Positions 1 through 64,000 of a stretch of 64,000 nt of DNA are shown here, piece by piece. The notes beneath the pieces were generated by a model. The model had not been told where the DNA came from, did not search any database, and saw nothing but the letters and a program-made list of their open reading frames with translations. Source of the DNA: Mobula hypostoma. Taxonomy: Eukaryota. Made by a program: the position numbers and the translations under genes. The stretch covers positions 46,378,001 to 46,442,000 of the forward strand of contig NC_086097.1 in assembly GCF_963921235.1 (NCBI RefSeq). Reading direction: 5' to 3'. Numbering within the stretch: the stretch's first letter is position 1; the number at the start of each line of letters is the position of its first letter.

Positions 1-164
1 TAGATTTGCATTATTGATAAACCTCAATCCATCACACTCTATATTTTTAATATATGGCATTAATATGACCTGTGAATTGCTTAAGACTCAATACTAATCT
101 CTGTGGAATCTTAATAGATGCATCGCAAGCTCAAAAGCCAATTTATCTTCATGATAGAGGATTA

Positions 165-590
165 AATTGGTAAATTGGTTTATTAATGTCACATGGTACA
201 AGGAAAAAACTTGTCTTGCACACTGTCCTTACAGATCAATTCATTGAGATAGTACAAAGTAAAATAATAAGTGCAGAATAAAAGTGTAACAGCTGCACAG
301 AAAGCGCAGTACAGGTAGATAGTAAGATACAAGGCCACAACAAAGTAAATTATGAGGTCAAGAATCTATCTTATTCTAGGAAAATTGTTCGATAGTCTTA
401 TAATAGCAGGATAGAAGCTGTCCTTGAGCCCAGTGGTATGTGCTTTCAGGCTTTTTGCATCTTCTGCCTGATGGGAAGGGAAGAATAGAGAATATTAGGC
501 TGGGCGGGATATTTGATCATGCTGACTGTTTTACTGAGGCTGTTTTCCAATGATGTACTGATCTGCATTTACAACTCTTTTGCAGTTAAA
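165..590 (-). mobile_element. Decayed 3' end of a Rex1/Babar-like LINE
   Basis: Starts with tail repeat (aaattggt)2 plus tttattaatgtcaca; AGAAGCTGTCC..CTGCCTGATGG segment resembles the other Rex1-type 3' ends in the window. Confidence 0.5.
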
Positions 591-2129
591 GAACAGAAAT
601 AGAAAAATCAAATGTTACCGCTCCCTACCCCATCTTCTTATGTAGTACTTTCTCAGAGGCATTTTGAAAACCAGATTAATTACATCTACTTGTTCTCTCT
701 TTACTACCATGGAAGACATTTCTACAAATGCTTTTTAGAAATCTGTATATGACAGCTGCAGTCACTTTACTTAACTAGTAACATTCTCAAAAAGTGTTTT
801 AAATAGATTACGGATTAATAAATGAATAAATCCAAGTGCACAAAATCACATTACAATACACACTTGTGTTACAAAGGAGACGCATGCCTAGAAAATGACC
901 CGTATTAAAATTTTTCTTAATGCGAACCCCTGACAAAATTTGTGGTTTCTTTTGCAATGGGCTTAATTGGCTTTCCCCTCCCCCCAGATAAAATCCATAA
1001 GAGCAATTTTTTTATTCCACATCTCAAAATATTTTGATGGTGATTTGTAATTCTGTATAAGTGAACTATTACCCAAAATGCTAAAACTAAAACTCAAAGT
1101 AAAAAGTCGCATTTTTATTCTACAAGAATCATAATATGCTGTTACAAATCTCTCCCTACATGAAATCTAATTTCTATAATACTGACTAGCTAGCTTTACT
1201 ATAAACCTAATGTACAGAAGCTTACTAAGGACAACAAAACCATGAACCTGAAGCCAGTGCAGTTTTTAAATTACAAATTGTTAAGAACTATACAAACAGA
1301 TAAAGCTCAAAAGGTAGAGTTCCTTCCATATCTGCAAAATTTCATACATGCTAATATATTTTATAGGTTTATTGAAATGACTATTGCTGCACTGTTAAAG
1401 GTTTTTTTCTACCGTATTATCTTGAATGACCCATATTCTCATGAGTTCAGAAGCATGGATATTTAAATATTTGAGATGACCCATATAGCATTGATAGCTG
1501 TTAAAAATACTAGTCTCATACTACATAGTAAATATGATAAAGTTTACTAGATGCAAGGTGCAAAATGTATATTAAAAAATCCTTCAACATCTTAAATACA
1601 TCTGCATTGTTGATTAAAACAAAAGACTGATGGAAAAAATACTGCTATGGGAACTGTAATGTTACATAGCTAACTTCAAAATGATTACACTGAACTAAAA
1701 TAATTTAACAATTTTGTATCATTTTAATAGTGGCAGAAAAGGCATCAGAGACACAGGAAAAGGTAAAACTAACTCTACAGGAGAAACTATTTAGCTCTAA
1801 GTTTAAAAATTGGCAATGGAAATAAACAAAGTAAAAATTAACAAATTTCCAGGGCCAGGCTGTTCTCCACTCAAATACAGGAACATAAGAAAATAAGAGT
1901 AACGGTAACCCATTTTGACCCCTAGCCATGGTCTGTCACTCAATGGGTTCATGATTAACACCCCCTTTCCACTTTCTCCACATTTCAACAAAAGACATGG
2001 GTTCAAATTTATTAATTTAGTATTCCAAAATTATTTGAGATATAGGTGTGAAAACAGCAAATGCTTGCATTGAAATCTTCCAAATTGCTCCTAATTGAAA
2101 ATTGACCCATCAAATCAGCTAAGTGAGAG

Positions 2130-2208
2130 TAAGAGTTCGGCACGAACTAGGAGGGCCGAGATGGCCTGTTTCCGTGCTGTAATTGTTATATGGTTATATA
2201 GTTATATG
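2130..2208 (+). mobile_element. Short CR1/SINE 3' tail
   Basis: GGGCCGA..GGCCTGTTTCCGTGCTGTA followed by (gttatat)n; same tail type as 51870-51920. Confidence 0.5.
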
Positions 2209-2479
2209 ATAAAATGTACTTAAAGGCAGGTTAGAAGTTCAGGTTAAACCTTTCCTTTGAGAAATATTGTTTATTTTACTAAAGTAATGAAAAGCTTATT
2301 TACATAATCTGTCTAACTGATTCATGCATACATGACAAACAAAAGGTAGTTTTTATATTCCACATGCATTTTACAAATCAGTCCAAAATTAAAATTGTCA
2401 GATGTGGTATGTGCATGTAGAGAACTCCAGTGAACATTATAGAATATGTGACTATTAAATATTCATTCTATTTACCACC

Positions 2480-2790
2480 AAACGCATTATGGCTGCCATA
2501 CATGGCACCTATAGAAAGTGCTACCACAACATGTCAAACCTGGATCTGTAGCATCCACCACACCTTCAAACTTTACCACCTAAAGTCATACATTAACATC
2601 ACCTTTCTGACTTGGAAAGTACCATTCCTTTGAGGTACTTGGTCAAGGGTCAAAATTTGGAACTAACTAGCAGCACTGCGGGAATACCTTCACCACGCAG
2701 ATGACCCGAGCCTGAAAAAAGTCATCTAATCTCAAGGCTCCATAAATGCAGATACACCCACATTTCCAGCTACACCCACATCCTTTGAAC
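2480..2790 (+). mobile_element. Old CR1-like 3' fragment
   Basis: Degenerate match to the remembered CR1 end motif (aaaat..ggaact..cagcactg..ggg..acc..caccac..cccacatcc). Confidence 0.4.
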
Positions 2791-3727
2791 CGGTTTGAAA
2801 AGCTAACAATTTCCAAAACTATAGTAGAGATTGCTAGTTACACCAAATGATGTGAATCTCAAATAATGCTGAAGATACGATTCTGATTTGAAGGGTACAC
2901 ATTGTAAAGCTACTACTTTTTGTGGCAAAAAAATCGTTTTCAAGCAATTTAAACGTGAAGCTGAACTGCTTTTCACCTTTGGAACAAAGCAAATCTTGCA
3001 AAGAGACAGCCAAGAGATATCCAACAGTTTAGCACTTTGTGCCAGATGTGATATAATGCATCACCATTCAGTTGTTAATCTTATTACTGACGTCAATGAA
3101 AGAGCACAGGAAGTGAATCCTCTTAATTTGGAACATAACAGAATGCTGACCACCAAACAGAATATTAAAACTATTACTACTCTCACATAACTAACGTTAT
3201 ATCAGTCTCCAACGTTCAGTTGCAAACTAATCTCTAGAAGAATCATATTAAGAATTAAAATGTGGATAAACTTGTGGTAGAAGAAAAGCGCCACACCTTT
3301 TAAGCATCATCTCTCCACCTAATTATCTCAAATTGTGAAATACATGGATACTGGTAAATAAAAGTCAATAGTACTGTAATGACTGCAGTGGATCAAGCAG
3401 TTGTCATTCATGTTAGTAAGGAAACATATTTTATATAGGAATCAAACACAACTATTACCATTAGGTAAACTTTGTGTTGAATTCCATTTTTTTATCCGTC
3501 TGTATTCTTAAGAGAACCACATTTAAACGCTCGAAACACAATATGGATTACTAATTGCTAGTTTTAATAAATACCATTTTCCGACGCTTTACATCGCCAG
3601 GGAAGATCAAAGCGATTCATTAAAAAAAAGTGTCTCGAAAGAGAGTAAACACAGTTGGTTCGCGCATATGGACACAGGTCAAATAACGTTTATGATGTTA
3701 CAATGGATCACCTAAGGTTTTGCTTAC

Positions 3728-3902
3728 CCCATTCCAGGAATTCTGCGATGTATTTTTCCCGTCGTATAGGCGAGCTGCTACATTCGTTATACAAACATAT
3801 TAAAATATCCAACAAAGTCTCCACGCTCATTGAACTTGAGTTATTCTGAGGTCCGTTCAGGAGCAATTGCTCCAACTTCTTCAGTCGAACCTTCGCTGAC
3901 AT
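3728..3902 (-). CDS. CDC42BPB: First coding exon of serine/threonine kinase MRCK-beta (58 codons + 1 nt, phase-1 donor)
   Basis: Translation [58 protein letters not shown] matches the vertebrate MRCK-beta N-terminus; canonical GTAAG donor directly after; adjacent CpG island. Confidence 0.95.
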
Positions 3903-4008
3903 TTTATCGTTTCAACTTTATTTTTTGTCTAACCCTAAAACGATCCTCCTCAAAGGGCGACTGTTGAGCGCCTCACTCGTCCGAAAGAGATCAAAGCAGT
4001 GATTTATT

Positions 4009-4041
4009 TCACATTAAAAACGCAGGAACAGACATTTTCAT
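4009..4041 (-). promoter_or_regulatory. Candidate uORF MKMSVPAFLM* in CDC42BPB 5' leader
   Basis: accATGAAAATG...TTAATGTGA, ending ~105 nt before the main ATG; assumes the TSS lies further upstream. Confidence 0.55.
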
Positions 4042-4077
4042 GGTTGAAGTTAAAAGGTAAAAATATATCAGCCACAC

Positions 4078-4095
4078 TCAGGCCCAGCTAGCCAT
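4078..4095 (-). promoter_or_regulatory. Candidate uORF MASWA* in CDC42BPB 5' leader
   Basis: attATGGCTAGCTGGGCCTGA, strong Kozak context (A at -3, G at +4). Confidence 0.55.
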
Positions 4096-4640
4096 AATAT
4101 TTTCTTCCCTCGCTTTCCCCGCTACAAAAATAATCGATCCTTTCCTCTGCCAAAATAAACTTAAGCCTTAGTTAAACTGAAGCCCTGCCCTGCAAAGCCA
4201 GCTCGGCTGCTCAAGTGCGTTGTTCATTTCCTTTTTTTTCGCTCTCCCGAAGCGCCTCGGCGTCTTGTCGTCAGTGTGAAGCCGGCGGCGCTCATCCCAC
4301 GGTCCGCCTCGTTACGTGCCTCGATCCTCGTCCTTCTGCCGCCCAGGACCCAGATATCGGCCGTCACGGACTTGATTTCTCCGTTATCGTGCACGGGCAA
4401 ATAGGGCCGATTTAAGGGCACCCCTACTCCGACACTGACCGCCTCTTCGCAATCGGACACCCTCCACAAAGCAAACCCACCGGAAACAGACAGACGTCAC
4501 CTGATTGACAGCACCCCCCTCCCCCCATTGGCAACAGGGTGGAACCTGGAGAGCGAGCTCGCGAGCGCGAGGGTCGGGAACGTGTCGCGGCAGATGCACG
4601 CTGCGTGCTTGGTAGCCTTAGGCACGGTGGGAGAGAATGA
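4080..4640 (-). promoter_or_regulatory. CpG island / promoter and 5' UTR of CDC42BPB
   Basis: High GC and CpG density against AT-rich flanks; ETS-like CCGGAA 4480-4485, CRE-like GACGTCA ~4493-4499, C-rich box ~4514-4526, CCAAT (minus) 4527-4531, palindrome GCTCGCGAGC 4557-4566. Confidence 0.8.
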
Positions 4641-6582
4641 GCAGGACAAGTCAAAGCAAGGCTCGATGCAAACTAACTTGTCACTTTATTCTATTTTCCA
4701 CACGCTAGGTTAACCTTAGGATGTGTAGAGCATAGTCCCTGCTATAGATCTGAACGTAATATAAAATGAAAAAAATGGCTCTCCTTTTAAGTATAGCAAG
4801 TGCCCAGGAATACGTAATATCTAGATCGAAAAATGTTAATACCTGTTTTAGAGAAAATAGTGTATTTATTGGTCAGTGTATTTCAAAACTGTAAATATTC
4901 TCATCTCAAGTGGATATGTAAAATCTAGGGCTGCGCGTTCATTGAAAAGTATTTTTCGTTAGTCTTAACCCTACGTCTTTTCTAAGAAGCATGACTCGAT
5001 GCAAGGTCTCAATTTGAAACATGGGCTAGCCCTTTGCTTCCCCAGATGCCGCCTGAGCCGCCGAGTTCCTCCAGCACTCTTTCCATAAATCATTGGGTTT
5101 TCATTTTCAAACCTTCTGTAAATAATTGCGAAATACTGTTTCTTAATTGCCCTCTGTGAAATGAATATGGTACCTTGTGAATAACCTTTGATACTTACTC
5201 TCAATTTACACTTAGCAAGGTTTTACATACTGTTTTGCTGAACTAAGATTACGGGTAAAAATTGGCCAAGCCACCATTGTACTGTCAAGCTTTTCTTCAG
5301 GTGAAAGATAACACCTCCGATAATGTAACTCCCTCAGCCCCTCAGTGTCAGGCGAGATGCCGGATACCACCTGAACCCCTTTTGCATCCTGCAGCTACAT
5401 ATTGTCTGCAGTAAAAGAATTTCAGTGATCTGTTTTGTTTAAAAAAAACTGATTTGGTAAAGGGTTTCTTCAAAAGATCAGCATTGCTGGAATTACTTGA
5501 CTTCAACTTGAATTAATAATATTTGCACAAAAATAAAAATAAAATGCATCATCTTACAATGTGCATTCTGTGCAATGCTTGACTATGCTTAACCAGGAGG
5601 TATTGATCTGAGAATTTAGATGCCATGGAATGGATTGCAAGACACAACAAGGTAATGAAACATATTATTGGGTTTTGGCAAAAGGAATAAGCACAGTACT
5701 AGACTATAACCTACAGTAGATGCTGTTCTAGAGGGACAGCTCAACCCATACAAACTCAGGGAGGTGAGAATGCTGCTACCTGAGTTACCATTGGGAGGAG
5801 TATATGATGCTTGGTATTGGTCTGAAGAACCAGAAATCATGATTGTGATATCAATGTGCTGAAATTGGTTGGCACCAGGGGAAAAATAAAAGTGTTAAAA
5901 TAAGGTTTGCTTCGTAGACTTTTAGGAACATAAAGATAACAATTTAATTTAATGATTAACATCAAAGGGTATACAGCAGATGCTGGTTGTCTTTGGGTCT
6001 AGTGAGATTTTTAATAAGTAAATTTTGACTTTGAAAGCTAGCATATAATTCATATATTGCTTCTTCCACTGTTTTGTAGTCACTAATAGTCCTTCATGAC
6101 CCCTGGGCTTCAAATCTGCGCTGTTTTACCTGTATCCCTCTCACCGGGCTCATTTGCAAACTTGGCTTGATAGCTAACTTGGCTAACAGCCTTGTGAATC
6201 AGTGATGAGCAGGCCCCCCTTCATAAACAACATACATCTAGAGTTGGTATGATTTCGGGTTCAATCAAACAGGAAATTCGTGATGTTCCAATTAAAGAAA
6301 CCTCGATTAGAGTGAATGTTGAGTAAATACTGCCCATACACAATTATCAGTCAGCAAGAAATAACAAATTGTCCACCATATAAAATTATTTTAAAAGTAT
6401 ATTTACCAATTTCAGCTTTATCAAACAGTTAATAGGAAAAATAAGAAATGCAAAGAAACCAGTCCAATGTGCACATAACCATTGGAGCTCCTACTGGAGT
6501 ATTCAGGAGTGTATCTCTTACTCACACACTGGACCAATGGTCTGCGTGAAAATGCCCACCACATTTTCAAACTCCTCTTGAA

Positions 6583-6584
<2 letters not shown>

Positions 6585-6647
<63 letters not shown>
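6585..6647. repeat. (CT)~31 microsatellite
   Basis: Uninterrupted dinucleotide run. Confidence 0.98.
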
Positions 6648-6650
<3 letters not shown>

Positions 6651-7942
6651 TTGGCTCTTCCTCTTTGGAGTGACTCATCTGCACAAAGCACTTCTTCCAA
6701 CAGGGGCTCTCCTTCCAGCGGCATTCTGCAGCATCATCCCTTCTGTCCCGCTCCGCAGCCCCTGCCTAAAGTCCCCAAACCAGACTAGTGTCCTTCAGAA
6801 AACTCTGCTACACAGTTCTCTCGAACCTTCTGTCAAACCCCACAATCCTGATTGGCTGAATCACATTTCTAAACTGGACAACATGGGTCCTTATCTTAGT
6901 CGAAGCCAAAACACACTTTCCAGCATGCACACTACTTCTACAGAAAACTGCTCATATAACCTACCTCAAAACATAGCAGTGGAAATCTTAACCAGGGCAT
7001 TTCATACTCTTCAGGTGCAGGACATCCACTCGCCTTATCTATTCACACGTCCTGACTATTAATTTGTAAGTGTTGCATTCTGACAAAAGTCATCAATCTG
7101 CAACTATAATTCTATTTACTTCTATATTAACATATTTCCTGATTCTTAGTGAATCAAACAATTACTTTAATTTTAAAATTTAGCTTAAATTTTAATTTTA
7201 AAATTTCACATCAGCCTTTAAGAGACACCATCCAGTCTTTTTGCAGCTACCATCGGGCAACAGGTCCACCAGCTTCTTAAACCACCACTAATTCCCTTCA
7301 ACCGTTGAAATAATCATAATCACTACAGTTTAGCACACCACTACTATCAACGCTGACAGTTTTGCAGTAAAAGTGACTTTGTTTTTGTTCTAATTGTGTC
7401 TTTTTATTATAAAAATATATTTAGTTTATGTTTTCTTGAATTTTGTTGACATGATGATATATGCCTGTGGTGAAGCTGTATTCCAAGTAAGTATACATGT
7501 GGATCTGACATTAAACTCGACTTTGACAATATGCATGCAGAAATAATGATGATGAAACTTTATTGGCCTGGCGATGGATCCGTCTGGAAAGGAGAACTAT
7601 TGATATGCACACATTGTCATAAATATTTGAATATCAGCAATTGCTTGGTCAGTAGCATCTTTGTCTTGAGTTAATGTCAACTTCCCAAGAGCACACGAAC
7701 TAGGCACCAAGAAACTACTGCACTACCTGAGATGTCAACTTAATGAGATGTTAAGTCAAGGCTGAAAACATGGTGCAAAAGATCTGATTGCATGCTAAAA
7801 AAATGGCTGTAAAATTTTGGAGGGTATTTTGAAGACTCTATTATCAATCATGTACAGTACTAATATAGGCAAAGGATATTGAGGTGGCTAATCAAATCAG
7901 CTGAAAATCTTAGCTGTCAATATGGTTTACTTTATGTATTTA

Positions 7943-8085
7943 GAGATACAGGCACTTTCGGCCAAAAGAGCCCACGTGTCCAATTACCCTGATGTGACTA
8001 ATTAACCTACTAACCCAAACATTCTTGGTATGTGGGAAGAAGTCAGAGTACCTGGAGGAAATCCACATGGTCAAGGGGAGGATTA
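7943..8085 (-). mobile_element. V-SINE (HE1-like) fragment
   Basis: Reverse complement matches the central domain of the SINE at 40640-40930 (tttcctcc.ggt.ctc...ttc.tcccaca..ccaaga..gttagtaggttaat). Confidence 0.65.
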
Positions 8086-8398
8086 TGAAAGTTCCCTGTC
8101 TCCCATCCACTTCCATCTTCTAATTCAGTAAAAATTAGAACATCAAAGACACTTCATTTCTTCTCCACAAATGCAATACTCTGATAATAACTGTATTCCA
8201 CATTTAAACACGGCAGGATAATATTTCTGAGTCAGAGTGATGAGTGACTTGGAGAGGATCCTACAGATCTACCTGTCGTATTTTTGGTGATGGATATTGG
8301 AGAGGTTAGAAGTTATCAGGGCAGCCAAACTGAATGACTGCAGTGCAATTTATAGATAGCACAAACTGTGCTTCAGTGATGGAGGGAACATGGTGGTA

Positions 8399-8969
8399 CT
8401 GTACTGTGCAAAAGTCTTAGGCAAATATATACACAGTAGCTAGGATGCCTAAGATTTCTGCACAGTACTGACCATTGGTCAACGTGGAGCAGAGGGCAAG
8501 TTTGTCAATCAGGTGGGAGCAAAGAATGTTGGGAATGGCGAGGTGGAGCATCGCGGGAGGTGTGTGGGACAGATGACAGAGAAGGAGTGCCAGGGGCAGG
8601 AAGTGACACAGGTGCAGACACACCTAGACCTGAGACACCAGGCAAGGTCATTTGATTCCAAACAATTGGTTTATTTATCATTACTGAATGTCTCTGTGGT
8701 GTTATCTCCATTCCCTCTCCCTTCCAATTTTCGCAAACATAATTTCTCTCTCCCTGCCCCCTTCCCACTCTCAGTTCATAATAGAGAGCCATATCAGAGT
8801 CAGGTTTATCATTATTCACGTATGTCATGAATTTTGATTTTTTTGCACAGCCGCTGTGCAATGCAATGCATAAAATTACTACATAACCATGCAGAAGTCT
8901 TAGGCAGCCTAGCTATATTATATACATACATGATATAGCTAGGGTGCCTAAGACTTTTGCATAGTACTG
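8399..8969. mobile_element. Composite Tc1/mariner-like MITE: two palindromic mini-units flanking ~410 bp
   Basis: TIR c(a/t)GTACTGTGCAAAAGTCTTAGGCA occurs four times (pairs 8399-8470 and 8882-8969); TA on both outer sides; flanks read as one interrupted old CR1. Confidence 0.7.
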
Positions 8970-11589
8970 TAAATCAAGTGGACTGCTTTCTCCTGGATGG
9001 TATTCAATCTTTTATGAATTAAAACTGCACTATCCAGCGCACAGTTGATGTGGCTGGAAGATGAATGAAGGGCTTTGGGATGCCAAGTGCAGAGTCACTT
9101 TCTACAGGATACCTAGCCTCTGAATATACTTGGAACCACATATTTAAGTGGTTGGCCCTGTTGGTTTACTGGTCAATTCCCATGGCAATGTCTGGGACTG
9201 GGATATGTGCCACCCAGAAACTATAACCACCTTTCTTTAGGTGAGGTATGGCCCCATAAATGGAACGTTTTTCCCTCGATGTCTTTCATATTTACCAGAT
9301 GCCACACATTATCAGTTGCTGCACCCTCAGGTGCAACATTCTCAGACTGGCTAGTCATTGAAGTGAAACCAAAAGGATAAAAAACTAAAAGTAGAATCAC
9401 TGCCCTCATGGTACATTAACATTTCACAGCCACTGATAGATACTTCATTCCCCTCTCTTCAACAATAAATTGTATTAATCTCAATTGATGGAATATAAAT
9501 CTTGTAATATAATTGATTTACATTTTCTTACAGTGAATTGAAATTGAAATTGAAAATGGTCAGTGGATGGAACAAGTCTGTCCCTTGTCACAGTAAAGCA
9601 TCACTAGATGCCTTTCTGAGGACAAGTAAGACCTATAGGAGAATTATTTTCTTTTCTAATAAGAGGAAGAAGCCTGGCAGCAATACCATGAAGGCCTGGT
9701 TTAAGACAGCTGCAAAATGCAACATCTTAATGTGGTTCTGTCTCTAGAGTTCAACATTGAAATTGTTGATGAGCAGCTTGGTGCATTTGTCTGCATCTTG
9801 ATGTTTACATTACTTGTAACGAATTCTACATTCTTAATTCCATTCCAATTCAATGCTTCCCAGCAACTCCTGGAATCACTCTTGGTCTATGCTCTTCATC
9901 ACATGCACAGTTGTCCAGCACCATCAATGTTCCATCTACTAGAAACACAGGAACAGGAGAGACTATTTAGTACCTTGAATGTTTCAACATTCAAAGGTCC
10001 GCCATTCCGTCGTATTCTTGCTAGCATTGGTTATTAAAAGAGCATCAGTCCCAGATTAAAATTCATATCTGGCCTTGCTTGAACTGTGGCTTAAGAAAGT
10101 TCCAAATTAAGTCCAATGTCACACTTTGCCCTCTTAGCCCATATATGTTGGCTAACATTTCATTAAATGTGCTCTCCACTCGTCTGTTTAACACACATAT
10201 CACTCTAACTTGTATGTCTATACCTGCAGTAGGAAAGGGCATATAACATTACAGTGAGGTAGAGAATTGGAAATGAATGTCAGCTACCGGAGGCAACCTT
10301 GGAGATAGCTATCAAGATGTAATACATCACTTTCTGAAGTAGGGAAATAAGGTATACCTTGGACACATAATAACCAAATTTTGTCTCATTCTAACACGTT
10401 GTATATAACCCATGTCTGATTAGAGTTAACAGGAAGAGTTAAGTAATCATATGAATAATGATAACAATAGAAGTCTTACCTTCACAGCTTAAATTATCAT
10501 TAATATTACACACTAAAAGCCTTTACTCATCCTCTGAGACATTCAGACGATAGAGGCTCATCCTTGAGGGAAGTCACTCATTCTGAAGTGCACCATCACA
10601 GGACTCACACCTACCAAATGTTCAGATTTCAGTGCAACTCTTAAGTTAGAGGCTTGTTTTTTTTTCACCTAGTGCCCCACACCCTAGAAAGCACCAAGAG
10701 CTGATGGTGAAGACTAGCAGTGGAAGGACAATGCTCCGGGCTTTACTCACTGGGATAGATGCTGCAGGTTGGGGATTATCAACCATCAGGGTATTTCTGG
10801 AGCAAAACTGAGATGACATATGTAGGAAGATGCTTCATCCCACAGCAACAACTTGTAAAGTCATTAGGTTCTGTCTCCAATGTGAGTGGCATGAAGATGG
10901 CTATGTCTGGGAAAAGGTGGCTCTTTGAATGGAGCTTAAAAGAAGGGAAGCTAACACTTGCATGCAGGACTCTCATTGTGATTTTTCATGGTAACAACAC
11001 CATCTTCAATGAACTACTTGATACCTGAATCTTGACAATCAGTATATCGCTGACCTTAGCAAACTACCTGCTAGCTCACTGTTGGCATGAAAACTTGGGA
11101 GAAACAAGAAAGGGAAAATCACGAGACGGCACATGGAAGTCTGGGCTCTGATCAAAGTGCTTCATCTTCTGCTGTCTCCATGCCCACGCATCCCAATGGC
11201 TGTAAGGATGTAGGTGTGCATTAGCTTGAAACTGCAGAAGATGTCAGCTAAGAGCACATCAGGAGTTAGGCCGTGGGAAGATCTGAGCATTTACGAGATG
11301 GCAGCACAAGCCACATAACAAGCATGGCTTGAACATGCCTAACAGTCCCAATCAGAATCCCACTTAAGTTTCATCTTTAGTGATATTACTGAGGCAGCTT
11401 CAAAGGAACTGGATAAGGACTTGAAAAGAAAATGCGGAGAAACAGAGTGTAATAGGACAGACTGGATCATTCTATATCTGTAATCTTTCTGTGATTCTGT
11501 ACCTCTATGTCAAAAAATGAGCCATCCTAATCAATCATCCTATACTCACTTTGACCATCAAACAATGGAGGAACCGTCACAAACTCCCA

Positions 11590-13217
11590 CAGACCCCAAA
11601 TATCCTGTGATTTTAGTCTCTGAGGCCGACATATGAGCAGCCTTCAGAATGGGGAATCCATGAGAAGCATCCGGCTGGCCAAGTGCTAACGACCTGTGCT
11701 GATCAACTGGCTGGAATGTTCACTGAGATACTTATCTCTGGCATCAGTAGTCTGAGATACCCACCTGCTTCAAGCAGATTTCACTTATACAGGTGCCTAT
11801 GAGGAACTTGGAAACCTGCCTCAATGGCTATCACCTACAGTGATGAAGTATGTTGAGAGGCTGGTGATAAAATATACCAATTCCTGCCTGAGAAGCGACT
11901 TGGATCCGCTCCAATTTGCCTGCCAGTGCAACAGGTCCACAGCAGATGCCACTTCATTGGCTTTCCACCCAACCCTGGAACATCTGGACCGCAAAGTTGC
12001 ATACATCAGGATGATCTTTACCAACTACATCTTGGCATTCAACACTACCATCCCCTCTAAACTAGTCAATAAGCTTCAAGGTTTGTCCTCAATACCTCTT
12101 TGTGCAATTGGATCCTTGATTTCCTCACTTGTAGACCCCAGTCAGTTTGGATTGGCAAAAACATTAGCACAAGTCCTCCACAAGACTGTGTGCCTATTTC
12201 CTGCTTTACTCGCTATGTACATATGACTGTGAGGTTAAGCAAGGCTCCTATACCATTTTCAAGTTTGCTGATGACACCTCTATCGTAGGTTGAATCAAAA
12301 GTGGTGACAAATAAGCACAGAGATGGAAAATCTAACATGAGGGTGCCACAAAAACCTCTTACTCAATGTCAGCAAGACCAAAGAGCTGATTATTGACTTC
12401 AGGAGGAGGAAATCGGAGCTTCATGAGCCAGTCCTCATTGGAGGAGCCGAGGTGGAGAGGGTCAGCAAATTTAAATTCCTCAGTGTTATCATTTCAGAGT
12501 GCCTGCCTTAGGCCCAGCACATAAGTGCCACTACAAAGAAAGCATGACAGTGCCTCTAATTCCTTAAGAACTTGTGAAGATTCAGCATAGCATCTAAAAC
12601 TTTGACAAACTTCTATAGATGTGTAGTGGAGAATATATTGACTGGTTGCATCACAGCCTGGTATGGAAACTACAATGCCCTTGAACAGAAAATCCTGCAA
12701 AAAGTAGTGGATACAGTCCAGTTCATCACAGGTAAAGCCCTCCCTAACATTGAATACATCTACATGAAATGCTGTCACAGGAAAGCAGCATCCATCATCA
12801 GGAACTCCACCACACAGGTCATATTCTGTTCTCACTGCTGCCATTAGGAAGAAAGTACAGGAGCCTCAGAACCCACACCACCAGGTTCAGGAAGAGTTAC
12901 TACCCCTCTTGAACCAAAGGGGATAAATTGTCTCAATTTCACTTGCCCCATCATTTATCCCTCAACTTATGGACTCGCTTTCAAGGACTCTTTATCTCAT
13001 GTTCTCGATATTTATTGATTACTTATCTATTTATATTATTTATTTCTTTTTCATATTTGCACAGTTTGTTGTCTTTTGCACACTGGGTGAATGCCCAAGT
13101 TGGTGTGGTCTTTCATTGATTCTATTATCGATTTATTAAGCAGGCGTGAAAGAACATGAATCGGAGGGCTGTATATGGTGACATACAAGTACCTTAATAA
13201 TAAATTAACTTTGAACT
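11590..13217 (+). mobile_element. Decayed Rex1/Babar-like LINE (RT and 3' UTR)
   Basis: ORF pieces LDPLQFAC..NRSTADA..LEHLD..YIRMIF..AFNT.IPSKL and NFYRCVVENILTGCITAWYGN; tail aataaattaactttgaac. Confidence 0.85.
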
Positions 13218-13499
13218 ATTCCTGCTGGTTAGGCTTCCTGAGGGCTGCACCTCCCTCAAGATCCCTTTGTTCCTGCATTTCTGTAATTGAATGAGGATAA
13301 ATGTAGATTTCACAAAGATAAGTGCTTAAAAAAACAGACATTTTGGTAGGAGCAACAGAAAAGAAAGCCTATTACTACTTCTTATTACTATTCCTGAAAA
13401 GGTTACCAAAGGAAGGTGCCAATATAATTACAAATACCAATATAATTCCGGAGCAGAGTAATGATGGTGCTAAACAGCGACTCCTTTGTTTGCATCTTC

Positions 13500-14250
13500 A
13501 GAAACAGCTCTACTTCTATCTTTAATATCTCTAGTTTTCCCTTTCAGGGTTCTTTTGAAGACCCTTACCTGAGATACACACTGATCGGTTCTTTGCGGGA
13601 ATGGGACCCACTCTTGGGGTTTCATAACTGGCCGTTGTTGCTTGGCACGCCAAGGGCTCAGTCCAAGAGTCCAGCTCAGATTTGGAAGCCTAGGATCTCG
13701 GGGCTCTGGAGATGGGTGGATCGAGGGTTAGTGTCATGGCAGGAGACCCGTGTGTCATCGGGGGGGGGTCGAAATATCTACAGCTGTGTGCCCGGAGATC
13801 CGAGCTCTTTGAGATCTTTGCACACAGAGCTCGAGAAAAGCGACATTTAACATCGTAAACCAGTGAGTTGTTTGTTATGTCTCCCCGCTCGCTGGGAAAA
13901 CAGAGACACCACTTTTTCCCTTATTAGGGAGAGAGAGAGCCTGTGGTATGTCGTATACCGGGTGAAACGTGAAGTCTTTGGGGTAACTGCAAGTCTGTGT
14001 CTTTGCTATTGCTTTGCTCGTGCTTGAGTGCTCAGTGGCGGGTGCCGATGCTTTTTTTTTGCCGGTGGGGGGAGGGGGGATTGTCGCTTGCTGCTGCTTA
14101 CGAGCGGGAGGGAGTGGACTTTGAGGTTCTAACATTTAACAGTTGTTCATTCTTAGGGGCACTCCCTTGTTTTCGTGGACGTTTACAAAGAAAAAAGCGT
14201 TTCAGGATGTATATTGTATACATTTCTGACATTAAATTGGACCTTTGAAC
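13500..14250 (+). mobile_element. Unclassified, probably non-autonomous retroposon with LINE-type tail
   Basis: CpG-retaining block ending gtatacatttctgacattaaattggacctttgaac, similar to Rex1-type tails. Confidence 0.45.
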
Positions 14251-14359
14251 AAAGAAAGTTTTTCACATAATCAAGAAGGTGTAACTCCAAGTCAGATGGA
14301 AGAATAATGTGATCTCAGAGAGCCAACACACCAATCTTGAAATGCTGCACTACAGGTTA

Positions 14360-15550
14360 AGACCATAACTATTTGGCACATTGACTCTGCTCCGCTATTT
14401 CATCATGGCTGATACGAATTTCCTCTCTCTCCCAGCCTCCTGCCTTCTCCCAAATCCTTTCATGCCCTGACCAATCAAGAACCAGCCTCTGCCTTAAATA
14501 TACATAATGACTTGGCCTCCACTGCTGTCTGTGGCAAAAAATTCCACAGATTCACCACTCTCTGACTAAAGAAGTTCCTCCTCATCTCCATTGTAAAAGG
14601 ATGACCCTCTATTCTGAGGCTGTGTCCTCTGGATTTAGACACTTCAACTATGGGAAACATCCTCTCCACATCCACCCTATCAAAGCCTCTCATCATTCGA
14701 TAGGTTTCAATGAGGTTACCCCTCATTCTTCTGAATTTCAGTGAATAGAGGCCCAAAGCCATCAAACTCTCTTAATGTTACAAGCCATTCAATCCTGGAA
14801 TCATTTTCGTGAATTTCCTTTGAACCCTCTCCAGTTTCAGCACATCCTTTCTAAGATAAGGGACCCAAAACTGCTCACAATATTCTAAGTGAGGCCTCAC
14901 CAGTCATTTATAAAGTCTCAACATTATATCCTTGCTTTTATATTCTAGTCCTCCTGAAATGAATGGTAACATCACATTTGCCTTCCTCAACACAGACTCA
15001 ACCTGCAAATTAATGTCCAGGGAACCATGCACAAGGACTCCCAAGACCCTTTTCATGCTCTTCTTTTGTATTTTCTCTCTATTTAGAAAATAATCAACAT
15101 TTTCATTTCTTCTACCAAGGTGCATGGCCATACACTTCCTGACACTGTGTTCCACCTGCCACTTTTTTGCCCAAATCCTATCCAAATCCTTCTGCAGTCT
15201 CTCTACTTCCTCAAAACTACCTGCCCCTCCACTTATCTTCATACCATCTGTAAACATTGCAACAAAGCCATCAGTTCCATACAAATTATTGACATACAAC
15301 ATAAAAAAATTGGTCCCAATACAGACCTCCGTGGAAAACCACTAATCACTGGCAGCCAACTAGAAATATCTCCCTTTATTCCCCACTTTTTGCCTCCTAC
15401 CAATCAGCCACTGCTTTATCCATGCTGAATCTTTCCTGTAAAACCATGGGCTCAAAGCTTGTTAAGCAGCCTCATGTGTGGCACCTTGTCAAAAGCCTTC
15501 TGAAAATCCAAGTACACAACGTCAACCAATTCTCCTGTGCTTATCTTGTT
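14360..15550 (-). mobile_element. Decayed CR1 LINE 3' part
   Basis: ORF pieces LGLYSLKFRRMRGNLIETY..SRGHSLRI..RRNFFSQRVVNLWN and RLQKDLDRI. Confidence 0.9.
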
Positions 15551-15603
15551 AACAAGGACAGCTAGAAAAAAGCAAAGCTCCAAGGTTTATTTCTACAGCA
15601 ACA

Positions 15604-16503
15604 AAGATTCAAAGATTCAAAGTACATTTATTATCAAATACATATAGCATACAACCCTGAGATTCATCTCCCCATAGACAGCCATGAAACAAAGAAATAC
15701 AATGGACCCCATTCAAAGAAAACATCAAACACTCAATGCGCTCAAAAAAGCACAAATCACACAAACAGCAAAAAACACAGAATATAAAACATCAAACAAC
15801 AAAGTTATTGAAACAATCTAGAAATGTTCAGTGTAGTTCAGTTCAGTTCAGTTCAATTTAGCACTCTGTCATCCATTGACTGCAGGCCATAGAGTCAGTC
15901 TGCCCTGATCAAAATTGTCCAAAATAGCAATAAAAAAAGGAATACCCAGAAACCAGAAACACATCATAACATGAATTACAGAGTTCAATCCACAAACCAT
16001 GTCATTTAAACCTTGCTTAAGACCCAAGACTCTGGCAGCAGCAAACAAGAGGGAGAGAAAGACCAGTCAAATGCAGACACCTTCCTTCAGGAGAAGCAAG
16101 AAAGAGCGAGAGATAGACTGTCAAACGTAGGTACCTTCCTCTGGCAGCAGCCAACAAGAGGGAGAAAGAGTCCGGTCAAATGCAGGCAGACAGCGCTGAA
16201 CACCCACTTGCCTTCCACTCTTGTCCTTGTTGATTTCAATCTTGCTCAATTCTTTAATCAGCGATACCAACAAGAAATGAAGTCTATCTCCAGGCCATAC
16301 ACTCCTCTTGAAACCTCATTGAACACCCTTGCAGACAGCAAAGCACCAGTTCATTCATTCGGCCTGAAAACACGCCATCAAATTCTAAATCACAGGTTCC
16401 AATAGTAGCAGAGTTCATATTTGAAAGAAGAAGAAGAAATAGGTTCATGAGTTGTCTGAAGGACGTCACCTTTGGTCACGTTGTTCACTGTCACCATCTT
16501 CTT
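15604..16503 (-). mobile_element. Unclassified non-autonomous retroposon
   Basis: Tail (aaagattc)2aaagtacatttattatc at the left end, AAGATGG start at the right end, internal (gttca)n and ~60 bp imperfect repeats at 16030-16190. Confidence 0.45.
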
Positions 16504-16509
16504 CATTAA

Positions 16510-17870
16510 ACAGAATTGACAAATAGAGATGCTATATTAAACTTATATCTGTCTATAGTTAGAGCACACTTAGAGCAATGTAGTTCTAGATGCCCTATTA
16601 TGGAAAGGATACAGAGGCACTGGCAAGTGGTTAGAGAAGGTTTACTAGAATGATACCAGAAATGTAAACGTAGGCACCTCAGGAAAGGAAGAACAGATTA
16701 GGTCTCTCTTCCCTTGAGAAAAGAATGACTGGGTCTGATCTAACCTAGGATTTTAAGGTAATGAAAACTTTTGATTGAGTGAAGTGGATACACACATAAC
16801 TCTGCTATAGACGGGCCCAAGCTCAGCTGTAAAGGGAGGAGGATTCAGCATGGACTACAAACCCCATCCCGTTAATTCCACAACGACAGAAATGCCAACA
16901 GAATCTCCAAAGACCTCGTCATTGGGAGAGGAAGGATTTTCACCTAGAAGACGTATGAAATCATGTGGTGAAAGTAGAAGACGCAGAGTCAACCAACCTT
17001 TAGCCCAGAACAGAGGACTCTGGTGAACTGCTGTCGAAGTCAATGCCCCAGCAGTGCTGAAGAAGAAGATGAAGTAGATACACAGAGAGTTTGGCTGCTG
17101 TTAGAAGAGCATAATCAGAGATAAGTACATAACATCCAATAGTAAATTCAGAATAAAAAACTGTACCCTGGAGTGGTGAGAATGTGGAACTTGCTCCCAT
17201 GGGGAATGGTTGAGATAAATAGTATACATGCATTTGAGAGGAGGCTAGAGAGCTCTATGAAGGGACATGAATAGAGAGTTATGTTGATAGGATTTAGATA
17301 AATAAACATTATTATCTAAACTGGGGAGAAGGTTCAAACATCAGAGGTGCAGACAGACTTAGGAGTCGTCACGCAAGACTCCCAGAAGATTAATTCACAG
17401 GTTGAGTCCGTGGTAATATCTCAGAAAAGATGTGTTGTCATTGGAGACAGTCCAGAGGAGGTTAACGAGGATGATTCTGGGAATGAAGGGGTTAGCATAT
17501 GAGGAACGTTTGGCAGCTTTAGGCTTGTACTCACTGGAATTTAGAAGAATGCAGGGAGATCTCATTGAAACCTACCTAATGTTGAAAGGACTAGATAGGG
17601 TGGATGTGGAGAGGATGTTTCCTATGGTGGGGGTATCCAGAACTAGAGGGCACAGCCTCAAAACTGAGGGGTGACCTTTTAGAATGGAGTTAAGGGGGAA
17701 TTTTTTTACCTAGAGAATAGGGAATCTGTGAAATGCTCTGCCACAGACTGCTGTAGAGGCCAAGTCCGTGGGTATACTTAAGGCGGAAATTGATCATTTC
17801 CTGATCAAAGGATATGGCGAGAAGGCAGGAGTATGGAGTTGAGTGGGATTCAGGATCAGCCATGATATTC
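16510..17870 (+). mobile_element. Cluster of CR1 3' fragments with a possible RTE 5' fragment (~16795-17050)
   Basis: LETVQRRLTRMILGMKGLAYEERL..LYSLEFRRM at 17432-17674; older fragment at 16510-16790. Confidence 0.75.
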
Positions 17871-18059
17871 ATAAAATCAACACAATTTCAAGACTTTGTT
17901 TCGTCTCGTTTCCAAAGGTAAAAATCAACCTTCGTAATTCTCTGAAAAAAAAGAATTTCCCATGATCGAGAAGACAGCTATGAAACTGCAGTTTTCATTG
18001 CCAGATTACTTTCACTGCTCCATTCATCATCTTCACTTCTCTCCCTCTACTCAGTCCCT

Positions 18060-19300
18060 GAATCACGCTTGCTTACTTGCTTCCACTTTGGTTTTGAGAG
18101 TTCTAGGTTGGCTGATGAGATCATTGTGGAACAGATGGTACGCAAGAACAGAAAGGCAGATCACTTGGGGAGAACTGTATTCCTCTGCCATATTTTTGTG
18201 AGCTCCCAACACATGGAGTTAAGATTTCAGAGCCATCTTGAAAGTTTCTTCTCAACTTTGAGCAACATGGACAATGGCAAGTCAGTAGAGGACCTTTCTG
18301 TTATAGATGTTAAGTTTAAGGCCGGTCCACAGTGACCTGAAAGTTAGCCGCCAAATACATGGATATGTTAGCATCATCTGCATTGATCAACTTAATGAAT
18401 TAAGTTCATTCATTAAACTGAATCTGGGAGAAAATGTAATTGAAAGGTCTTCCATTTGTAAATTAATATTCCAGTATGAAGCTTGTTAGAAGTGAGGTAC
18501 AGCTTTATATAAAGAAGATCAAGGAGAGTGTTGAGGCTATGGCCCAGCTTTGTTTGACACCAATTTGCATGGAGATTTTGAACCCCCTGGTTAAGACGGG
18601 AAAAATTCATGGAAGAAAAAGTTGCATTCGACAGCACATGATGTTCATGAGTTACATCAAGGGATGGACAGGCAGAAGTTTTGAAGGACTTATTAGAACT
18701 TCTCAGATTAAAGACAAATGGAAGACCACCTATTCTTAAACACAAAAAATGAAGTTGTGATGCTTCTTTCCCCTTAGTTCTAGAACATCAGTAGAATCCT
18801 TTAGGTCTTGCTGGTATATGGCCTTTCCACTTTGTGTTGGACAGAGGTGTTGGGAAGGATGGAGTGGACAATTTGCTGTCGTATTGAGTGAAAGGTGCTC
18901 ACATCAGTGATCTATGTCCCTTTGCTGTGCTTAATATGTTCTCCTCTGTCTTGGCTATCAGTGGGATGATCCTTCACTGCTTGGGCCTTAACTGACCTAA
19001 GGACAACAGTGAAGGTTCTGCTGAGTAGGGATACCATCTTTTCCTGGGGCTTTGCTGGTGCATGTAATTTTAATTTTGTGTTGGGTGTAAAACAGGTCAT
19101 GGCAATCACTGAGTTGCTGGATTTCCTGCACTCCTTCCACCAACCGTCTATTCAGGTCATGGATTTTCTGTTGAACCTCTGACTGATGTGAGCTGCTTCT
19201 TTTTCCTTGAGAAGTGGTGGACTTTTCAGTCCAAGGAGACCTTGTGTTTGCGCTTAATTAGCTCCAGGTCATTCTATTCAAACCTGCCGTTATGTTTTCT
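18060..19300 (-). mobile_element. Highly decayed RTE-like LINE
   Basis: Minus strand has ADDA near 18370 and an RTE-type end ctcatcagcca..agaactc.caaaacc..agtggaagcaagt near 18075-18120. Confidence 0.5.
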
Positions 19301-21099
19301 GGCAACTACTCAGGGGTTCTAATTATGATGGACTTCAGAGCGGTCTAGATGCTGTGAAAACCCTGAGGCACTTGCTGGGTAAAGGTTGTCAACACCACCA
19401 AATTCTCACCATTGTTCCACTGGGGTGAGTTCCAGGAAGTTCAAGATAATACTGCTTCCTAAATAATTTTGAAAGCTGCTGTCATTTGCCTTTAATAAGC
19501 AATTAACATTTAAAATTTTTGAATGCCACCCCCAAGAGGCTTTCCCAATTGCAGCTTGTATCAGGTTTCTGAGGCAACAGGTTCCGCAGATTTGAAGCTC
19601 CTGTCCTTACCCCAACACACCCACTCACAGGGATTAAAGTTCTCCATAATATGTTTACCACAGTTGCATTAAACCTAGTTTGTAAAACCCTGTATATGCT
19701 TATCTGGAATTTGAACCTTTGTCATCCAAATGATCTTTGACTCTTTTCCTTACAATCATCACTCTGTTACTGTACTACTAGCCACCTGTACAATCTGGTT
19801 TCGTAATAAGAAACCGAAAATATTTTATAAACATTAATGGTAAGGTAAATTCATATACTTTCAAACAAATTACATCATGTAGGCACTTTGTTTTGTTATC
19901 ACACATATGACTGAATATCAAATGAAAACTGCTTCCATTTCTTAATTTAAATCATTATTTATATTGAATGATTATAAATCTAAGCAGCAAATGTGTTCCT
20001 TAGAGAGTTTCTATTTTGATCAAATGAGTTTTAAATTCCAGCATTAGAGTAAATACTGTATGATCCTTCAGTCCTGGAGATATTTAAATTAATCTTTCAT
20101 TGTCTGCAAAGTGTTGTGTTGTATACTTTATAATCCAGTTAACACGGGACCTCTTCATGTTCCACCTGGTTCTGAAGTTCTTCATTTTAATTCATTGACC
20201 TGCCTGTTTTCTCATTGTGTGGGGGATGGTTTGCAGCTGTTTTCTTGTTCTGCAGATGGTGGTGGAGGCTCCACTTTCTGAAAGATGCAAGTGCAGTGAT
20301 GAAAATCCCTGGGATGGCGGTGCACAGCAGGCCTTCACTGTTATCACAGCCATCTGCCACACAATTAGGGGAGGGTGGACATTATGTTCTTACATGTTTA
20401 AAACCAAACAGATGAGATCCAGGAGCAGATTTTAGCAGCAGCAGCCTACAATGCAGACCTGTTTTTTAAAAAAAAAAGTAGCGCCAATTAACAACAAAAA
20501 TAAACGCTGGTGGGACTATAGGTGTCAAGCAGAATCTGTTGGGGGAAAAGAATTGTTTCTTTCAGGCTGAGACCCTGCATCAGGACATCTGATTCAAAAT
20601 GTACATAGGAATTGTGCAAGTTCTACAAGAATGGGTATTTTATTAAAGTTCTGATTACTGCGTATTTAAGTCCGAGACTCAATATGCTTGAATTTGGAAT
20701 TTACTCTTCCCTCTTTTGGCACAGTGAAATGCAGGCATTGGAAATATATGAAGTAAATCTTCAATTTGCTGTTCGGGGAAAAAAACGGTAAATAAAAGTT
20801 AGTAACGAGATTCTGTGCAAACGTCAATTGGCCAGGCAGGTACTAGTTGAAAAGAAATAAATACACACTTCAATGTCTAGCATTGACATCTGTCACCCAC
20901 TTAGGCGGCTCCTTAGCACTGATGTTAACAGTGTGTGTTTTTACAACAGATGACAATGCACTGTGTTCACTGATGACTTATAAGGATCCACAACAGCTGC
21001 TGTCAGGTATGTGCAACTGTGGGTCCAAATATGCCTGTGACATCTTGATGGATGTAGTCTAAAATAAGTATCATGATTGCCACTATATAAATTATGGCT

Positions 21100-22170
21100 T
21101 GGTCGGCGTGAAAAAAATTACAAGTTGTCACTATCTGTCAAGGTAAAACTCTTCCTGACCAATACCTTCGCCATGATTATTCTGAAGACCGGTGCTCCAC
21201 CAAGTTGCATCATCTGCTCCTGCTCTACCCCCTGTTCACTCAAGGATGCATGGTCAGGTTCTGCTCCAACTTCAGCTACAGGTATACAGATGATGCCACT
21301 GTAGAGGGCCACAGCTCAAATAACCATGAGTCAGAGTACAGGAAGGAGATAGAGAGCTTAATGACATGGTGTCATGACAACAATCTTTCCCTCAATGTCA
21401 GCTAAACAAAAATGCTGGTTATTGACTTCAGGAAAGTGGACAGCACACATGATCCTGTCTATATTAAGAGAGGGTTGAGAGCTTCAAGTTCATTGGTATA
21501 ACACCACCAATAGCCGTTCGTGGTCCGTCTACATCAATGTCATTGCCATGACAGCTCACCAATGTCTCTCCTTCCGCAGGAGGCTAAAGACATTTGGCCT
21601 AACCCGTTGACTGTTACAAATTTTTATCAATGTACCATAGGAATAATTCTGTCTGGATACATAGTGACTTGGTATGGCAACTGTTCCTCATGTGATCAGA
21701 GGAAAATGCAGAGTTGTGGACACAGCTCAGTACATCACAGGAACCAGCCTCCACTCTATGGATTCTGTCTATACTTCTCACTGCCTCAGTAAAGTCACCA
21801 GCGTAATCAAAGATCCCACACTTACCCTAGACATTCTCTTTGCTCACGCTCACATCAGGCAGAAGACACAAAAGCCTGAAACTATGGACTACCAATCTCA
21901 AGGACAGCTTCTATTCCACTGTTATCAGACTCTTGAATGGACCACGTATAATAAGATGAACTTTTGGCCTCACAGTCTACCTCATTATGATCTTGCACTT
22001 AATTATTACTTGTACTACACTACACCTCAGTAACTTTTACACTTTATTCTGCATTGTAGTTTACCTTATTCTGGCTCAATTCACTATATAATGACTTGTC
22101 TTGTACGAACTGTATGTAAGACAAACTTTTCACTGTATGCATGTGACAATAATAAACCAATATCAGTACA
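21100..22170 (+). mobile_element. Decayed Rex1/Babar-like LINE
   Basis: YTDDATVEG..ESEYRKEIESLMTWCHDNNLSLNVS; NFYQCTI..TWYGNCS; tail gtgacaataataaaccaat. Confidence 0.85.
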
Positions 22171-22545
22171 AAAAATCTTCTGGCTCTCCCACAGATTTTT
22201 ATTTCACCTGTTCCTGTAGTACTTGTTGCCACTGTCATGGGATCCTTGGAGATCCTACTCCTTCCCATCTGTATCCTCCATCACCTAGTGACTACAGCAG
22301 ACGTGTGCACACCGATGTGCTATATCATACCCACATCTCCTCCTTTCTGTCCACCAACTTCACTGCCGCTTAAAATACGAGTGCTTTCTAAGTTTAGAGA
22401 AACGCCCTCCCCTCTGTGAGATTACAGATGCTACATCAGATGGCAGTAATGTAACCTTATCAAAATGCAGACATTTCACCTATTAATTCCATGGAACATT
22501 AGTCAGCAGAATAGTTCCTCTAATGCTATAGAATCCAGTAGAATC

Positions 22546-22580
22546 AGTCCTGATGAAGGTCTCAGCCTGAAATATCGACT
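22546..22580 (+). ncRNA. Minimal type I hammerhead ribozyme in a short Penelope-like tail fragment (fragment runs to ~22660)
   Basis: AGTC-CTGATGA-aggtctcagcct-GAAA-TA-TC-GACT; downstream atagatgctgcctggcctgctgagttcctccagc matches the Penelope tails. Confidence 0.75.
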
Positions 22581-22859
22581 ATACTCTTTTCCATAGATGC
22601 TGCCTGGCCTGCTGAGTTCCTCCAGCATTTTGTGCGTGTTGCTTGGTTTTCCAACATCTATTCTCTTTGCTTTTTCACTCAATCATGCTGTATTGCAAAA
22701 AAATGCCTACTAACACAATCTTATCGATTTGTATAGAAACTGAGATTGACCAGAAATCCTTCAGTAATTGTATTTTTCCGTGTCTCCTTCGTTGAATCAC
22801 AGAATCCAGGGAGAGTTTGCATCACACTCGTGGATGTGGATTCACAACGGAATAAAAAT

Positions 22860-23437
22860 AAGCAAGTTCAGATAGAAATGGCAGAGATGAGCCCAGTTTC
22901 ATCCATTTTATTTTCACCCATTTGGTTGTCTGTGAAAATTTGGGCACCAGGCTCCCCATGAACATGCGGCGTGCTGGACAGGTTTACAGGTGCCGCCCAT
23001 CCATCCACACTCTAGGCCAAGAGCAATGGCACTTTTTGCTAGACAAGTGCCGCAGTCCCAGCCCAATCAGTGAGCGGTGTCCCAAGGGTACCATTGCATT
23101 TAGGTAGGATTGTGACTGAGAGTTGTTCAGACAAAATACTGTGAGTGGTAGTTTCGCACGATTGGCTCTTCAGCCGCAACATGGCACAGAATGTCCGAAC
23201 CTGCAGTTCCTCTCGTACTGAGCAGGGTTATTGTTGTAACAACACATCATCAGCAGGGAAAAACCTACCTGTCTCATAACGGTCTAGACCAAGATCACGT
23301 TCCCTATCAGTGGTCGGACAATCCATCATCTGGCGAATTCTGCTTCACAATGCTAAGAAGAGCCGATCTTGAAGGATCAAAAAGCAGTGTAGCTATGAGC
23401 TCTTGGCCACCACAAGCCAGTTATCACTGTGGTAACT
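22860..23437 (-). pseudogene. Decayed fragment of the 28S rRNA 3' end
   Basis: Reverse complement reads AGTTACCACAG.GATAACTGGCTTGTGG..TTTTTGATCCTTC..TCGGCTCTTC..GTGAAGCAGAATTC..; intact sarcin-ricin loop AGTACGAGAGGAAC at 23206-23219; weaker match to the terminal 28S domain at ~22860-22985. Confidence 0.9.
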
Positions 23438-24219
23438 AAAGGTAAAAAAGAACATGAACCTTTCTAGATATAGTAAATCACCATTCTTGTGCCCTAAATC
23501 CACCCATAGTATCACACTGTTTTAACTAAATTAATCATCTTTTCTCTATTCATTACAAAATTCATTTCATTAGTTTCATTTCTCAGCACGTATAAACAAC
23601 AGGTTAAGAAGCTGCAATCTTTCTGACTCTTTGCCAGTTCTGAGCTATAAATAGACTATAAAGAATTTTTTTTTAGTGATGCTTTGCCTGTAAGAACAGC
23701 AATATTAGAGCTGAGAGTTAAACCCAAGGCAACTGTTAAAGTCCTCCCTTACATGAATTCCTAACATACAAATTAGATGCTATGAGTTTTGACAGGCCTA
23801 TGATCAAAATAAATAAGAAATTAAAATATGCAACACGAAATAAAATTCTGAAATCTGTTAAGTTTTGCTTTATCATGTTTTTACTCAATTAGTAAAAAAA
23901 ATTAATGATACATCATTCATTTTGTACATTCTTCTTACTCTTGGGTAAGATGATGTTAAAAATAAATAAAAGGACAACTTACATTGCTGTAATTACAATT
24001 TGAAATCTTGTTACCTGCATGCAAGCAGTGAACGAATGAAGGACCAATGATTAAATTGATCCATTTTACCCAGGAGAAGAGGTATTGGAAATAACTTGAT
24101 ACGTTAGAGATAACTTATTTGTAAGATCCAACCAAACCTTGCAGCCTCTGGTGAATGATATCTGTTATCTGTCAAGTAGGGTGCCGTGCACAATCCTGAT
24201 TTGATGGTGACAGATGTGA

Positions 24220-24743
24220 AAGCACGGAAGAACATCTGGTGAAACTTCTGAAATGCCTGTTTCACTGCCGCTGCTACTGTGTGATCCAGAATCTCTGGAG
24301 GGGAAGGCCCCGAGTCCTTGGCTTTGCTTGTTGCTCGGCGGCTGGAGCTGGGTCGAAGCGCTCGGCAGAGATGGTGCTCGGTGCTTGGTGTCAGAGGGCT
24401 GGTCAGAGGCTCGAAGTTTTCGGACGGACTCAGAGTCAGCTGTGGTCGGGTGCTTCCAATGCATAGGCAAGTTTGCGGTGCTTCCATCTGCGTGAGATGA
24501 TGGGGCTATCGGAACTTGAGACTTTTTTTCACCATGCCCATGGTCTGCTCTTTATCAAATTACGGTATTGCTTTGCACTGTTGTAACTATATGTTATAAT
24601 TATGTGGTTTTGTTAGTTTTTAGTCTTGGTTTGTCTTGTGTTTCTGTGATATCTTTCTGGAGGAACATTGTATCATTTTTTAATGCATGCATTTCTAAAT
24701 GACAATAAACGAGGACTTAGTGTCCTCATAATCTAATCTAATC
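24220..24743 (+). mobile_element. Retroposon 3' part ending in (ctaat)n
   Basis: Tail aaatgacaataaacgaggact..tcataatctaatctaatc; the same tail recurs at ~35905-35977. Confidence 0.6.
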
Positions 24744-25927
24744 AAGGCAATAACAGAATGCAGAAATGAATGAAATAAACATAATTCAATAATTTTATAT
24801 TTTCTAGGGTAATAGAATAAAAGGTATAGTTTCAGAATTATGAAAAACAAATGTAGGTAGATATTATGAAGCTTTCTTCATAATTAAATTAGAACAATAG
24901 CATCTGGAAAGAAAGTAAGATTTATCTTGAATAGTTTTTCAAACTTCACATTATCTAATGTGAGGAACACAAAATGGTACCTGGGTGTGATAACATAGAG
25001 TCACAAGAATCCATAAATCTATGCTAGATTTGGGATCAGAAATTTGAAGGGATGTAATGAAGATACAAAAGAGGGGTTAAATTCAACATAACACAAAGAA
25101 TCACACTTTCACTTTATTAACTATAATTTCCACACTTTGCAAACTATTCAATTGTATATAACAACCCAACATCGAACTAGATGATATGACAAGCATAGTT
25201 TATCTATATTTACAATGTTATATTATATCTGAGTACATGATTGAGTACAGTATGGCCCACCATGCAGGGTCCTTGACATCCATCAAGTCACATTACAAGA
25301 ACATTCAAGTTTGGTGGATCTCAGAATCTGCCATCAGTTCAACTTTGGTTGGTAAAAATGCCTCAGAAGCAACAATGCAAACTTTATAGATTGGCCAACA
25401 AAAATTTATGTTAGATTTTGGCTGGTAACAGAGTTGAGTACTTGGCTGAAAATAAAGAGGCAGGTAATAAAGAAATCAAGATATCATCAATATAAGTTGA
25501 TAGTCAATTAACAGCCAATATAAAGTTTTCTTCCGTAAGCAAATTATTAACAAAGGTTGTCAAGTGAGTATCGGGACAATTAGAGAGCAAATTGGACATT
25601 TATTGGTGGTAGTAGATATTATGGTTAAAGTACCAAGTAAATACTACAATTTATAATGGCATTTACCAAGGAGGAGGACTTTATTAAACTCAGGACTAAG
25701 TTAGAATACTGCTGAGCTAACAAAGTATATATGGAACAGGTACTGGCAATACTTGAAGTGAAAAATTCGTCTAACCTGATGAAATGCCTCACAAGTCACT
25801 GAGGGAACTAACAAATGTGTAGGTGCAGGTCATAGAAGATACAATGATAATACCAATAGATTAGTGGATGCTTATGTCATATTCTAGTTCAAAACAGGTG
25901 GTAATCTGGGAATTACGCGTTTGACAC

Positions 25928-26688
25928 TGTTGTGACTGTGAATGAAGTCACGGGAGAGATACTGAAGTTGATGATATAGAAGTCTTTATTCATCACATCA
26001 AGCAGACATCATTCTGGAAACACCTTTGAGAGAGGTTCACAAACCCAAAGGTATATCACATTTTTATACACTTAAGATCAAAGGTAACAGTAGCTGATAC
26101 AATACAATCTCAATAGTTAAACTGACATAGTTTCCTTCAATATTTTGGGTTGACAATGCCTCCCTTAGATTACATATCTACCGTGACAGTTACCTCTGAA
26201 TGTTCAAACACCTTTGTCACAGAGTAATTCACACAAATAGTCTAAAAACTTCCGGGATAGAAATCCCAGACACCAAAAATTAATGTTGCCAGGGACGTCT
26301 CTGAGCAAACAAATATCAGAAGTACACAAAAACTATTGATTGACTATATCTGTGACCACTTTTGATATACTAAGTGCCAACATTAGTCTAGTCTGCCAGC
26401 TTGAACTCAGTCGCAATGGAGCAAGTAACTTAGCCCATGTTACCTGGTTTGAAGCAGGCCAATTAATACAACTCCATTGACATAATGTTTGGCTATTGCA
26501 TATGCAATCTCTTAGGCTGTGGAGAAGCCTGTGCTTTTAACTTCAATTTACTGCTTGCAATTTGCAAAAATTACTGAAGGTTAATTGCAATCTTCCAGAA
26601 CATTTACATTTACAATAAGAACTGAAGGCTGGTTCTAGTTTGAATTAATATCTGCTGTATTCACACAAGTCCAGAATAGTCCCTAACA
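25928..26688 (-). repeat. 3' LTR (~760 bp); only ~65 bp of the 5' LTR survives at 28139-28203
   Basis: Starts TGTTAGGGA after the PPT; TATA-like TGTATAAAAA ~26061-26070; AATAAA 25985-25990; first ~65 bp repeated at 28139-28203. Confidence 0.85.
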
Positions 26689-28203
26689 TACCCTCCTTTT
26701 GGCTCCTAGACAAGAATCTGTCCCAGGAAGACCAAACTTTAAAGAGGATCTGATTAAACAGGACAGTGAAAATGCTCTTCACTTCAGATCCCTTCCCCAA
26801 TTACTAACCTATCATATCGCTATGTGTACCAACATCTACACTATCTATCATCCTTAATCAGCTATCTACAAGACCGCGCAGAGATGATAATGGAATATTC
26901 CAGAAATTTGATCACATCCTCTTCGCCCCTTTAATCTCTGATAGCTAAAACTATGAGTAGTGGCCGTCAGTAGTTACTCTGTGGGCAGGGTTTCAGCAAG
27001 GTAATTTTGTTTCAGGTTCACAGGCAACAGTTCACATTCCATGCCATGACTGAAGATTATTAAAATGATCTTGACAACCTGTCTTTTGGTCGATCTACAG
27101 GAGGGTTGGGGTGGTCCCTATTTGAAAAGCTGCAAGGACCGCACCCTGATGGAACCCCCTCCTGGACTGCCCTTTCGATTGCAGGCTCAACCACAGAAAG
27201 GACCCAGCTTATTCGTGTTCACTCCCCATCAGCTCGGGTAGCTGCCTTCCAAAGCTGTGTGTGACTTCTTCTCTCCTTCTCATCCGCCTTGCCATTAAGG
27301 TTGAGGAACTTGATGCATCTGCCTCAACTCAGATCCCTTCCCATCTATTTTTTCCAAACTCTTTCTATTCTGATCAATACAACTAATTATCTACCTCCAA
27401 GAACCAACCTCCATGACAAAGTATAGTTACCGTTATACTTTAAACTTTATCAATAGTTCACTGACATGCTGTCTCTCCAGGTCTGCACACAAGTACAGGC
27501 GACATTTGTCCAGACCACCACCTGTGGCCCTATCCACATGGGAGTGAAACCTGTCTTTTCAGGCAGCTCCCTTACTATGGCATGGTCACCTAGCTGTGGG
27601 AGGACCATCTTCTGTCCCTCTGGATCCCTCTGATCAGCAAGATGTTTTGGTCAATCCCCCAATGAGTTAACGTGATTGCAATAGCTCTTCACATTTCCAT
27701 ACAGACTTACTAAATTGGCTCTAGTAGTTTCTTCCTGTACACTGTAATTTCTTTTTCTTCTGTTGCTCACTTTGCCCCCTGACGTGCCCACCTATTTCCT
27801 GTCTGCTCCTTACTCTCCCCTTCCTGGAACATCTTTACTTTAATTGCTGCTGCCTCTGCAGGCAGCTGTACTACTTCTAAAAAGCCTTCACTGTGTTTGG
27901 CCTCTACCCTTGGGACATCCTGACATGATTCATGTTCATTGTTCTGTCTCCTACCCCTGCTTGGGGCTGCTGTCTCACTGTGAGCCATATTGTCTGCCCT
28001 GAATATCATACATGTTTGTTGTCCCTGTCTTGTCCATGTTACCACTCCTTTTCCTGAATGCTTGATAGCACCTGCCTACTTAATGTGCCTATCCCAGGAC
28101 AGTACTTTCATTGTTTGGGCACACCCAAAAATCTGCAGGAAGACTTGTTCTTGTTTGAATTAATATCTGCGATATTCACATATCTCTAGAATACTCCCTA
28201 ACA
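25928..28203 (-). mobile_element. Internally deleted endogenous retrovirus-like LTR element
   Basis: TG...CA termini; 5-bp TSD GACAC (25923-25927 and 28204-28208); PPT AAAAGGAGGGTA at 26689-26700; RNase H remnant LEVVQLPAEAAAIKVK..GNRWA (~27767-27890); integrase C-terminal remnant LGDHAIVRELPEKTGFTPMWIGPQVVV (~27484-27598). Confidence 0.85.
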
Positions 28204-28840
28204 GACACAATTAGGTGGTGGTGTTACTTACAGAAAATAAAACATTTTGCAGAACCTGAACAGTCACTTGGACAAACAAAGACCAGTGAAAGGATTTCAG
28301 ATTGGAATATTAAGGGAAAACATGTTTGACTGACTTGATTCTGTTCTTTTTTATGAGGCAATATTAAAATTAGTTAAGGAATCTTGTGGGAATGGTATCT
28401 TTATTAGGCTTCATGTTATAAGTATATTATTACAGAATACAAGTGGAAGTGAAAGGATATCGTGTATATGACTTCAAGCAAGGGGCAGAAACCAGAGGGC
28501 TGCAGAAAATGGCTTATTTTTGGACTGGAGTTCCCTGTCTTCAAGGATCACTACTGATTCTGATGGACATTAATGACTTATATATTGGGTGTAGGGGACA
28601 ATCTTGAAACTTGCAGATGATAGGAAACTCGGAAGAAATGCAAATTCTGTGAAAGTAGGAGAAGATATCAAAGTGCCAATGGACTATGAGAGGGGGATGT
28701 GGGAGCAGTGGGAAATTATAAGTTGTTTATTCTCAATGTGAAAATGTTACATTTGGTTTGAAAGGATGAGGAGAAACAATATAAGCTAAGTGAATCAAAT
28801 TAATAGTGATCCAGAAAGAGAAAGATGGTGGTTGTAGACT

Positions 28841-29360
28841 GTAAGACATAGGAGCAGAATTAGGCCATTTGGCCTATTGAGTCTGCTTCGTTATTCCATC
28901 ATGGCTGATTTATTATCCTTCTCAACTCCATTCTCCTGCTTTCTCCCTGTAACCTTTGATAGCCTGGCTAATCAGGAATCTATCACTCCCGCTTTAAATA
29001 TATCCATTGACTTGGTCCTCACTGTGGTCTGTGGCAATGAATTCCACAGAATCACTACCTTCTGGCTAAAGAAATGCCTCCTTATCTGGGTTCTAAATGG
29101 ATGTCCCTCTATTCTGAGGCTGTGCCCTCTGGTCCTAGACTCCTCCACCAAAAGGAAACATCCTCTCCACGTCCACTCAATCTTGACCTTTCAATAATTG
29201 ATGGGTTTCAATGAGATCCCCCCTCATTCTTCTAAGCTGCAGGACCAGAGATATCAAACACTCCTCATATATTAATCCTTTTATTCTTGGAACCATTCTC
29301 ATGAACCTTCTCTGGACCCTCTCCAATACCAGCACATCTTTTCTTAAATAAAGGGGACAC
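28841..29360 (-). mobile_element. CR1 3' fragment
   Basis: YLRKDVLVLERVQRRFMRMVP..RRMRGDLIET and CR1 tail. Confidence 0.85.
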
Positions 29361-29656
29361 ATAACGAATGAACCCAGGACCCATTCTCACAGCACTAGCT
29401 ATGTACTAATAGACAAAGAAAGAGAAAAAAAAACCTTACTAGAAATTTACTTAGAGCCTCTGCTTATTTTTGGCCAAGCCTTTTCTCACCTAAGCTCATT
29501 GAGCGAAAGTCTGGCCACTCTTAACACTGTTTACTTCAACCAACCCTGTGAATGTGGAAGGACAAGTTAAAAAGAAAGCAACTAATAAGACACGCAACAT
29601 ACATCAAAGTTGCTGGTGAACGCAGCAGGCCAAGCAGCATCTATAGGAAGAGGTGC

Positions 29657-29692
29657 AGTCGACGTTTCAGGCCGAGACCCTTCGTTAGGACT
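29657..29692 (-). ncRNA. Hammerhead ribozyme copy with core mutation (CUGA to CUAA)
   Basis: AGTC-CTAACGA-agggtctcggcct-GAAA-CG-TC-GACT. Confidence 0.75.
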
Positions 29693-31132
29693 AACTGAAG
29701 GAAGAGTGAGTAAGGGATTTGAAAGTGGGAGGGGGAGGGGGAGATCCAAAATGATAGGAGAAGACAGGAGGGGGAGGGATAGAGCCAAGAGCTGGACAGG
29801 TGATAGGCAAAAGGGGATACGAGAGGATCATGGGACAGGAGGCCCAGGGAGAAAGACAAGGGGGGAGGGGAACCCAGAGGATGGGCAAGGGGTATATTCA
29901 GAGGGACAGAGGGAGAAAAAGGCGAGTGAGAGAAAGAATGTGTGCATAAAAATGAGTAACAGATGGGGTACGAGGGGGAGGTGGGGCATTAGCGGAAGTT
30001 AGAGAAGTCAATGTTCATGCCATCAGGTTGGAGGCTACCCAGACGGAATATAAGGTGTTGTTCCTCCAACCTGAGTGTGGTTTCATCTTTACAGTAGAGG
30101 AGGCCGTGGATAGACATGTCAGAATGGGAATGGGATGTGGAATTAAAATGTGTGGCCACTGGGAGATCCTGCTTTCTCTGGCGGACAGAGCGTAGATGTT
30201 CAGCAAAGCGGTCTCCCAGTCTGCGTCGGGTCTCACCAATATATAAAAGGCCACATCGGGAGCACCGGACGCAGTATATCACCCCAGTCGACTCACAGGT
30301 GAAGTGATGCCTCACCTGGAAGGACTGTTTGGGGCCCTGAATGGTGGTAAGGGAGCAAGTGTAAGGGCATGTGTAGCACTTGTTCCGCTTACATGGATAA
30401 GTGCCAGGAGGGAGATCAGTGGGGAGGGATGGGGGGGACGAATGAACAAGGGAGTTGTGTAGGGAGCGATCCCTGCAGAATGCAGAGAGAGGGGGGGAGG
30501 GAAAGATGTGCTTAGTGGTGGGATCCCGTTGGAGGTGGCGGAAGTTACGGAGAATAATATGTTGGACCCGGAGGCTGGTGGGGTGGTAGGTGAGGACCAG
30601 GGGAACCCTATTCCTAGTGGGGTGGTGGGAGGATGGAGTGAGAGCAGATGTACATGAAATGGGGGAGATGCGTTTAAGAGCAGAGTTGATAGTGGAGGAA
30701 GGGAAGCCCCTTTCTTTAAAAAATGAAGACATCTCCCTCGTCCTACACTCAGGTTGGAGGAACAACACCATATATTCCGTCTGGGTAGCCTCCAACCTGA
30801 TGGCATGAACATTGACTTCTCTAACTTTCGCTAAGGCCCCACCTCCCCTTCGTACCCCATCTGTTACTCATTTTTATGCACACATTCTTTCCCTCACTCT
30901 CCTTTTTCTCCCTCTGTCCCTCTTAATATACCTCTTGCCCATCCTCTGGGTCACCCCCCCCGTCTTTCTTCCCGGACCTCCTATCCCATGATCCTCTCGT
31001 ATCCCCTTTTGCCTATCACCTGTCCAGCTCTCGGCTCTATCCCTCCCCCTCCTGTTTTCTCCTATCATTTTGCATCTCCCCCTCCCCCTCCCCCTCCAGC
31101 ATTCAAATCCCTTACTCACTCTTCCTTCAGTT

Positions 31133-31168
31133 AGTCCTGACGAAGGGTCTCGGCCTGAAACGTCGACT
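31133..31168 (+). ncRNA. Minimal type I hammerhead ribozyme, intact core
   Basis: AGTC-CTGACGA-AGGgtctcggCCT-GAAA-CG-TC|GACT; stem I AGTC/GACT, stem II AGG/CCT, palindromic ACGT stem III; predicted cut after 31164. Confidence 0.88.
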
Positions 31169-33361
31169 GCACCTCTTCCTATAGATGCTGCTTGGCCTGC
31201 TGCGTTCACCAGCAACTTTGATGTATGTTGCTTGAATTTCCAGCATCTGCAGAATTCCTGTTGTTTGCGAACTAATAAGACACCATGTATTCTGCTTTTT
31301 ATAAATTGATTGTTAAAGCCAAGAAGTGATTCTAGCTGAGTAAAACTTTAGTTTTCCCTAGCTGGAGTACTGTATATAATTTCAGGCAAAACTTGAGACC
31401 TGAGAACACGTAAGAGATTTACAAAGAAGTTCTAAGGTTGAGAGATCCTGGCTGCATGGATAGTTTGTAGGAATTGGGATTGTAGGGTGTGATTGGAACA
31501 GAGAATGTTGAAATGACATTTGATAGAGATGCTTAAATCATTAAAATTATAGATAGTGTAAAAAAAAGATAAACTATCTACAGTTGCAGGAGGATCAGCC
31601 ATGCATTTAAAGTGATTGGCAAACAATCCTCAGGTGACATGATAAAATATTTTACTTAACGTGGTTAGGATTTTGAAGTCACTGCCTAAACTAATAATGG
31701 AAAACGACTTTGTATAGTTTCCAAATGCATTAAGAACTGCTCTTCGAAAGGGCTGAATGGCCTCTATCCATCTGTTGAAGAGAAACTTTGGCATAGTAAT
31801 GAATTTGGAACATGTTGTGCTGCTGTTACACAGGAAGATTGGAGATATGACCTGTGATATAATTCCAAGAGGCCACATCCTTCCAGCCTCTTTCCCTAGT
31901 TCAAGGCTATTATATGAATTAAACTGGATATCCTGAATGACATCACAGCTTCTATTCAAATAACTGACTCGCACACGGTCAAAGATGCAACCCAAGACTG
32001 AATGAATGAATTTATGCATAACTAAGAAGAAAGAGGAGCAAAGAGGTAAGTAACACACAATAAATTAGACAGAGAATTCACTAGTTCTATTATTAAATTA
32101 TTTTTAAAGTCAACAGTACTTTATTCATCCAATTAAGTGGATGCTAGTAAAAATTTTGATTTTGCAACAACTCATTTTCAAACTGAATTCAAGCTACTTG
32201 ATTCTTATTTCAGAACGTGTTTCAGCTTATAGTTTGCAACAACTCAACTTGATATATAGAAGATTTAGAATCAGTGAATATTAATTATTGAATGAGGTAA
32301 TTCAAAGCAATCAGTTATTTCCACTCATTTTACCTAACTCCCCCTCCCCCATTTCTGTATCCAGTTTTATTTTGATGGTTGCTATTAATTCCACTGTCAT
32401 CATAAATTGTTGCTTTCTCTTCTGCTGCAGCTACTAATTGATCTGATATTGAGTTTAAAAAGCTGATATTGCCAATCTGCCTAATGCAGTTCTGGTGGAA
32501 GTTCTGCTCCAGAAGACCATGTAATATATTTTGTGGAAGTTTACCTTTCAGAAATTGTTAATGAGCATTTCTCAACATGCTTAAATCTGTTAAATGGGAT
32601 TAAATGACGTCTGAAGTTCTGAAAATTGTGGGATTTTAGAGCCTAAATTATTTATTTGCTCAACTTTAATGCTATTGGTTAAGTGCATCTCCTGCACACC
32701 TCAGCTGTAATTAACATAATTGAGCAGATGGTTACCCATTCAGCAGCTGAGCAGATTGCCTACTCTAACATGATAATGACAATCATATCAATCATGGACC
32801 AATCACTGGAAACAAAACTATATTTCTTGCTTTATTTTGAATATAATGTGATCTTAATTATTCCTCCTTTTAAAAGAGTCTCTTTTCAGATTATAGTGCT
32901 ACATTTCAAAATAAGGAGAAAAATATCTTCATTTAGTGCTAAAGGCCAGTTCAGATACATTTTGTTTGAGATGTGCTTAACCAAATGTCATTTAAGATAT
33001 AAGACTTCAGTGGTATGAATCCAATGGTCAAACTGAAATACTATTTGTCAGCAGACAGATAATATGTACATTGCTATTTGTTTCCCAAAGATCACCAGTT
33101 TGAGCCTTGGTGTATCATGTCTATTGTATGCAAAGGTTTAAAAACAATTTCATGGGAATTAAATGATGCTGTTAATGTGAGGTAATTATTTTAAAATGAC
33201 TTTTAATCCCTTATCCCAGCTCTAGCATTTAATGAGATCTCATCTGATATTTTACTTAGGGTCATTTATATGCACAAACTATCCCTTGGTTCCCTGATAT
33301 CCAGAAATCTGATTATCTTGGTCTTTAATATATTCAGTGACTGAGCTTCACAGCCTTCTTG

Positions 33362-34632
33362 AAAAGAGAATGCCAAAGACTGACAATGCAATTGTTTCTG
33401 TCTTGTCCCACCTGGAAAATGGGGTCTCATATGTCAGGCTGCTGTTTACAGACTTCACTTCAGCATTTAACACTATCATGCCCCAGAAACTGGTGGGAAA
33501 ATTGTCCCTACTGGGCCTCAACACCTCCCACTGCAACTAGATCCTGAACTTCTTAACAGAAGGGCCATAGTCAGTCTGTGTGGGCAGCAACGTCTCCAGT
33601 CCCATCATTACACCGAGTGCTCAGCCTGCTACTGTTCACACGGCTGAGGCATGACTGGGTCGCAGGATTCAACTCAAATCGCGCCATCAAGTTTGCAGAT
33701 GACACAACAGTGATTGGCCTCATCATCAACGATGATTCAGAGTACAGAGAGGAAATGGAGCAGCTGGTGGACTGGTGTGAGAAGAACAATCTAAGTCTGA
33801 ATGTGGCGAAGACCAAGGAAATCATTGTGGACTTCAGGAAAGTGCAGATGAACCATCCCCTTCTACGAATACATGGCTCCTCCATAGCGAGAGTTAAGTG
33901 CACCAAGTTCCTGGGAGTTCACATTATGGATGACCTCATCTTCCTGAATAAGAAGGCATGGCAGCATCTCCACTTCCTAAGGAGATTGAGGAAAATGAGG
34001 CTTGCACCCCCATATTAACTACAATTTATAGGAGTGCCATTGACAGCATCCTGACAAGTTACATCTCCATCTGGTAAGACAGCAGCCAAGCATCGGACCA
34101 GAAGTCCCTGCAAAGGACTGTGAGAATGGTTGAGAGGTTCATAGGAGTCTCCCTACTATCCATCGGGGACATTTATCAGGAGTGCTGTGTATGGAGGGGA
34201 CTTAGTATTATCAGGGATCCCACCCATCCATCCAACATCCTCTTTGACTTTCTACCATCAGGCAAGAGACTCCGATGCATAAAAACAAGAACGGTCAGGA
34301 TGGGAAACAGCTTCTTCCCTCGGGCCGCTAGGATTCTGAACTCCCTGCCGCATCGTGTGTTGCTTGAATTTCTAGCATCTGCAGATTTCCTCGTGTCTGC
34401 ATTCAAAGCGCCATTGGTTAATCTGTTCTGTACCTTACAACATATAAATTATGCACTTTAGTTAGTTTATTTATGCTTAGTTCATCTGTAGATTTTATCC
34501 TTATTTTTATGTTATTGTGCGTTATATATGTTATGTATACTACAGCACTTTTCACCCTGGTTTGGAGAAATGTTGTCTTGCTTGATGGTATACGTGTATA
34601 TAGTTAAATGACAATAAACTTACCTTGACTTA
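33362..34632 (+). mobile_element. Decayed Rex1/Babar-like LINE
   Basis: [65 protein letters not shown]; tail gacaataaacttaccttgact. Confidence 0.88.
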
Positions 34633-36659
34633 ATGATGAGATAACAACTGTGGTTCTCAGTGAGAAGGAAAACTTTGGACTGTGGGATAATGTAGATGGG
34701 CAGAGAATTGTGAGGTTATGCATTTGGAGGAATGCAGCAAGGCCAAGAAGTTCAATCAATAGATTGATACTGAGTGTTGTGGAGAAACAAAAGAAGAACT
34801 TAGAACCTATGGTAACAAATCCTGAAAGAAATCTGGACGGATCAATAATGTGATTAAAATGTCACATGAAATATTTTCCTTTCTTAGCTGAGATATACAA
34901 TATAAAAGAGGGACAGCTGTACCTCAACCGTATATAACATTCGTTAGACCATGGGCTGAGTTCAGCACACTCCTGCTACCACGTCACAGGATATATGTTA
35001 TATAATAGGGTTGATGGAGAGGGGATTTATGAAAATTTGGCCACGATTTGAAAACTGTAGCCGTGAGGAAAGATTGAATGAACTGGTTTTATTTGAAACA
35101 AAAGAGGCCGAGGGAAAGATGTGGTTGAGGTGTAGCTAAAACAAATTGTAGTCTACTTCCTTTAGCAAAGATATCAAAAACATGGAGCATAAATTTAAAT
35201 TTAAAATAATTAGCAGAAGGATTAGAAGGGAGATGAAGTAAAAAAAATTACCCAGAGAATGGTAAGGATCTGAAACTCACTGCCAGAAAGGATGGTAGAA
35301 ACCCTCATCGCAGTTAAAAATTCCTTGTTTGTGCACTTGAAGAGCAGTGACCTGCTTGGACCTAGTGCTGGGATAGCAGTTCTTTGATCTGCATGAAGAA
35401 CACAATTGACTGAGTAAACTTTCAATCATTCTGTGATTCACAAACTTTTTTGATACTTCATCATAGGCAGCAGAAGGAAGGAGGGAACAAACAACCTACA
35501 GGTTGAGCAGCATCTCTGGGGGGAAGGAGTCGTTGACATTTCAGGTGCATGAGGGCCACAAGATTGCACATTACTTTAGATATTAGCATCTGAACTCTCT
35601 GTGTCATCAAGAAGAATGGGGTGCCTGATAATCAGCATCTTGTCAGAGTTCCCTTAAATTACAGGGGAAAATTGGAAGGAGCAATGAGGTCATGTAGAAT
35701 GAAACCAATAACTATGCAGCTAAGAAGGTCAAGGTGCACTGATTCCTACTTACTGATACAGAACATCCCTCCTTCACTGGGACCTTTAGTCCCTGCATGA
35801 CCTCTACTTAGTCCCTGTGCCATCTTAAAAACTGCTGCACTGTGTTGGCCAGTCTACTCCACACTCACGGCAGAAGTGAGGAAAACACTGCTTATTCAGC
35901 ACTCTAATGTATCATTTCTTAATGCATGCATTACTAAATGACAATAAAAGAGGACTGCGCGTCTTCATAATCTAATGACCGTCCTACAGGTGTCTGATTT
36001 AATACTTCCAGACATATTCAGATTATGATAATCAGTAATTTGAACCAGAATTCTGTACTATAACCATTAAATGGACGTGTTTTTGTATCACAAAACCCAT
36101 TTAATATCTGATTTCAGTTTTTCATTAAAATCAATTTCTGCAAAGGAGCATTTTTTCACAGGTTGCATTAGGTATTAGTTTCCAATATCTAGACTTAGGA
36201 AAACAGTATAAGCTTATTTTATATCAAAGGTTCAAAGGTTCATTTATTAGCGAAGTATACAACTATGAAAATTTTCTTCTCCAGATATCCACGAAACCAA
36301 GAAAGAAAAGAATGACAGCACGATCGTCAATCCCCAAATCATCAACCCCCAAATCCCTCCTCCTTATGCAAAAAAACCAAACAAAATGGAACATATAAAT
36401 GGAAAATACTGGAGATGCTCCCAAATCTGTAAGTACTCAGCATACCAGACAGCATCTGTGGAGAGAGAAAAATAAGAGTTACCTTGTTATCATAAATAAA
36501 AGCGAAGGGTGGGAAAAGGAGAGGAAACGATAAAGACAGGGCTGTGCTGGAGTAGAAGACAAAAGATATTAAATGGTGTAATGCAGGACAAATAAAGGGG
36601 AAAATGGAACAGATGAAGAAATAAAAGATCAATATTAAATATAGATAGAAGATTCAAAG

Positions 36660-37660
36660 TTGGCTGACTGGCAGGACACAGAGAGTAGGAATAAAGGGGG
36701 CCTTTTCTGGTTGGCTGTCAGTGACTAGTGGTGTTCACCACTAGTAGGAAGGCTTCTTTTCACATTGTATGTCAATGATTTCGATGGACTGAATTGATAG
36801 ATAGGTGGAGGTGCAGGTAGTGTTGAGGGACAATACAGATTAGGAGAATGGGCAAGGAGGTGGCAGATGGAATACAGTGTAGTGAAGAGTATAGCCATCC
36901 ACTTCGGTAGATGGAATAAAGGTGCAAACTATTTTCCAAAAAGGGAGCAAATTCAGAAATTGGAGGTGCAAGGAGACTTAGGAGTCCTAATACAGGATTT
37001 TCTAAAGATTAACTTGCAGGTTGAGTTGGTAGTAAGGAAGGCAAATGCAATTATAGCATTCATTTTGAGAGTATTAGAATATAAAAGCAAGAGTGGAATG
37101 CTGAGGGATTAAAAGGCATTTTTCTGCACTTGGAGTATTGTGAGCAGTTTTGGGAACCTTATCTAAGAAAGGAAATGCAGGCATTGGAGGAGGTTCATGA
37201 GAATTATCCCAGGAGAGAGGAGCATTTTATGGCTCTGAGCCTGTACTCACTGGAGTTTAGAAGCATGAGGGGATCTCACTGCAGTTTGTTAAATATTAAA
37301 GGCCTGGATAGAGTGGATGTGGAGAGGATGTTCCCTATAGTGGAGGAGTCCAGTGCTAGAGGGCACAGATTCAGAATAAAAGGATGCCTCTTTACAACAG
37401 AGATGAGGAGGAATTTCTTTAGACAGAGGGTGGAGAAACTGTGGAATTCATTGCCACAGACAGCTGGGGAGGCCAAGTCATTGTGTATAGTTAAAACGCT
37501 GGTAGACAGATTCTTGATTAGTCATGGCATCAAAGGTTACAGAGAGAAGGCAGAAGAACAGGGTGGAGAGGGATAATAAATCAGTCAGGATGGGACGGTG
37601 GAGCAGACTTGATGCGTTGAATGGCCTAATTCAGCTCCCAATTCTTATGGTCCTATGGTT
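36660..37660 (+). mobile_element. Decayed CR1 3' part
   Basis: [31 protein letters not shown]; tail (ttatgg)n-like. Confidence 0.88.
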
Positions 37661-39365
37661 TATGAGTTACTATTCTTTAATTGATTTATTTCATTCCTTA
37701 CCTAAATTTTCTCACTTATGATTTGAGAATTACATTCTGTATACAATTATTCAATATATAAATGAATAAACTCTCTAGAATTTTTCAATCTATTCTTATT
37801 TTGAGTTAACAACAAGTCACACCATAACCTTCTCCAATTATCTTGAACTTATGAATGATTCCAACTTTGGATGATAATATATTTACCGCATTTTATATTT
37901 GATCCAAAAATATAATGACCCAAGATTAATTCAGGTCAATGCATGTGTTTTCATAAAATCACATACACTCACAGCACGTGAGTGGTTTTATGGTTGACAT
38001 AAATGGCTTCCTATGCTTGGTTTCTAGATTTTTACAAGATGATTATGTTCTGTCTGTAATTGCTGCAAGTACCTATGGCACTAGGAACTTAGATCAATCT
38101 TTGAGCTAATCCTGGGGATTGTCCTGTGGGATAATTCATTTAGCGATCAGTACTGTATAAAAACATTAATCAGAGAGGCCATAAAAATTGAAGGGGTGTG
38201 GCACATGCCACTGTAAAAAAGATTTATATACATTATGGAGCCGGATATAGGATTTTTACCAAGTGATTTTTTTTGTGCTTACTTGATGAAAGAAAGCTTA
38301 GTATTGAGACTGTAATGAAAAGAAACAGAAAGTACTTTTCTACAACAATTATACCTATTACCAGATTAAATGTATATCCTCTTCTCTGCAGTGCCCAGTA
38401 CTCCTGATTGTTAATATTGGCACATTAGTTATTTATTTAATTTATGGCAATTATTTTCTGGTCATGTGCTGTGATCATAATGCTGCCTAATTATTTGTAG
38501 TTTACTGATTTACATAACACTATTGGGAAAGATGGGAACCCAAGAAATTATTTGCTCATTGTTTGGTGAGGCCTGAAGTAGATGATGGATTCAAAAGCAC
38601 CACAATACCGATAAAGGCGGTACAGACAGAGACTTTTGAAACAGAAAGTAATCTATGCTTCAACATAGCTTTATTTTCTTTTAGACTTTAAGCTCCCACT
38701 GTATCCTGAGGGAAGAATTTGATTACCGGAAGTAATAAATAAATATAAAAGACAATATGTTATTGTACAGTTTGTCTTTGGGCAAATGTGGTGTCCCAAA
38801 ACTCAATTAAAATATTAACTGAATTCTGGGAAAGAGTAAAAATGTGCAATTTCAAGTCTTCAAAAAATAAATTGTCAAGAATTTTTCAATCACTTATCAC
38901 CGCGCTGTCCTCTTCTTTAATAACCGCTTTGTTATTGCCGCGCTGATTATTTCATTAAATAAAACATTAGAATGAGTCTCTTGAATCTAACTGGCAACAG
39001 TGCAATTGAAATAAATTGTGAGTTACATTTTAGCCCTGATTGTGCTATACTCTTCCATAAGAATAATATATTGGTCTTTGACAGTAATATGCATTCTAGA
39101 GCTGCGTGCATTCTGCTGACAATATTATTTAATGTACTGCATTCTTACTTGCTAGAACCATAATTTGTTGTTGTGAACAATGTGGTTTATTTCAATTGGA
39201 ACTTGACGAATTTGAATATTTTAACAATACAGGCAACTTCTTGTTTATTAAGAAACAGTACCTGGAATTAATCCAGGAAAAGAACCCCATAAACAAAAAA
39301 AGGTATGCCACCAAAGATGCAGGGTTATTCATGATAAAGTAACACATAAACCAGCTGAAATATTG

Positions 39366-39501
39366 GAATCAGAATCAGGTTTAATTCCACCAGCCTATGC
39401 CGTGAAGTTTGGATATTTGTTAACTTTGCAGCAACAGTACAATGCAATATGTGATAATAGAGGGGAAAAGAAGATTGTGAATTATGATAAGTATATATAT
39501 G

Positions 39502-39538
<37 letters not shown>

Positions 39539-40360
39539 GTTAAATTGAGTAAGTAGTGCAAACAAAAGGAAATAAAAAAGTAGTGAGGTAGTGTTCATGG
39601 GTTCCACGTCACATTTAGAAATGGGATAGCAGAGGGGAAAAGGCTGTTCCTGAATTGGATTGTGTGCCTTCAGGCTTCTGTACCTTCTTCCCATTGGTAG
39701 CAATGAGAAGAGGGCATGACCTGGGTGGTGGAGGTCTTTAATAATGGACACCGCTTTTCTGAGGCACTGTTCCTTGAAGATTATCTGGTTACTATGGATG
39801 CTAGTGCCCATGATGGAGGTAAGTGTATAATTCTCTGCAGCTTACTTCAATCCTGTGCAGTAACCACACTCCCCCACCCCACCCACCGCCCCCACCAATA
39901 CCAATGCAGCCAGTTAGAATGCTCTCCATGGTACGGCTGTAGAAATTTGTGAATGTTTTTGGTGACATGCCAAATCTTTCTAAAACCTCCTAAAGAAATA
40001 CAGCCACTGTCTTGCCTTCTTTATAGCCACATCAATATGTTAGGATGTTGGGTCCAGGTTAGGTCCTCAGAGATATTGACACCCAGGAACTTGAAATTGT
40101 TCACTCTTTCCAGTTCTGGTCCCTCTGTGAGGACTGGTGTGTGATCCTGCACCTTCCCCTTTCTGAAGTACACAATCAGTTCTTTTGTTTCACTGATGTT
40201 GAGTGCAAGGTTGTTGCTGCGACTCCACGAAACTAGCTGGTATATCTTGTTCCTGTACACCCTTTCATCATCATCTGAGATTCTGCCAACAATGTCAGCA
40301 ATTTATAGATGGTATTTGAGCCGTACCTTGCCCGCAGTCATGAGTGTACAGAGAGTAAAC
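39366..40360 (-). mobile_element. Decayed Rex1/Babar-like LINE 3' part, with (AT)n at ~39493-39532
   Basis: NNLALNISETKELIVYFRK..FKFLGVNISEDLTW; SIIKDLHHPGHALFSLLP; (gaatca)n tail. Confidence 0.85.
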
Positions 40361-40639
40361 AGTGAGCTAAATATTCAACAACACCCCATCAGAGGAGGGA
40401 GGCTGACGGATTAGTACATTTTAAATCCACCAAATTGTTAGTTTTCAGCTCAAGAACACTTCATAGAAGAAACTATTCTTTTAGAATTAATTAATGGAAA
40501 TGTATTACTTCTTGTTGTTCTCAGGTCTCTGTTACTTAATTATACCTTAAGTTTCAGATCTGACACATACTGTCTTTACAAGCCAGGCATAGCATAGGGA
40601 TTTAACGGCTGTTTTGTGCACAGAATACAGACAATATTG

Positions 40640-40930
40640 GGGTGGGCACGGTAGTATAGTGGTTAGCACAATGCTTTACAGTATCGGCGGCCCGGGTTCA
40701 GTTCCTGCCACTGCCTGTAAGGAGTTTGTCTGTTCTCCCTTTGACTGCATGGGTTTCCTCTGGGTGCTCCAGTTTCCTCCCACAATCCCAAGATGTACCA
40801 GTTAGTAGGTTAATCGGTCATTGTAAATGGTCCTGTGACTAGACTAGGATTAAATCAGGGGTTACTGGGTGGTGCATTTCGAAGGGCTGGAAGGGCCAAT
40901 TCTGCACTGTATCTCAATAAATCAATAAAT
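40640..40930 (+). mobile_element. Near full-length tRNA-derived V-SINE (HE1-like)
   Basis: A-box-like GGTAGTATAGTGG, B-box-like GGTTCAGTTCC, V-domain gggtttcctctgggtgctccagtttcctcccaca, tail gaagggcc..ctgtatctcaataaa. Confidence 0.85.
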
Positions 40931-41154
40931 CAGAACATGCTTAGTAAGTACATCATGTGCCTTCAGCCATTCAGTAGCTCAACAACATTGTCTTAAAAGA
41001 TGCACAGTGCAAATAAGAGAAAGCTTGTGCCTTTATTTTTCCCTTTTCATTTGGTATGAGTACTCCTGTCTGGGTAGACACTATGAAAATGTATCTTTTC
41101 AGACAGTGTCGAGGTAAAGTCATCACCGTGCAAAGTCTCTAATTAGTCATGCAC

Positions 41155-42615
41155 AAGGGTTGATTAGTAAATTTGTGGATGACACAGAATTACGAAGTGT
41201 TGTTGATAGTAAAACAAACAACTGTCATCAATTACAGGGAGGTCTTGATCAGGTTGGGAAGTGGGCTGAGGAATGGCAAATGGATGTCAATACAGGTAAG
41301 TGTGAGGTAATGCATTTCGGAAAGTCAAGCCAGACTTATACAATGAAAGGAAGGGAACTATGAAGTGTAATGGAGCAAAGGGACCAAAGAGTGAAAGCCC
41401 AGTTCATTAAAAGTGACATCTCAGGTAGACTAGGTAGTGGAAACAGTGTTTAGCTTGCTGGTCTTCATTAGTCAAGGCACTGAGTTTAGTCCTTGAGGTC
41501 TATAATCGGTGCCTAAGTCATTGGTAAGACCAAACTTGAAGTATTGTATACAGTTCTGGTCACTGTTATAGAAATTATTGAATTGAATTGAATTGACTTC
41601 TCCTCTTACATCCTCCATATATATGAGGAGTAAAAATCTTTATGTTACGTTTCCTTCTAAATGTGCAATGTGCAATTTATAGTAATTTGTAATAAATAGT
41701 ATATACAGCATAACAGTCAAGATAGCATAGAAATAGAATTGTATCAGCATGAGTTAATCAGTCTGATGGCCTGGTGGAAGAAGCTGTCCCGGAGACTGTT
41801 GGTCCTGGCTTTTATGCTGCAATACTGTTTCCTGGATGGTAGCAGCTGGATCAGTTTGTGGTTGGGGTGACTCGGGTCCCCAATAATCCTCCGGAGCCTT
41901 TTTATGAACCTGTCACTGTAAATGTCCTGAATAGTGGGAAGTTCACATCTACAGATGTGCTGGGCTGTCCGCACCACTCTCTGCAGAGCCCTGCGATTGA
42001 GGGAAGTACAGCTCCCATACCAGGCAGTGATGCAGCCAGTCAGGATGCTTTCAATTGTGCCTCTGTAGAAAGTCCTTAGGGTTTGGGGTCTCATGCCAAA
42101 CTTCTTCAACCACACAGCTGGTATGCACAGACCATGTGAAATCCTCGAGGATAAAAAGTGCAGAAAAGATTTACCAGGATATAGCCAGTACTAGAGGGCC
42201 TGAATTCTAGGAAGAGGTTGGCCAGGCTAAGTCTTTATTCCTTGCAATGTGGGAGAATGAGGGGACAATTTTACGAAAATGTTTATGCTTATGAGAGGAA
42301 AATAGAAACAATCCTTTCCCCAGGATAGGCAGTCTAAAACTAGGGGGCATCGATTTTGTGTGACAGGGGAAAGATTTAAAAGGAGCTGGGGGTGGGGGGC
42401 AACATTTTATGTAGAGGGGTGTGAATATATGGAGTGAACTGCCAAAGGAAGTGAGTGGGGTACAATAATGTCGTTTAGGAAGCAAGTGCATGGAGGGGCA
42501 GGGCTTAAAGGGATGTAGACCAAACACAGGGAATTGGGACTAGGTGGTGGGCACCATGTTATCATTGACGGTTTGGGCTGAAGGTCCTATGTCTGTGCTC
42601 TATTACCCTATGACT
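41155..42615 (+). mobile_element. Decayed CR1 interrupted by a minus-strand Rex1-like fragment (41575-42150)
   Basis: ISKFVDDT..WAEEWQMDVNTGKCEVMHFG; insert TFYRGTIESILTGCITAWYG with (attga)n tail. Confidence 0.82.
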
Positions 42616-42649
42616 TCTCCAGAGGTGAGTTGAATACAAAGTTATGCAT

Positions 42650-44110
42650 GAGGTTTTCAGGAATATCTTTTTCTCAAAACAGGTTGTGGTAAATTCTGTA
42701 GCTCTGAAGAATAGGAATGGGTTTCACAACTGTGTTGCTGACAAAGTGTGAACAAATATGCTCCCATGTTATACCATGGCCTTTAAAAGCCAGCAGCTCC
42801 CCTTCGATTGTACATTTCTATATCTCTGATACACGCTGCGTGTTGTCACCATTCTTTCTATACCAATGTAGATGCCAGTCCGGTATTTGACGGATCCAGC
42901 ACTCAGCCTGCATTACAGATACCCATACAGATGGCCTCATGTATCTTCCAGACTAATTCCCCTTGTGCCTTTTTGGGTATGATTTTGGATCCAGCAAATA
43001 GGATTCAATCTTCCTGTGAAGTATCATGTCTGATGTCTGATGATGATATCATCTTATTGGTAGCTCTGTTTATTTAATCTTTTTAGGGCTTTCCTAAATC
43101 TGTTGGAGAAAGCATCTCTAATTCCTTATATTTATTGCTCTCTGATTTTACCCTGACTTGTTGGTGTCACATTTATCATTCAGTGTATTTTCACACTTTG
43201 TCTCTCACCTCGTGCTTCTCATGTGGTGAGAGATGATGTAGTGCATCAGCTAGCACCATTTTTTTTATCCAATTTGTAATTTTCAAGAAAAAAAAATTAC
43301 ACTAAGACCTCAAGAGTAATTTTACAGCTCTGCAAGTGCTTTGCATGGCTTTTTCTCATAGATTTATTCAGAGAATCAGTGGTCACTTTCTACAATGAAC
43401 TTCCTTCAGTCGAGGCAGTTGTGAATCTTCCCGCAACCATACATGACTACCAAAAGTTTGCTTTCTATGTTGGCATATGTTGTTCCTGCTGTCACAGATG
43501 TTTTAGAAGCAAATATATTTTATTTCCCTTCTTGTACTAGGGTTGCTTCCAAGCATTTAATAGAGGCACGGTCTGCAAAAAAAAAATCACTGTTGTAGTC
43601 CCCCATGTTCACTTCAGAGCACACCACCAACACTAAACATTTCGTATAATAGTTTCATGGGACTGTACTCACTGATATTTTTCACTTACTGTCATTAGTC
43701 CTCTTGAATGTGTTGCCTGTTCTAACATGTAAGGAATGGAAAGATGTGTGTGCTGGATCAGGCCCAGAATGGTGTTCAGCTCTCTCTTGTTCTTTACCAC
43801 ACCCATCGCAGTGATAATTGTGTCTTATTCTAGGCTTGGCTTCACTTTGTGTAGTGTAATACCATTCCAAAGAACAAACATCATTTATTTGTTTATCACT
43901 TGATTTCAGCACAGCTTCATTTCATCTCTCCCCGGAAATGACAGCCATGGAGTTACCGACAGCACATTAGGTTTAGGTGTCTACTCCTTTGCATTCTTTG
44001 TCTAAGTCTCATACCTTGCGCTGTAGTACATCTAGGTTTACACTAAGACCATCATATTAGAAGTTGTTCTGCCAAAGTAGTGTCAAATATTGTCCATAGT
44101 GACGGTTTCT
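42650..44110 (-). mobile_element. Decayed Ty3/Gypsy pol fragment (RT thumb, RNase H, integrase Zn finger)
   Basis: Manual minus-strand translation gives KNKRELNTILGLIQH (~43760-43800), IFASKTSVTAGTTYANIESKLLVVMYGCGKIH..RKFIVESDH (~43380-43520), KIHE..CRLSAGSVKYRTGIY.GIERMV (~42840-42950). Confidence 0.8.
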
Positions 44111-44809
44111 CAGCAAGCTTTACGTCCCAGCAAAATAAACTGCTGGAGGAACTCAGCAGGTCAAGCAACATCTGTGGGGGAATAGGAACTGCCAACGTGT
44201 TGGGTCAAGCCCTACATCAGGACAATACATCAATTAATTAACTGGAGCCCTTGATTGCTGCACTTCCATCTACAATCGACATTTCTCAGACAGATACAGA
44301 ATGAATAAATATCAGTGCAACCTTATTAAACTGCATAAACGTTGACTCAAGCAGCAATAAACTTACATGTCATAAGTTATTCCTTCTAAGCAGTTGAGAC
44401 AGCCCTAGGGTTTTCTAAGTACTGATAATAGTCCTACAGCGGCGGTAACGTAGGTGTGATAAATATATTTTAATTTTTTTTGTGAATTTTCATACAAAAT
44501 TATCCAATGTTATTAGATCTTTGGTGCTTCCACAAAGGATCACAAAATCGAGGCCAGGAACCAAAATGCTATCAGATTGAAAGGATAAAATGATTGTTAA
44601 GTTAATAAGGGAAATAATGTTAATTTTTATAAAACAATTTTAACAGGGATTGGATTTAACAGGGCTTGGGAATATGGCTGAAGACAGACGATGGTGCCAC
44701 CTACTGGTTCATTATGGTCCCATTCGGGACCATCAGTACTTTAACTGTTGGAGTTTCTGAAGTGCCATCATGATTCGATTGTTAGTGATGTACCATATGG
44801 TATGTAGTA

Positions 44810-45135
44810 GGTAATCATCTGCAGAAGTGGTTTGCCAATACCTTCTTCTGGACAGTGTCTTTACAAGATTGGTGACCACAGACATTATCAATACTCCTTA
44901 GATATTCTCTGCCTGGTGTCAGTGGATACGCAACCAAGACTTGTGATATGCACCAGCTGCTCATACAACCATCCACCACCTGCTCCCATGGCTTCATGTA
45001 GCCCTGATTTTTTTTTGGGGGGTGTGTGGGGCTAAGCAGGTGATACACCTTGCCCAAGAGTGATCTGCAGGCTAGTGGAGTGAAGGAGTGCCTTACACCT
45101 CCTTTGGTAAAGACGTTTCTCCACCCCGCCACCTT
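44810..45135 (-). mobile_element. Probable 5' fragment of an RTE-like element
   Basis: Resembles remembered RTE 5' ends (..aaggtgtatcacctgcttagccc..ggcaaaccacttctg); no coding motif seen. Confidence 0.35.
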
Positions 45136-45419
45136 GCCTACTCTTGATGGTATAGGGAAAAAGATCTAAGTTGAACCTTCAGGCAAAGTTATGGTAATCA
45201 TCAACTGGACCTTAAATTGTGCTTTAATATCAGAAGTCCAACAGGTGTGAATTCTATGCACGTGGTGTCTGGTTCACCTGTTAACCATAAAAGTCTTTCT
45301 CAGCTTCAGCTATTGGTCTGCTATATCACCCCCTCACCTTCAATTTAACTATCAAATTTTTGTTTCAAACTTTAAACTGAAGTCTTACTGGCTTTAATAG
45401 ATGGGTATAAAAGAACTGA

Positions 45420-48400
45420 GCTGTTGGGGAGGGTTTAAACTAATTTGGCAGAGGGAGGGGAACCAGAGTGATAGGGCTGAAGATAGGGCAGTTGGTACAA
45501 CTAGATGCTGTGAGCTGTGAGACTGTCAGGAAGGACAGGCAGATGATACGACAAAATTGGGATGAGTTACAGTGTAACACCGGGACAAAATTGAAAAGGG
45601 TGATGAATACAGGACTGAAGGTGTTATATTTGAATGCGTGCAGTATATAGAATAGGTAGATGATCTTTTCGCACAATTAGAGATTGGTAGGTATGACATT
45701 GTGGGTATCACATAGTTGTAGCTGAAAGAAGATTATAGTTGGCAGTTTAATCAGAATCAGGTTTATTATCACTGGCATGTGTTGTGAAATTTGTTAACTT
45801 CACGTTAATGTTAATACCCAAGGATAAACATTGTATTGAAAGAACAGTCAGGTAGGCAGAGAGGTGGGTGGCTCTATATGTAAAAAAGTGAAATCAAATC
45901 CTTAGAAAGAGATGGGCTAGGATTGGAAGATGTAGAATCCTTGTGGGTAGAGTTAAGGAACTGCAAGGGTAAAAAGACCCTGATGGGAGTTATAAACAGG
46001 CCTCCAAACAGTAGCTAGGATGTGGGATACAAATTACAACATGAGATAGAAAATACGTGTCAAAAGAGCAAGATTATGATAGTCATGGGGGATTTCAATA
46101 TGTAGGTAGATTGGGAAAATCATATTAGTACTGGATTCCAAGAGAGAGAATTTGTAAGATGCCTGTGAGATGGCTTTCTAGAGTAGCTTGTGGTTCAGCT
46201 AGGGGAATGGTATTCTAGACTGGGTGTTGTGTAATGAACCACGTTTGATTATGGAGCTTAAAGTAAAGTAATCCTTAGGAGGTAGTGATCATAATATGAT
46301 AGACGTCACCCTGCAATTTGAGACCCCGCAGTCAGATGTATCAGTATTACTGTGGAGTAAAAGGAATTATAGAGGCATGAGAGAGCAGTTGGCCAAAGTT
46401 GATTAGAAGGGGACACTAGCAGGGATGACCGCAGAACAGCAATGGCTGGAGTTTCTGGGAGAAATTTGGAAAGCACAGGATAAATACATACAAAGGAAGA
46501 AGAATTCTAAAGGCAGGCTGTCGACAATGGCATCCAAAAAAAACTATATAAAAGCAAAAGAATGGGCATATAATAGAGCAAAAATTACTGGGAAGCTAGA
46601 GGATTGGGAAGCTTTTAAAAAGGAATAGAAGGCAACTAAAAAAGCCATAAGGAGGGAACAGATGAAATATGGAGGTAATCCAGCTAATAGTATAAAAGAG
46701 GATACCAAAAGTTTTTTGAATATATTAAGAGTAAAAGAGAGGTGAGAGTAGATATCAGAAAAACCACTGGAAAATGATGCTGGAGTGGTAGTAATGGGGG
46801 ACAAGGAAATGGTGGACAAACAAAATAAGTATTTTGCATCTGTCTTCACTTTAGAGGACACTAGCAATATGTCAGGGTGCAGAAGTCAGTGTCATTGTTA
46901 TTACTAGGGAGAAAGTGCTTGGAAAGCTGAAGGGTCTCGAGGTTGATAAGTCACTTGGATCAGATGGACCACTCCCTAGGGTTCTGAAAGAGGTAGTTGA
47001 AGAGATTGTGGAAGCATTAGTAATGATCTTTCAAGAATCACTGGATTCTGGCATGGTCTTGGAGGGTTGAAAAATTGCAAATGTCACTCCACTGTTCAAA
47101 AAGGGAAGGAGGCAGAAGAAAGGAAATTATAGGCCAGTTACCCTGAGCTCAGTGATTCGGAAGATGCTGGAGTCAATCGTTAAGGATGTGGTTTCGGGGT
47201 ACTTGGAGGCACATGATTACATGGGCCAAAGCCAGCATGGATTTTCCTTAAGGGAAATACAACATCCTGACAAATCTGCTGGAACTCTTTGAGGAAATAA
47301 CAAACAGTATTGACAAAGGAGAGTTGGTGGATGTTGTATACTTGGATTTTCAGGAAGCCTTTGACAAGGTGGCATAAATGAAGGTGTTTAAAAAGATAAG
47401 AGCCCATGGTATTACAGGAAAGATTCTAGCATGGATAAAGCAATGACTGATTAGCAGGAGGCTAAGAGTAGGAATAAAGGGAGCCTTTTCTGGTTGGCTG
47501 CTGGTGACCAGTGGTGCTCCACAGGGAACACTTCTTTTTATGTTATATGTCAATGATTTGGATGATGGAATTGATAGCATTTTGCTAAGTTTGTGGATGA
47601 TATGGAGATAGGTGGAGGGGCAGGTAGTGTTGAGGAAGCAGGGACACTGTGGAAAGACTTAGACAGATGTGGAGAATGGGCACAGAAGTGGCAGATGGAA
47701 TATCAGGAAGTATATGGCCATGCACTTTGGAAATAAAAGCATAGACTATTTTTTAGATAGCATAACATTGAAAAATCTGAGGTGCAAGGGGACTTGGGAG
47801 TCCTCATGTAGGATTCCCTGAAGGTTAATTTGTAGGTTGAGTTGGTGGTGAGGAAAGCAAATGCAATGTTAACATTCAGAATCAGAATCAGAATCAGGTT
47901 TACTATCACCGGCATGTGACGTGAAATTTGTTAACTTAGCAGCAGCAGTTCAATGCAATATATAATCTAGCAGAGAGAGAAAATAATAATAATAATAAAT
48001 AAACAAGTAAATCAATTACATATATTGAATAGATTTTTAAAAAATGTGCAAAAGCAGAAATACTGTATATTAAAAAAAGTGAGGTAGTGTCCAAAGCTTC
48101 AATGTCCACTTAGGAATTGAATGGCAGAAGGGAAGAAGCTGTTCCCAAATTGCTGATGGTAACAGTGAGAAAAGGGCATGCCCTGGGTGCTGGAGGTCCT
48201 TAATAATGGACGCTGCCTTTCTGAGACACCGCTCCCTGAAGATGGCCTGGGTACTTTGTAGGCTAGTGCCCAAGATGGAGCTGACTAGATTTACAACCTT
48301 CTGCAGCTTCTTTCGGTTTATTTCCAGAATATAAAAACAAGGATATAATGCTGAGAAATTTTGAGCCCCTTATCTAAGAAAGGATGTGCTGATAATGGAG

Positions 48401-48905
48401 AGAGTTCAGTGGAGGTTCACGAGAATAATTCCAGGAATTAAAGGGTTATCATATAAGGAGTATTTGATGGCTCTGGGCTATACTTACGGGAATTTCAAAG
48501 AATGAGGGTGGAATCTCATTGAAACCTATCAAATGTTTCAAAGTCCAATTAGAGTGGATATGGAGAGGATGTTTCCTACGGTGAGGGAGTCTAAGACCAG
48601 AGTACACAGCTTCAGAATAGAAGAATATTCATTTAGAATGGAGATGAAGAGGAATTTCTTTAGCCAGAGGGGGGTGAATCCATGGAATTCGTTGCCACAG
48701 GTGGCTGTAGAGGTCAAGTCTTTGGATGTATTTAAGGTGGAGCTTGATAGGTTCTTGATTAGTCGGGGTGTGAAAGGTTACCGGGGAGAAGGCAGGAGAA
48801 TGTGGTTGAGAGGGGAAAGGATCAAACATGATGAAATGGCAGAGCAGACCTGATGTGCCAAATGACCTAATTCTGCCCCTATCTCTTATGGTCTTATGGT
48901 CTGAT
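45420..48905 (+). mobile_element. Decayed CR1 from ORF1 end through ORF2, with nested Rex1-type tails at ~45750-45810 and ~47877-48320
   Basis: GLKVLYLNACSI endonuclease start, RT motifs, RNFFSQRGVNPWNSLP, tail (ttatggtc)n. Confidence 0.9.
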
Positions 48906-48997
48906 GGCACTATTTTGAAGAAGAGTGGATAAGTTATTTGCAGGATTCTGGCCAATATTTATCCCTCAATCAATATCTTTGGAACAGATTATCCAGT
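48904..48997 (+). mobile_element. DeuSINE (SacSINE1-like) fragment
   Basis: tggcactattttgaagaagag..ctggccaatatttatccctcaa..aacagattatc resembles the Deu-domain as remembered. Confidence 0.55.
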
Positions 48998-49004
48998 GCT
49001 TAGA

Positions 49005-49175
49005 AACACGCAAATAATGCTGGAGGAACTCAACAGATCCGGGCAGCATCTGTAGAAAGGAATAAAAAGTGAACCTCACTGGCTGAGACCCTTCATTAGG
49101 ACTGGAGAGGAAGGGGGAAGAAGCTAGAATAAGAAGGTGGAAGGAGGGGAGGAAACACAAGCTGGCAAGTGATGG
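49005..49175 (-). mobile_element. Old Penelope-like tail with degenerate hammerhead
   Basis: tgctggaggaactca..gcagcatctg..ggctgagacccttcattaggact; GAAA box lost. Confidence 0.65.
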
Positions 49176-50689
49176 GTTACAATCATGCTTCACAGGCTGA
49201 AGAGCACTTGAAGCTGTAATAAACACTTCACTAATGAAAGCATTTCTTTCTGTGATGCCCTTGCTGTATACCATCCGAGTCAGTCCTTGTCTGACGTCCA
49301 TCTTCACTCTCTTAAATCCAATGACACTAGCATACAAAACTGACAGACAGCTTTACCAACTCATCACCAGATCTTGCAAGACGACACCATATTATCAAGG
49401 GCTCTGTGTTCCTCACACGTCTGGCCGCTTGCGTGTCTCTGCGTCCCTTCTAACTGAAAAGCTGGACATGCTTTTGAAGCACCTCAGCTTTATGATTTGG
49501 TATTCTCTCCCCTAAATATATCTAATTCCATTGTCTCCTCTAAGTCCTTAAAATCTAGCTTCCAACCAGGCTTTAAATCTTGTTTCTTATTTGGCATTAA
49601 TTTGGACCCTCTTACCTCCCACTAAGTGTCTTGGGTTATTTTGTTATGCCAAGGATGCTAAATAAATGCAGATTGTTGTTAATCTGCCCCTGGTCATGAT
49701 CCGGGTCATCAGTAGCTCTGTACCAGAACAGTTATCCTAAATTTAAATGGGAAATTGTCTGCCCTAATTTAAATTAGTACACAGTAAAGATTTCTTCACT
49801 TTTATGAATATCGCACGTTATTTATGGTATTTAAAAGCAGCATGAAATTCTCGTCGGGTGTAGGTGAGTCTCACTCTATAATTGCTGCAGAGTGGGGGTG
49901 GGAAGAATGAAAAACAATAAACTCTTCCTTCTTTTGAAATATAACGTTGGCGAATGCAGTCACCCCACTAAAGGAAGAATGTGAAGAAGAAGTTCACTAG
50001 GATGATGCCTGGATTAGACAATATTACGTGTACAGAAAGGTTGCACAAACTTGGGTGGTTTTCTTTGGAGCGTCAGAGGCTGGGAGGCAACCTGATAAAA
50101 GTACTGTATATACAATTATGGCGGGCAAAGATTGCGCATATAGTCAGAGTCTTTATTCCCCTGGGTTGAAATGTGAAATATTAGAGAATATTGTTTTAAG
50201 GTGCTGAGTGTTTGGGGGTGGAATTTTAAAGGAGATTTGTGAAGCATTTTTTTGTGCAATGTATGGTAGGCCTTGGAAAACATTTCCAGGGGAGGTGGTA
50301 GTTGTGGAAATGATAGCAAATATTTAAAAGGTCTTTGGACAGACACGTGAACAGGCAGGGAAAATATGGATGCAGATAATGTGCAGGTAGATGGGATTAG
50401 TTTAGATTGGCATCATGCTCAATGCAGACATGACGGGCTGACTGGCCTGTTCCTGAAATGTACTGTTCAATATTCAAAAGTCTCTGCAACTAATTCTCCT
50501 TCCTGAGGGAGATATGGCCTATCAGCCTCTTGAAGTCTCTGCTAGTACAGCTGAGGGCACCCAGGCTGAAGTGAACTGCACTCTCCAGAAGCCTAAAGGT
50601 TTTGGTGTATTTGTGCCTTCCTGGGCGGGGTGGTAAACTCTCAGCTGTCTGACATAATAGACCATGCATGCTATAATCTTTCATGTACT

Positions 50690-51405
50690 ACCCCAGGCTC
50701 TTATCTTCTTTTGCAGTCTCATGTGACACCTTGTCTAAGGCCTTCCTAAAATCCAAGTATGCAACACCCACCGATTCTACTTTGTCTATCTTGCTTGTTA
50801 TTTCTTCAGAGAATTCCAACAGATTTGTCAGGCAAGATCTTCCTTTAATGAAACCATTTGTCCTATTTTATCATGTGCCTCCAAGTACCCTGAAGCCACA
50901 TCCTAACAATTGACACCAGCATCTTCCCAACCACTAAGGTCGGGCTGTCTGGCCTATAATTTCCTTTCATTCTGCCTCCATCCCTTCTTGAAGAGTGGAG
51001 TGACATTTGCAATTTTCCATTCCTCCAGAACCATCTCTATTGATTCTTGAAAGATCATTACTTGTGCCTCCACCATCACTTCAGTTACACTTTCAGAATC
51101 CCCGGGGTGTAATCCATCAGGCCTAGATGACTTATCTACCTTCTATCTTCAGACCTTTCAGTTTTTGCAAGCACCATCTCCCTTGTAATAGCAACTGTGC
51201 ACACTTCTGCCCCTTGATACTCTCGAATGTCCAGCATGCTACTAATGTCTTCCAATGTGAAGACTGATGCAAAATACAGTTCTTTTCTTGTCCCTGTTAC
51301 TATCTCATGAGCTTCATTTTCCAGTGGTCCAATATCTACTCGCTTCTCTTTTACTCTTTATATGCAAAAAACCTTTGTTACCATTTTTGATATTATTGGC
51401 CAGCT
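50690..51405 (-). mobile_element. CR1 internal fragment
   Basis: Reverse complement of YLDF.KA.DKV and NYRP regions; homologous to 56800-57550. Confidence 0.8.
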
Positions 51406-51920
51406 TGTCCAGTTCTGATCGCCTCACTATAGGAAGGATGTGGAAGCATTGGAAAGGGTACAGAGGAGATTTACCAGGATGCTGCCTGGTTTAAAGAGTA
51501 TGGATTATGATCAGAGATTAAGGGAGCTAGGGCTTTACTCTTTAGAGAGAAGGAGGATGAGAGGTGACATGATAGAGGTGTACAAGATAATAAGAGGAAT
51601 AGATTGAGTGGATAGCCAGCGCCTTTTCCCCAGGGCACCACTGCTCAATACAAGGCGACATGGCTTTAAGGTAAAGCGTGGGAAGTTCAAGGGGGTATTA
51701 GAGGAAGGTTTTTTACTCAGAGAGTGGTTGGTGCGTGGAATGAACTGCCTGAGTCAGTGGTGGAGGCAGATACACTAGCGAAATTTAAGAGACTACTAGA
51801 CAGGTATATGGAGGAATTTAAGGTGGGGGCTTATATGGGAGGCAGGGTTTGAGGGTCGGCACAACTTTGTGAGCCGAAGGGCCTGTACTGTGCTGTACTA
51901 TTCTATGTTCTATGTTCTAT
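51405..51920 (+). mobile_element. CR1 3' fragment of the same subfamily as 59527-62835
   Basis: Closely matches the reverse complement of ~59530-60035; (ttctatg)n tail. Confidence 0.9.
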
Positions 51921-53120
51921 AAGACCATAACACAAAGGAGCAGAAGTCGGCCATTCAGCCCATTGAGTCTGCTCTGCCATTTTATCATGAGCTGATCCAT
52001 TCTCCCATTTAGTCCCACTCCCCTGCCTTCTCACCATAACCTTTGATGCCCTGGCTACTTAGATACCTATCAATCTCTGCCTTAAATACATCCAATGACT
52101 TAGCCTCCACTGCCACCCGTGGCAACAAATTCCATAGATTCATCACCCTCTTCCAAAAAAAATTTCTTCGCATCTCTGTTCTGAATGGGTGCCCTTCAAT
52201 CCTTAAGTCATGCCCTCTCGTACTAGACTCCCCCATCATGGGAAACAACTTTGTCACATCCACTCTGTCCATTCCTTTCAACATTCAAAATGTTTCTATG
52301 AGGTCTCCCCTCATTCTTCTAAACTCCAAGGAACACAGTCCAAGAGCGGACAAACGTTCCTCATATGTTAACCCTCTCATTCCCAGAATCATTCTAGTGA
52401 ATCTTCTCTGTACCCTCTCCAACGTCAGCACATCCTTTCTTAAATAAGGAGACCAAAACTGCCCACAGTACTCCAAGTGAGGTCTCACCAGCGCCTTATA
52501 GAGCCTCAACATCACATCCCTGCTCCTATACTCTATTCCTCTAGAAATGAATGCCAACATTGCATTCGCCTTCTTCACCACCGACTCAACCTGCAGGTTA
52601 ACCTTAAGGGTATCCTGTACAAGGACTCCCAAGTCCCATTGCATCTCAGAACTTTGAATTCTCTCCCCATTTAAATAATAGTCTGCCTGTTTATTTCTTC
52701 TGTCAAAGTGCATAACCATACACTTTCAAACATTGTATTTCATTTGACACTTCTTTGCCCATTCTTACAATCTATCCAAGTCTCTCTGCAGACTCTCTGT
52801 TTCCTCAGCACTAGCGGCCCCTCCACCTATCTTCGTATCGTCAGCAAACTTAGCCACAAAGCCATCTATTCCATAATCCAAATTGTTGATGTACAATGTA
52901 AAAAGAAGCGGCCCCAACACAGACCCCTGTGGAACACCACTGGTAACTGGCAGCCAACCAGAATAGGATCCCTTTATTCTCACTCTCTGTTTCCTGCTAA
53001 TCAGCCAACGCTCTATCCACGTAAACAACAGGAATTCTGCGGATGCTGGAAATTCAAGCAACACACACAAAAGTTGCTGGTGAATGCAGCAGGCCAGGCA
53101 ACATCTATAGGAAGAGGTGC

Positions 53121-53156
53121 AGTCGACGTTTCAGACCGAGACCCTTCGTCAGGACT
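53121..53156 (-). ncRNA. Minimal type I hammerhead ribozyme, intact core
   Basis: AGTC-CTGACGA-AGGgtctcggTCT-GAAA-CG-TC-GACT (G-U pair in stem II). Confidence 0.85.
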
Positions 53157-54462
53157 AACTGAAGGAAGAGTGAGTAAGGGATTTGAAAGTTGGAGGGGGA
53201 GGGGGAGATCCAAAATGATAGGAGAAGACAGGAGGGGGAGGGATGGAGCCAAGAGCTGGACAGGTGATAGGCAAAAGGGATATGAGAGGATCATGGGACA
53301 GGAGGTCCGGGAAGAAAGACAAGGAGGTGGGGGGGGGGACGCAGAGGATGGGCAAGAGGTATATTCAGAGGGACAGAGGGAGAAAAAGGAGAGTGAGAGA
53401 AAGAATGTGTGTATAAAAATAAGTAACAGACGGGGTACGAGGGGGAGGTGGGGCATTAGCGGAAGTTAGAGAAGTCGATGTTCATGCCATCAGGTTGGAG
53501 GCTACCCAGACGGAATATAAGGTGTTGTTCCTCCAACCTGAGTGTGGCTTCATCTTTATAGTAGAGGAGGCCGTGGATAGACATGTCAGAATGGGAATGG
53601 GATGTGGAATTAAAATGTGTGGCCACTGGGAGATCCTGCTTTCTCTGGCGGACAGAGCATAGATGTTCAGCAAAGCGGTCTCCCAGTCTGCGTCGGGTCT
53701 CGCCAATATATAAAAGGCCACATCGGGAGCACCGGACGCAGTATATCACCCCAGTCGACTCACAGGTGAAGTGTTGCCTCACCTGGAAGGACTGTTTGGG
53801 GCCCTGAATGGTGGTAAGGGAGGAAGTGTAAGGGCATGTATAGCACTTGTTCCGCTTACACGGATAAGTGTCAGGAGGGAGATCAGTGGGGAGGGATGGG
53901 GAGGACGAATGGACAAGGGAGTTGCGTGGGATCGATCCCTGCGGAATGCAGAGAGAGGGGGGGAGGGAAAGATGTGCTTAGTGGTGGGATCCCGTTGGAG
54001 GTGGCGGAAGTTACGGAGAATAATATGTTGGACCCAGAGGCTGGTGGGGTGGTAGGTGAGGACCAGGGGAACCCTATTCCTAGTGGGGTGGCGGGAGGAT
54101 GGAGTGAGAGCAGATGTACGTGAAATGAGGGAGATGCGTTTAAGAGCAGAGTTGATAGTGGAGGAAGGGAAGCCCCTTTCTTTAAAAAAGGAAGACATCT
54201 CCCTCGTTCTAGAATGAAAAGCCTCATCCTGAGAGCAGATGTGGCGGAGACGGAGGAATTGTGAGAAGGGGATGGCGTTTTTGCAAGAGACAGGGTGAGA
54301 AGAGGAATAGTCCAGATAGCTGTGAGAGTCAGTAGGCTTATAGTAGACATCAGTGGATAAGCTGTCTCCAGAGACAGAGACAGAAAGATCTAGAAAGGGG
54401 AGGGAGGTGTCGGAAATGGACCAGGTAAACTTGAGGGCAGGGTGAAAGTTGGAGGCAAAAAA

Positions 54463-56381
54463 AACTGCCGATGGGACATCAATCATCTCGACTTCACTGC
54501 ACCTTGTCCCCATTCCAGCCTCACTCCTTCGGAACACTCTGCTCTCCACTCCCTCCGCTCTAATCCTAACCTTATTATTAAACCCGCCGATAAGGGGGGT
54601 GCTGTTGTAGTCTGGCGTACTGACCTCTACCTTGCCGAGGCACAGCGACAACTCGCGGATACCTCCTCTTATTTACCCCTCGATCGTGACCCCACTAAGG
54701 AGCACCAGGCCATTGTCTCTCACACCATCACCGACTTTATCCGCTCAGGGGATCTCCCATCCACTGCTACCAACCTTATAGTTCCCACACCTCGCACTTC
54801 CCGTTTCTACCTCCTACCCAAGATCCACAAACCTGCCTGTCCTGGCCGACCTATTGTCTCCGCTTGCTCCTGCCCCACCGAACTCGTTTCTGCATACCTC
54901 GACACGGTTTTATCCCCCCTTGTTCAATCCCTTCCGACCTATGTTCGTGACACATCTTACGCTCTTAAACTTTTCGATGATTTTAAGTTCCCTGGCCCCC
55001 ACTGCTTTATCTTCACCATGGATGTCCAGTCCCTATATACTTCCATCCCCCATCAGGAAGGTCTCAAAGCTCTACGCTTCTTTTTGGATTCCAGACCTAA
55101 TCAGTTCCCCTCTACCACCACTCTGCTCCGTCTAGCGGAATTAGACCTTACTCTTAATAATTTCTCCTTTGGCTCCTCCCACTTCCTCCAAACTAAAGGT
55201 GTAGCTATGGGCACCCGTATGGGTCCTAGCTATGCCTGCCTTTTTGTTGGCATTGTGGAACAATCTATGTTCCGTGCCTATTCTGGTATCTGTCCCCCAC
55301 TTTTCCTTCGCTACATTGACGACTGCATTGGCGCTGCTTCCTGCACGCCTGCAGAACTCGTTGACTTTATTAACTTTGCCTCCAACTTCCACCCTGCTCT
55401 CAAGTTTACCTGGTCCATTTCCGACACCTCCCTCCCCTTTCTAGATCTTTCTGTCTCTGTCTCTGGAGACAGCTTATCCACTGATGTCTACTATAAGCCT
55501 ACTGACTCTCACAGCTATCTAGACTATTCCTCTTCTCACCCTGTCTCTTGCAAAAACGCCATCCCCTTCTCGCAATTCCTCCATCTCCACCGCATCTGCT
55601 CTCAGGATGAGGCTTTTCATTCTAGAACGAGGGCGATGTCTTCCTTTTTTAAAGAAAGGGGCTTCCCTTCCTCCACTATCAACTCTGCTTTTAAACGCAT
55701 CTCCCCCATTTCACATACATCTGCTCTCACTCCATCCTCCCGCCACCCCACTAGGAATAGGGTTCCCCTGGTCCTCACCTACCACCCCACCAGCCTCCGG
55801 GTCCAACATATTATTCTCCGTAACTTCCGCCACCCCCAATGGGATCCCACCACTAAGCACATCTTTCCCTCCCCCCTCTCTCTGCATTCCACAGGGATCG
55901 CTCCCTACGCATCTCCCTTGTCCATTCATTCGTCCCCCCATCCCTCCCCACTGATCTCCCTCCTGACATTTATCCGTGTAAGCGGAACAAGTGCTATACA
56001 TGCCCTTACACTTCCTCCCTTACCACCATTCAGGGCCCCAAACAGTCCTTCCAGGTGAGGCAACACTTCACCTGTGAGTCGATTGGGGTGATATACTGCG
56101 TCCGGTGCTCCTGATGTGGCCTTTTATATATTGGCGAGACCCGACGCAGACTGGGAGACCGCTTTGCTGAACATCTGTGCTCTGTCCGCCAGAGAAAGCA
56201 GGATCTCCCAGTGGCCACACATTTTAATTCCACATCCCATTCCCAGTCTGACATGTCTATCCATGGCCCCCTCCACTGTAAAGACGAAGTCACACTCAGG
56301 TTGGAGGAACAACACCTTATATTCCGTCTGGGTAGCCTCCAACCTGATGGCATGAACATCGACTTCTCTAACTTCCGCTAA
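54463..56381 (+). pseudogene. Penelope/Neptune-type reverse transcriptase-GIY-YIG ORF, 5'-truncated, frameshifted near 55870, stop near 56113
   Basis: IKPADKGGAVVV, FYLLPKIHK, PGRPIVS, MDVQSLYTSIPH, GVAMGTRMGPSYACLF, LRYIDD, FLDL, VYYKPT; ends ..DFSNFR*. Confidence 0.92.
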
Positions 56382-56677
56382 TGCCCCACCCCCCCGTACC
56401 CCATCTGTTACTTATTTTTATACACACATTCTTTCTCTCACTCTCCTTTTTCTCCCTCTGTCCCTCTGAATATACCCCTTGCCCATCCTCTGCGTCCCCC
56501 CCCCCACCTCCTTGTCTTTCTTCCCGGACCTCCTGTCCCATGATCCTCTCATATCCCTTTTGCCTATCACCTGTCCAGCTCTTGGCTCCATCCCTCCCCC
56601 TCCTGTCTTCTCCTATCATTTTGGATCTCCCCCTCCCCCTCCAACTTTCAAATCCCTTACTCACTCTTCCTTCAGTT

Positions 56678-56713
56678 AGTCCTGACGAAGGGTCTCGGCC
56701 TGAAACGTTGACT
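56678..56713 (+). ncRNA. Minimal type I hammerhead ribozyme, GUU cleavage triplet
   Basis: AGTC-CTGACGA-AGGgtctcggCCT-GAAA-CG-TT-GACT. Confidence 0.82.
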
Positions 56714-59145
56714 GCACCTCTTCCTAGAGATGCTGCCTGGCCTGTTGCGTTCACCAGCAACTTTTGCGTGTGTTGCTCTATCCACATATGTAACTTTCCC
56801 GTAATTCCATGGGCTCTTATCTTGTTAAGTAGCCTCATGTGTGGCACCTTGGCAAAGGCCTTCTGAAAATCCAAATATACAACATCCACTGCATCTCCCT
56901 TGTCTAGCCTACTTGTAATTTCCTCAAAAAATTGTAATAGGTTTGTCAGGCAGGATTTTCCTTTAAGGAATCCATGCTGAGTTCTGCCTATCTTGTCATA
57001 TGCCTCCAGGTACTCTGTAACCTCATCCTTGACAATTGACTCCAACAACTTCCCAACCACCGATGTCAAGCTAACAGGTCTATAATTTCCTTTTTGCCTC
57101 CTTGCCCCCTTCTTAAATAGCGGAGTGACATTTGAAATCTTCCAGTCCTCTGGAACCATGCCAGAATCTATCGACTTTTGAAAGATCATCACTAATGCCT
57201 CCACAATCTCCACAGCTACTTCCTTCAGAACACGAGGGTGCATTCCATCTGGTCCAGGAGATTTATCTACCTTTAGACTATTCAGCTTCCTGAGTACTTT
57301 CTCTGTTGTAATTGTGACTGCACACACTTCTCTTCCCTGCCACCCTTGAGTGTCCGGTATACTGCTGATGTCTTTCTCAGTGAAGACTGATGCAAAATAC
57401 TCACAGTTCCTCTGCCATCTCCTTATCTCCCATTACAATTACTCCAGCATCATTTTCTATTGGTCCTATATCTACTCTCACCTGTCTTTTACTCTTTATA
57501 TACCTGAAAAAGCTTTTAGTATCCTCTTCGATATTATTTGCTAGCTTCCTTTCATAGTTAATCTTTTCCCTCATAATGACCTTCTTAGTTTCCTTTTGTA
57601 AGCTTTTAGAAACTTCCCAATCCTCTGTCTTCCTACTAATTTTTGCTTCCTTGTATGCCCTCTCCTTTGCTTTAACTTTGGCTTTGACTTCTCTTGTCAG
57701 CCATGGTGGCATCCTTTTTCCCTTCGAAAATTTCTTCTTTTTTGGAATATATCTGTCTTGCACCTTCCTCACTTCTTGTATAAACTCCAGCCACTGCTGC
57801 TCTGTCATCCTTCCCGCCAGTATCCCTTTCCAGTTAACTTTGGCCAGTTCCTCTCTCATGCCACTATAATTTCCTTTACTCCACTGAAATACCGACACAT
57901 CAGATTTTGGCTTCTCTTTTTCAAATTTCACAGTGAACTCAGTCATGCTATGATCACTGCTTCCTAAGGGTTCCTTCACCTCAATCTCTCTAATCACCTC
58001 CGGTTCATTACACAATACCCAATCTAGTACAGCTGATCCCCTAGTGGGCTCAACAACAAGCTGTTCTAAAAAGCCATCTCGCAGACATTCTACAAATTCT
58101 CTCTCTTGAGATCCACTGCCGACCTGATTTTCCCAATCAACTCGCATGTTAAAATCCCCCACAATTATCATAACACTGCCCTTCTGACAAGCCTTTTCTA
58201 TTTCCTCTTGTAATTTGTAGTCCACATCACTGCAGTTGTTTGGAGGCCTATAAATAACTGCCATCAGGGTCCTTTTACCCCTGCGATTTCTTAGCTCAAC
58301 CCATAAAGATTCTGCACCTTCCTATCCTATATCGCCTCTTTCTAATGATCTAATATCATTTCTTACCAATAAATCCACGCCTCCTCCTCCCCCCGCCTAC
58401 CTTCCTATCCTTCCGATACACCGTGTATCCTTGGACGTTCAGCTCCCAGAGACATGCATCCTTCAGCCACATCTCAGTGATGGCCACAATATCATACCTG
58501 CCAATCTGTAGCTGTACGACAAGATCATCCACCTTATTCCTTATGCTGCGTGCATTTAAGTATAACACCTTAAGACCAGTATTTGGTACTTTTCGCTCTG
58601 ATTTCACTGCAACTCATCCCAATGGCTACAAATTTGCCCCACCACCTGCCTGTCTTTCCTGACATCTTTACTGCTCACTATCTTAGATTTATTTCTGTTT
58701 TCCCCTTCTTCCGCTCTATCATTCCGGTTCCCATCCCCTTGCCAAATTAGTTTAAACCCTCCCTAACAGCTCTATTAAACCTTCCCGCCAGGATATTGGT
58801 CCCCTTCGGGTTCAGCTGTAACCTGTCCCTTTTGAACAGGTCAAATATTTGTTAATGCGGGAACAAGCACTTTAAAAATGAGATTATTGTAGGATTGGTA
58901 TTAATGGATGTGCAGACTGGGTGAGCCTAAGGCCCCATTCCTGTGATGTCTCTCTCTAATTCTCTGGCTAAGAAATTTTACAGGAGATTTTCAGTAACAC
59001 CCACTGTTTCTGGAGAGGAATAAGAAGATTCAGTAGTGTGGCTTTTCAAACAGTGTTGTCAAAATATATCACTTTAGAGCTTTATCCATCAATTTTAGGG
59101 AGATAGGCAAAGAAGTTTTCACACTGAAAAAATGACCCAGGTGTA

Positions 59146-59219
59146 AATGTCCACTGTACCTCTTCCTAGAGATGCTGCCTGGCCTGCTGCGTTCACCAGC
59201 AACTTCGATGTGTGTTGTT
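59146..59219 (+). mobile_element. 74-bp Penelope tail micro-insertion
   Basis: Matches ~31159-31232; flanked by AGGTGTA at 59139-59145 and 59220-59226. Confidence 0.75.
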
Positions 59220-59526
59220 AGGTGTATTCTTGTATCATTGCAGTCAATTTCTTGCTTATCCTTCAATGAAAAGAATGGCTCAAACGCAGAAGAGGTGGAC
59301 ATTTACGGGAGTCTTGGAGGACACCTTCACCTCTAAGTTCTAAAACATTATTCTAAACATCAATTGGTTTGGGCCCTTGTCTGTTTCCCACTACATGTCA
59401 GGAAAACCCAAGAAATTGCTAAAGAATTTTAATAAATGAAAACAGAATTTGAATATAAACCTTTGTGTGTTCAGCTACTGCACAGAGGCATTTTCTACTA
59501 AATGTGATCAATGGTTAGAAGAAGTC

Positions 59527-62500
59527 ATAGTTAGAATAGTACAGCACATTAGAGGCCCTTCGGCCCACAATGTTGTGCCGACCCTCAAACACTGCCTCCC
59601 ATATAACCCCCCCACCTTAAATTCCGCCATATACCTGTCTAGTAGTCTCTTAAACTTCACTAGTGTATCTGCCTCCACCACTGACTCAGACAGTGCATTC
59701 CACGCACCAACCACTCTCTGAGTAAAAAAACCCTCCTCTGATATCCCCCTTGAACTTCCCACCCCTTATCTTAAAGCCATGTCCTCTTGTATTGAGCATT
59801 GGTGCCCTGGGGATGAGGCGCTGGCTATCCACTCTATCTATACCTCTTAATATCTTGTATACCTCTATCATGTCTCCTTTCATCCTCCTTTTCTCTAAAG
59901 AGTAAAGCCCTAGCTCCCTTAATCTCTGATCATAATCCATACTCTTTAAACCAGGCAGCATCCTGATAAATCTCCTCTGTACCCTTTCCAATGCTTCCAT
60001 ATCCTTCCTATAGTGAGGCGACCAGAACTGGACACAGTACTCCAAGTGTGGCCTAACCAGAGTTTTATAGAGCTGCATCATTACCTCGCAACTCTTAAAC
60101 GCTATCCCTCGACTTATGAAAGCTAACACCCTATAAGCTTTCTTAACTACCCTATCCACCTGTGAGGCAACTTTCAGGGACCTGTGGACATGTACCCCCA
60201 AATCCCTCTGCTCCTCCACACTGCCAAGTATCCTTCCATTTACTTTGTACTCTGCCTTGGAGTTTGTCCTTCCAAAGTGTACCACTTCACACTTCTCCGG
60301 GTTGAACTCCATCTGCCACTTCTCAGCCCACTTTTGCAACCTATCAATGTCTCTCTGCAATCTTTGATAATCCTCTACACTATCTACAACACCACCAACC
60401 TTTGTGTTGTCTGCAAACTTGCCAACCCACCTTTCTACCCCCATATCCAGGTCGTTAATAAAAATCACGAAAACTAGAGGTCCTAGAACCGATCCTTGTG
60501 GGACACCACTAGTCACAACCCTCCAATCCGAATGTACTCCCTCCACCACGTCCCTCTGCCTTCTGCAGGTAAGACAATTCTCAATCCACCTGGCCAAACT
60601 TCCCTGGATCCCATGCCTTCTGACTTTCTGAATAAGCCTACCATGTGGAACTTTGTCAAATGCCTTACTAAAATCTATATAGATCACATCCACTGCACTC
60701 CCCTCATCTATATGCCTGGTCACCTCCTCAAAAAACTCTATCAGGCTTGTTAGACACAATCCGCCCTTCACAAAGCCATGCTGACTGTCCCTGATCAGAC
60801 CATGATTCTCTATATGCCTATAGATCCTATCTCTAAGAATCTTTTCCAACAGCTTTCCCACCACAGACGTAAGGCTCACTGGTCTATAATTACCCGGATT
60901 ATCCTTGCTACCTTTTTTGAACAAGGGGACAACATTCGCCTCCCTCCAATCCTCCGGTACCATTCCCATAGACAACGAGGACATAAAGGTCCTAGCCAGA
61001 GGCTCAGCAATCTCTTTCCTTGCCTCATGGAGCAGCCTGGAGAATATTCCATCGGGCCCCGAGGACTTATCAGTTCTAATGTATTTTAATAACTCCAACA
61101 CCTCCTCTCCCTTAATATCAACATGCTCCAGAACATCAACCTCACTCATATTGTCCTCACTGTCATCAAGTACCCTCTCATTGGTGAATGCCAAAGAGAA
61201 GTATTCATTGAGGACCTCGCACACTTCCACAGCCTCCAGGCACATCTTCCCACCTTTATCTCTAATCGGTCCTACCTTCACTCCTGTCATCCTTTTTTTC
61301 TTCACATAATTGAAGAATGCCTTGGGGCTTTCCTTTACCCTACTCGCCAAGGCCTTCTCATGCCCCCTTCTTGCTCTTCTCAGACCCTTCTTAAGCTCCT
61401 TTCTCGCTACCCTATATTCCTCAATAGACCCATCTGATCCTTGCTTCCTAAACCTCATGTATGCTGCCTTCTTCCACCTGACTAGATTTTCCACCTCACT
61501 TGTCACCCATCGTTCCTTCACCCGACCATTCTTTATTTTCCTCACCAGGACAAATTTATCCCTAACATCCTGCAAGAGATCTCTAAACATCGACCACATG
61601 TCCATAGTACATTTCCCTACAAAAACATCATCCCAGTTCACACCTGCAAGCTCTAGCCTTATAGCCTCATAATTTGCCCTTCCCCAATTAAACATTTTCC
61701 TGTCCTCTCTGATTCTATCCTTTTCCATGATAATGCTGAAGGCCAGGGAGTGGTGGTCACTGTCCCCCAGATGCTCACCCACTGAGAGATCTGTGACCTG
61801 ACCCGGTTCTTTACCTAATACTAGATCTAGCATGGCATTTCCCCTAGTCGGCCTGTCAACATACTGTGACCAGAATCCATCCTGGTCACACTTAACAAAC
61901 TCTGCCCTGTCCAAACCCTTGGAACTAATCAGGTGCCAATCAATATCAGGGAAGTTAAAGTCACCCATGATAACAACCCTGTTATTTTTGCACCTTTCCA
62001 AAATCTGCCTCCCAATCTGCTCCTCGGTATCTCTGCTGCTACCAGGGGGCCTATAGTATACTCCCAATAGAGTAACTGCTCCCTTACTGTTATTGACTTC
62101 CACCCATACTGACTCAAAAGAGGATTCTGCTACATTACCCACCCTTTCTGTAGCTGTAATAGTATCCCTGACCAGTAATGCCACCCCTCCTCTCCTTTTT
62201 CCCCTCTCTCTATCCCTTTTAAAGCACTGAAATCCAGGAATATTGAGAATCCATTCCTGCCCTGGTGCCAGCCAAGTCTCTGTAATGGCCACTACATCAT
62301 AATTCCATGTATGTATCCAAGCTCTCAGTTCATCACCTTTGTTCCTCATGCTTCTTGCATTGAAGTACATGCACTTTAGCCCTTCTACCTTCCTACCTTT
62401 ACACACTTTATTCTGCTTCTCTTTCCTCAAAGCCTCTCTATATGTTAGATCTGGCTTTACTCCATGCACTTCTTTCACTGCTCTATCGCTCCAGGTCCAA

Positions 62501-62835
62501 TCCCCCTCGCAAATTAGTTTAAAATCCTCCTGAACCATGCTAGCAAACCTACCTGCAAGGATATTGCTCCCCCCTGAGTTCAGGTGCAACCCATCCAATC
62601 TGTACAGGTCCCACTTCCCCTGAAGAGATCCCAATGATCCAAAAATCTAAAACCCTGCCCCCTGCACCAACTCCTCAGCCATGCATTCAACTGCCATCTC
62701 CTCCAATTCTTAGCATCACAATCACGTAGGACTGGCAGCAATCCTAAGAACGCCACCCTTGAGGTCCTGTTCTTCAGCCTTCTGCCTAGTTCCCGAAACT
62801 CACACTTCAGGACCTCATCCCTCTTCCTGCCTATG
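59527..62835 (-). mobile_element. Young 5'-truncated CR1 LINE (SGNH-esterase ORF1 remnant and ORF2)
   Basis: ORF1 WQLNAWLRSWCRGQGFRFLDHWDLF..DGLHLN; ORF2 with endonuclease and RT. Confidence 0.95.
59686..62634 (-). pseudogene. 982-codon CR1 frame: esterase C-terminus, AP endonuclease and RT; catalytic FADD changed to FADN; frameshift near C-terminus
   Basis: NARS, AITETW, MGDFN, SDH, NYRPVSLTS, DFSKAFDKV, GVPQGSVLGP, FADNTK; native end FFTQRVVGAWNAL lies in another frame (59508-59762). Confidence 0.9.
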
Positions 62836-64000
62836 GAAAGAAGGGATTTCATTTCAAAATTTCAATAAGCTTTGCTGTTAGAACTTCCTTCACCTTAACT
62901 GAGCTATTTGCAGTGTTAGCACCAGCCAAGCTACTTACTGAGCTCGCGATTACTTATGTGGTCAGTAGAAACTCGTTATCTGAAACTACTGTCAGCAGAC
63001 TCAAACTTCACATCTCAGCTGTGTAAATCCTCATGGGTCCTGCTAATATGCAGAATGTAGTTTTTTCTGTCAATGGCAAAGAATGGGAATCAAGTAGGAA
63101 AGGGACTTTGTGGAATTTGCCATAACTTCAGTGAAATGTTCAGTGGCTGGTCTTCACTGTCAATTTGTGATTTGTGTACGTATTCTGCTAATGGAGATTT
63201 CTGTGAACTACTCAACTTTATACTATTAGTCCTAGCCTCAGAAACAATTTTGTGACTCTCATGTTCAATTGTAATACCTTTGAATATTTGCGTTCCTGAT
63301 TTTTATAATAATAGGAGCTGTATGTTAGATTATGACACTGTTCATCAACCTACTCAGCTACATTTTGCCTTTGGCCGACGAAGCGTGAAGGAACATACGC
63401 ATTTACATCAGTAAAGAGAAGAAAACGTTGAAACAGATTTGATACAATTCGATCCATGTGAGCACATGTTATCACACTCTAGAACATTCCACAGCAGATT
63501 TTTATCCTCTGAAGGTAGCAACAAACATGCAGCAATTGCAGTTGAATGGAATAATCAAATCAAGCGGTTGGGTTGTCTATTCTTTTCCTTATAGTTATAA
63601 ATCTGAGCGTTTCAGATGTAGTCAGGAATTGAGAGGAACAGGATAAGGACATTTTTTTTTGAATGGAAGTACTGCTTGCTAATTGTCAAGGGAAAATATG
63701 TGATAGAGAAGGTCAACAGCCTTCTCCTTACAACCATGTAAGTTGAATAATGTTCAGAATATTCATTCCAGCACTGTGAACAGAAAATTCTACGTGCCCT
63801 TGATTGTACAAATGGTCATGTCAGCTACTTCAAAATTTATTATCCATTGAAGGCTGACAATTCACATGAAATTCACAGAACTTTAATGCAGAAAATTCAC
63901 TTTTTCTTCTGGAATTGATAACATGCAAAAATTGCAAATGATTAAACCTTGCAATGAAATCAGTTGATGTAGATGCAGTGGTGTATATAGCCACCATGTG

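Follow-up and report, generated by a model that had tools for sequence, protein, structure and literature searches.

A two-armed insertion in the genome of the ray Mobula hypostoma, here named insertion 1, consists of two arms of one Penelope-like element (PLE) family with the 3' ends facing outward inside one target-site duplication (TSD). The comparisons of the sequence confirmed this build and argue for a single event as the source of both arms. We regard it as likely that in this one event an endonuclease-bearing PLE of the Neptune/Nematis type would have primed reverse transcription at both overhangs of the target, using templates that probably differed from each other. Positions refer to the window, i.e., the whole stretch of 64,000 nucleotides that was analysed.

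Structure of Insertion 1

The insert spans positions 29594-31269 (1,676 nt) and is flanked by identical 14-mers on the plus strand, at 29580-29593 and 31270-31283 (14 of 14 positions). This 14-mer occurs just twice in the window, and the bases flanking its two copies differ. When 3,000 random position pairs of equal spacing were compared with 10 nt of slack, a match of 14 was reached once, in a draw at 29600 which had hit the TSD of insertion 1 itself, and the next best matches were four draws of 10.

The long arm (29594-30745, minus strand, 1,152 nt) is a 5'-truncated PLE copy with its 3' end leftward; it stops at TGTTGC and has no tail. The short arm (30745-31269, plus strand, 525 nt) has its 3' end rightward and comprises the last approximately 28 codons of the open reading frame (ORF), the 3' region, a hammerhead-like motif and a tail of 38 nt (31232-31269, plus strand), which is confined to this arm in insertion 1 and is also present in one arm of insertion 2 (see below). 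Positions 29591-30078 and 31234-30745 are 93.7% identical over 494 aligned positions (BLAST), and the long arm is 95.7 and 94.1% identical to the two arms of insertion 2. The two 5'-truncation points meet head-to-head at position 30745, where the arms have one base (A) in common, with loose-end family consensus on either side. Nothing is inserted at this inner junction, the match is not longer than 1 nt, and there is neither a palindrome nor a TSD. The original prediction had described two outward 3' ends in one 14-bp TSD, arms joining at about 30745, a 38-nt tail on the shorter arm alone and a longer arm halting at the same hexamer, and all of this held: both arms reach the family 3' end and meet with an overlap of 1 nt. 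Judged by its sequence, insertion 1 is a dead copy, which has lost the reverse transcriptase (RT) through truncation.

From 4 of the 24 runs listed, all of which consist of contigs, sequences were aligned to positions 30080-33300, and 40 of the 298 variant rows were shown; summed depth was not treated as copy number. One contig (31246-33300) crosses the outer right junction, covering the flank and the adjoining 24 nt of the tail without a mismatch; the run in question possibly has the same source as the assembly and is not independent of it. The inner junction was absent from the contig pieces listed for the four runs, which make up a minority of all pieces and joints. Joints to the opposite strand near 30082-30748 represent ordinary family copies reading through and were not taken as evidence on the junction.

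Identity of the Element

The long arm encodes the C-terminal 250 codons and the stop codon of the PLE ORF (29989-30741, minus strand), covering the linker and the GIY-YIG endonuclease; the RT core is absent. The GIY-YIG domain of this copy reaches 20.4 bits in Pfam (E 6e-4), under the cut-off of 22.6, and that of insertion 2 reaches 24.7 bits, above it. In the frame of the long arm, which can be aligned to full-length relatives, a CxxC (two cysteines, CCHH type) lies inside the GIY-YIG core. The long arm of insertion 2 encodes RT (Pfam RVT_1, E 8.5e-6, below the cut-off) with a DKG motif. An RT of the PLE type upstream of the endonuclease in one ORF is hence found for the family, not for the copy in insertion 1. 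Among 8,000 scored candidates, 2,947 proteins matched the RT frame of insertion 2. The best match is named from Mobula hypostoma (91%), other top ones are from Chiloscyllium and Hypanus (Hypanus sabinus), and some of these relatives, 800-900 aa in size, bear both RT and GIY-YIG domains. Two ray gene models, 'chitinase domain-containing protein 1 isoform X1' (90%) and 'divergent protein kinase domain 1C isoform X2' (78%), match the PLE ORF over half of the query, which is either PLE sequence annotated as exons or exonisation.

In the published account of the RT-EN linker, a CX2-5CxxC motif is present in Neptune and Nematis and absent in Penelope/Poseidon (PMC8557442). The translation at 30367-30393 (minus strand) contains the motif CX4CXXC, which does not agree with the absence that defines Penelope/Poseidon and points to a family of the Neptune/Nematis type, these two clades being taken together here. 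The label 'Penelope' used in the original prediction is therefore appropriate for an endonuclease-bearing PLE with a GIY-YIG ORF, not for the Penelope/Poseidon clade. A bias towards microsatellite targets has been hypothesised for Neptune; neither of the two insertions described here (n = 2 only) lies in a microsatellite.

A candidate minimal type-I hammerhead-like motif was read by hand at 31132-31169 (plus strand) using the minimal hammerhead features outlined in PMC4209133. The core is intact and the predicted cut would fall after position 31164; the motif has an extra base before stem II, palindromic 15.2-16.2 and a G-U where G10.1-C11.1 is usual. Its counterpart in the long arm (29656-29693, minus strand) has a substitution in the conserved core and was missed by the motif scan that caught the other three arms. 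Taken over the four arms of insertions 1 and 2, the hammerhead-like core is intact in three and the G-U at 10.1-11.1 is found in all. A search of positions 29400-31400 against Rfam gave no matches at E<=5, the 160-nt 3' end folded no better than shuffles (z -1.0), and a co-fold of two copies gave no readable hammerhead. The two 3' end points are 67 and 105 nt downstream of the predicted cut. Older 3'-end fragments of related PLE families, 73-81% similar, are located at 22546-22659 and 49006-49103, and the former retains a decayed hammerhead-like core.

In all four organisms many contigs leave the reference at 30827, 31133 and 31169, shortly ahead of the ORF stop or near the hammerhead-like motif. 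These loose ends point to putative sister families which have the ORF end in common and differ in their 3' region. A 20-nt motif of the 3' end had no matches in genome_contigs or viral_contigs; its one match in metagenome_contigs was discarded as chance, since the resemblance to the window ended after 21 nt. Look-alike stretches were sought across other genomes and none was returned. The runs listed for the flank include no RNA data and have no bearing on expression.

Insertion 2 and Other Copies in the Window

Insertion 2 (53010-56785) is of the same family and build and lies inside a CR1-like RT frame. Its tail arm (53021-54459, minus strand) is 1,439 nt and its no-tail arm (approximately 54460-56776, plus strand), which carries the RT, approximately 2,317 nt in length. 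The direct repeat is 11 bp at most (53010-53020 and 56775-56785) and extends a few bases into the element ends, and the junction at about 54460 is a run of eight A, approximately three of them from the left arm. With the repeat counted once, the CR1 flanks join exactly when set against one paralogous CR1 copy of the window; against another, the join is accurate to 1 nt. The inverted arrangement with 5' truncation is thus seen in both long insertions of the window, and in each of them it is the shorter arm that bears the tail.

Between the arms of insertion 2 there are 10 differences over 485 sites of the 3' part. In the ORF part, 19 sites are private to one arm and 5 to the other (P 0.007; a three-way comparison with no outgroup), which hints at templates that may have been unequal.

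Some shorter copies were noted in the window as well. A one-armed mini-insertion of the same family at 59139-59226, approximately 74 nt long and with no tail, sits between 7-mer copies (59139-59145 and 59220-59226); its start does not coincide with the predicted hammerhead cut and lies approximately 6 nt upstream of that point. The 46-nt piece at 34355-34400, within older repeat sequence, is nearly the tail alone (87% to 31223-31268) and looks like a start at the tail site followed by a very early stop. An uninterrupted CR1-like frame of 986 codons with exonuclease/endonuclease/phosphatase and RT domains is located at 59686-62646 (minus strand).

Subfamily of the Arms

In the alignment of the four arms there are 41 variable ungapped columns. 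Of these, 30 set a single arm apart, 10 unite the two arms of each insertion, one pairs arms across insertions, and the third possible pattern is not seen. Ten of the 11 informative sites thus group the arms by insertion (P ~1e-4 against equal odds). Arms derived from different subfamilies had been named beforehand as a finding that would speak against the original prediction, and these sites show the opposite. Together with a single outer TSD and none inside, they argue for one event involving one subfamily, and not for two chance insertions.

Proposed Mechanism

The reasoning from TSD geometry rests on standard target-primed reverse transcription. An antisense copy right after the left TSD and a sense copy right before the right one suggest that two 3' overhangs would each have primed cDNA synthesis at the 3' end of the element. 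In the first step the GIY-YIG endonuclease would nick both strands 14 nt apart, giving two 3' overhangs, as the TSD geometry suggests. Each 3'-OH would then prime inward reverse transcription at one of two fixed internal starts 38 nt apart, so that one arm would be tailed and the other tailless. The cDNAs would stop early (at 1,152 and 525 nt), their growing ends may be joined over one shared base by end-joining repair, and fill-in would yield the TSD. The last step is the weakest: the templates would differ. They may be two separate RNAs belonging to one subfamily ('dual priming', for which a dimer could be responsible) or two units within a single tandem transcript.

For some of these steps there are in vitro results with another PLE. 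Its purified protein was shown to cut the two target strands and to extend each of them, and reverse transcription began at two internal positions on either side of the tail, both used on one RNA species (PMC11167929). The same article predicts a PLE dimer and states that later steps are unvalidated (PMC11167929). The element used was of the Poseidon clade, unlike the Neptune/Nematis-type family described here. That each nicked strand primed its own reverse transcription, as was originally proposed, is the best model in view of the geometry, the in vitro results and the common subfamily of the arms, and it is deduced from sequence.

One Template or Two

The question of templates depends on the age of insertion 1. 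In the runs of relative B, 68% of the flank's words are present. The match of its contig starts exactly at 31270, the first base of the right TSD copy, after 182 unmatched letters and has 32 substitutions in 2,027 nt (1.6%). The contig of relative C also starts to match exactly at 31270, after 164 unmatched letters. Both lengths fit the approximately 210 nt between the TSD and the older repeat on its left; this dispersed repeat (28836-29365) lies directly left of insertion 1 and has five further copies in the window at 72-76% identity. For relative D the nearest piece listed starts at 31286, short of the TSD. Judged from where the contig matches start, the letters before them being unseen, relatives B and C appear to be without insertion 1. 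Provided that the site in B is empty, insertion 1 must have arisen after the two haplotypes separated, and arms that were identical at birth would differ by no more than approximately 1.6%.

The arms of insertion 1 differ at 22 of 480 sites (4.6%), or at 20 by a second alignment, which is above this ceiling and suggests that the templates probably differed before insertion. Compared to the flank of B (32/2,027), the excess has a Fisher P of 0.0003; compared to the pooled A-C flank (57/1,478) there is no difference (P 0.50). On this basis we are inclined, with some reserve, to think that the two cDNAs were copied from templates already differing, be it a pair of RNAs or two units within a single tandem RNA. 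The excess fits these two sources equally and cannot separate them.

It is unlikely, in our opinion, that both overhangs were primed on the same stretch of one RNA, which was copied twice to give arms identical at insertion, and that these diverged afterwards, whether because GC-rich inverted DNA mutates faster or because another family copy acted as donor in gene conversion. Several observations are in line with such a course. The arms have 10 subfamily sites in common, including the minor allele at 31225 (21% of summed depth), and both start sites can be used on one RNA species in vitro (PMC11167929, as above). Of the three arm differences visible in the 40 variant rows shown, two occur almost exclusively in the short arm, which is what mutations after insertion would produce. 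The last 130 nt of the arms have a single difference (1/130 vs. 21/350, P 0.013), while insertion 2 shows 7/130 vs. 3/355 (P 0.005), the comparisons being post hoc and opposite in direction, for which reason the contrast was given no weight. In addition, the excess becomes less clear by stricter counting. With CpG dropped and a 1.3- or 1.5-fold higher rate allowed for GC-rich DNA, P is 0.02 or 0.07, and when two C-run blocks are dropped as well (13/450), it is 0.03 to 0.27, i.e., not significant under the strictest count. Against identical arms at insertion stand, first of all, the 4.6% divergence over a ceiling of 1.6% from the linked flank and the composition of the differences, as only 3 of the 20 substitutions are at CpG and 7 are transversions. 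The difference at 30835 is a common family variant (56% vs. 44% of summed depth), the TSD copies remain identical, and the 19 vs. 5 private sites in the ORF part of insertion 2 are unlike equal, clock-like decay.

Fold-back or self-priming, in which a single cDNA turns at a palindrome and copies itself, has been proposed for head-to-head PLE repeats of a rotifer on the basis of palindromes at the inverted junctions (PMC3846280, in its treatment of these repeats). For insertion 1 it seems very unlikely. The junction match is 1 nt, and local folding at the junctions of the two insertions is weak (-3.1 and -4.8 kcal/mol over 61 nt). Moreover, a copy of the long arm could not supply a tail that is absent there, and both insertions bear the tail on their shorter arm; fold-back also predicts arms identical at insertion.

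Two independent abutting insertions, or recombination of unrelated copies, are hardly credible. The family is indeed very abundant (133,480 contigs aligned from one run) and the arms are 4.6% apart, but a single TSD is found at the outer ends only, 10 of 11 sites pair the arms by insertion, and the same arrangement recurs in insertion 2 and in published PLEs. Least probable of all is an assembly artefact by which oppositely oriented copies became fused. Assemblies are troubled by PLE repeats (PMC8557442) and the inner junction is in none of the contig pieces listed, but the 14-bp TSD is exact, the contigs of relatives break off at its first base, the arms are not identical and insertion 2 has paralogous empty sites.

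Two-ended priming from two non-identical templates could also be a rule in this family, coordinated in such a way that the tail is on exactly one arm, the shorter. We hold this wider proposal as tentative and rather doubtful. With a single tandem transcript as template, a dimer would then start from its downstream unit at one overhang and from its truncated upstream unit at the other; one tandem RNA with two units predicts a tail on the shorter arm. The basis for the proposal is that two of two insertions have the tail on the shorter arm and that in one insertion the arms have diverged further than its apparent age would permit.

Significance

The structure of insertion 1 alone matters little, and its value is that of a test object. 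The origin of inverted and tandem PLE insertions has been called unresolved (PMC8557442). As the family is abundant and a close relative is available for dating, the template question and the rule of tail placement become countable genome-wide. If the two-template rule were true, dated insertions would be the genomic proof of 'dual priming', which has been postulated and not resolved for L1, and the origin of PLE inverted repeats would be explained. In the literature searched, with most subscription journals and supplements outside the search, no publication was found to show two templates for PLE inverted pairs. What is added here to the literature found is only the dating argument for non-identical templates, which depends on the presumed empty site and is suggestive.

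Comparison with Known Systems

The two-armed, one-tailed and TSD-bounded form is an already published and common PLE arrangement, and insertion 1 is an ordinary example of it. In PLEs, an inverted 5'-truncated copy may adjoin the 5' end, and a 30-40-bp tail is often at one end only (PMC8557442, scheme in the legend of Fig. 2). Inverted units within TSDs of 8-10 bp are described for Pen2a_Av and Pen2_Av of Adineta vaga (PMC3846280, description of these elements), and both the inverted copy and the one-end tail are listed in a curation guide (PMC8969392). The accessible part of 10.64898/2026.07.22.740005 contains nothing further on inverted pairs. The inverted pseudo-LTRs and short tails that were initially given as known for Penelope elements are thus documented in print (PMC8557442; PMC3846280; PMC8969392). 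The 38-nt tail on one arm fits the optional one-end tail of 30-40 nt without poly(A) of endonuclease-bearing PLEs.

Similarly to Pen2a_Av and Pen2_Av, insertion 1 has an inverted 5'-truncated copy at the 5' end, in head-to-head orientation, a one-end tail in the 30-40-nt range and a single TSD. It differs from them, as they are described in that account, in the length of the TSD (14 bp vs. 8-10 bp), in having neither a full ORF or direct pLTR between the arms nor a junction palindrome, and in its host, a ray. With PAc, a Poseidon element of Anolis carolinensis (PMC11167929), it has in common two 3' end points which bracket the tail downstream of a hammerhead or, here, hammerhead-like motif, an AT-rich target and both strands usable as primers. 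PAc belongs to the Penelope/Poseidon clade, however, and is without the linker motif present here. In its available parts, the PAc article does not explain inverted pairs, nor does it test one against two RNAs (PMC11167929).

Among the mechanisms described for L1, twin priming is alike in that both target strands prime and inverted segments lie inside one TSD (PMC2837659; 10.1101/2024.08.27.596794). There, the second primer is internal and one segment has the 3' end, whereas both arms of insertion 1 have it. The contrast with L1 twin priming drawn at the outset stands in this respect, while the statement that L1 segments do not overlap is not absolute, as an internal duplication is possible (10.1101/2024.08.27.596794). 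In L1 dual priming (PMC2837659, as postulated there), both nicks are primed at the RNA 3' end and the growing ends are joined with little or no microhomology inside one TSD. Insertion 1 likewise has both overhangs apparently primed at the start point at the RNA 3' end, inside one TSD. It differs from L1 in having no poly(A) and in start points that are internal and fixed. Dual priming was a postulate which its authors could not tell from twin priming, whereas the arms of insertion 1 are long enough to be compared. Of the named mechanisms, dual priming (PMC2837659, in the form given there) is probably the closest to the one proposed here.

Follow-up and report, generated by a model that had tools for sequence, protein, structure and literature searches.

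The window analysed here, a stretch of 64,000 nucleotides from Mobula hypostoma, carries two inverted-repeat insertions (29594-31269 and 53021-56776), each consisting of two 5'-truncated arms with their 3' ends outward. One arm of each insertion stops at a short end and the other at a long end, and the locus raises the question of how one integration event leaves two different 3' ends. An earlier note had proposed that an RNA fold behind a ribozyme defines both endpoints and directs reverse transcriptase (RT) to internal initiation on one target strand and terminal initiation on the other. Both ends and both stems lie where that note placed them in the two insertions, and the strands AGCAAC/GTTGCT and AGATGCTG/CAGCATCT are complementary as written. 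For Penelope-like elements, whose inverted arms and one-sided tail call for an explanation, the sole in vitro study found two internal starts that were not linked within one event. The thousands of natural products present in this genome make a model with one RNA and two primers testable with two marked RNAs.

Judged by domain and motif layout, the element is a Neptune- or Nematis-type Penelope-like retroelement, and 31165-31269 is identified as the 3' end of a Neptune-type unit, in which a minimal hammerhead motif is followed by the known 30-40-nt tail. A Cx2-5CxxC motif between RT and endonuclease is given as a feature of the Neptune (or Nematis) clade in the available part of PMC8557442, and a Cx4Cx2C motif stands before the GIY-YIG motif here. 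The GIY-YIG endonuclease at 53459-53899 scores above the cut-off (PF01541, E 1.9e-05). RT and a GIY-YIG domain at the C terminus belong to a single frame, though the window contains only shortened copies or copies with a disrupted frame; the N terminus has two homologues that are whole proteins of 924-946 amino acids, in which both domains are present by eye. The frame at 54442-56058 stops ahead of the endonuclease at a run of C, and the same frame end in 11 other copies examined may be an effect of selection, as copies were ranked by likeness to the window copy. Tandem or partial-tandem and inverted 5'-truncated copies of an approximately 3.5-kb unit provide the pseudo-LTR (pLTR) arrangement, with a minimal hammerhead in the pLTR and a 30-40-bp tail at one end. 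In insertion 2, the target site duplication (TSD) shares 3 nt with the template at the short end and 2 nt at the long one, and the ends of this insertion are therefore uncertain by 2-3 nt.

Table 1. Positions of the features discussed, in window coordinates.
Feature	Position	Strand	Remark
Insertion 1, TSD, left copy	29580..29593	+	14 nt
Insertion 1, left arm	29594..30745	-	short end at 29594
C-terminal frame remnant (Cx4Cx2C linker and GIY-YIG endonuclease)	29989..30795	-	PF01541, E 5.5e-04
Insertion 1, right arm	30745..31269	+	long end
Putative minimal type I hammerhead motif	31133..31168	+	read from the sequence against the description in PMC4209133
Post-ribozyme module	31165..31269	+	ends and stems located in the sequence
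Outer stem, 5' strand	31183..31190	+	no covariation
Inner hairpin AGCAAC/GTTGCT	31211..31232	+	predicted in the window family; not complete in older families
Short-end zone	31218..31238	+	GU-rich, mode 31229
Insertion 1, tail (between the two zones)	31232..31269	+	assigned from sequence; cf. PMC11167929
Outer stem, 3' strand	31241..31248	+	within the interval where no copy ends; 31198-31202 is an alternative partner
Long-end zone	31262..31269	+	GU-rich, mode 31266; up to 31277-equivalent elsewhere
Insertion 1, TSD, right copy	31270..31283	+	14 nt
Insertion 2, TSD, left copy	53010..53020	+	11 nt
Insertion 2, left arm	53021..54459	-	long end at 53021
RT-domain reading frame, 5'-truncated	54442..56058	+	PF00078, E 8e-06, below the Pfam cut-off
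Insertion 2, right arm	54463..56776	+	short end near 56776
Insertion 2, TSD, right copy	56775..56785	+	11 nt; first 3 nt also match the template

The hammerhead motif comprises stem I (31133-31136/31165-31168) and a core of CTGACGA (31137-31143) and GAAAC (31157-31161); its predicted cut falls after 31164, and the module starts at the first base beyond. The left arm of insertion 1 carries a G-to-A change in this core. The minimal hammerheads in the available part of PMC4209133 share the type I core, the short stem I and the minimal palindromic stem III, whereas stem II is shorter in the Mobula motif; in the same source they form opposite-strand pairs 100-700 bp apart and are present in fish Neptune elements. 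The motif has no Rfam match at the gathering score, and the 5' ends of 49 short inverted pairs show no sharp pile-up at the predicted cut. A 5'-end peak was seen at 31133-31136, but in a set chosen by spacing. Searches for a solved structure matching by sequence and for the hammerhead pattern in metagenome and viral contigs returned no match, while a protein search gave a single weak 25-residue match (L157) and none in viral contigs.

An 18-nt anchor within the module has 96,316 exact copies in the 3.48 billion bases of the genome, an abundance that puts the pattern described below far beyond chance. On contig C1, every one of the first 100 matches to the anchor was read without selection, with the last matching base scored as the end, so that chance or real target overlap is included. 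Short ends accounted for 55 copies, all within the short-end zone of Table 1, and long ends for 44 (31262-31277); none ended at 31239-31261, and one copy read through. The two peaks anticipated in the earlier note were found with an empty gap between them, and the two end classes about 37 nt apart stand. The ends are not fixed points, as that note had described them, but zones. Most short ends (40/55) lay in 31227-31233 and most long ends (34/44) in 31265-31268; nine of the 55 short ends were in the hairpin loop, including L153, which a 1-nt deletion had placed there wrongly. Throughout the genome, 42,739, 42,724 and 41,225 of the 96,316 anchors reach 31236, 31248 and 31259, respectively, a plateau between two drops that agrees with the 100-copy histogram. 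Contigs of four runs, probably DNA, had loose ends at the long zone in 4/4 and at the short zone in 2/4.

Within a single insertion, 29-50 nt separate the short from the long end (median 37.5, n=38), and their positions are uncorrelated (rho 0.17, p 0.31), a spread and correlation that rule out a fixed ruler between them. On the coding strand each zone is rich in G and U, and an AC-rich stem-loop start was not found at either. In one case (L019/L058; G000:C1 from 591234), an untailed arm ends near 31189-equivalent, which places it some 40 nt upstream of where short ends normally fall; arms ending there lack the anchor and are hence absent from the histogram.

Genome-wide, 402 tandem junctions read through the long end, and in four loci (L035, L037, L040 and L113) the sequence runs on beyond it into the following unit, entering that unit at its 5' end. 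The conserved start codon of that unit lies 34 nt beyond the long end, and many homologues begin there. Frangieh et al. 2024 studied the Poseidon element of Anolis carolinensis (PAc) in vitro, where reverse transcription has two internal start sites bounding the tail and requires RNA to +172 (PMC11167929). The distinction between internal and terminal initiation drawn in the earlier note is not supported, in view of the 402 junctions crossing the long end and the internal position of both Anolis starts. Both Mobula ends appear instead to be internal to a template spanning the junction, and a terminal start is not called for by these data. Some copies (L035:289-367) have an A at 31225-equivalent that places a short-zone ATG in frame with the downstream start codon; homologues start at the downstream codon, not at this ATG. 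A separate locus (G000:C2:157816730-157817702) contains the read-through junction four times with a 310-nt period and could be a retrozyme-like tandem of the element end (cf. the available part of 10.64898/2026.07.22.740005).

The same evidence bears on the explanation that an internal start is fixed by the inner hairpin, at the 3' base of that hairpin, while the long end is the 3' terminus of the RNA, an explanation which must accommodate both the read-through junctions and an Anolis template that extends well beyond the start. In the window family, the hairpin itself is well predicted, with pair probabilities of 0.67-0.98 in four read-through copies and a complete stem in 7/9 copies, and 40 of the 55 short ends fall on or beside its 3' strand. 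The Anolis template (PMC11167929) also has, by eye, an inner hairpin within a 7-bp outer stem upstream of the +111-118 start. However, short ends spread over 21 nt, only 11/55 being at the 3' base (31231-31232), and none of 20 older-family copies, hand-chosen for variety from the first 100 of 30,022 matches, has a complete hairpin (mean probability, 0.05); inner pairs 5 and 6 are lost, with no compensation. A family in which the hairpin is weakly or not predicted still keeps the rule of one tail per pair, described below, with 2 double-tailed pairs among 359 tailed arms. The inner hairpin as the positioning element is consequently not supported, and we consider hairpin-set internal initiation combined with terminal initiation very unlikely.

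The fold of the whole module is not more stable than that of shuffled sequences (z, -0.33 for 31165-31269, -1.46 for 31176-31255 and -1.15 with downstream sequence). The predicted probability of the outer stem in the window family depends on context and lies anywhere between 0.00 and 0.91, since 31198-31202 offers 31241-31245 an alternative partner. In an alignment of 25 rows, the outer stem is 97% paired and 0/8 pairs have changed on both sides, although 20 of the rows were picked by a pattern demanding both strands and the power for covariation is low. RNAalifold returned the outer stem as the sole consensus helix, from an alignment that is one column off between families at the inner stem. 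The covariation analysis suggested by the earlier note thus showed no covariation in either stem, with the low power and partial stem selection already described. Both strands of the outer stem are kept across families without compensatory change, and the absence of such change, together with the selection of 20/25 rows by the stem, makes motif and fold inseparable in these alignments. Also conserved across families are the spacing of the outer strands (55-59 nt) and two GU-rich motifs, one preceding the 3' strand and one following it by approximately 10-20 nt. An alternative hairpin (31198-31202/31210-31214) is preferred in some older copies; it was rejected as a general feature, its probability being close to 0 in the window family and its pairing in 29/29 copies being a circular count, as the strands were located by motif.

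The two zones are used in a mutually exclusive manner. Short inverted pairs, defined by an anchor gap of 100-130 nt, number 4,789. The tail probe is present on 4,262 of their arms, and only 24 pairs are double-tailed, versus approximately 948 expected for independent choice; exactly one tail was detected in 4,214 pairs and none in 551, the latter being, by estimate, close to the loss expected from decay of an exact 6-nt probe. The assignment of one end class to each arm, and so to each target strand, which the earlier note drew from two insertions, holds genome-wide in this set of short pairs. Of 58 pairings read base by base, 55 had one tail, two had none and one had two, one pairing (in L109) not being a true pair and several lacking a TSD. 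Single copies with a clean TSD bear either a short or a long end, and some partner arms consist of the tail only (about 13-60 nt), a sequence missing from the other arm. Tail-only or nearly tail-only arms were noted at G000:C1 loci from 601414, 443168 and 840633 and at 34355-34400 of the window. In the direct partial tandems of L034, L035 and L109, the inner junction passes after the long (tailed) end straight into a 5'-truncated copy.

The tailed arm was shorter than its partner in 26 pairs, longer in 19 and equal in 4 (n=49), indicating no bias toward a leader or a follower. A tail always on the shorter arm, as in both window insertions, is ruled out by this split, and in L041 the tail is on the long arm. 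Arm lengths also bear on a fold-back route, in which cDNA with its start in the long zone bends onto itself and serves as template as far as the short zone, where synthesis stops and is joined rather than started. Such a route would give the same layout and identical arms and predicts target-template overlaps at the short end, and self-priming has been proposed for such palindromes (PMC3846280, in the part available). It requires the tailed arm to reach further 5', yet this arm is the shorter one in 26/49 pairs and in both window insertions, where fold-back is excluded. Furthermore, tail-only arms are not copyable from a tail-less partner, and short-end single copies with a TSD exist. Fold-back may account for part of the 19 pairs with a longer tailed arm; as the general explanation it is extremely unlikely.

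Target sites were compared in 38 of 57 loci that have one tail and an exact duplication of at least 9 nt. TSDs are 10-17 nt long, and 12-15 nt in 32/38. Counted outward from the TSD centre on either strand, position 13 is a T in 49/76 half-sites (p 1.6e-9) and position 14 in 43. In 14 further targets, from single or tiny-arm insertions hand-picked from 32 for clear duplication, a T is at 13 nt in 16/28 half-sites (p 1.3e-3). The sites of these 38 inverted and 14 other insertions (L063-L111, merged loci and both window insertions) are two-fold symmetric, with T 13-14 nt out on each strand and A/T at the centre. A symmetric site and a set stagger are what a dimeric nuclease would leave. Target and template overlap by 1.47 nt at the short end (0.74 simulated) and 1.21 nt at the long end (0.73 simulated), with no difference shown between the ends (p 0.27); short-end overlaps of at least 3 nt, the feature that fold-back predicts, number 11/38 versus 2.4 expected.

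The two arms of a pair derive from one lineage. At a diagnostic base they agree in 4,784 of 4,886 pairs (1,813 + 2,971) and are discordant in 102, versus about 2,306 expected from independent draws. In 49 pairs, 231/259 polymorphic sites are concordant, compared with 57% after permutation, and rare variants are common to both arms in 3/58 cases versus 0.33 expected, a value reached in 12/2,000 permutations. The arm discordance of 2.1% is estimated to be near the level that later mutation alone would give. Concordance can equally arise from two RNAs of one source locus, from staggered subfamily activity or from conversion between arms. The arms of L066 and of insertion 2 are discordant at diagnostic sites, and in insertion 1 no private variant is common to both arms.

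These data are compatible with two readings of the template. We favour, with modest confidence, priming by both nicked strands on one RNA at two internal GU-rich zones of the Penelope priming region. The discordant insertion 2 and L066, the lack of a private shared variant in insertion 1, the absence of a leader or follower bias in arm length, the 1/58 double-tailed pairing and the 2/58 tail-less pairings count against it. The alternative is that two RNAs of the same source locus are used, one for each subunit of an asymmetric dimer whose subunits are bound to the upstream and the downstream zone, respectively. Two RNAs would account for exclusivity, unbiased arm length and the discordant L066 and insertion 2, and no strand displacement would be required, but both would have to come from one lineage in approximately 98% of events, a separate source of asymmetry would be needed, and the estimated contribution of later mutation leaves little discordance to explain. 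Two RNAs per event are, in our judgement, unlikely.

With one RNA, the template would run through a tandem junction, from the 3' end of one unit through the hammerhead and module to the 5' end of the next; this order is present in DNA and is presumed for the RNA. A protein, probably a dimer, would nick both target strands about 13-14 nt apart at the two-fold symmetric site, and each 3' end would then prime reverse transcription, with one start in the GU-rich zone upstream and its counterpart some 37 nt further downstream. The simplest cause of the mutual exclusion of the zones within an event would be that both primers occupy the same RNA molecule. Pairing of 1-4 bases between primer and template, as the overlap statistics show, assists and blurs both starts. 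The zones are probably set by the protein reading repeated UGUnGUU-like motifs that flank the outer stem, and not by the inner hairpin. The two cDNAs would stop independently, because arm lengths are unbiased (26/19/4), and would be joined head to head into an inverted pair with one tail; the observed head-to-head joints have overlaps of 0-5 nt or short fillers. Copying the same RNA twice is assumed to involve strand displacement, and a primer left unextended on the RNA would give a single copy with either end. The broader proposal, that integration of Penelope-like elements is an obligate paired priming in which a two-fold symmetric enzyme nicks the strands 13-14 nt apart and places both primers on a single RNA, at two staggered zones, and that pairs, one-sided tails, stubs and single copies are outcomes of one reaction, could as readily prove wrong as right. 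If true, obligate paired priming would be a third integration geometry beside those of LTR and ordinary target-primed elements.

In LINE-1 twin priming, both target strands prime on one RNA and an inversion results; homology lets the second primer anneal at any position, and there is no overlap between the two cDNAs. The Mobula insertions resemble this process in the use of two strands, the proposed single RNA and the inversion, and differ from it in the restriction of the second start to a zone at a distance of 37 nt and in the nearly complete overlap of the arms. One locus departs from this pattern: L055:2283-5535 (G000:C1 from 519145) has a 29-nt tail-only piece followed by a jump to unit position 2274, and its other arm spans 2244-3476, so that the arms barely overlap, as in LINE-1 twin priming.

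Comparison with PAc is more direct. The PAc protein cuts and extends both strands in vitro and is predicted to be a dimer (PMC11167929). In PAc a hammerhead is followed by two internal starts bounding a 30-40-nt tail, the template spans the tandem junction, and both target strands are cut and extended; the genomic ends and read-through junctions of Mobula would fit the same arrangement. Unlike PAc, the Mobula element has the Neptune-type linker motif, presumed starts that are GU-rich rather than AC-rich and a module placed outside the frame, upstream of its conserved start codon. In the printed Anolis template, read by eye and as a lead only, the 7-bp stem ends 11 nt before the +111-118 start and encloses an AC-rich loop (PMC11167929). 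Both strands used the same start sites in the PAc bulk assay (PMC11167929), a result compatible with coupled as well as with uncoupled starts. The main text and methods of that study do not describe start coupling, same-lineage arms, a 13-14-nt stagger or a symmetric target base (PMC11167929).

Inverted-pLTR insertions with an optional tail were described by Arkhipova et al. 2013 (PMC3846280) and Craig et al. 2021 (PMC8557442), who, in the available parts of these papers, suggest endonuclease resolution or self-priming, whereas in Mobula the tail is nearly obligate on exactly one arm. TSDs of 12-15 nt in Mobula also differ from the 8-10 nt of the rotifer examples there (PMC3846280, PMC8557442). 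Resolution of a transposition intermediate by the endonuclease would make the tail at the DNA level rather than by two RNA starts; it would yield one-sidedness and identical arms and is given as the likely cause in the available part of PMC8557442. Later in vitro work places RT starts on the ends of the tail (PMC11167929), and template overlap at both ends, together with zones 16-21 nt wide, fits priming better than cutting, which renders a tail cut from DNA highly improbable. The tail, its one-sidedness and the two internal starts are already published as far as these sources go (PMC3846280, PMC8557442, PMC11167929), and genome-wide counts are added here. A literature search, with subscription papers and Repbase outside its scope, found no count of tail exclusivity, template concordance or target symmetry for Penelope-like elements.

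Older or short related ends bearing a hammerhead occur elsewhere in the window, at 22546-22659, 44141-44223, 59145-59217, 20543-20586 and 49059-49102, and the older families have at least 30,022 tailed copies genome-wide. In addition, the minus strand of the window contains a decayed fragment of eukaryotic large-subunit rRNA (22845-23500) and an open LINE frame of 982 codons with an AP-type endonuclease and RT (59686-62634).

Follow-up and report, generated by a model that had tools for sequence, protein, structure and literature searches.

The whole stretch of Mobula hypostoma DNA analyzed here (contig NC_086097.1; 64,000 nt, hereafter the window) contains four 36-nt motifs that the initial annotation read as minimal hammerhead ribozymes residing in the arms of Penelope elements. 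This reading raises the questions of whether the motifs are hammerheads of the Penelope type, what they would do in the source element, and whether the copies in the window can still do it.

Four loopless type I hammerhead motifs

The four copies were verified at the annotated coordinates and strands, with the CUGAnGA and GAAA boxes, a 4-bp stem I, and an ACGU stem III. Positions are those of the window, and bit scores refer to the covariance model R1 described below.

29657-29692, minus strand: hammerhead copy 1; G5A change, predicted dead; would-be cut 29661/29660; 28.3 bits
31133-31168, plus strand: hammerhead copy 2; predicted cut 31164/31165; top R1 match, 34.8 bits, E 2e-7
53121-53156, minus strand: hammerhead copy 3; canonical core and GUC, private stem II C-to-U change at 53135; would-be cut 53125/53124; 33.4 bits
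56678-56713, plus strand: hammerhead copy 4; GUU at the cut site; would-be cut 56709/56710; 33.0 bits

Each copy consists, in this order, of AGUC, the CUGAnGA box, a short stem II hairpin, GAAA, CG, the UH cut site, and GACU. AGUC and GACU pair as stem I, which closes the core and the cut site in all copies, whereas stem III is loopless throughout and made up of the palindrome A15.1-C-G-U16.1. The type I core (C3-U4-G5-A6-N7-G8-A9; G12-A13-A14-A15.1; U16.1-H17) is complete in three of the four copies. The exception is the copy at 29657-29692, where the annotated G5A change was confirmed; G5A is a published inactivating change (PMC4027429), in agreement with the previous statement that G5 is needed for activity. 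The GUU in the 56678-56713 copy is a CpG-type transition. NUH cleavage tolerates U. Shuffling of the window yielded an expectation of 0.02 matches to the general descriptor per window and no loopless match in 100 shuffles, and a separate pattern search also returned zero matches in 100 shuffles. Judged by sequence and context, the motif is of an already known kind and displays every feature of a Penelope minimal hammerhead, which the four copies almost certainly are.

The motifs lie in the pseudo-LTRs of two head-to-head insertions

The four motifs are distributed over two insertions, each flanked by a target site duplication (TSD) and containing remnants of the element open reading frame (ORF).

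29580-29593, plus strand: left TSD of insertion 1; 14 bp, exact repeat of 31270-31283
29594-30744, minus strand: longer arm of insertion 1; 1151 nt, 5′-truncated Penelope-like 3′ end with the short tail, stopping 67 nt past the cut
29992-30741, minus strand: end of the element ORF; reverse transcriptase (RT) thumb region, C-x4-C-xx-C linker, and GIY-YIG endonuclease, in frame
30745-31269, plus strand: shorter arm of insertion 1; 525 nt, long tail, stopping 105 nt past the cut
31232-31269, plus strand: one-sided tail of insertion 1; 38 nt
31270-31283, plus strand: right TSD of insertion 1; 14 bp
53010-53020, plus strand: left TSD of insertion 2; 11 bp, within a CR1/L2-type LINE RT remnant
53021-54459, minus strand: shorter arm of insertion 2; 1439 nt, long tail, stopping 104 nt past the cut
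53021-53057, minus strand: one-sided tail of insertion 2; 37 nt
54460-56774, plus strand: longer arm of insertion 2; about 2315 nt, short tail, containing the bulk of the RT; endonuclease region disrupted
54466-55875, plus strand: Penelope-type RT fragment; 470 aa, with a DKG motif and YIDD
56775-56785, plus strand: right TSD of insertion 2; 11 bp, the first 3 nt of which also match the element end

The arms of insertion 1 meet head to head with an overlap of about 1 nt. Insertion 2 is hosted by a LINE RT ORF that is split at the 53010-53020 site, and 28 and 37 contigs from two sequencing runs continued across this site in its empty form. Both insertions combine an inverted truncated arm, a one-sided tail, and a target duplication, and in both one arm ends 65 to 68 nt and the other 104 to 105 nt past the cut site. 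About 300 contigs per run depart from the family sequence at 53023, i.e., at the long-tail end, into mixed flanks. One contig of run X2 connects the long-tail end (53023) with endonuclease-region sequence on the opposite strand (53521), perhaps reflecting insertion into another copy. The tail is carried by the shorter arm in the two cases (cut-to-inner-end lengths of 420 versus 1084 nt and 1335 versus 2250 nt), an outcome with a chance of 0.25; we found no statement on which arm has the tail in the consulted portions of PMC8557442, PMC3846280, and PMC8969392 or by keyword searches. The short-tail end coincides with the 3′ foot of a small predicted hairpin, and the seven tail stretches folded gave no signal above shuffles (z of −1.2 to +1.2).

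All four arms carry the motif on the sense strand of the pseudo-LTR, about 300 nt past the ORF stop. The GIY-YIG region of the 29992-30741 frame matched Pfam weakly (E 6e-4, below the cut-off) and aligns to the C-terminus of full-length relatives; the match of 53459-53977 to the same domain was above the cut-off (24.7 bits). Similarly, the 54466-55875 fragment gave a weak match to RVT_1 (E 8.5e-6, below the cut-off) and is colinear with full-length relatives and 58% identical to proteins of 840 to 955 aa, several of which have a GIY-YIG domain. The C-x4-C-xx-C linker is present in the window ORF and in most relatives, and a CX2-5CxxC linker between RT and endonuclease is common to Neptune and Nematis (PMC8557442). 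These domains identify the source as a Penelope-like element of the endonuclease-positive kind, and its Cys linker is of the Neptune/Nematis type.

Stem II register and predicted folds

Stems I and III were correctly drawn in the initial annotation, but its 3-bp stem II is better replaced by a bulged A followed by four pairs. The preferred stem II consists of an unpaired A, then G10.1·U11.1, G-C, G-C, and U·G, and a CUCG loop, with a predicted energy of −6.0 kcal/mol versus −4.6 kcal/mol for the former register. One unpaired base after A9 also improved stem II pairing in 17 of 17 loopless relatives. Furthermore, position 11.1 is U in the window copies but C in 17 to 27% of the aligned family depth (53133); this C mends the G10.1-C11.1 pair of the bulged register and would break the A-U pair of the former reading. 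Among 12 relatives, the 10.1/11.1 pair was G-C in 11 and G·U in the remaining one.

Fold energies were computed with nearest-neighbour parameters, i.e., without tertiary terms. The monomer was predicted to adopt an inactive rod (−10.0 versus −6.0 kcal/mol), formed through pairing of the core GACG with CGUC, and the predicted monomer fold of the 53121 copy is devoid of stem I. The rod (N7 pairing with 16.2) was rejected as a general feature, being shared by the young and old window families but failing, by eye, in the related loci L017, L022, L028, and L032. A double-hammerhead fold scored −9.5 kcal/mol versus −20 kcal/mol for two inactive monomers and −28 kcal/mol for the best predicted duplex. 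This weak score fits the low published dimer activity and the protein need in the Anolis element. Indeed, weak cutting even in dimeric form has been published for Penelope motifs (PMC4209133; review PMC6765202), and cleavage in PAc, a Poseidon element of Anolis carolinensis, was described only with the element protein (Frangieh et al. 2024, PMC11167929).

Conservation of the motif in relatives

Relatives were retrieved from metagenome contigs with an alignment of six relatives plus the window RT as a query, and the best 80 of 475 confirmed loci were analyzed. Scanning these best 80 of 475 loci with the descriptor returned 24 sense matches versus 1 antisense match (null expectation, 0.3 per shuffle). 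Sense matches occurred in 22 of the 80 loci; the 58 without a match include many short contigs that may end before the pseudo-LTR. Seventeen of the 24 sense matches were loopless, and the stem III dinucleotide, left unconstrained by the descriptor, was palindromic in 15 of these 17, the two others (CA and TG) looking like CpG decay of one family. Once 5 duplicate and 7 loop-bearing rows had been removed, the dinucleotides in the resulting 12-row alignment were CG (4), UA (4), GC (2), UG (1), and CA (1, unpaired). The palindrome in 10 of 12 relatives supports dimer cleavage. The initial annotation is supported in assigning the motifs to the minimal type I hammerheads of Penelope elements, with a palindromic stem III that points to action as dimers. 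Pairing in stems I and II and the core were required by the descriptor, so that covariation of these two stems in relatives is partly built in.

The covariance model R1, built from the 12 relatives with zero window sequence, ranked the four copies first to fourth (28 to 35 bits) and an older copy at 22546-22580 fifth (27.0 bits, E 3e-5), the next match being at 11.7 bits. The window motifs share the catalytic boxes with Rfam hammerhead families, but none of these families was found at E≤10 among the 12 matches listed for the window; the proposed Infernal check with Rfam hammerhead models was therefore negative, and the custom model was needed. Exact-pattern scans of viral and metagenome contigs returned no match, and a protein-based scan of viral contigs confirmed 0 of 19 candidates.

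In four old window fragments and in 275 contigs of run X2, young and old families are alike from the 5′ edge of stem I onward, the pattern to be anticipated when the motif is conserved and the UTR upstream of it changes. No difference in the catalytic boxes appeared among the 40 best-supported of the 115 family differences listed. Two of the 80 loci contain tandem sense-strand hammerheads one unit apart (L048 at 30 and 3449, a 3.4-kb unit; L022 at 2489 and 3703), a layout that would permit a cis dimer. By self-BLAST, no inverted sense/antisense hammerhead pair was found in the 80 related loci.

These data bear on whether the hammerhead could be a hitch-hiker, i.e., a retrozyme-like parasite of the pseudo-LTR that brings no benefit to the element. 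This idea has been raised in the literature (PMC8557442), non-LTR retrozymes derive from pseudo-LTRs (bioRxiv 10.64898/2026.07.22.740005), and several old fragments in the window comprise little beyond the motif and a tail. However, the sense-strand motif has been retained beside the ORF in relatives that share only 33 to 63% RT identity with the query, and in L048 it recurs one 3.4-kb unit apart; we thus regard a mere hitch-hiker as rather unlikely. Unlike in a non-LTR retrozyme, the window copies are embedded in inverted ORF-bearing arms and not in tandem units.

The window copies are probably decaying passengers

Private changes were identified in three of the four copies, and only the 31133 copy is family-like throughout. 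At 53135, for instance, the family state C accounts for 96 to 100% of the aligned family depth, whereas the 53121 copy has U. Private changes amounted to 3/144 inside the motifs versus 27/1764 in flanking arm DNA, i.e., to indistinguishable rates (Fisher p 0.49, with little power from 3 events). Over the shared 490 nt, arms diverge by 1.9 to 3.7% within an insertion and by 4.6 to 5.7% between insertions. Ten of 11 informative columns group the arms by insertion, indicating that both arms of an insertion stem from one source. Since an insertion has its motifs on opposite strands, a transcript contains a single sense motif and a cis dimer is precluded; in the folded read-through RNA of insertion 1, all 36 motif bases were paired, with the sampled partners in the antisense copy. 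The cut site 53124/53125 was not among the 18 loose contig ends listed of 2458, which are too few to count either way, and the one raw-read run aligned (X24) yielded 2 reads. The four copies are probably not functional today but passengers that decay neutrally.

The initial annotation had pointed out that the long-tail arms keep the canonical core with GUC. This holds in the two insertions, both of which have CUGACGA and GUC in that arm, but loses its meaning with n=2 and a motif change rate equal to that of the flanks, which attributes the pattern to chance. A functional long-tail arm with its hammerhead core under selection, as hinted at there, is extremely improbable: besides the equal rates, the 53121 copy has its private stem II change and its predicted monomer fold without stem I, the GUU of the short-tail arm is a CpG-type transition, and the motif would be buried in read-through RNA.

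A model for the motif in the source element

The explanation that we favor, and deem highly probable as a whole, is that the motifs are minimal hammerheads of Penelope pseudo-LTRs that act as dimers in the source element and persist here as decayed passengers. Dimer cleavage as their role in the source, taken by itself, is a probable but model-based proposal. A lone motif, whose stem III has no loop, could not close and would fold into the inactive rod. When two motifs meet, either within a tandem source transcript with its two pseudo-LTRs or between two transcripts, ACGU would pair with ACGU and the strands of stem I would be exchanged. The resulting double hammerhead would cut after GUC slowly, probably with the help of the element protein. 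Lunse et al. have reportedly described dimer cleavage. Cutting may then trim or circularize the source RNA.

During insertion, each of the two target strands would be primed, with RNA start sites 67 and about 105 nt past the cut, and copying would pass through an uncut or re-joined motif before the two truncated cDNAs are joined head to head. All four arms run through the cut site, which implies that the templates were uncut or re-joined. Extension of two strands, as in Anolis, together with two start regions would account for the inverted arms, the one-sided tail, and the duplication observed here. Once inserted, the sense motif would be buried by read-through transcription in a long duplex with the antisense arm.

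Copying through the cut site in four of four arms is also what would be anticipated if the motif were a folded binding site or RNA-RNA clasp for a dimeric RT-endonuclease, with cutting being incidental or rare; the palindrome would then pair two transcripts, one template per subunit, giving rise to the two inverted arms. Covariation of the palindrome in relatives and the single source of both arms in each insertion are compatible with such a function, although a single RNA explains the one-source arms equally well. In the Anolis system, catalytic mutations left insertion in vitro unaffected, extension occurred on both target strands, and a dimeric protein was predicted, but C3-G8-dependent cleavage does occur with the protein (PMC11167929). 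Moreover, the full core and U16.1 are invariant in relatives (though required by the descriptor), and Naiads, which lack a canonical hammerhead, also form tails and inverted arms (PMC8557442). Overall, this alternative is unlikely, and its stronger version, in which the loopless hammerhead is mainly a clasp that holds two transcripts for the dimeric RT-endonuclease, is more unlikely still. According to the latter, the palindrome and the exchanged stem I strands would keep the transcripts together while each subunit primes one target strand at a different start site. If true, the head-to-head arms and the one-sided tail would result from a single mechanism, which predicts a genome-wide rule linking tail and arm. 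A tentative possibility that needs no clasp is that two polymerases copy the same RNA; the one primed at the tail would lag behind and stop sooner, which would leave the tail on the shorter arm, as observed in the two insertions.

Older fragments and other features of the window

Beyond the two insertions, the window contains older or unrelated pieces.

22546-22580, plus strand: fifth, older hammerhead; AUAU palindrome, one stem II base missing
4998-5076, plus strand: decayed solo fragment of an older related family
20560-20586, minus strand: decayed solo fragment of an older related family
36423-36462, minus strand: decayed solo fragment of an older related family
44141-44223, minus strand: decayed solo fragment of an older related family
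49006-49103, minus strand: decayed solo fragment of an older related family
34355-34400, plus strand: 46 nt with little beyond the long tail, alone inside a LINE 3′ remnant
59145-59217: 73-nt fragment that stops at the short-tail end
22845-23500, minus strand: degenerate 28S rRNA 3′ fragment, 182 bits
8889-8962: near-perfect 74-nt palindrome
59686-62646, minus strand: ORF2 of a young CR1/L2-type LINE; open frame of 986 aa that includes APE endonuclease and RT domains

The hammerhead at 22546-22580, absent from the initial annotation, is on a solo 3′-end fragment that derives from a related family; the 28S rRNA fragment lies about 190 nt away. The five decayed solo fragments are mostly a motif plus a short tail, with broken cores. 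The 59145-59217 fragment is bracketed by a 12-nt inverted repeat (59142-59153 and about 59287-59298). It was discarded as a cleavage footprint, since the motif is still matched by six of the eight bases that precede its ACTG, placing the start of the fragment about 7 nt ahead of the cut site. The 8889-8962 palindrome scored weakly with miRNA models on both strands, below their gathering scores, and is more likely a small fold-back repeat.

Comparison with published systems and significance

Minimal hammerheads have been described in metazoan Penelope pseudo-LTRs, including those of Xena, Poseidon, and Neptune of fishes (Cervera and de la Pena 2014, PMC4209133), along with thousands of single copies in a genome and opposite-strand pairs separated by 100 to 700 bp. 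Like those motifs, the window copies are of type I, lack loop III, and have a palindromic 15.2-16.2, a stem I within the 4- to 5-bp range, an extra base between 9 and 10.1, and G10.1. They depart from the Schistosoma motifs in the same report in stem II, of 4 bp with two wobbles (G10.1·U11.1 in most copies) instead of 7 to 8 bp. The consulted portions of its text name no cartilaginous fish, but its supplementary alignments may list this family; a more recent study sampled one chondrichthyan (bioRxiv 10.64898/2026.07.22.740005). Further background is available in PMC6155905 and PMC7229834.

PAc resembles the window element in having a hammerhead upstream of two RT start regions, an optional 30- to 40-nt tail, an uncut template, and extension of both strands. 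In that system, cleavage was dispensable for insertion in vitro, and the report describes no RNA-seq reads ending at the cut site (PMC11167929). PAc belongs to the Penelope/Poseidon clade and its ORF begins inside the ribozyme (PMC11167929), whereas the window element is characterized by the C-x4-C-xx-C linker, and the single ATG frame seen in its motif and tail closes after 16 codons. Published insertions of endonuclease-positive Penelope elements likewise show head-to-head arms, a 30- to 40-bp tail at one end, and a TSD, which in rotifers is of 8 to 10 bp as compared with 11 and 14 bp here (Craig et al. 2021, PMC8557442; Arkhipova et al. 2013, PMC3846280). Naiad elements, in turn, amplify without canonical hammerheads (PMC8557442).

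Collectively, the motif, the inverted arms, the one-sided tail, and the opposite-strand pairs have all been published before, and the finding is real but ordinary: it adds one family to a described class. Young copies of this family are, nonetheless, very numerous, with 184,031 and 201,643 contigs matching a 731-nt family stretch in two runs, and such a number, unlike those of small genomes, allows statistics on 5′ ends at the cut site and on the side of the tail versus arm length.

Follow-up and report, generated by a model that had tools for sequence, protein, structure and literature searches.

A Candidate −1 Frameshift Signal at the ORF1/ORF2 Junction of CR1-Type LINEs with an Esterase ORF1

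Introduction

The translation of the second open reading frame (ORF2) of LINEs is an open question; for animals, the mechanisms on record are reinitiation and 2A skipping. SART1, with a UAAUG stop-start, and mammalian L1, which reinitiates across a 63-base spacer, are both bicistronic and couple ORF2 to the translation of ORF1, according to passages of one report (PMC5972666). 2A/StopGo sequences in the ORF2s of CR1, L2, and other LINEs are likewise a virus-like form of recoding in CR1-clade elements, according to the main text of a second report (PMC3708506), in which the word "frameshift" is absent. A LINE precedent for −1 frameshifting is provided by TRE5-A and TRE3-A of Dictyostelium, APE-type non-LTR elements in which, according to a legend in a review (PMC5911963), a −1 frameshift is required for ORF2. 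In passages on retroviruses and coronaviruses (PMC3542737, PMC5009743), the polymerase ORF lies in the −1 frame behind a strong site of the form X_XXY_YYZ, such as U_UUA_AAC in IBV; U_UUA_AAC and G_GGA_AAC are listed there with the sites on which mammalian ribosomes shift most readily (PMC5009743), and equine arteritis virus tolerates a G_UU start (PMC3542737).

In open-licence text from PubMed Central and bioRxiv, no link between CR1 and ribosomal frameshifting was found, and the original turtle and chicken CR1 papers or the Repbase reports may hold one. In the available parts of these sources, the Drosophila telomeric elements are the only non-LTR elements mentioned in PMC5009743, the frameshift passages of PMC11835228 (which counts more than 410,000 annotated CR1 fragments in chicken, a measure of the great abundance of CR1 in birds) concern retroviruses, and the word "frameshift" was not found in PMC3894237 or PMC2881922.

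Here, we describe the ORF1/ORF2 junction of CR1-type elements, starting from a 64,000-nucleotide stretch of the ray Mobula hypostoma (contig NC_086097.1, positions 46,378,001 to 46,442,000; hereafter, the window). The junction shares with the retroviral and coronaviral sites the X_XXY_YYZ consensus, its phase, the strong heptamers, and the polymerase ORF in the −1 frame. Unlike them, it belongs to non-LTR elements, has the stop codon adjacent to the heptamer in all intact junctions, and is mostly followed by a bare G-run rather than by a hairpin or pseudoknot. TRE5-A and TRE3-A are amoebozoan and have another ORF1, whereas the CR1-type elements keep a canonical heptamer across animal lineages. 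In contrast to SART1 and L1, there is no stop-start overlap, spacer, or conserved AUG, and the two frames overlap on the slippery site; and whereas 2A splits a product within one frame, the CR1 signal would join two. From these sequence comparisons, we consider it quite probable that the junction is a −1 programmed frameshift site yielding an esterase-endonuclease-reverse transcriptase (RT) fusion, common to CR1-type LINEs with an esterase ORF1.

Three CR1 Junctions in the Window

Much of the window is CR1 sequence. The 14-mer TTTAAACTAATTTG occurs in it exactly three times, at 45434-45447 (+, copy A), 58756-58743 (−, copy B), and 62523-62510 (−, copy C), and in a tblastn search with the ORF2 of copy C as the query, these were the only CR1 copies in the window that reach the start of the endonuclease (Table 1). 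A sequence-only reading of the window had reported TTTAAAC-TAA followed by a G-rich tract in three CR1 copies; the exact matches confirm all three sites, at coordinates a few bases from those it gave. Its account of copy B also agrees with our translation: ORF1 ends in NILAGRFNRAVREGLN (REGLN, then the stop), T_TTA_AAC lies in X_XXY_YYZ phase right before the stop, and the −1 frame at the heptamer reads FKLIWQG. Copy A retains the last 20 or so bases of ORF1, and their phase agrees with that of copy B. The two are approximately 70-80% alike in DNA across most of their first 900 bases, and both are decayed, their −1 frames reaching a stop at codon 29 (A) and codon 51 (B). The ORF2 proteins of B and C are 36% identical over 301 residues. 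Because the window holds 20 instances of the bare 7-mer TTTAAAC and the three junctions belong to homologous copies, the window alone leaves room for chance and common descent, and the case therefore rests on distant lineages.

Table 1. Features of the three CR1 copies in the window.
Feature	Position	Strand	Basis
Copy A, last ORF1 codons; the 5'-truncated element begins about here	45418..45440	+	45418 is the first aligned base in a local alignment with copy B; reads AVGEGLN
Copy A, slippery heptamer T_TTA_AAC, ORF1 phase	45434..45440	+	exact match, translation
Copy A, ORF1 stop TAA, abutting the heptamer	45441..45443	+	
Copy A, G-rich tract, candidate stimulator	45451..45460	+	
Copy A, decayed ORF2 (endonuclease, RT) with several stops and frameshifts	45434..47871	+	tblastn, translation
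Copy B, 3' end of ORF1 esterase, final residues NILAGRFNRAVREGLN	58750..58842	−	translation
Copy B, slippery heptamer T_TTA_AAC, ORF1 phase	58750..58756	−	exact match, translation
Copy B, ORF1 stop TAA	58747..58749	−	
Copy B, G-rich tract	58730..58738	−	
Copy B, decayed ORF2; FKLIWQG frame stops at codon 51, long open pieces beyond	56371..58756	−	tblastn, translation
Copy C, remnant of an SGNH/GDSL-type ORF1 esterase; two one-base indels are specific to this copy	62517..62849	−	Lipase_GDSL_2 E=1.7e-4, below Pfam cut-off
Copy C, heptamer TTTAAAC, one extra T ahead of it	62517..62523	−	exact match
Copy C, TAA, at which ORF1 ends in relatives	62514..62516	−	
Copy C, five-G run	62502..62506	−	
Copy C, ORF2, open over 945 codons counted from the heptamer, with the endonuclease at residues 52-257 and the RT at 539-768	59689..62523	−	tblastn, Pfam

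We refer to these elements as CR1, a family name that comes from the sequence-only reading and from the link of ORF1 to bird and turtle proteins; the anatomy of such elements was confirmed here. The ORF2 of copy C matches Pfam Exo_endo_phos (E=4e-20) and RVT_1 (E=3e-33), that is, an APE endonuclease and an RT. The ORF1 fragment of this copy gives a weak Pfam match as an esterase, and its relatives at 56-89% identity carry PF13472. The named proteins nearest to the ORF1 piece of the window come from the rays Mobula, Hypanus, Pristis, and Leucoraja. Among NCBI gene models of rays and turtles, several (P0002, P0015-P0021, P0121, and P0177) join pieces of CR1 ORF1 to host genes, probably as annotation artefacts or through exonisation. 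No natural in-frame fusion of ORF1 with ORF2 was present among 21 matches of longer proteins to a 77-residue esterase query, which is weak evidence; P0009 is a frameshifted chimera.

The ORF1 tail of copy C sits in the ORF2 frame over its final 41 codons, because the T-run of the heptamer has an extra T and one base is missing at 62613. The closest protein relative of its ORF1 (P0001, 89% identity) ends in phase. The extra T is absent from 737 of 1673 reads of related genomes in run X21, and from a lower share of the depth in the contig runs (54,442/397,917, or 14%, in X1; 3,771/40,622, or 9%, in X14); the five reads of run X23 do not cover the site. Only 1100 X21 reads extend to 62525, just past the site, a drop in depth that would be expected if reads clip at the indel. 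At the other end of the element, the final 12 codons of ORF2 are out of frame past an extra T near 59725. It should be mentioned that copy C is young and that its three one-base indels (at 62613, in the heptamer T-run, and at about 59725) lie in or beside homopolymers; they may be genuine mutations or have arisen as errors in a long-read assembly.

The Junction in Distant Lineages

Further loci were retrieved through esterase motifs upstream of the junction, and thus blind to the junction itself. Eleven representative junctions, the window copies included, fall into seven lineages with 30-39% ORF2 identity; one locus (L006) was placed in the L005 group from its ORF1 tail. A perfect X_XXY_YYZ directly before the stop is present in 9/11 junctions and in five of the seven lineages, three with U_UUA_AAC and two (L001 and L007) with G_GGA_AAC. 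The other two junctions are G_UUA_AAC (L008) and an imperfect G_GGG_AAU_UUU with an open −1 frame (L003). The heptamer, whose phase the sequence-only reading had proposed to check on family consensuses, is kept in phase across lineages and is swapped for another strong heptamer in two of them. These exchanges may or may not be independent, since the lineages are related by descent and only one of the six inner branches of their tree is well supported.

The underlying sets read as follows. Among the first 12 metagenome CR1 junctions, seven have perfect heptamers at the stop, two are the L008 and L003 junctions just described, and three (L010, L011, and L032) are mutated copies. A second set of 12 CR1 junctions, mostly from one family, consists of 11 with T_TTA_AAC and TAG and one with T_TTA_AAG. 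Left out of the junction set were L002 (the contig ends), L004 (ends in YLN), L009 (ends in FFN), L084 (another element), and L087 and L089, in which the script located no stop.

The strongest single case is L007, whose ORF1 extends 153 residues beyond the catalytic Asp and still ends in G_GGA_AAC and TAG, with ORF2 in the −1 frame. L088 is a natural intact element with an ORF1 of 357 residues from its Met and an ORF2 of 962 codons in the −1 frame, where the first Met is codon 59, past the first endonuclease motif at codon 45. The proteins related to the L088 group include entries from a tubeworm (Lamellibrachia). The sequence-only reading had spoken of vertebrate LINEs; the feature is broader, as invertebrate CR1-type elements carry it too.

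Slippery heptamers are rare elsewhere in the same material: they occupy 22 of 5895 in-frame ORF2 positions, 3/33 internal Leu-Asn pairs, 4/31 internal Gly-Asn pairs, and 0/25 termini of other esterase genes. Of these termini, 17 are distinct, and one has a final Leu-Asn without a heptamer. The site is thus conserved at the nucleotide level beyond what the protein needs.

From the heptamer to the first endonuclease motif, the −1 frame is open in 9/11 junctions, the exceptions being the decayed copies A and B, and no AUG ahead of that motif is conserved among the 11 junctions and the related reads. Neither a −1 frame closed before the endonuclease nor a conserved ORF2 AUG, two of the findings that would have refuted the sequence-only reading, was thus seen outside the decayed copies. 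No Met precedes the motif in L003, L005, L006, L086, or L088, and in copy B there is none within 50 open codons after the heptamer. In copy C, the first in-frame Met (52) is at the motif and the second (59) is inside it; among the differences listed, the bases of these two codons differ in 1385/1600 and 1874/1975 X21 reads, respectively, and a further 104 differences outside this list might still include another ATG. L001, L007, and L008 have unaligned in-frame Mets 4-22 residues before the first Asn of the endonuclease, and L001 has a further Met three codons ahead of the heptamer. In the upstream direction, the −1 frame is closed within 1-16 codons of the heptamer in 10/11 junctions and after 41 codons in copy C, owing to its indels; there is therefore no long overlap that could hold a start. 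UAAUG-type stop-start overlaps were absent from the junctions examined.

The C-Terminus of the ORF1 Protein

In ORF1 phase, the heptamers encode Leu-Asn (U_UUA_AAC) or Gly-Asn (G_GGA_AAC) as the last two residues, so that the ORF1 proteins can be read for the same signal. From a total of 373 proteins, 185 were dropped (171 without the catalytic motif and 14 ending outside 20-45 residues from it), and the 188 scorable esterases comprise 125 ending in Leu-Asn, 25 in Gly-Asn, and 38 in other pairs. The first set contributed 93 scorable proteins from 166 (55 Leu-Asn, 8 Gly-Asn, 1 Lys-Asn, and 29 other). A search with tetrapod-type ORF1 added 105 new proteins, with Leu-Asn in 60 of the 64 scorable ones; its named sources include turtles, lizards, a snake, frogs, an alligator, and birds, and the tetrapod evidence is at the protein level throughout. 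Named proteins ending in Leu-Asn include those of rays, frogs, reptiles, and birds.

The residue before the terminal pair also differs between the two classes, in counts that are not independent: it is Gln or Lys in 22/25 Gly-Asn proteins and 0/125 Leu-Asn proteins, and Tyr, Cys, His, Phe, or Asn in 39/125 Leu-Asn proteins and 0/25 Gly-Asn proteins. This switch is as required by the X base of the heptamer. A simpler score, whether the codon before Leu-Asn can end in T (122/125), was discarded for lack of discrimination, since upstream positions score 101-122/125.

Five of the six proteins with a DGxHP motif end in neither Leu-Asn nor Gly-Asn, and the signal is therefore absent from some esterase ORF1s. 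As a separate observation at the protein level, P0135, P0153, P0090, P0110, and P0103 carry Lys-Asn, Phe-Phe, or Phe-Leu near the end of ORF1, tails that could encode A_AAA_AAC or U_UUU_UUN. Among the bird-type ORF1s (P0214-P0269), many are without the catalytic Asp/His motif of the esterase and keep the terminal Leu-Asn; a hand count of bird-type ORF1s without the motif gave Leu-Asn in 27/37.

The Downstream G-Run and RNA Structure

A run of four to six Gs starts 7 to 17 bases after the heptamer in 10/11 junctions, compared with 60/1790 background windows. The exception is L007, which has a hairpin from approximately eight bases downstream (z −3.6). In folding against shuffled sequences, without an explicit pseudoknot model, this was the only clear case of a stimulatory hairpin or pseudoknot 5-9 bases downstream, the second element that such sites usually have; L005 (z −2.1) was the only other junction among the 11 to fold clearly better than its shuffles. 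The local fold scores of the window copies are −0.37 (A), +1.79 (B), and −2.57 (C), and the signal of copy C is not shared. Only 3 of 22 shuffle tests reached 3/100 or less (L001 upstream, and L005 and L007 downstream), and these are not taken as a shared structure. Duplex scans of upstream and adjacent sequence and of the region as far as 3.3 kb downstream (the long-range scan left out the 3' ends of L001, L003, L005, L007, and L008) found no shared pairing partner for the G-run. A G-quadruplex in the L005/L086/L088 group was rejected by eye, as there is a single G-run. The G-rich tract of the sequence-only reading is thus real, whereas the downstream pseudoknot or G-quadruplex that it had suggested looking for is not supported: the G-run is conserved, with no conserved pairing partner found (with quadruplexes judged by eye and pseudoknots without an explicit model). 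That a hairpin takes the place of the G-run in L007 fits a role for both in stimulating one event, in a single case.

How ORF2 May Be Translated

The sequence-only reading had proposed a −1 frameshift at the heptamer and an ORF2 product fused to the esterase, and the phase of the heptamer, the open −1 frame, and the lack of a conserved AUG argue for this proposal. Most ribosomes would halt at the ORF1 stop and release an ORF1 protein of approximately 300-350 residues. A minority would slip one base back with the Leu-Asn (or Gly-Asn) codons in the P and A sites, bypass the stop, and read a variable linker of approximately 20-70 residues, followed by the endonuclease and the RT. The product would be a fusion of approximately 1250-1320 residues, comparable to a retroviral Gag-Pol. 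We infer that such slippage occurs, at some rate, and that the functional ORF2 protein is this fusion; the stop next to the heptamer and the G-run 10-16 bases downstream, or the hairpin in L007, would presumably act as stimulators.

The main competitor supposes that ribosomes terminate at the end of ORF1 and resume translation close by in the −1 frame, on an AUG or another codon, with the heptamer and G-run positioning them and ORF2 made as a separate protein. The ORF1 stop always adjoins the site, Met codons precede the endonuclease in some lineages, and folding and duplex scans found no stimulatory structure, all of which would suit a restart. Passages in the literature describe this mechanism for SART1 and mammalian L1 (PMC5972666) and report that L1 accepts any sense codon in place of the ORF2 AUG (PMC1965478). 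However, the junctions have neither the UAAUG-type overlap nor a conserved AUG, and a restart leaves unexplained both the in-phase X_XXY_YYZ in the last two codons and the exchange of one strong heptamer for another. We therefore regard reinitiation as unlikely. It is very improbable that the site reflects a constraint on the C-terminus of ORF1 and the N-terminus of ORF2, or some other RNA signal, with ORF2 translated in an unrelated manner, for instance through internal entry. In most vertebrate proteins, the distance between the catalytic Asp and Leu-Asn is indeed constant at 26 residues, and FKL-x-x-QG is conserved in the −1 frame. Against this, Leu-Asn or Gly-Asn is found elsewhere at 25, 27, 28, 32, 39, and 153 residues, always at the stop, only about one in ten internal pairs of this kind is slippery, and the FKL stretch could not be translated without an upstream start.

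Changes at the RNA level, either splicing to an acceptor AG before the G-run or polymerase slippage, seem hardly credible. CAG or TAG precedes the G-run in several junctions, and CTAAT resembles the branch point of the splice consensus; yet there is no polypyrimidine tract, and the AG is missing in copy B, L007, and L008. A base added by the polymerase in the G-run would fall past the ORF1 stop and could not join the frames, and under either process the phase of the heptamer would be irrelevant.

For the frameshift, we tentatively suggest a more specific form, which we hold to be possible and somewhat doubtful: in an animal-wide, old group of LINEs, slippage may need no local RNA structure and be stimulated by the neighboring stop together with an unpaired G-run at the mRNA entry of the ribosome, possibly via a bound host or ORF1 protein. 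If so, −1 stimulators of a new type would exist, and the elements would have an inherent means of setting the ORF1:ORF2 ratio. The junctions also supply numerous natural variants of a frameshift signal that is possibly structure-free. The conserved slippery site provides a concrete, testable answer for the CR1 group to the question of ORF2 translation. If frameshifting is correct, the real ORF2 protein starts with the ORF1 esterase, so that annotations of ORF2 from the first Met remove part of the endonuclease, and the native junction would have to be included in engineered CR1 assays.

Related Sequences in Microbial Assemblies

Esterase scans of viral contigs and a vertebrate-type scan of prokaryote genome contigs gave no relatives, and broad alignments gave no usable pattern. 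In a search of 401 genomes (399 scored), the sole match was G001, a 17.8-Mb assembly titled as a Metamycoplasmataceae MAG and the source of L088. Its 27 matches to the animal CR1 esterase point to heavy host contamination (loci L042-L046, L049-L052, L054, L055, and L058-L083).

Esterase ORFs also occur in other settings. L084 (G001:C694) has an esterase ORF followed by a CCHC zinc knuckle in another frame, and is a different element without the heptamer. L013 and L015 are retroelements, judged by eye to be DIRS-like, in which gag-like, RT, and tyrosine-recombinase-like ORFs are accompanied by a separate SGNH esterase ORF related to the CR1 ORF1 that ends without a slippery heptamer. Finally, invertebrate-type CR1 sequences lie near the ends of two bacterial MAG contigs, L047 (G002:C2, near 1,418,000) and L048 (G003:C2, near 110,500), where chimeric joins are more likely than transfer.
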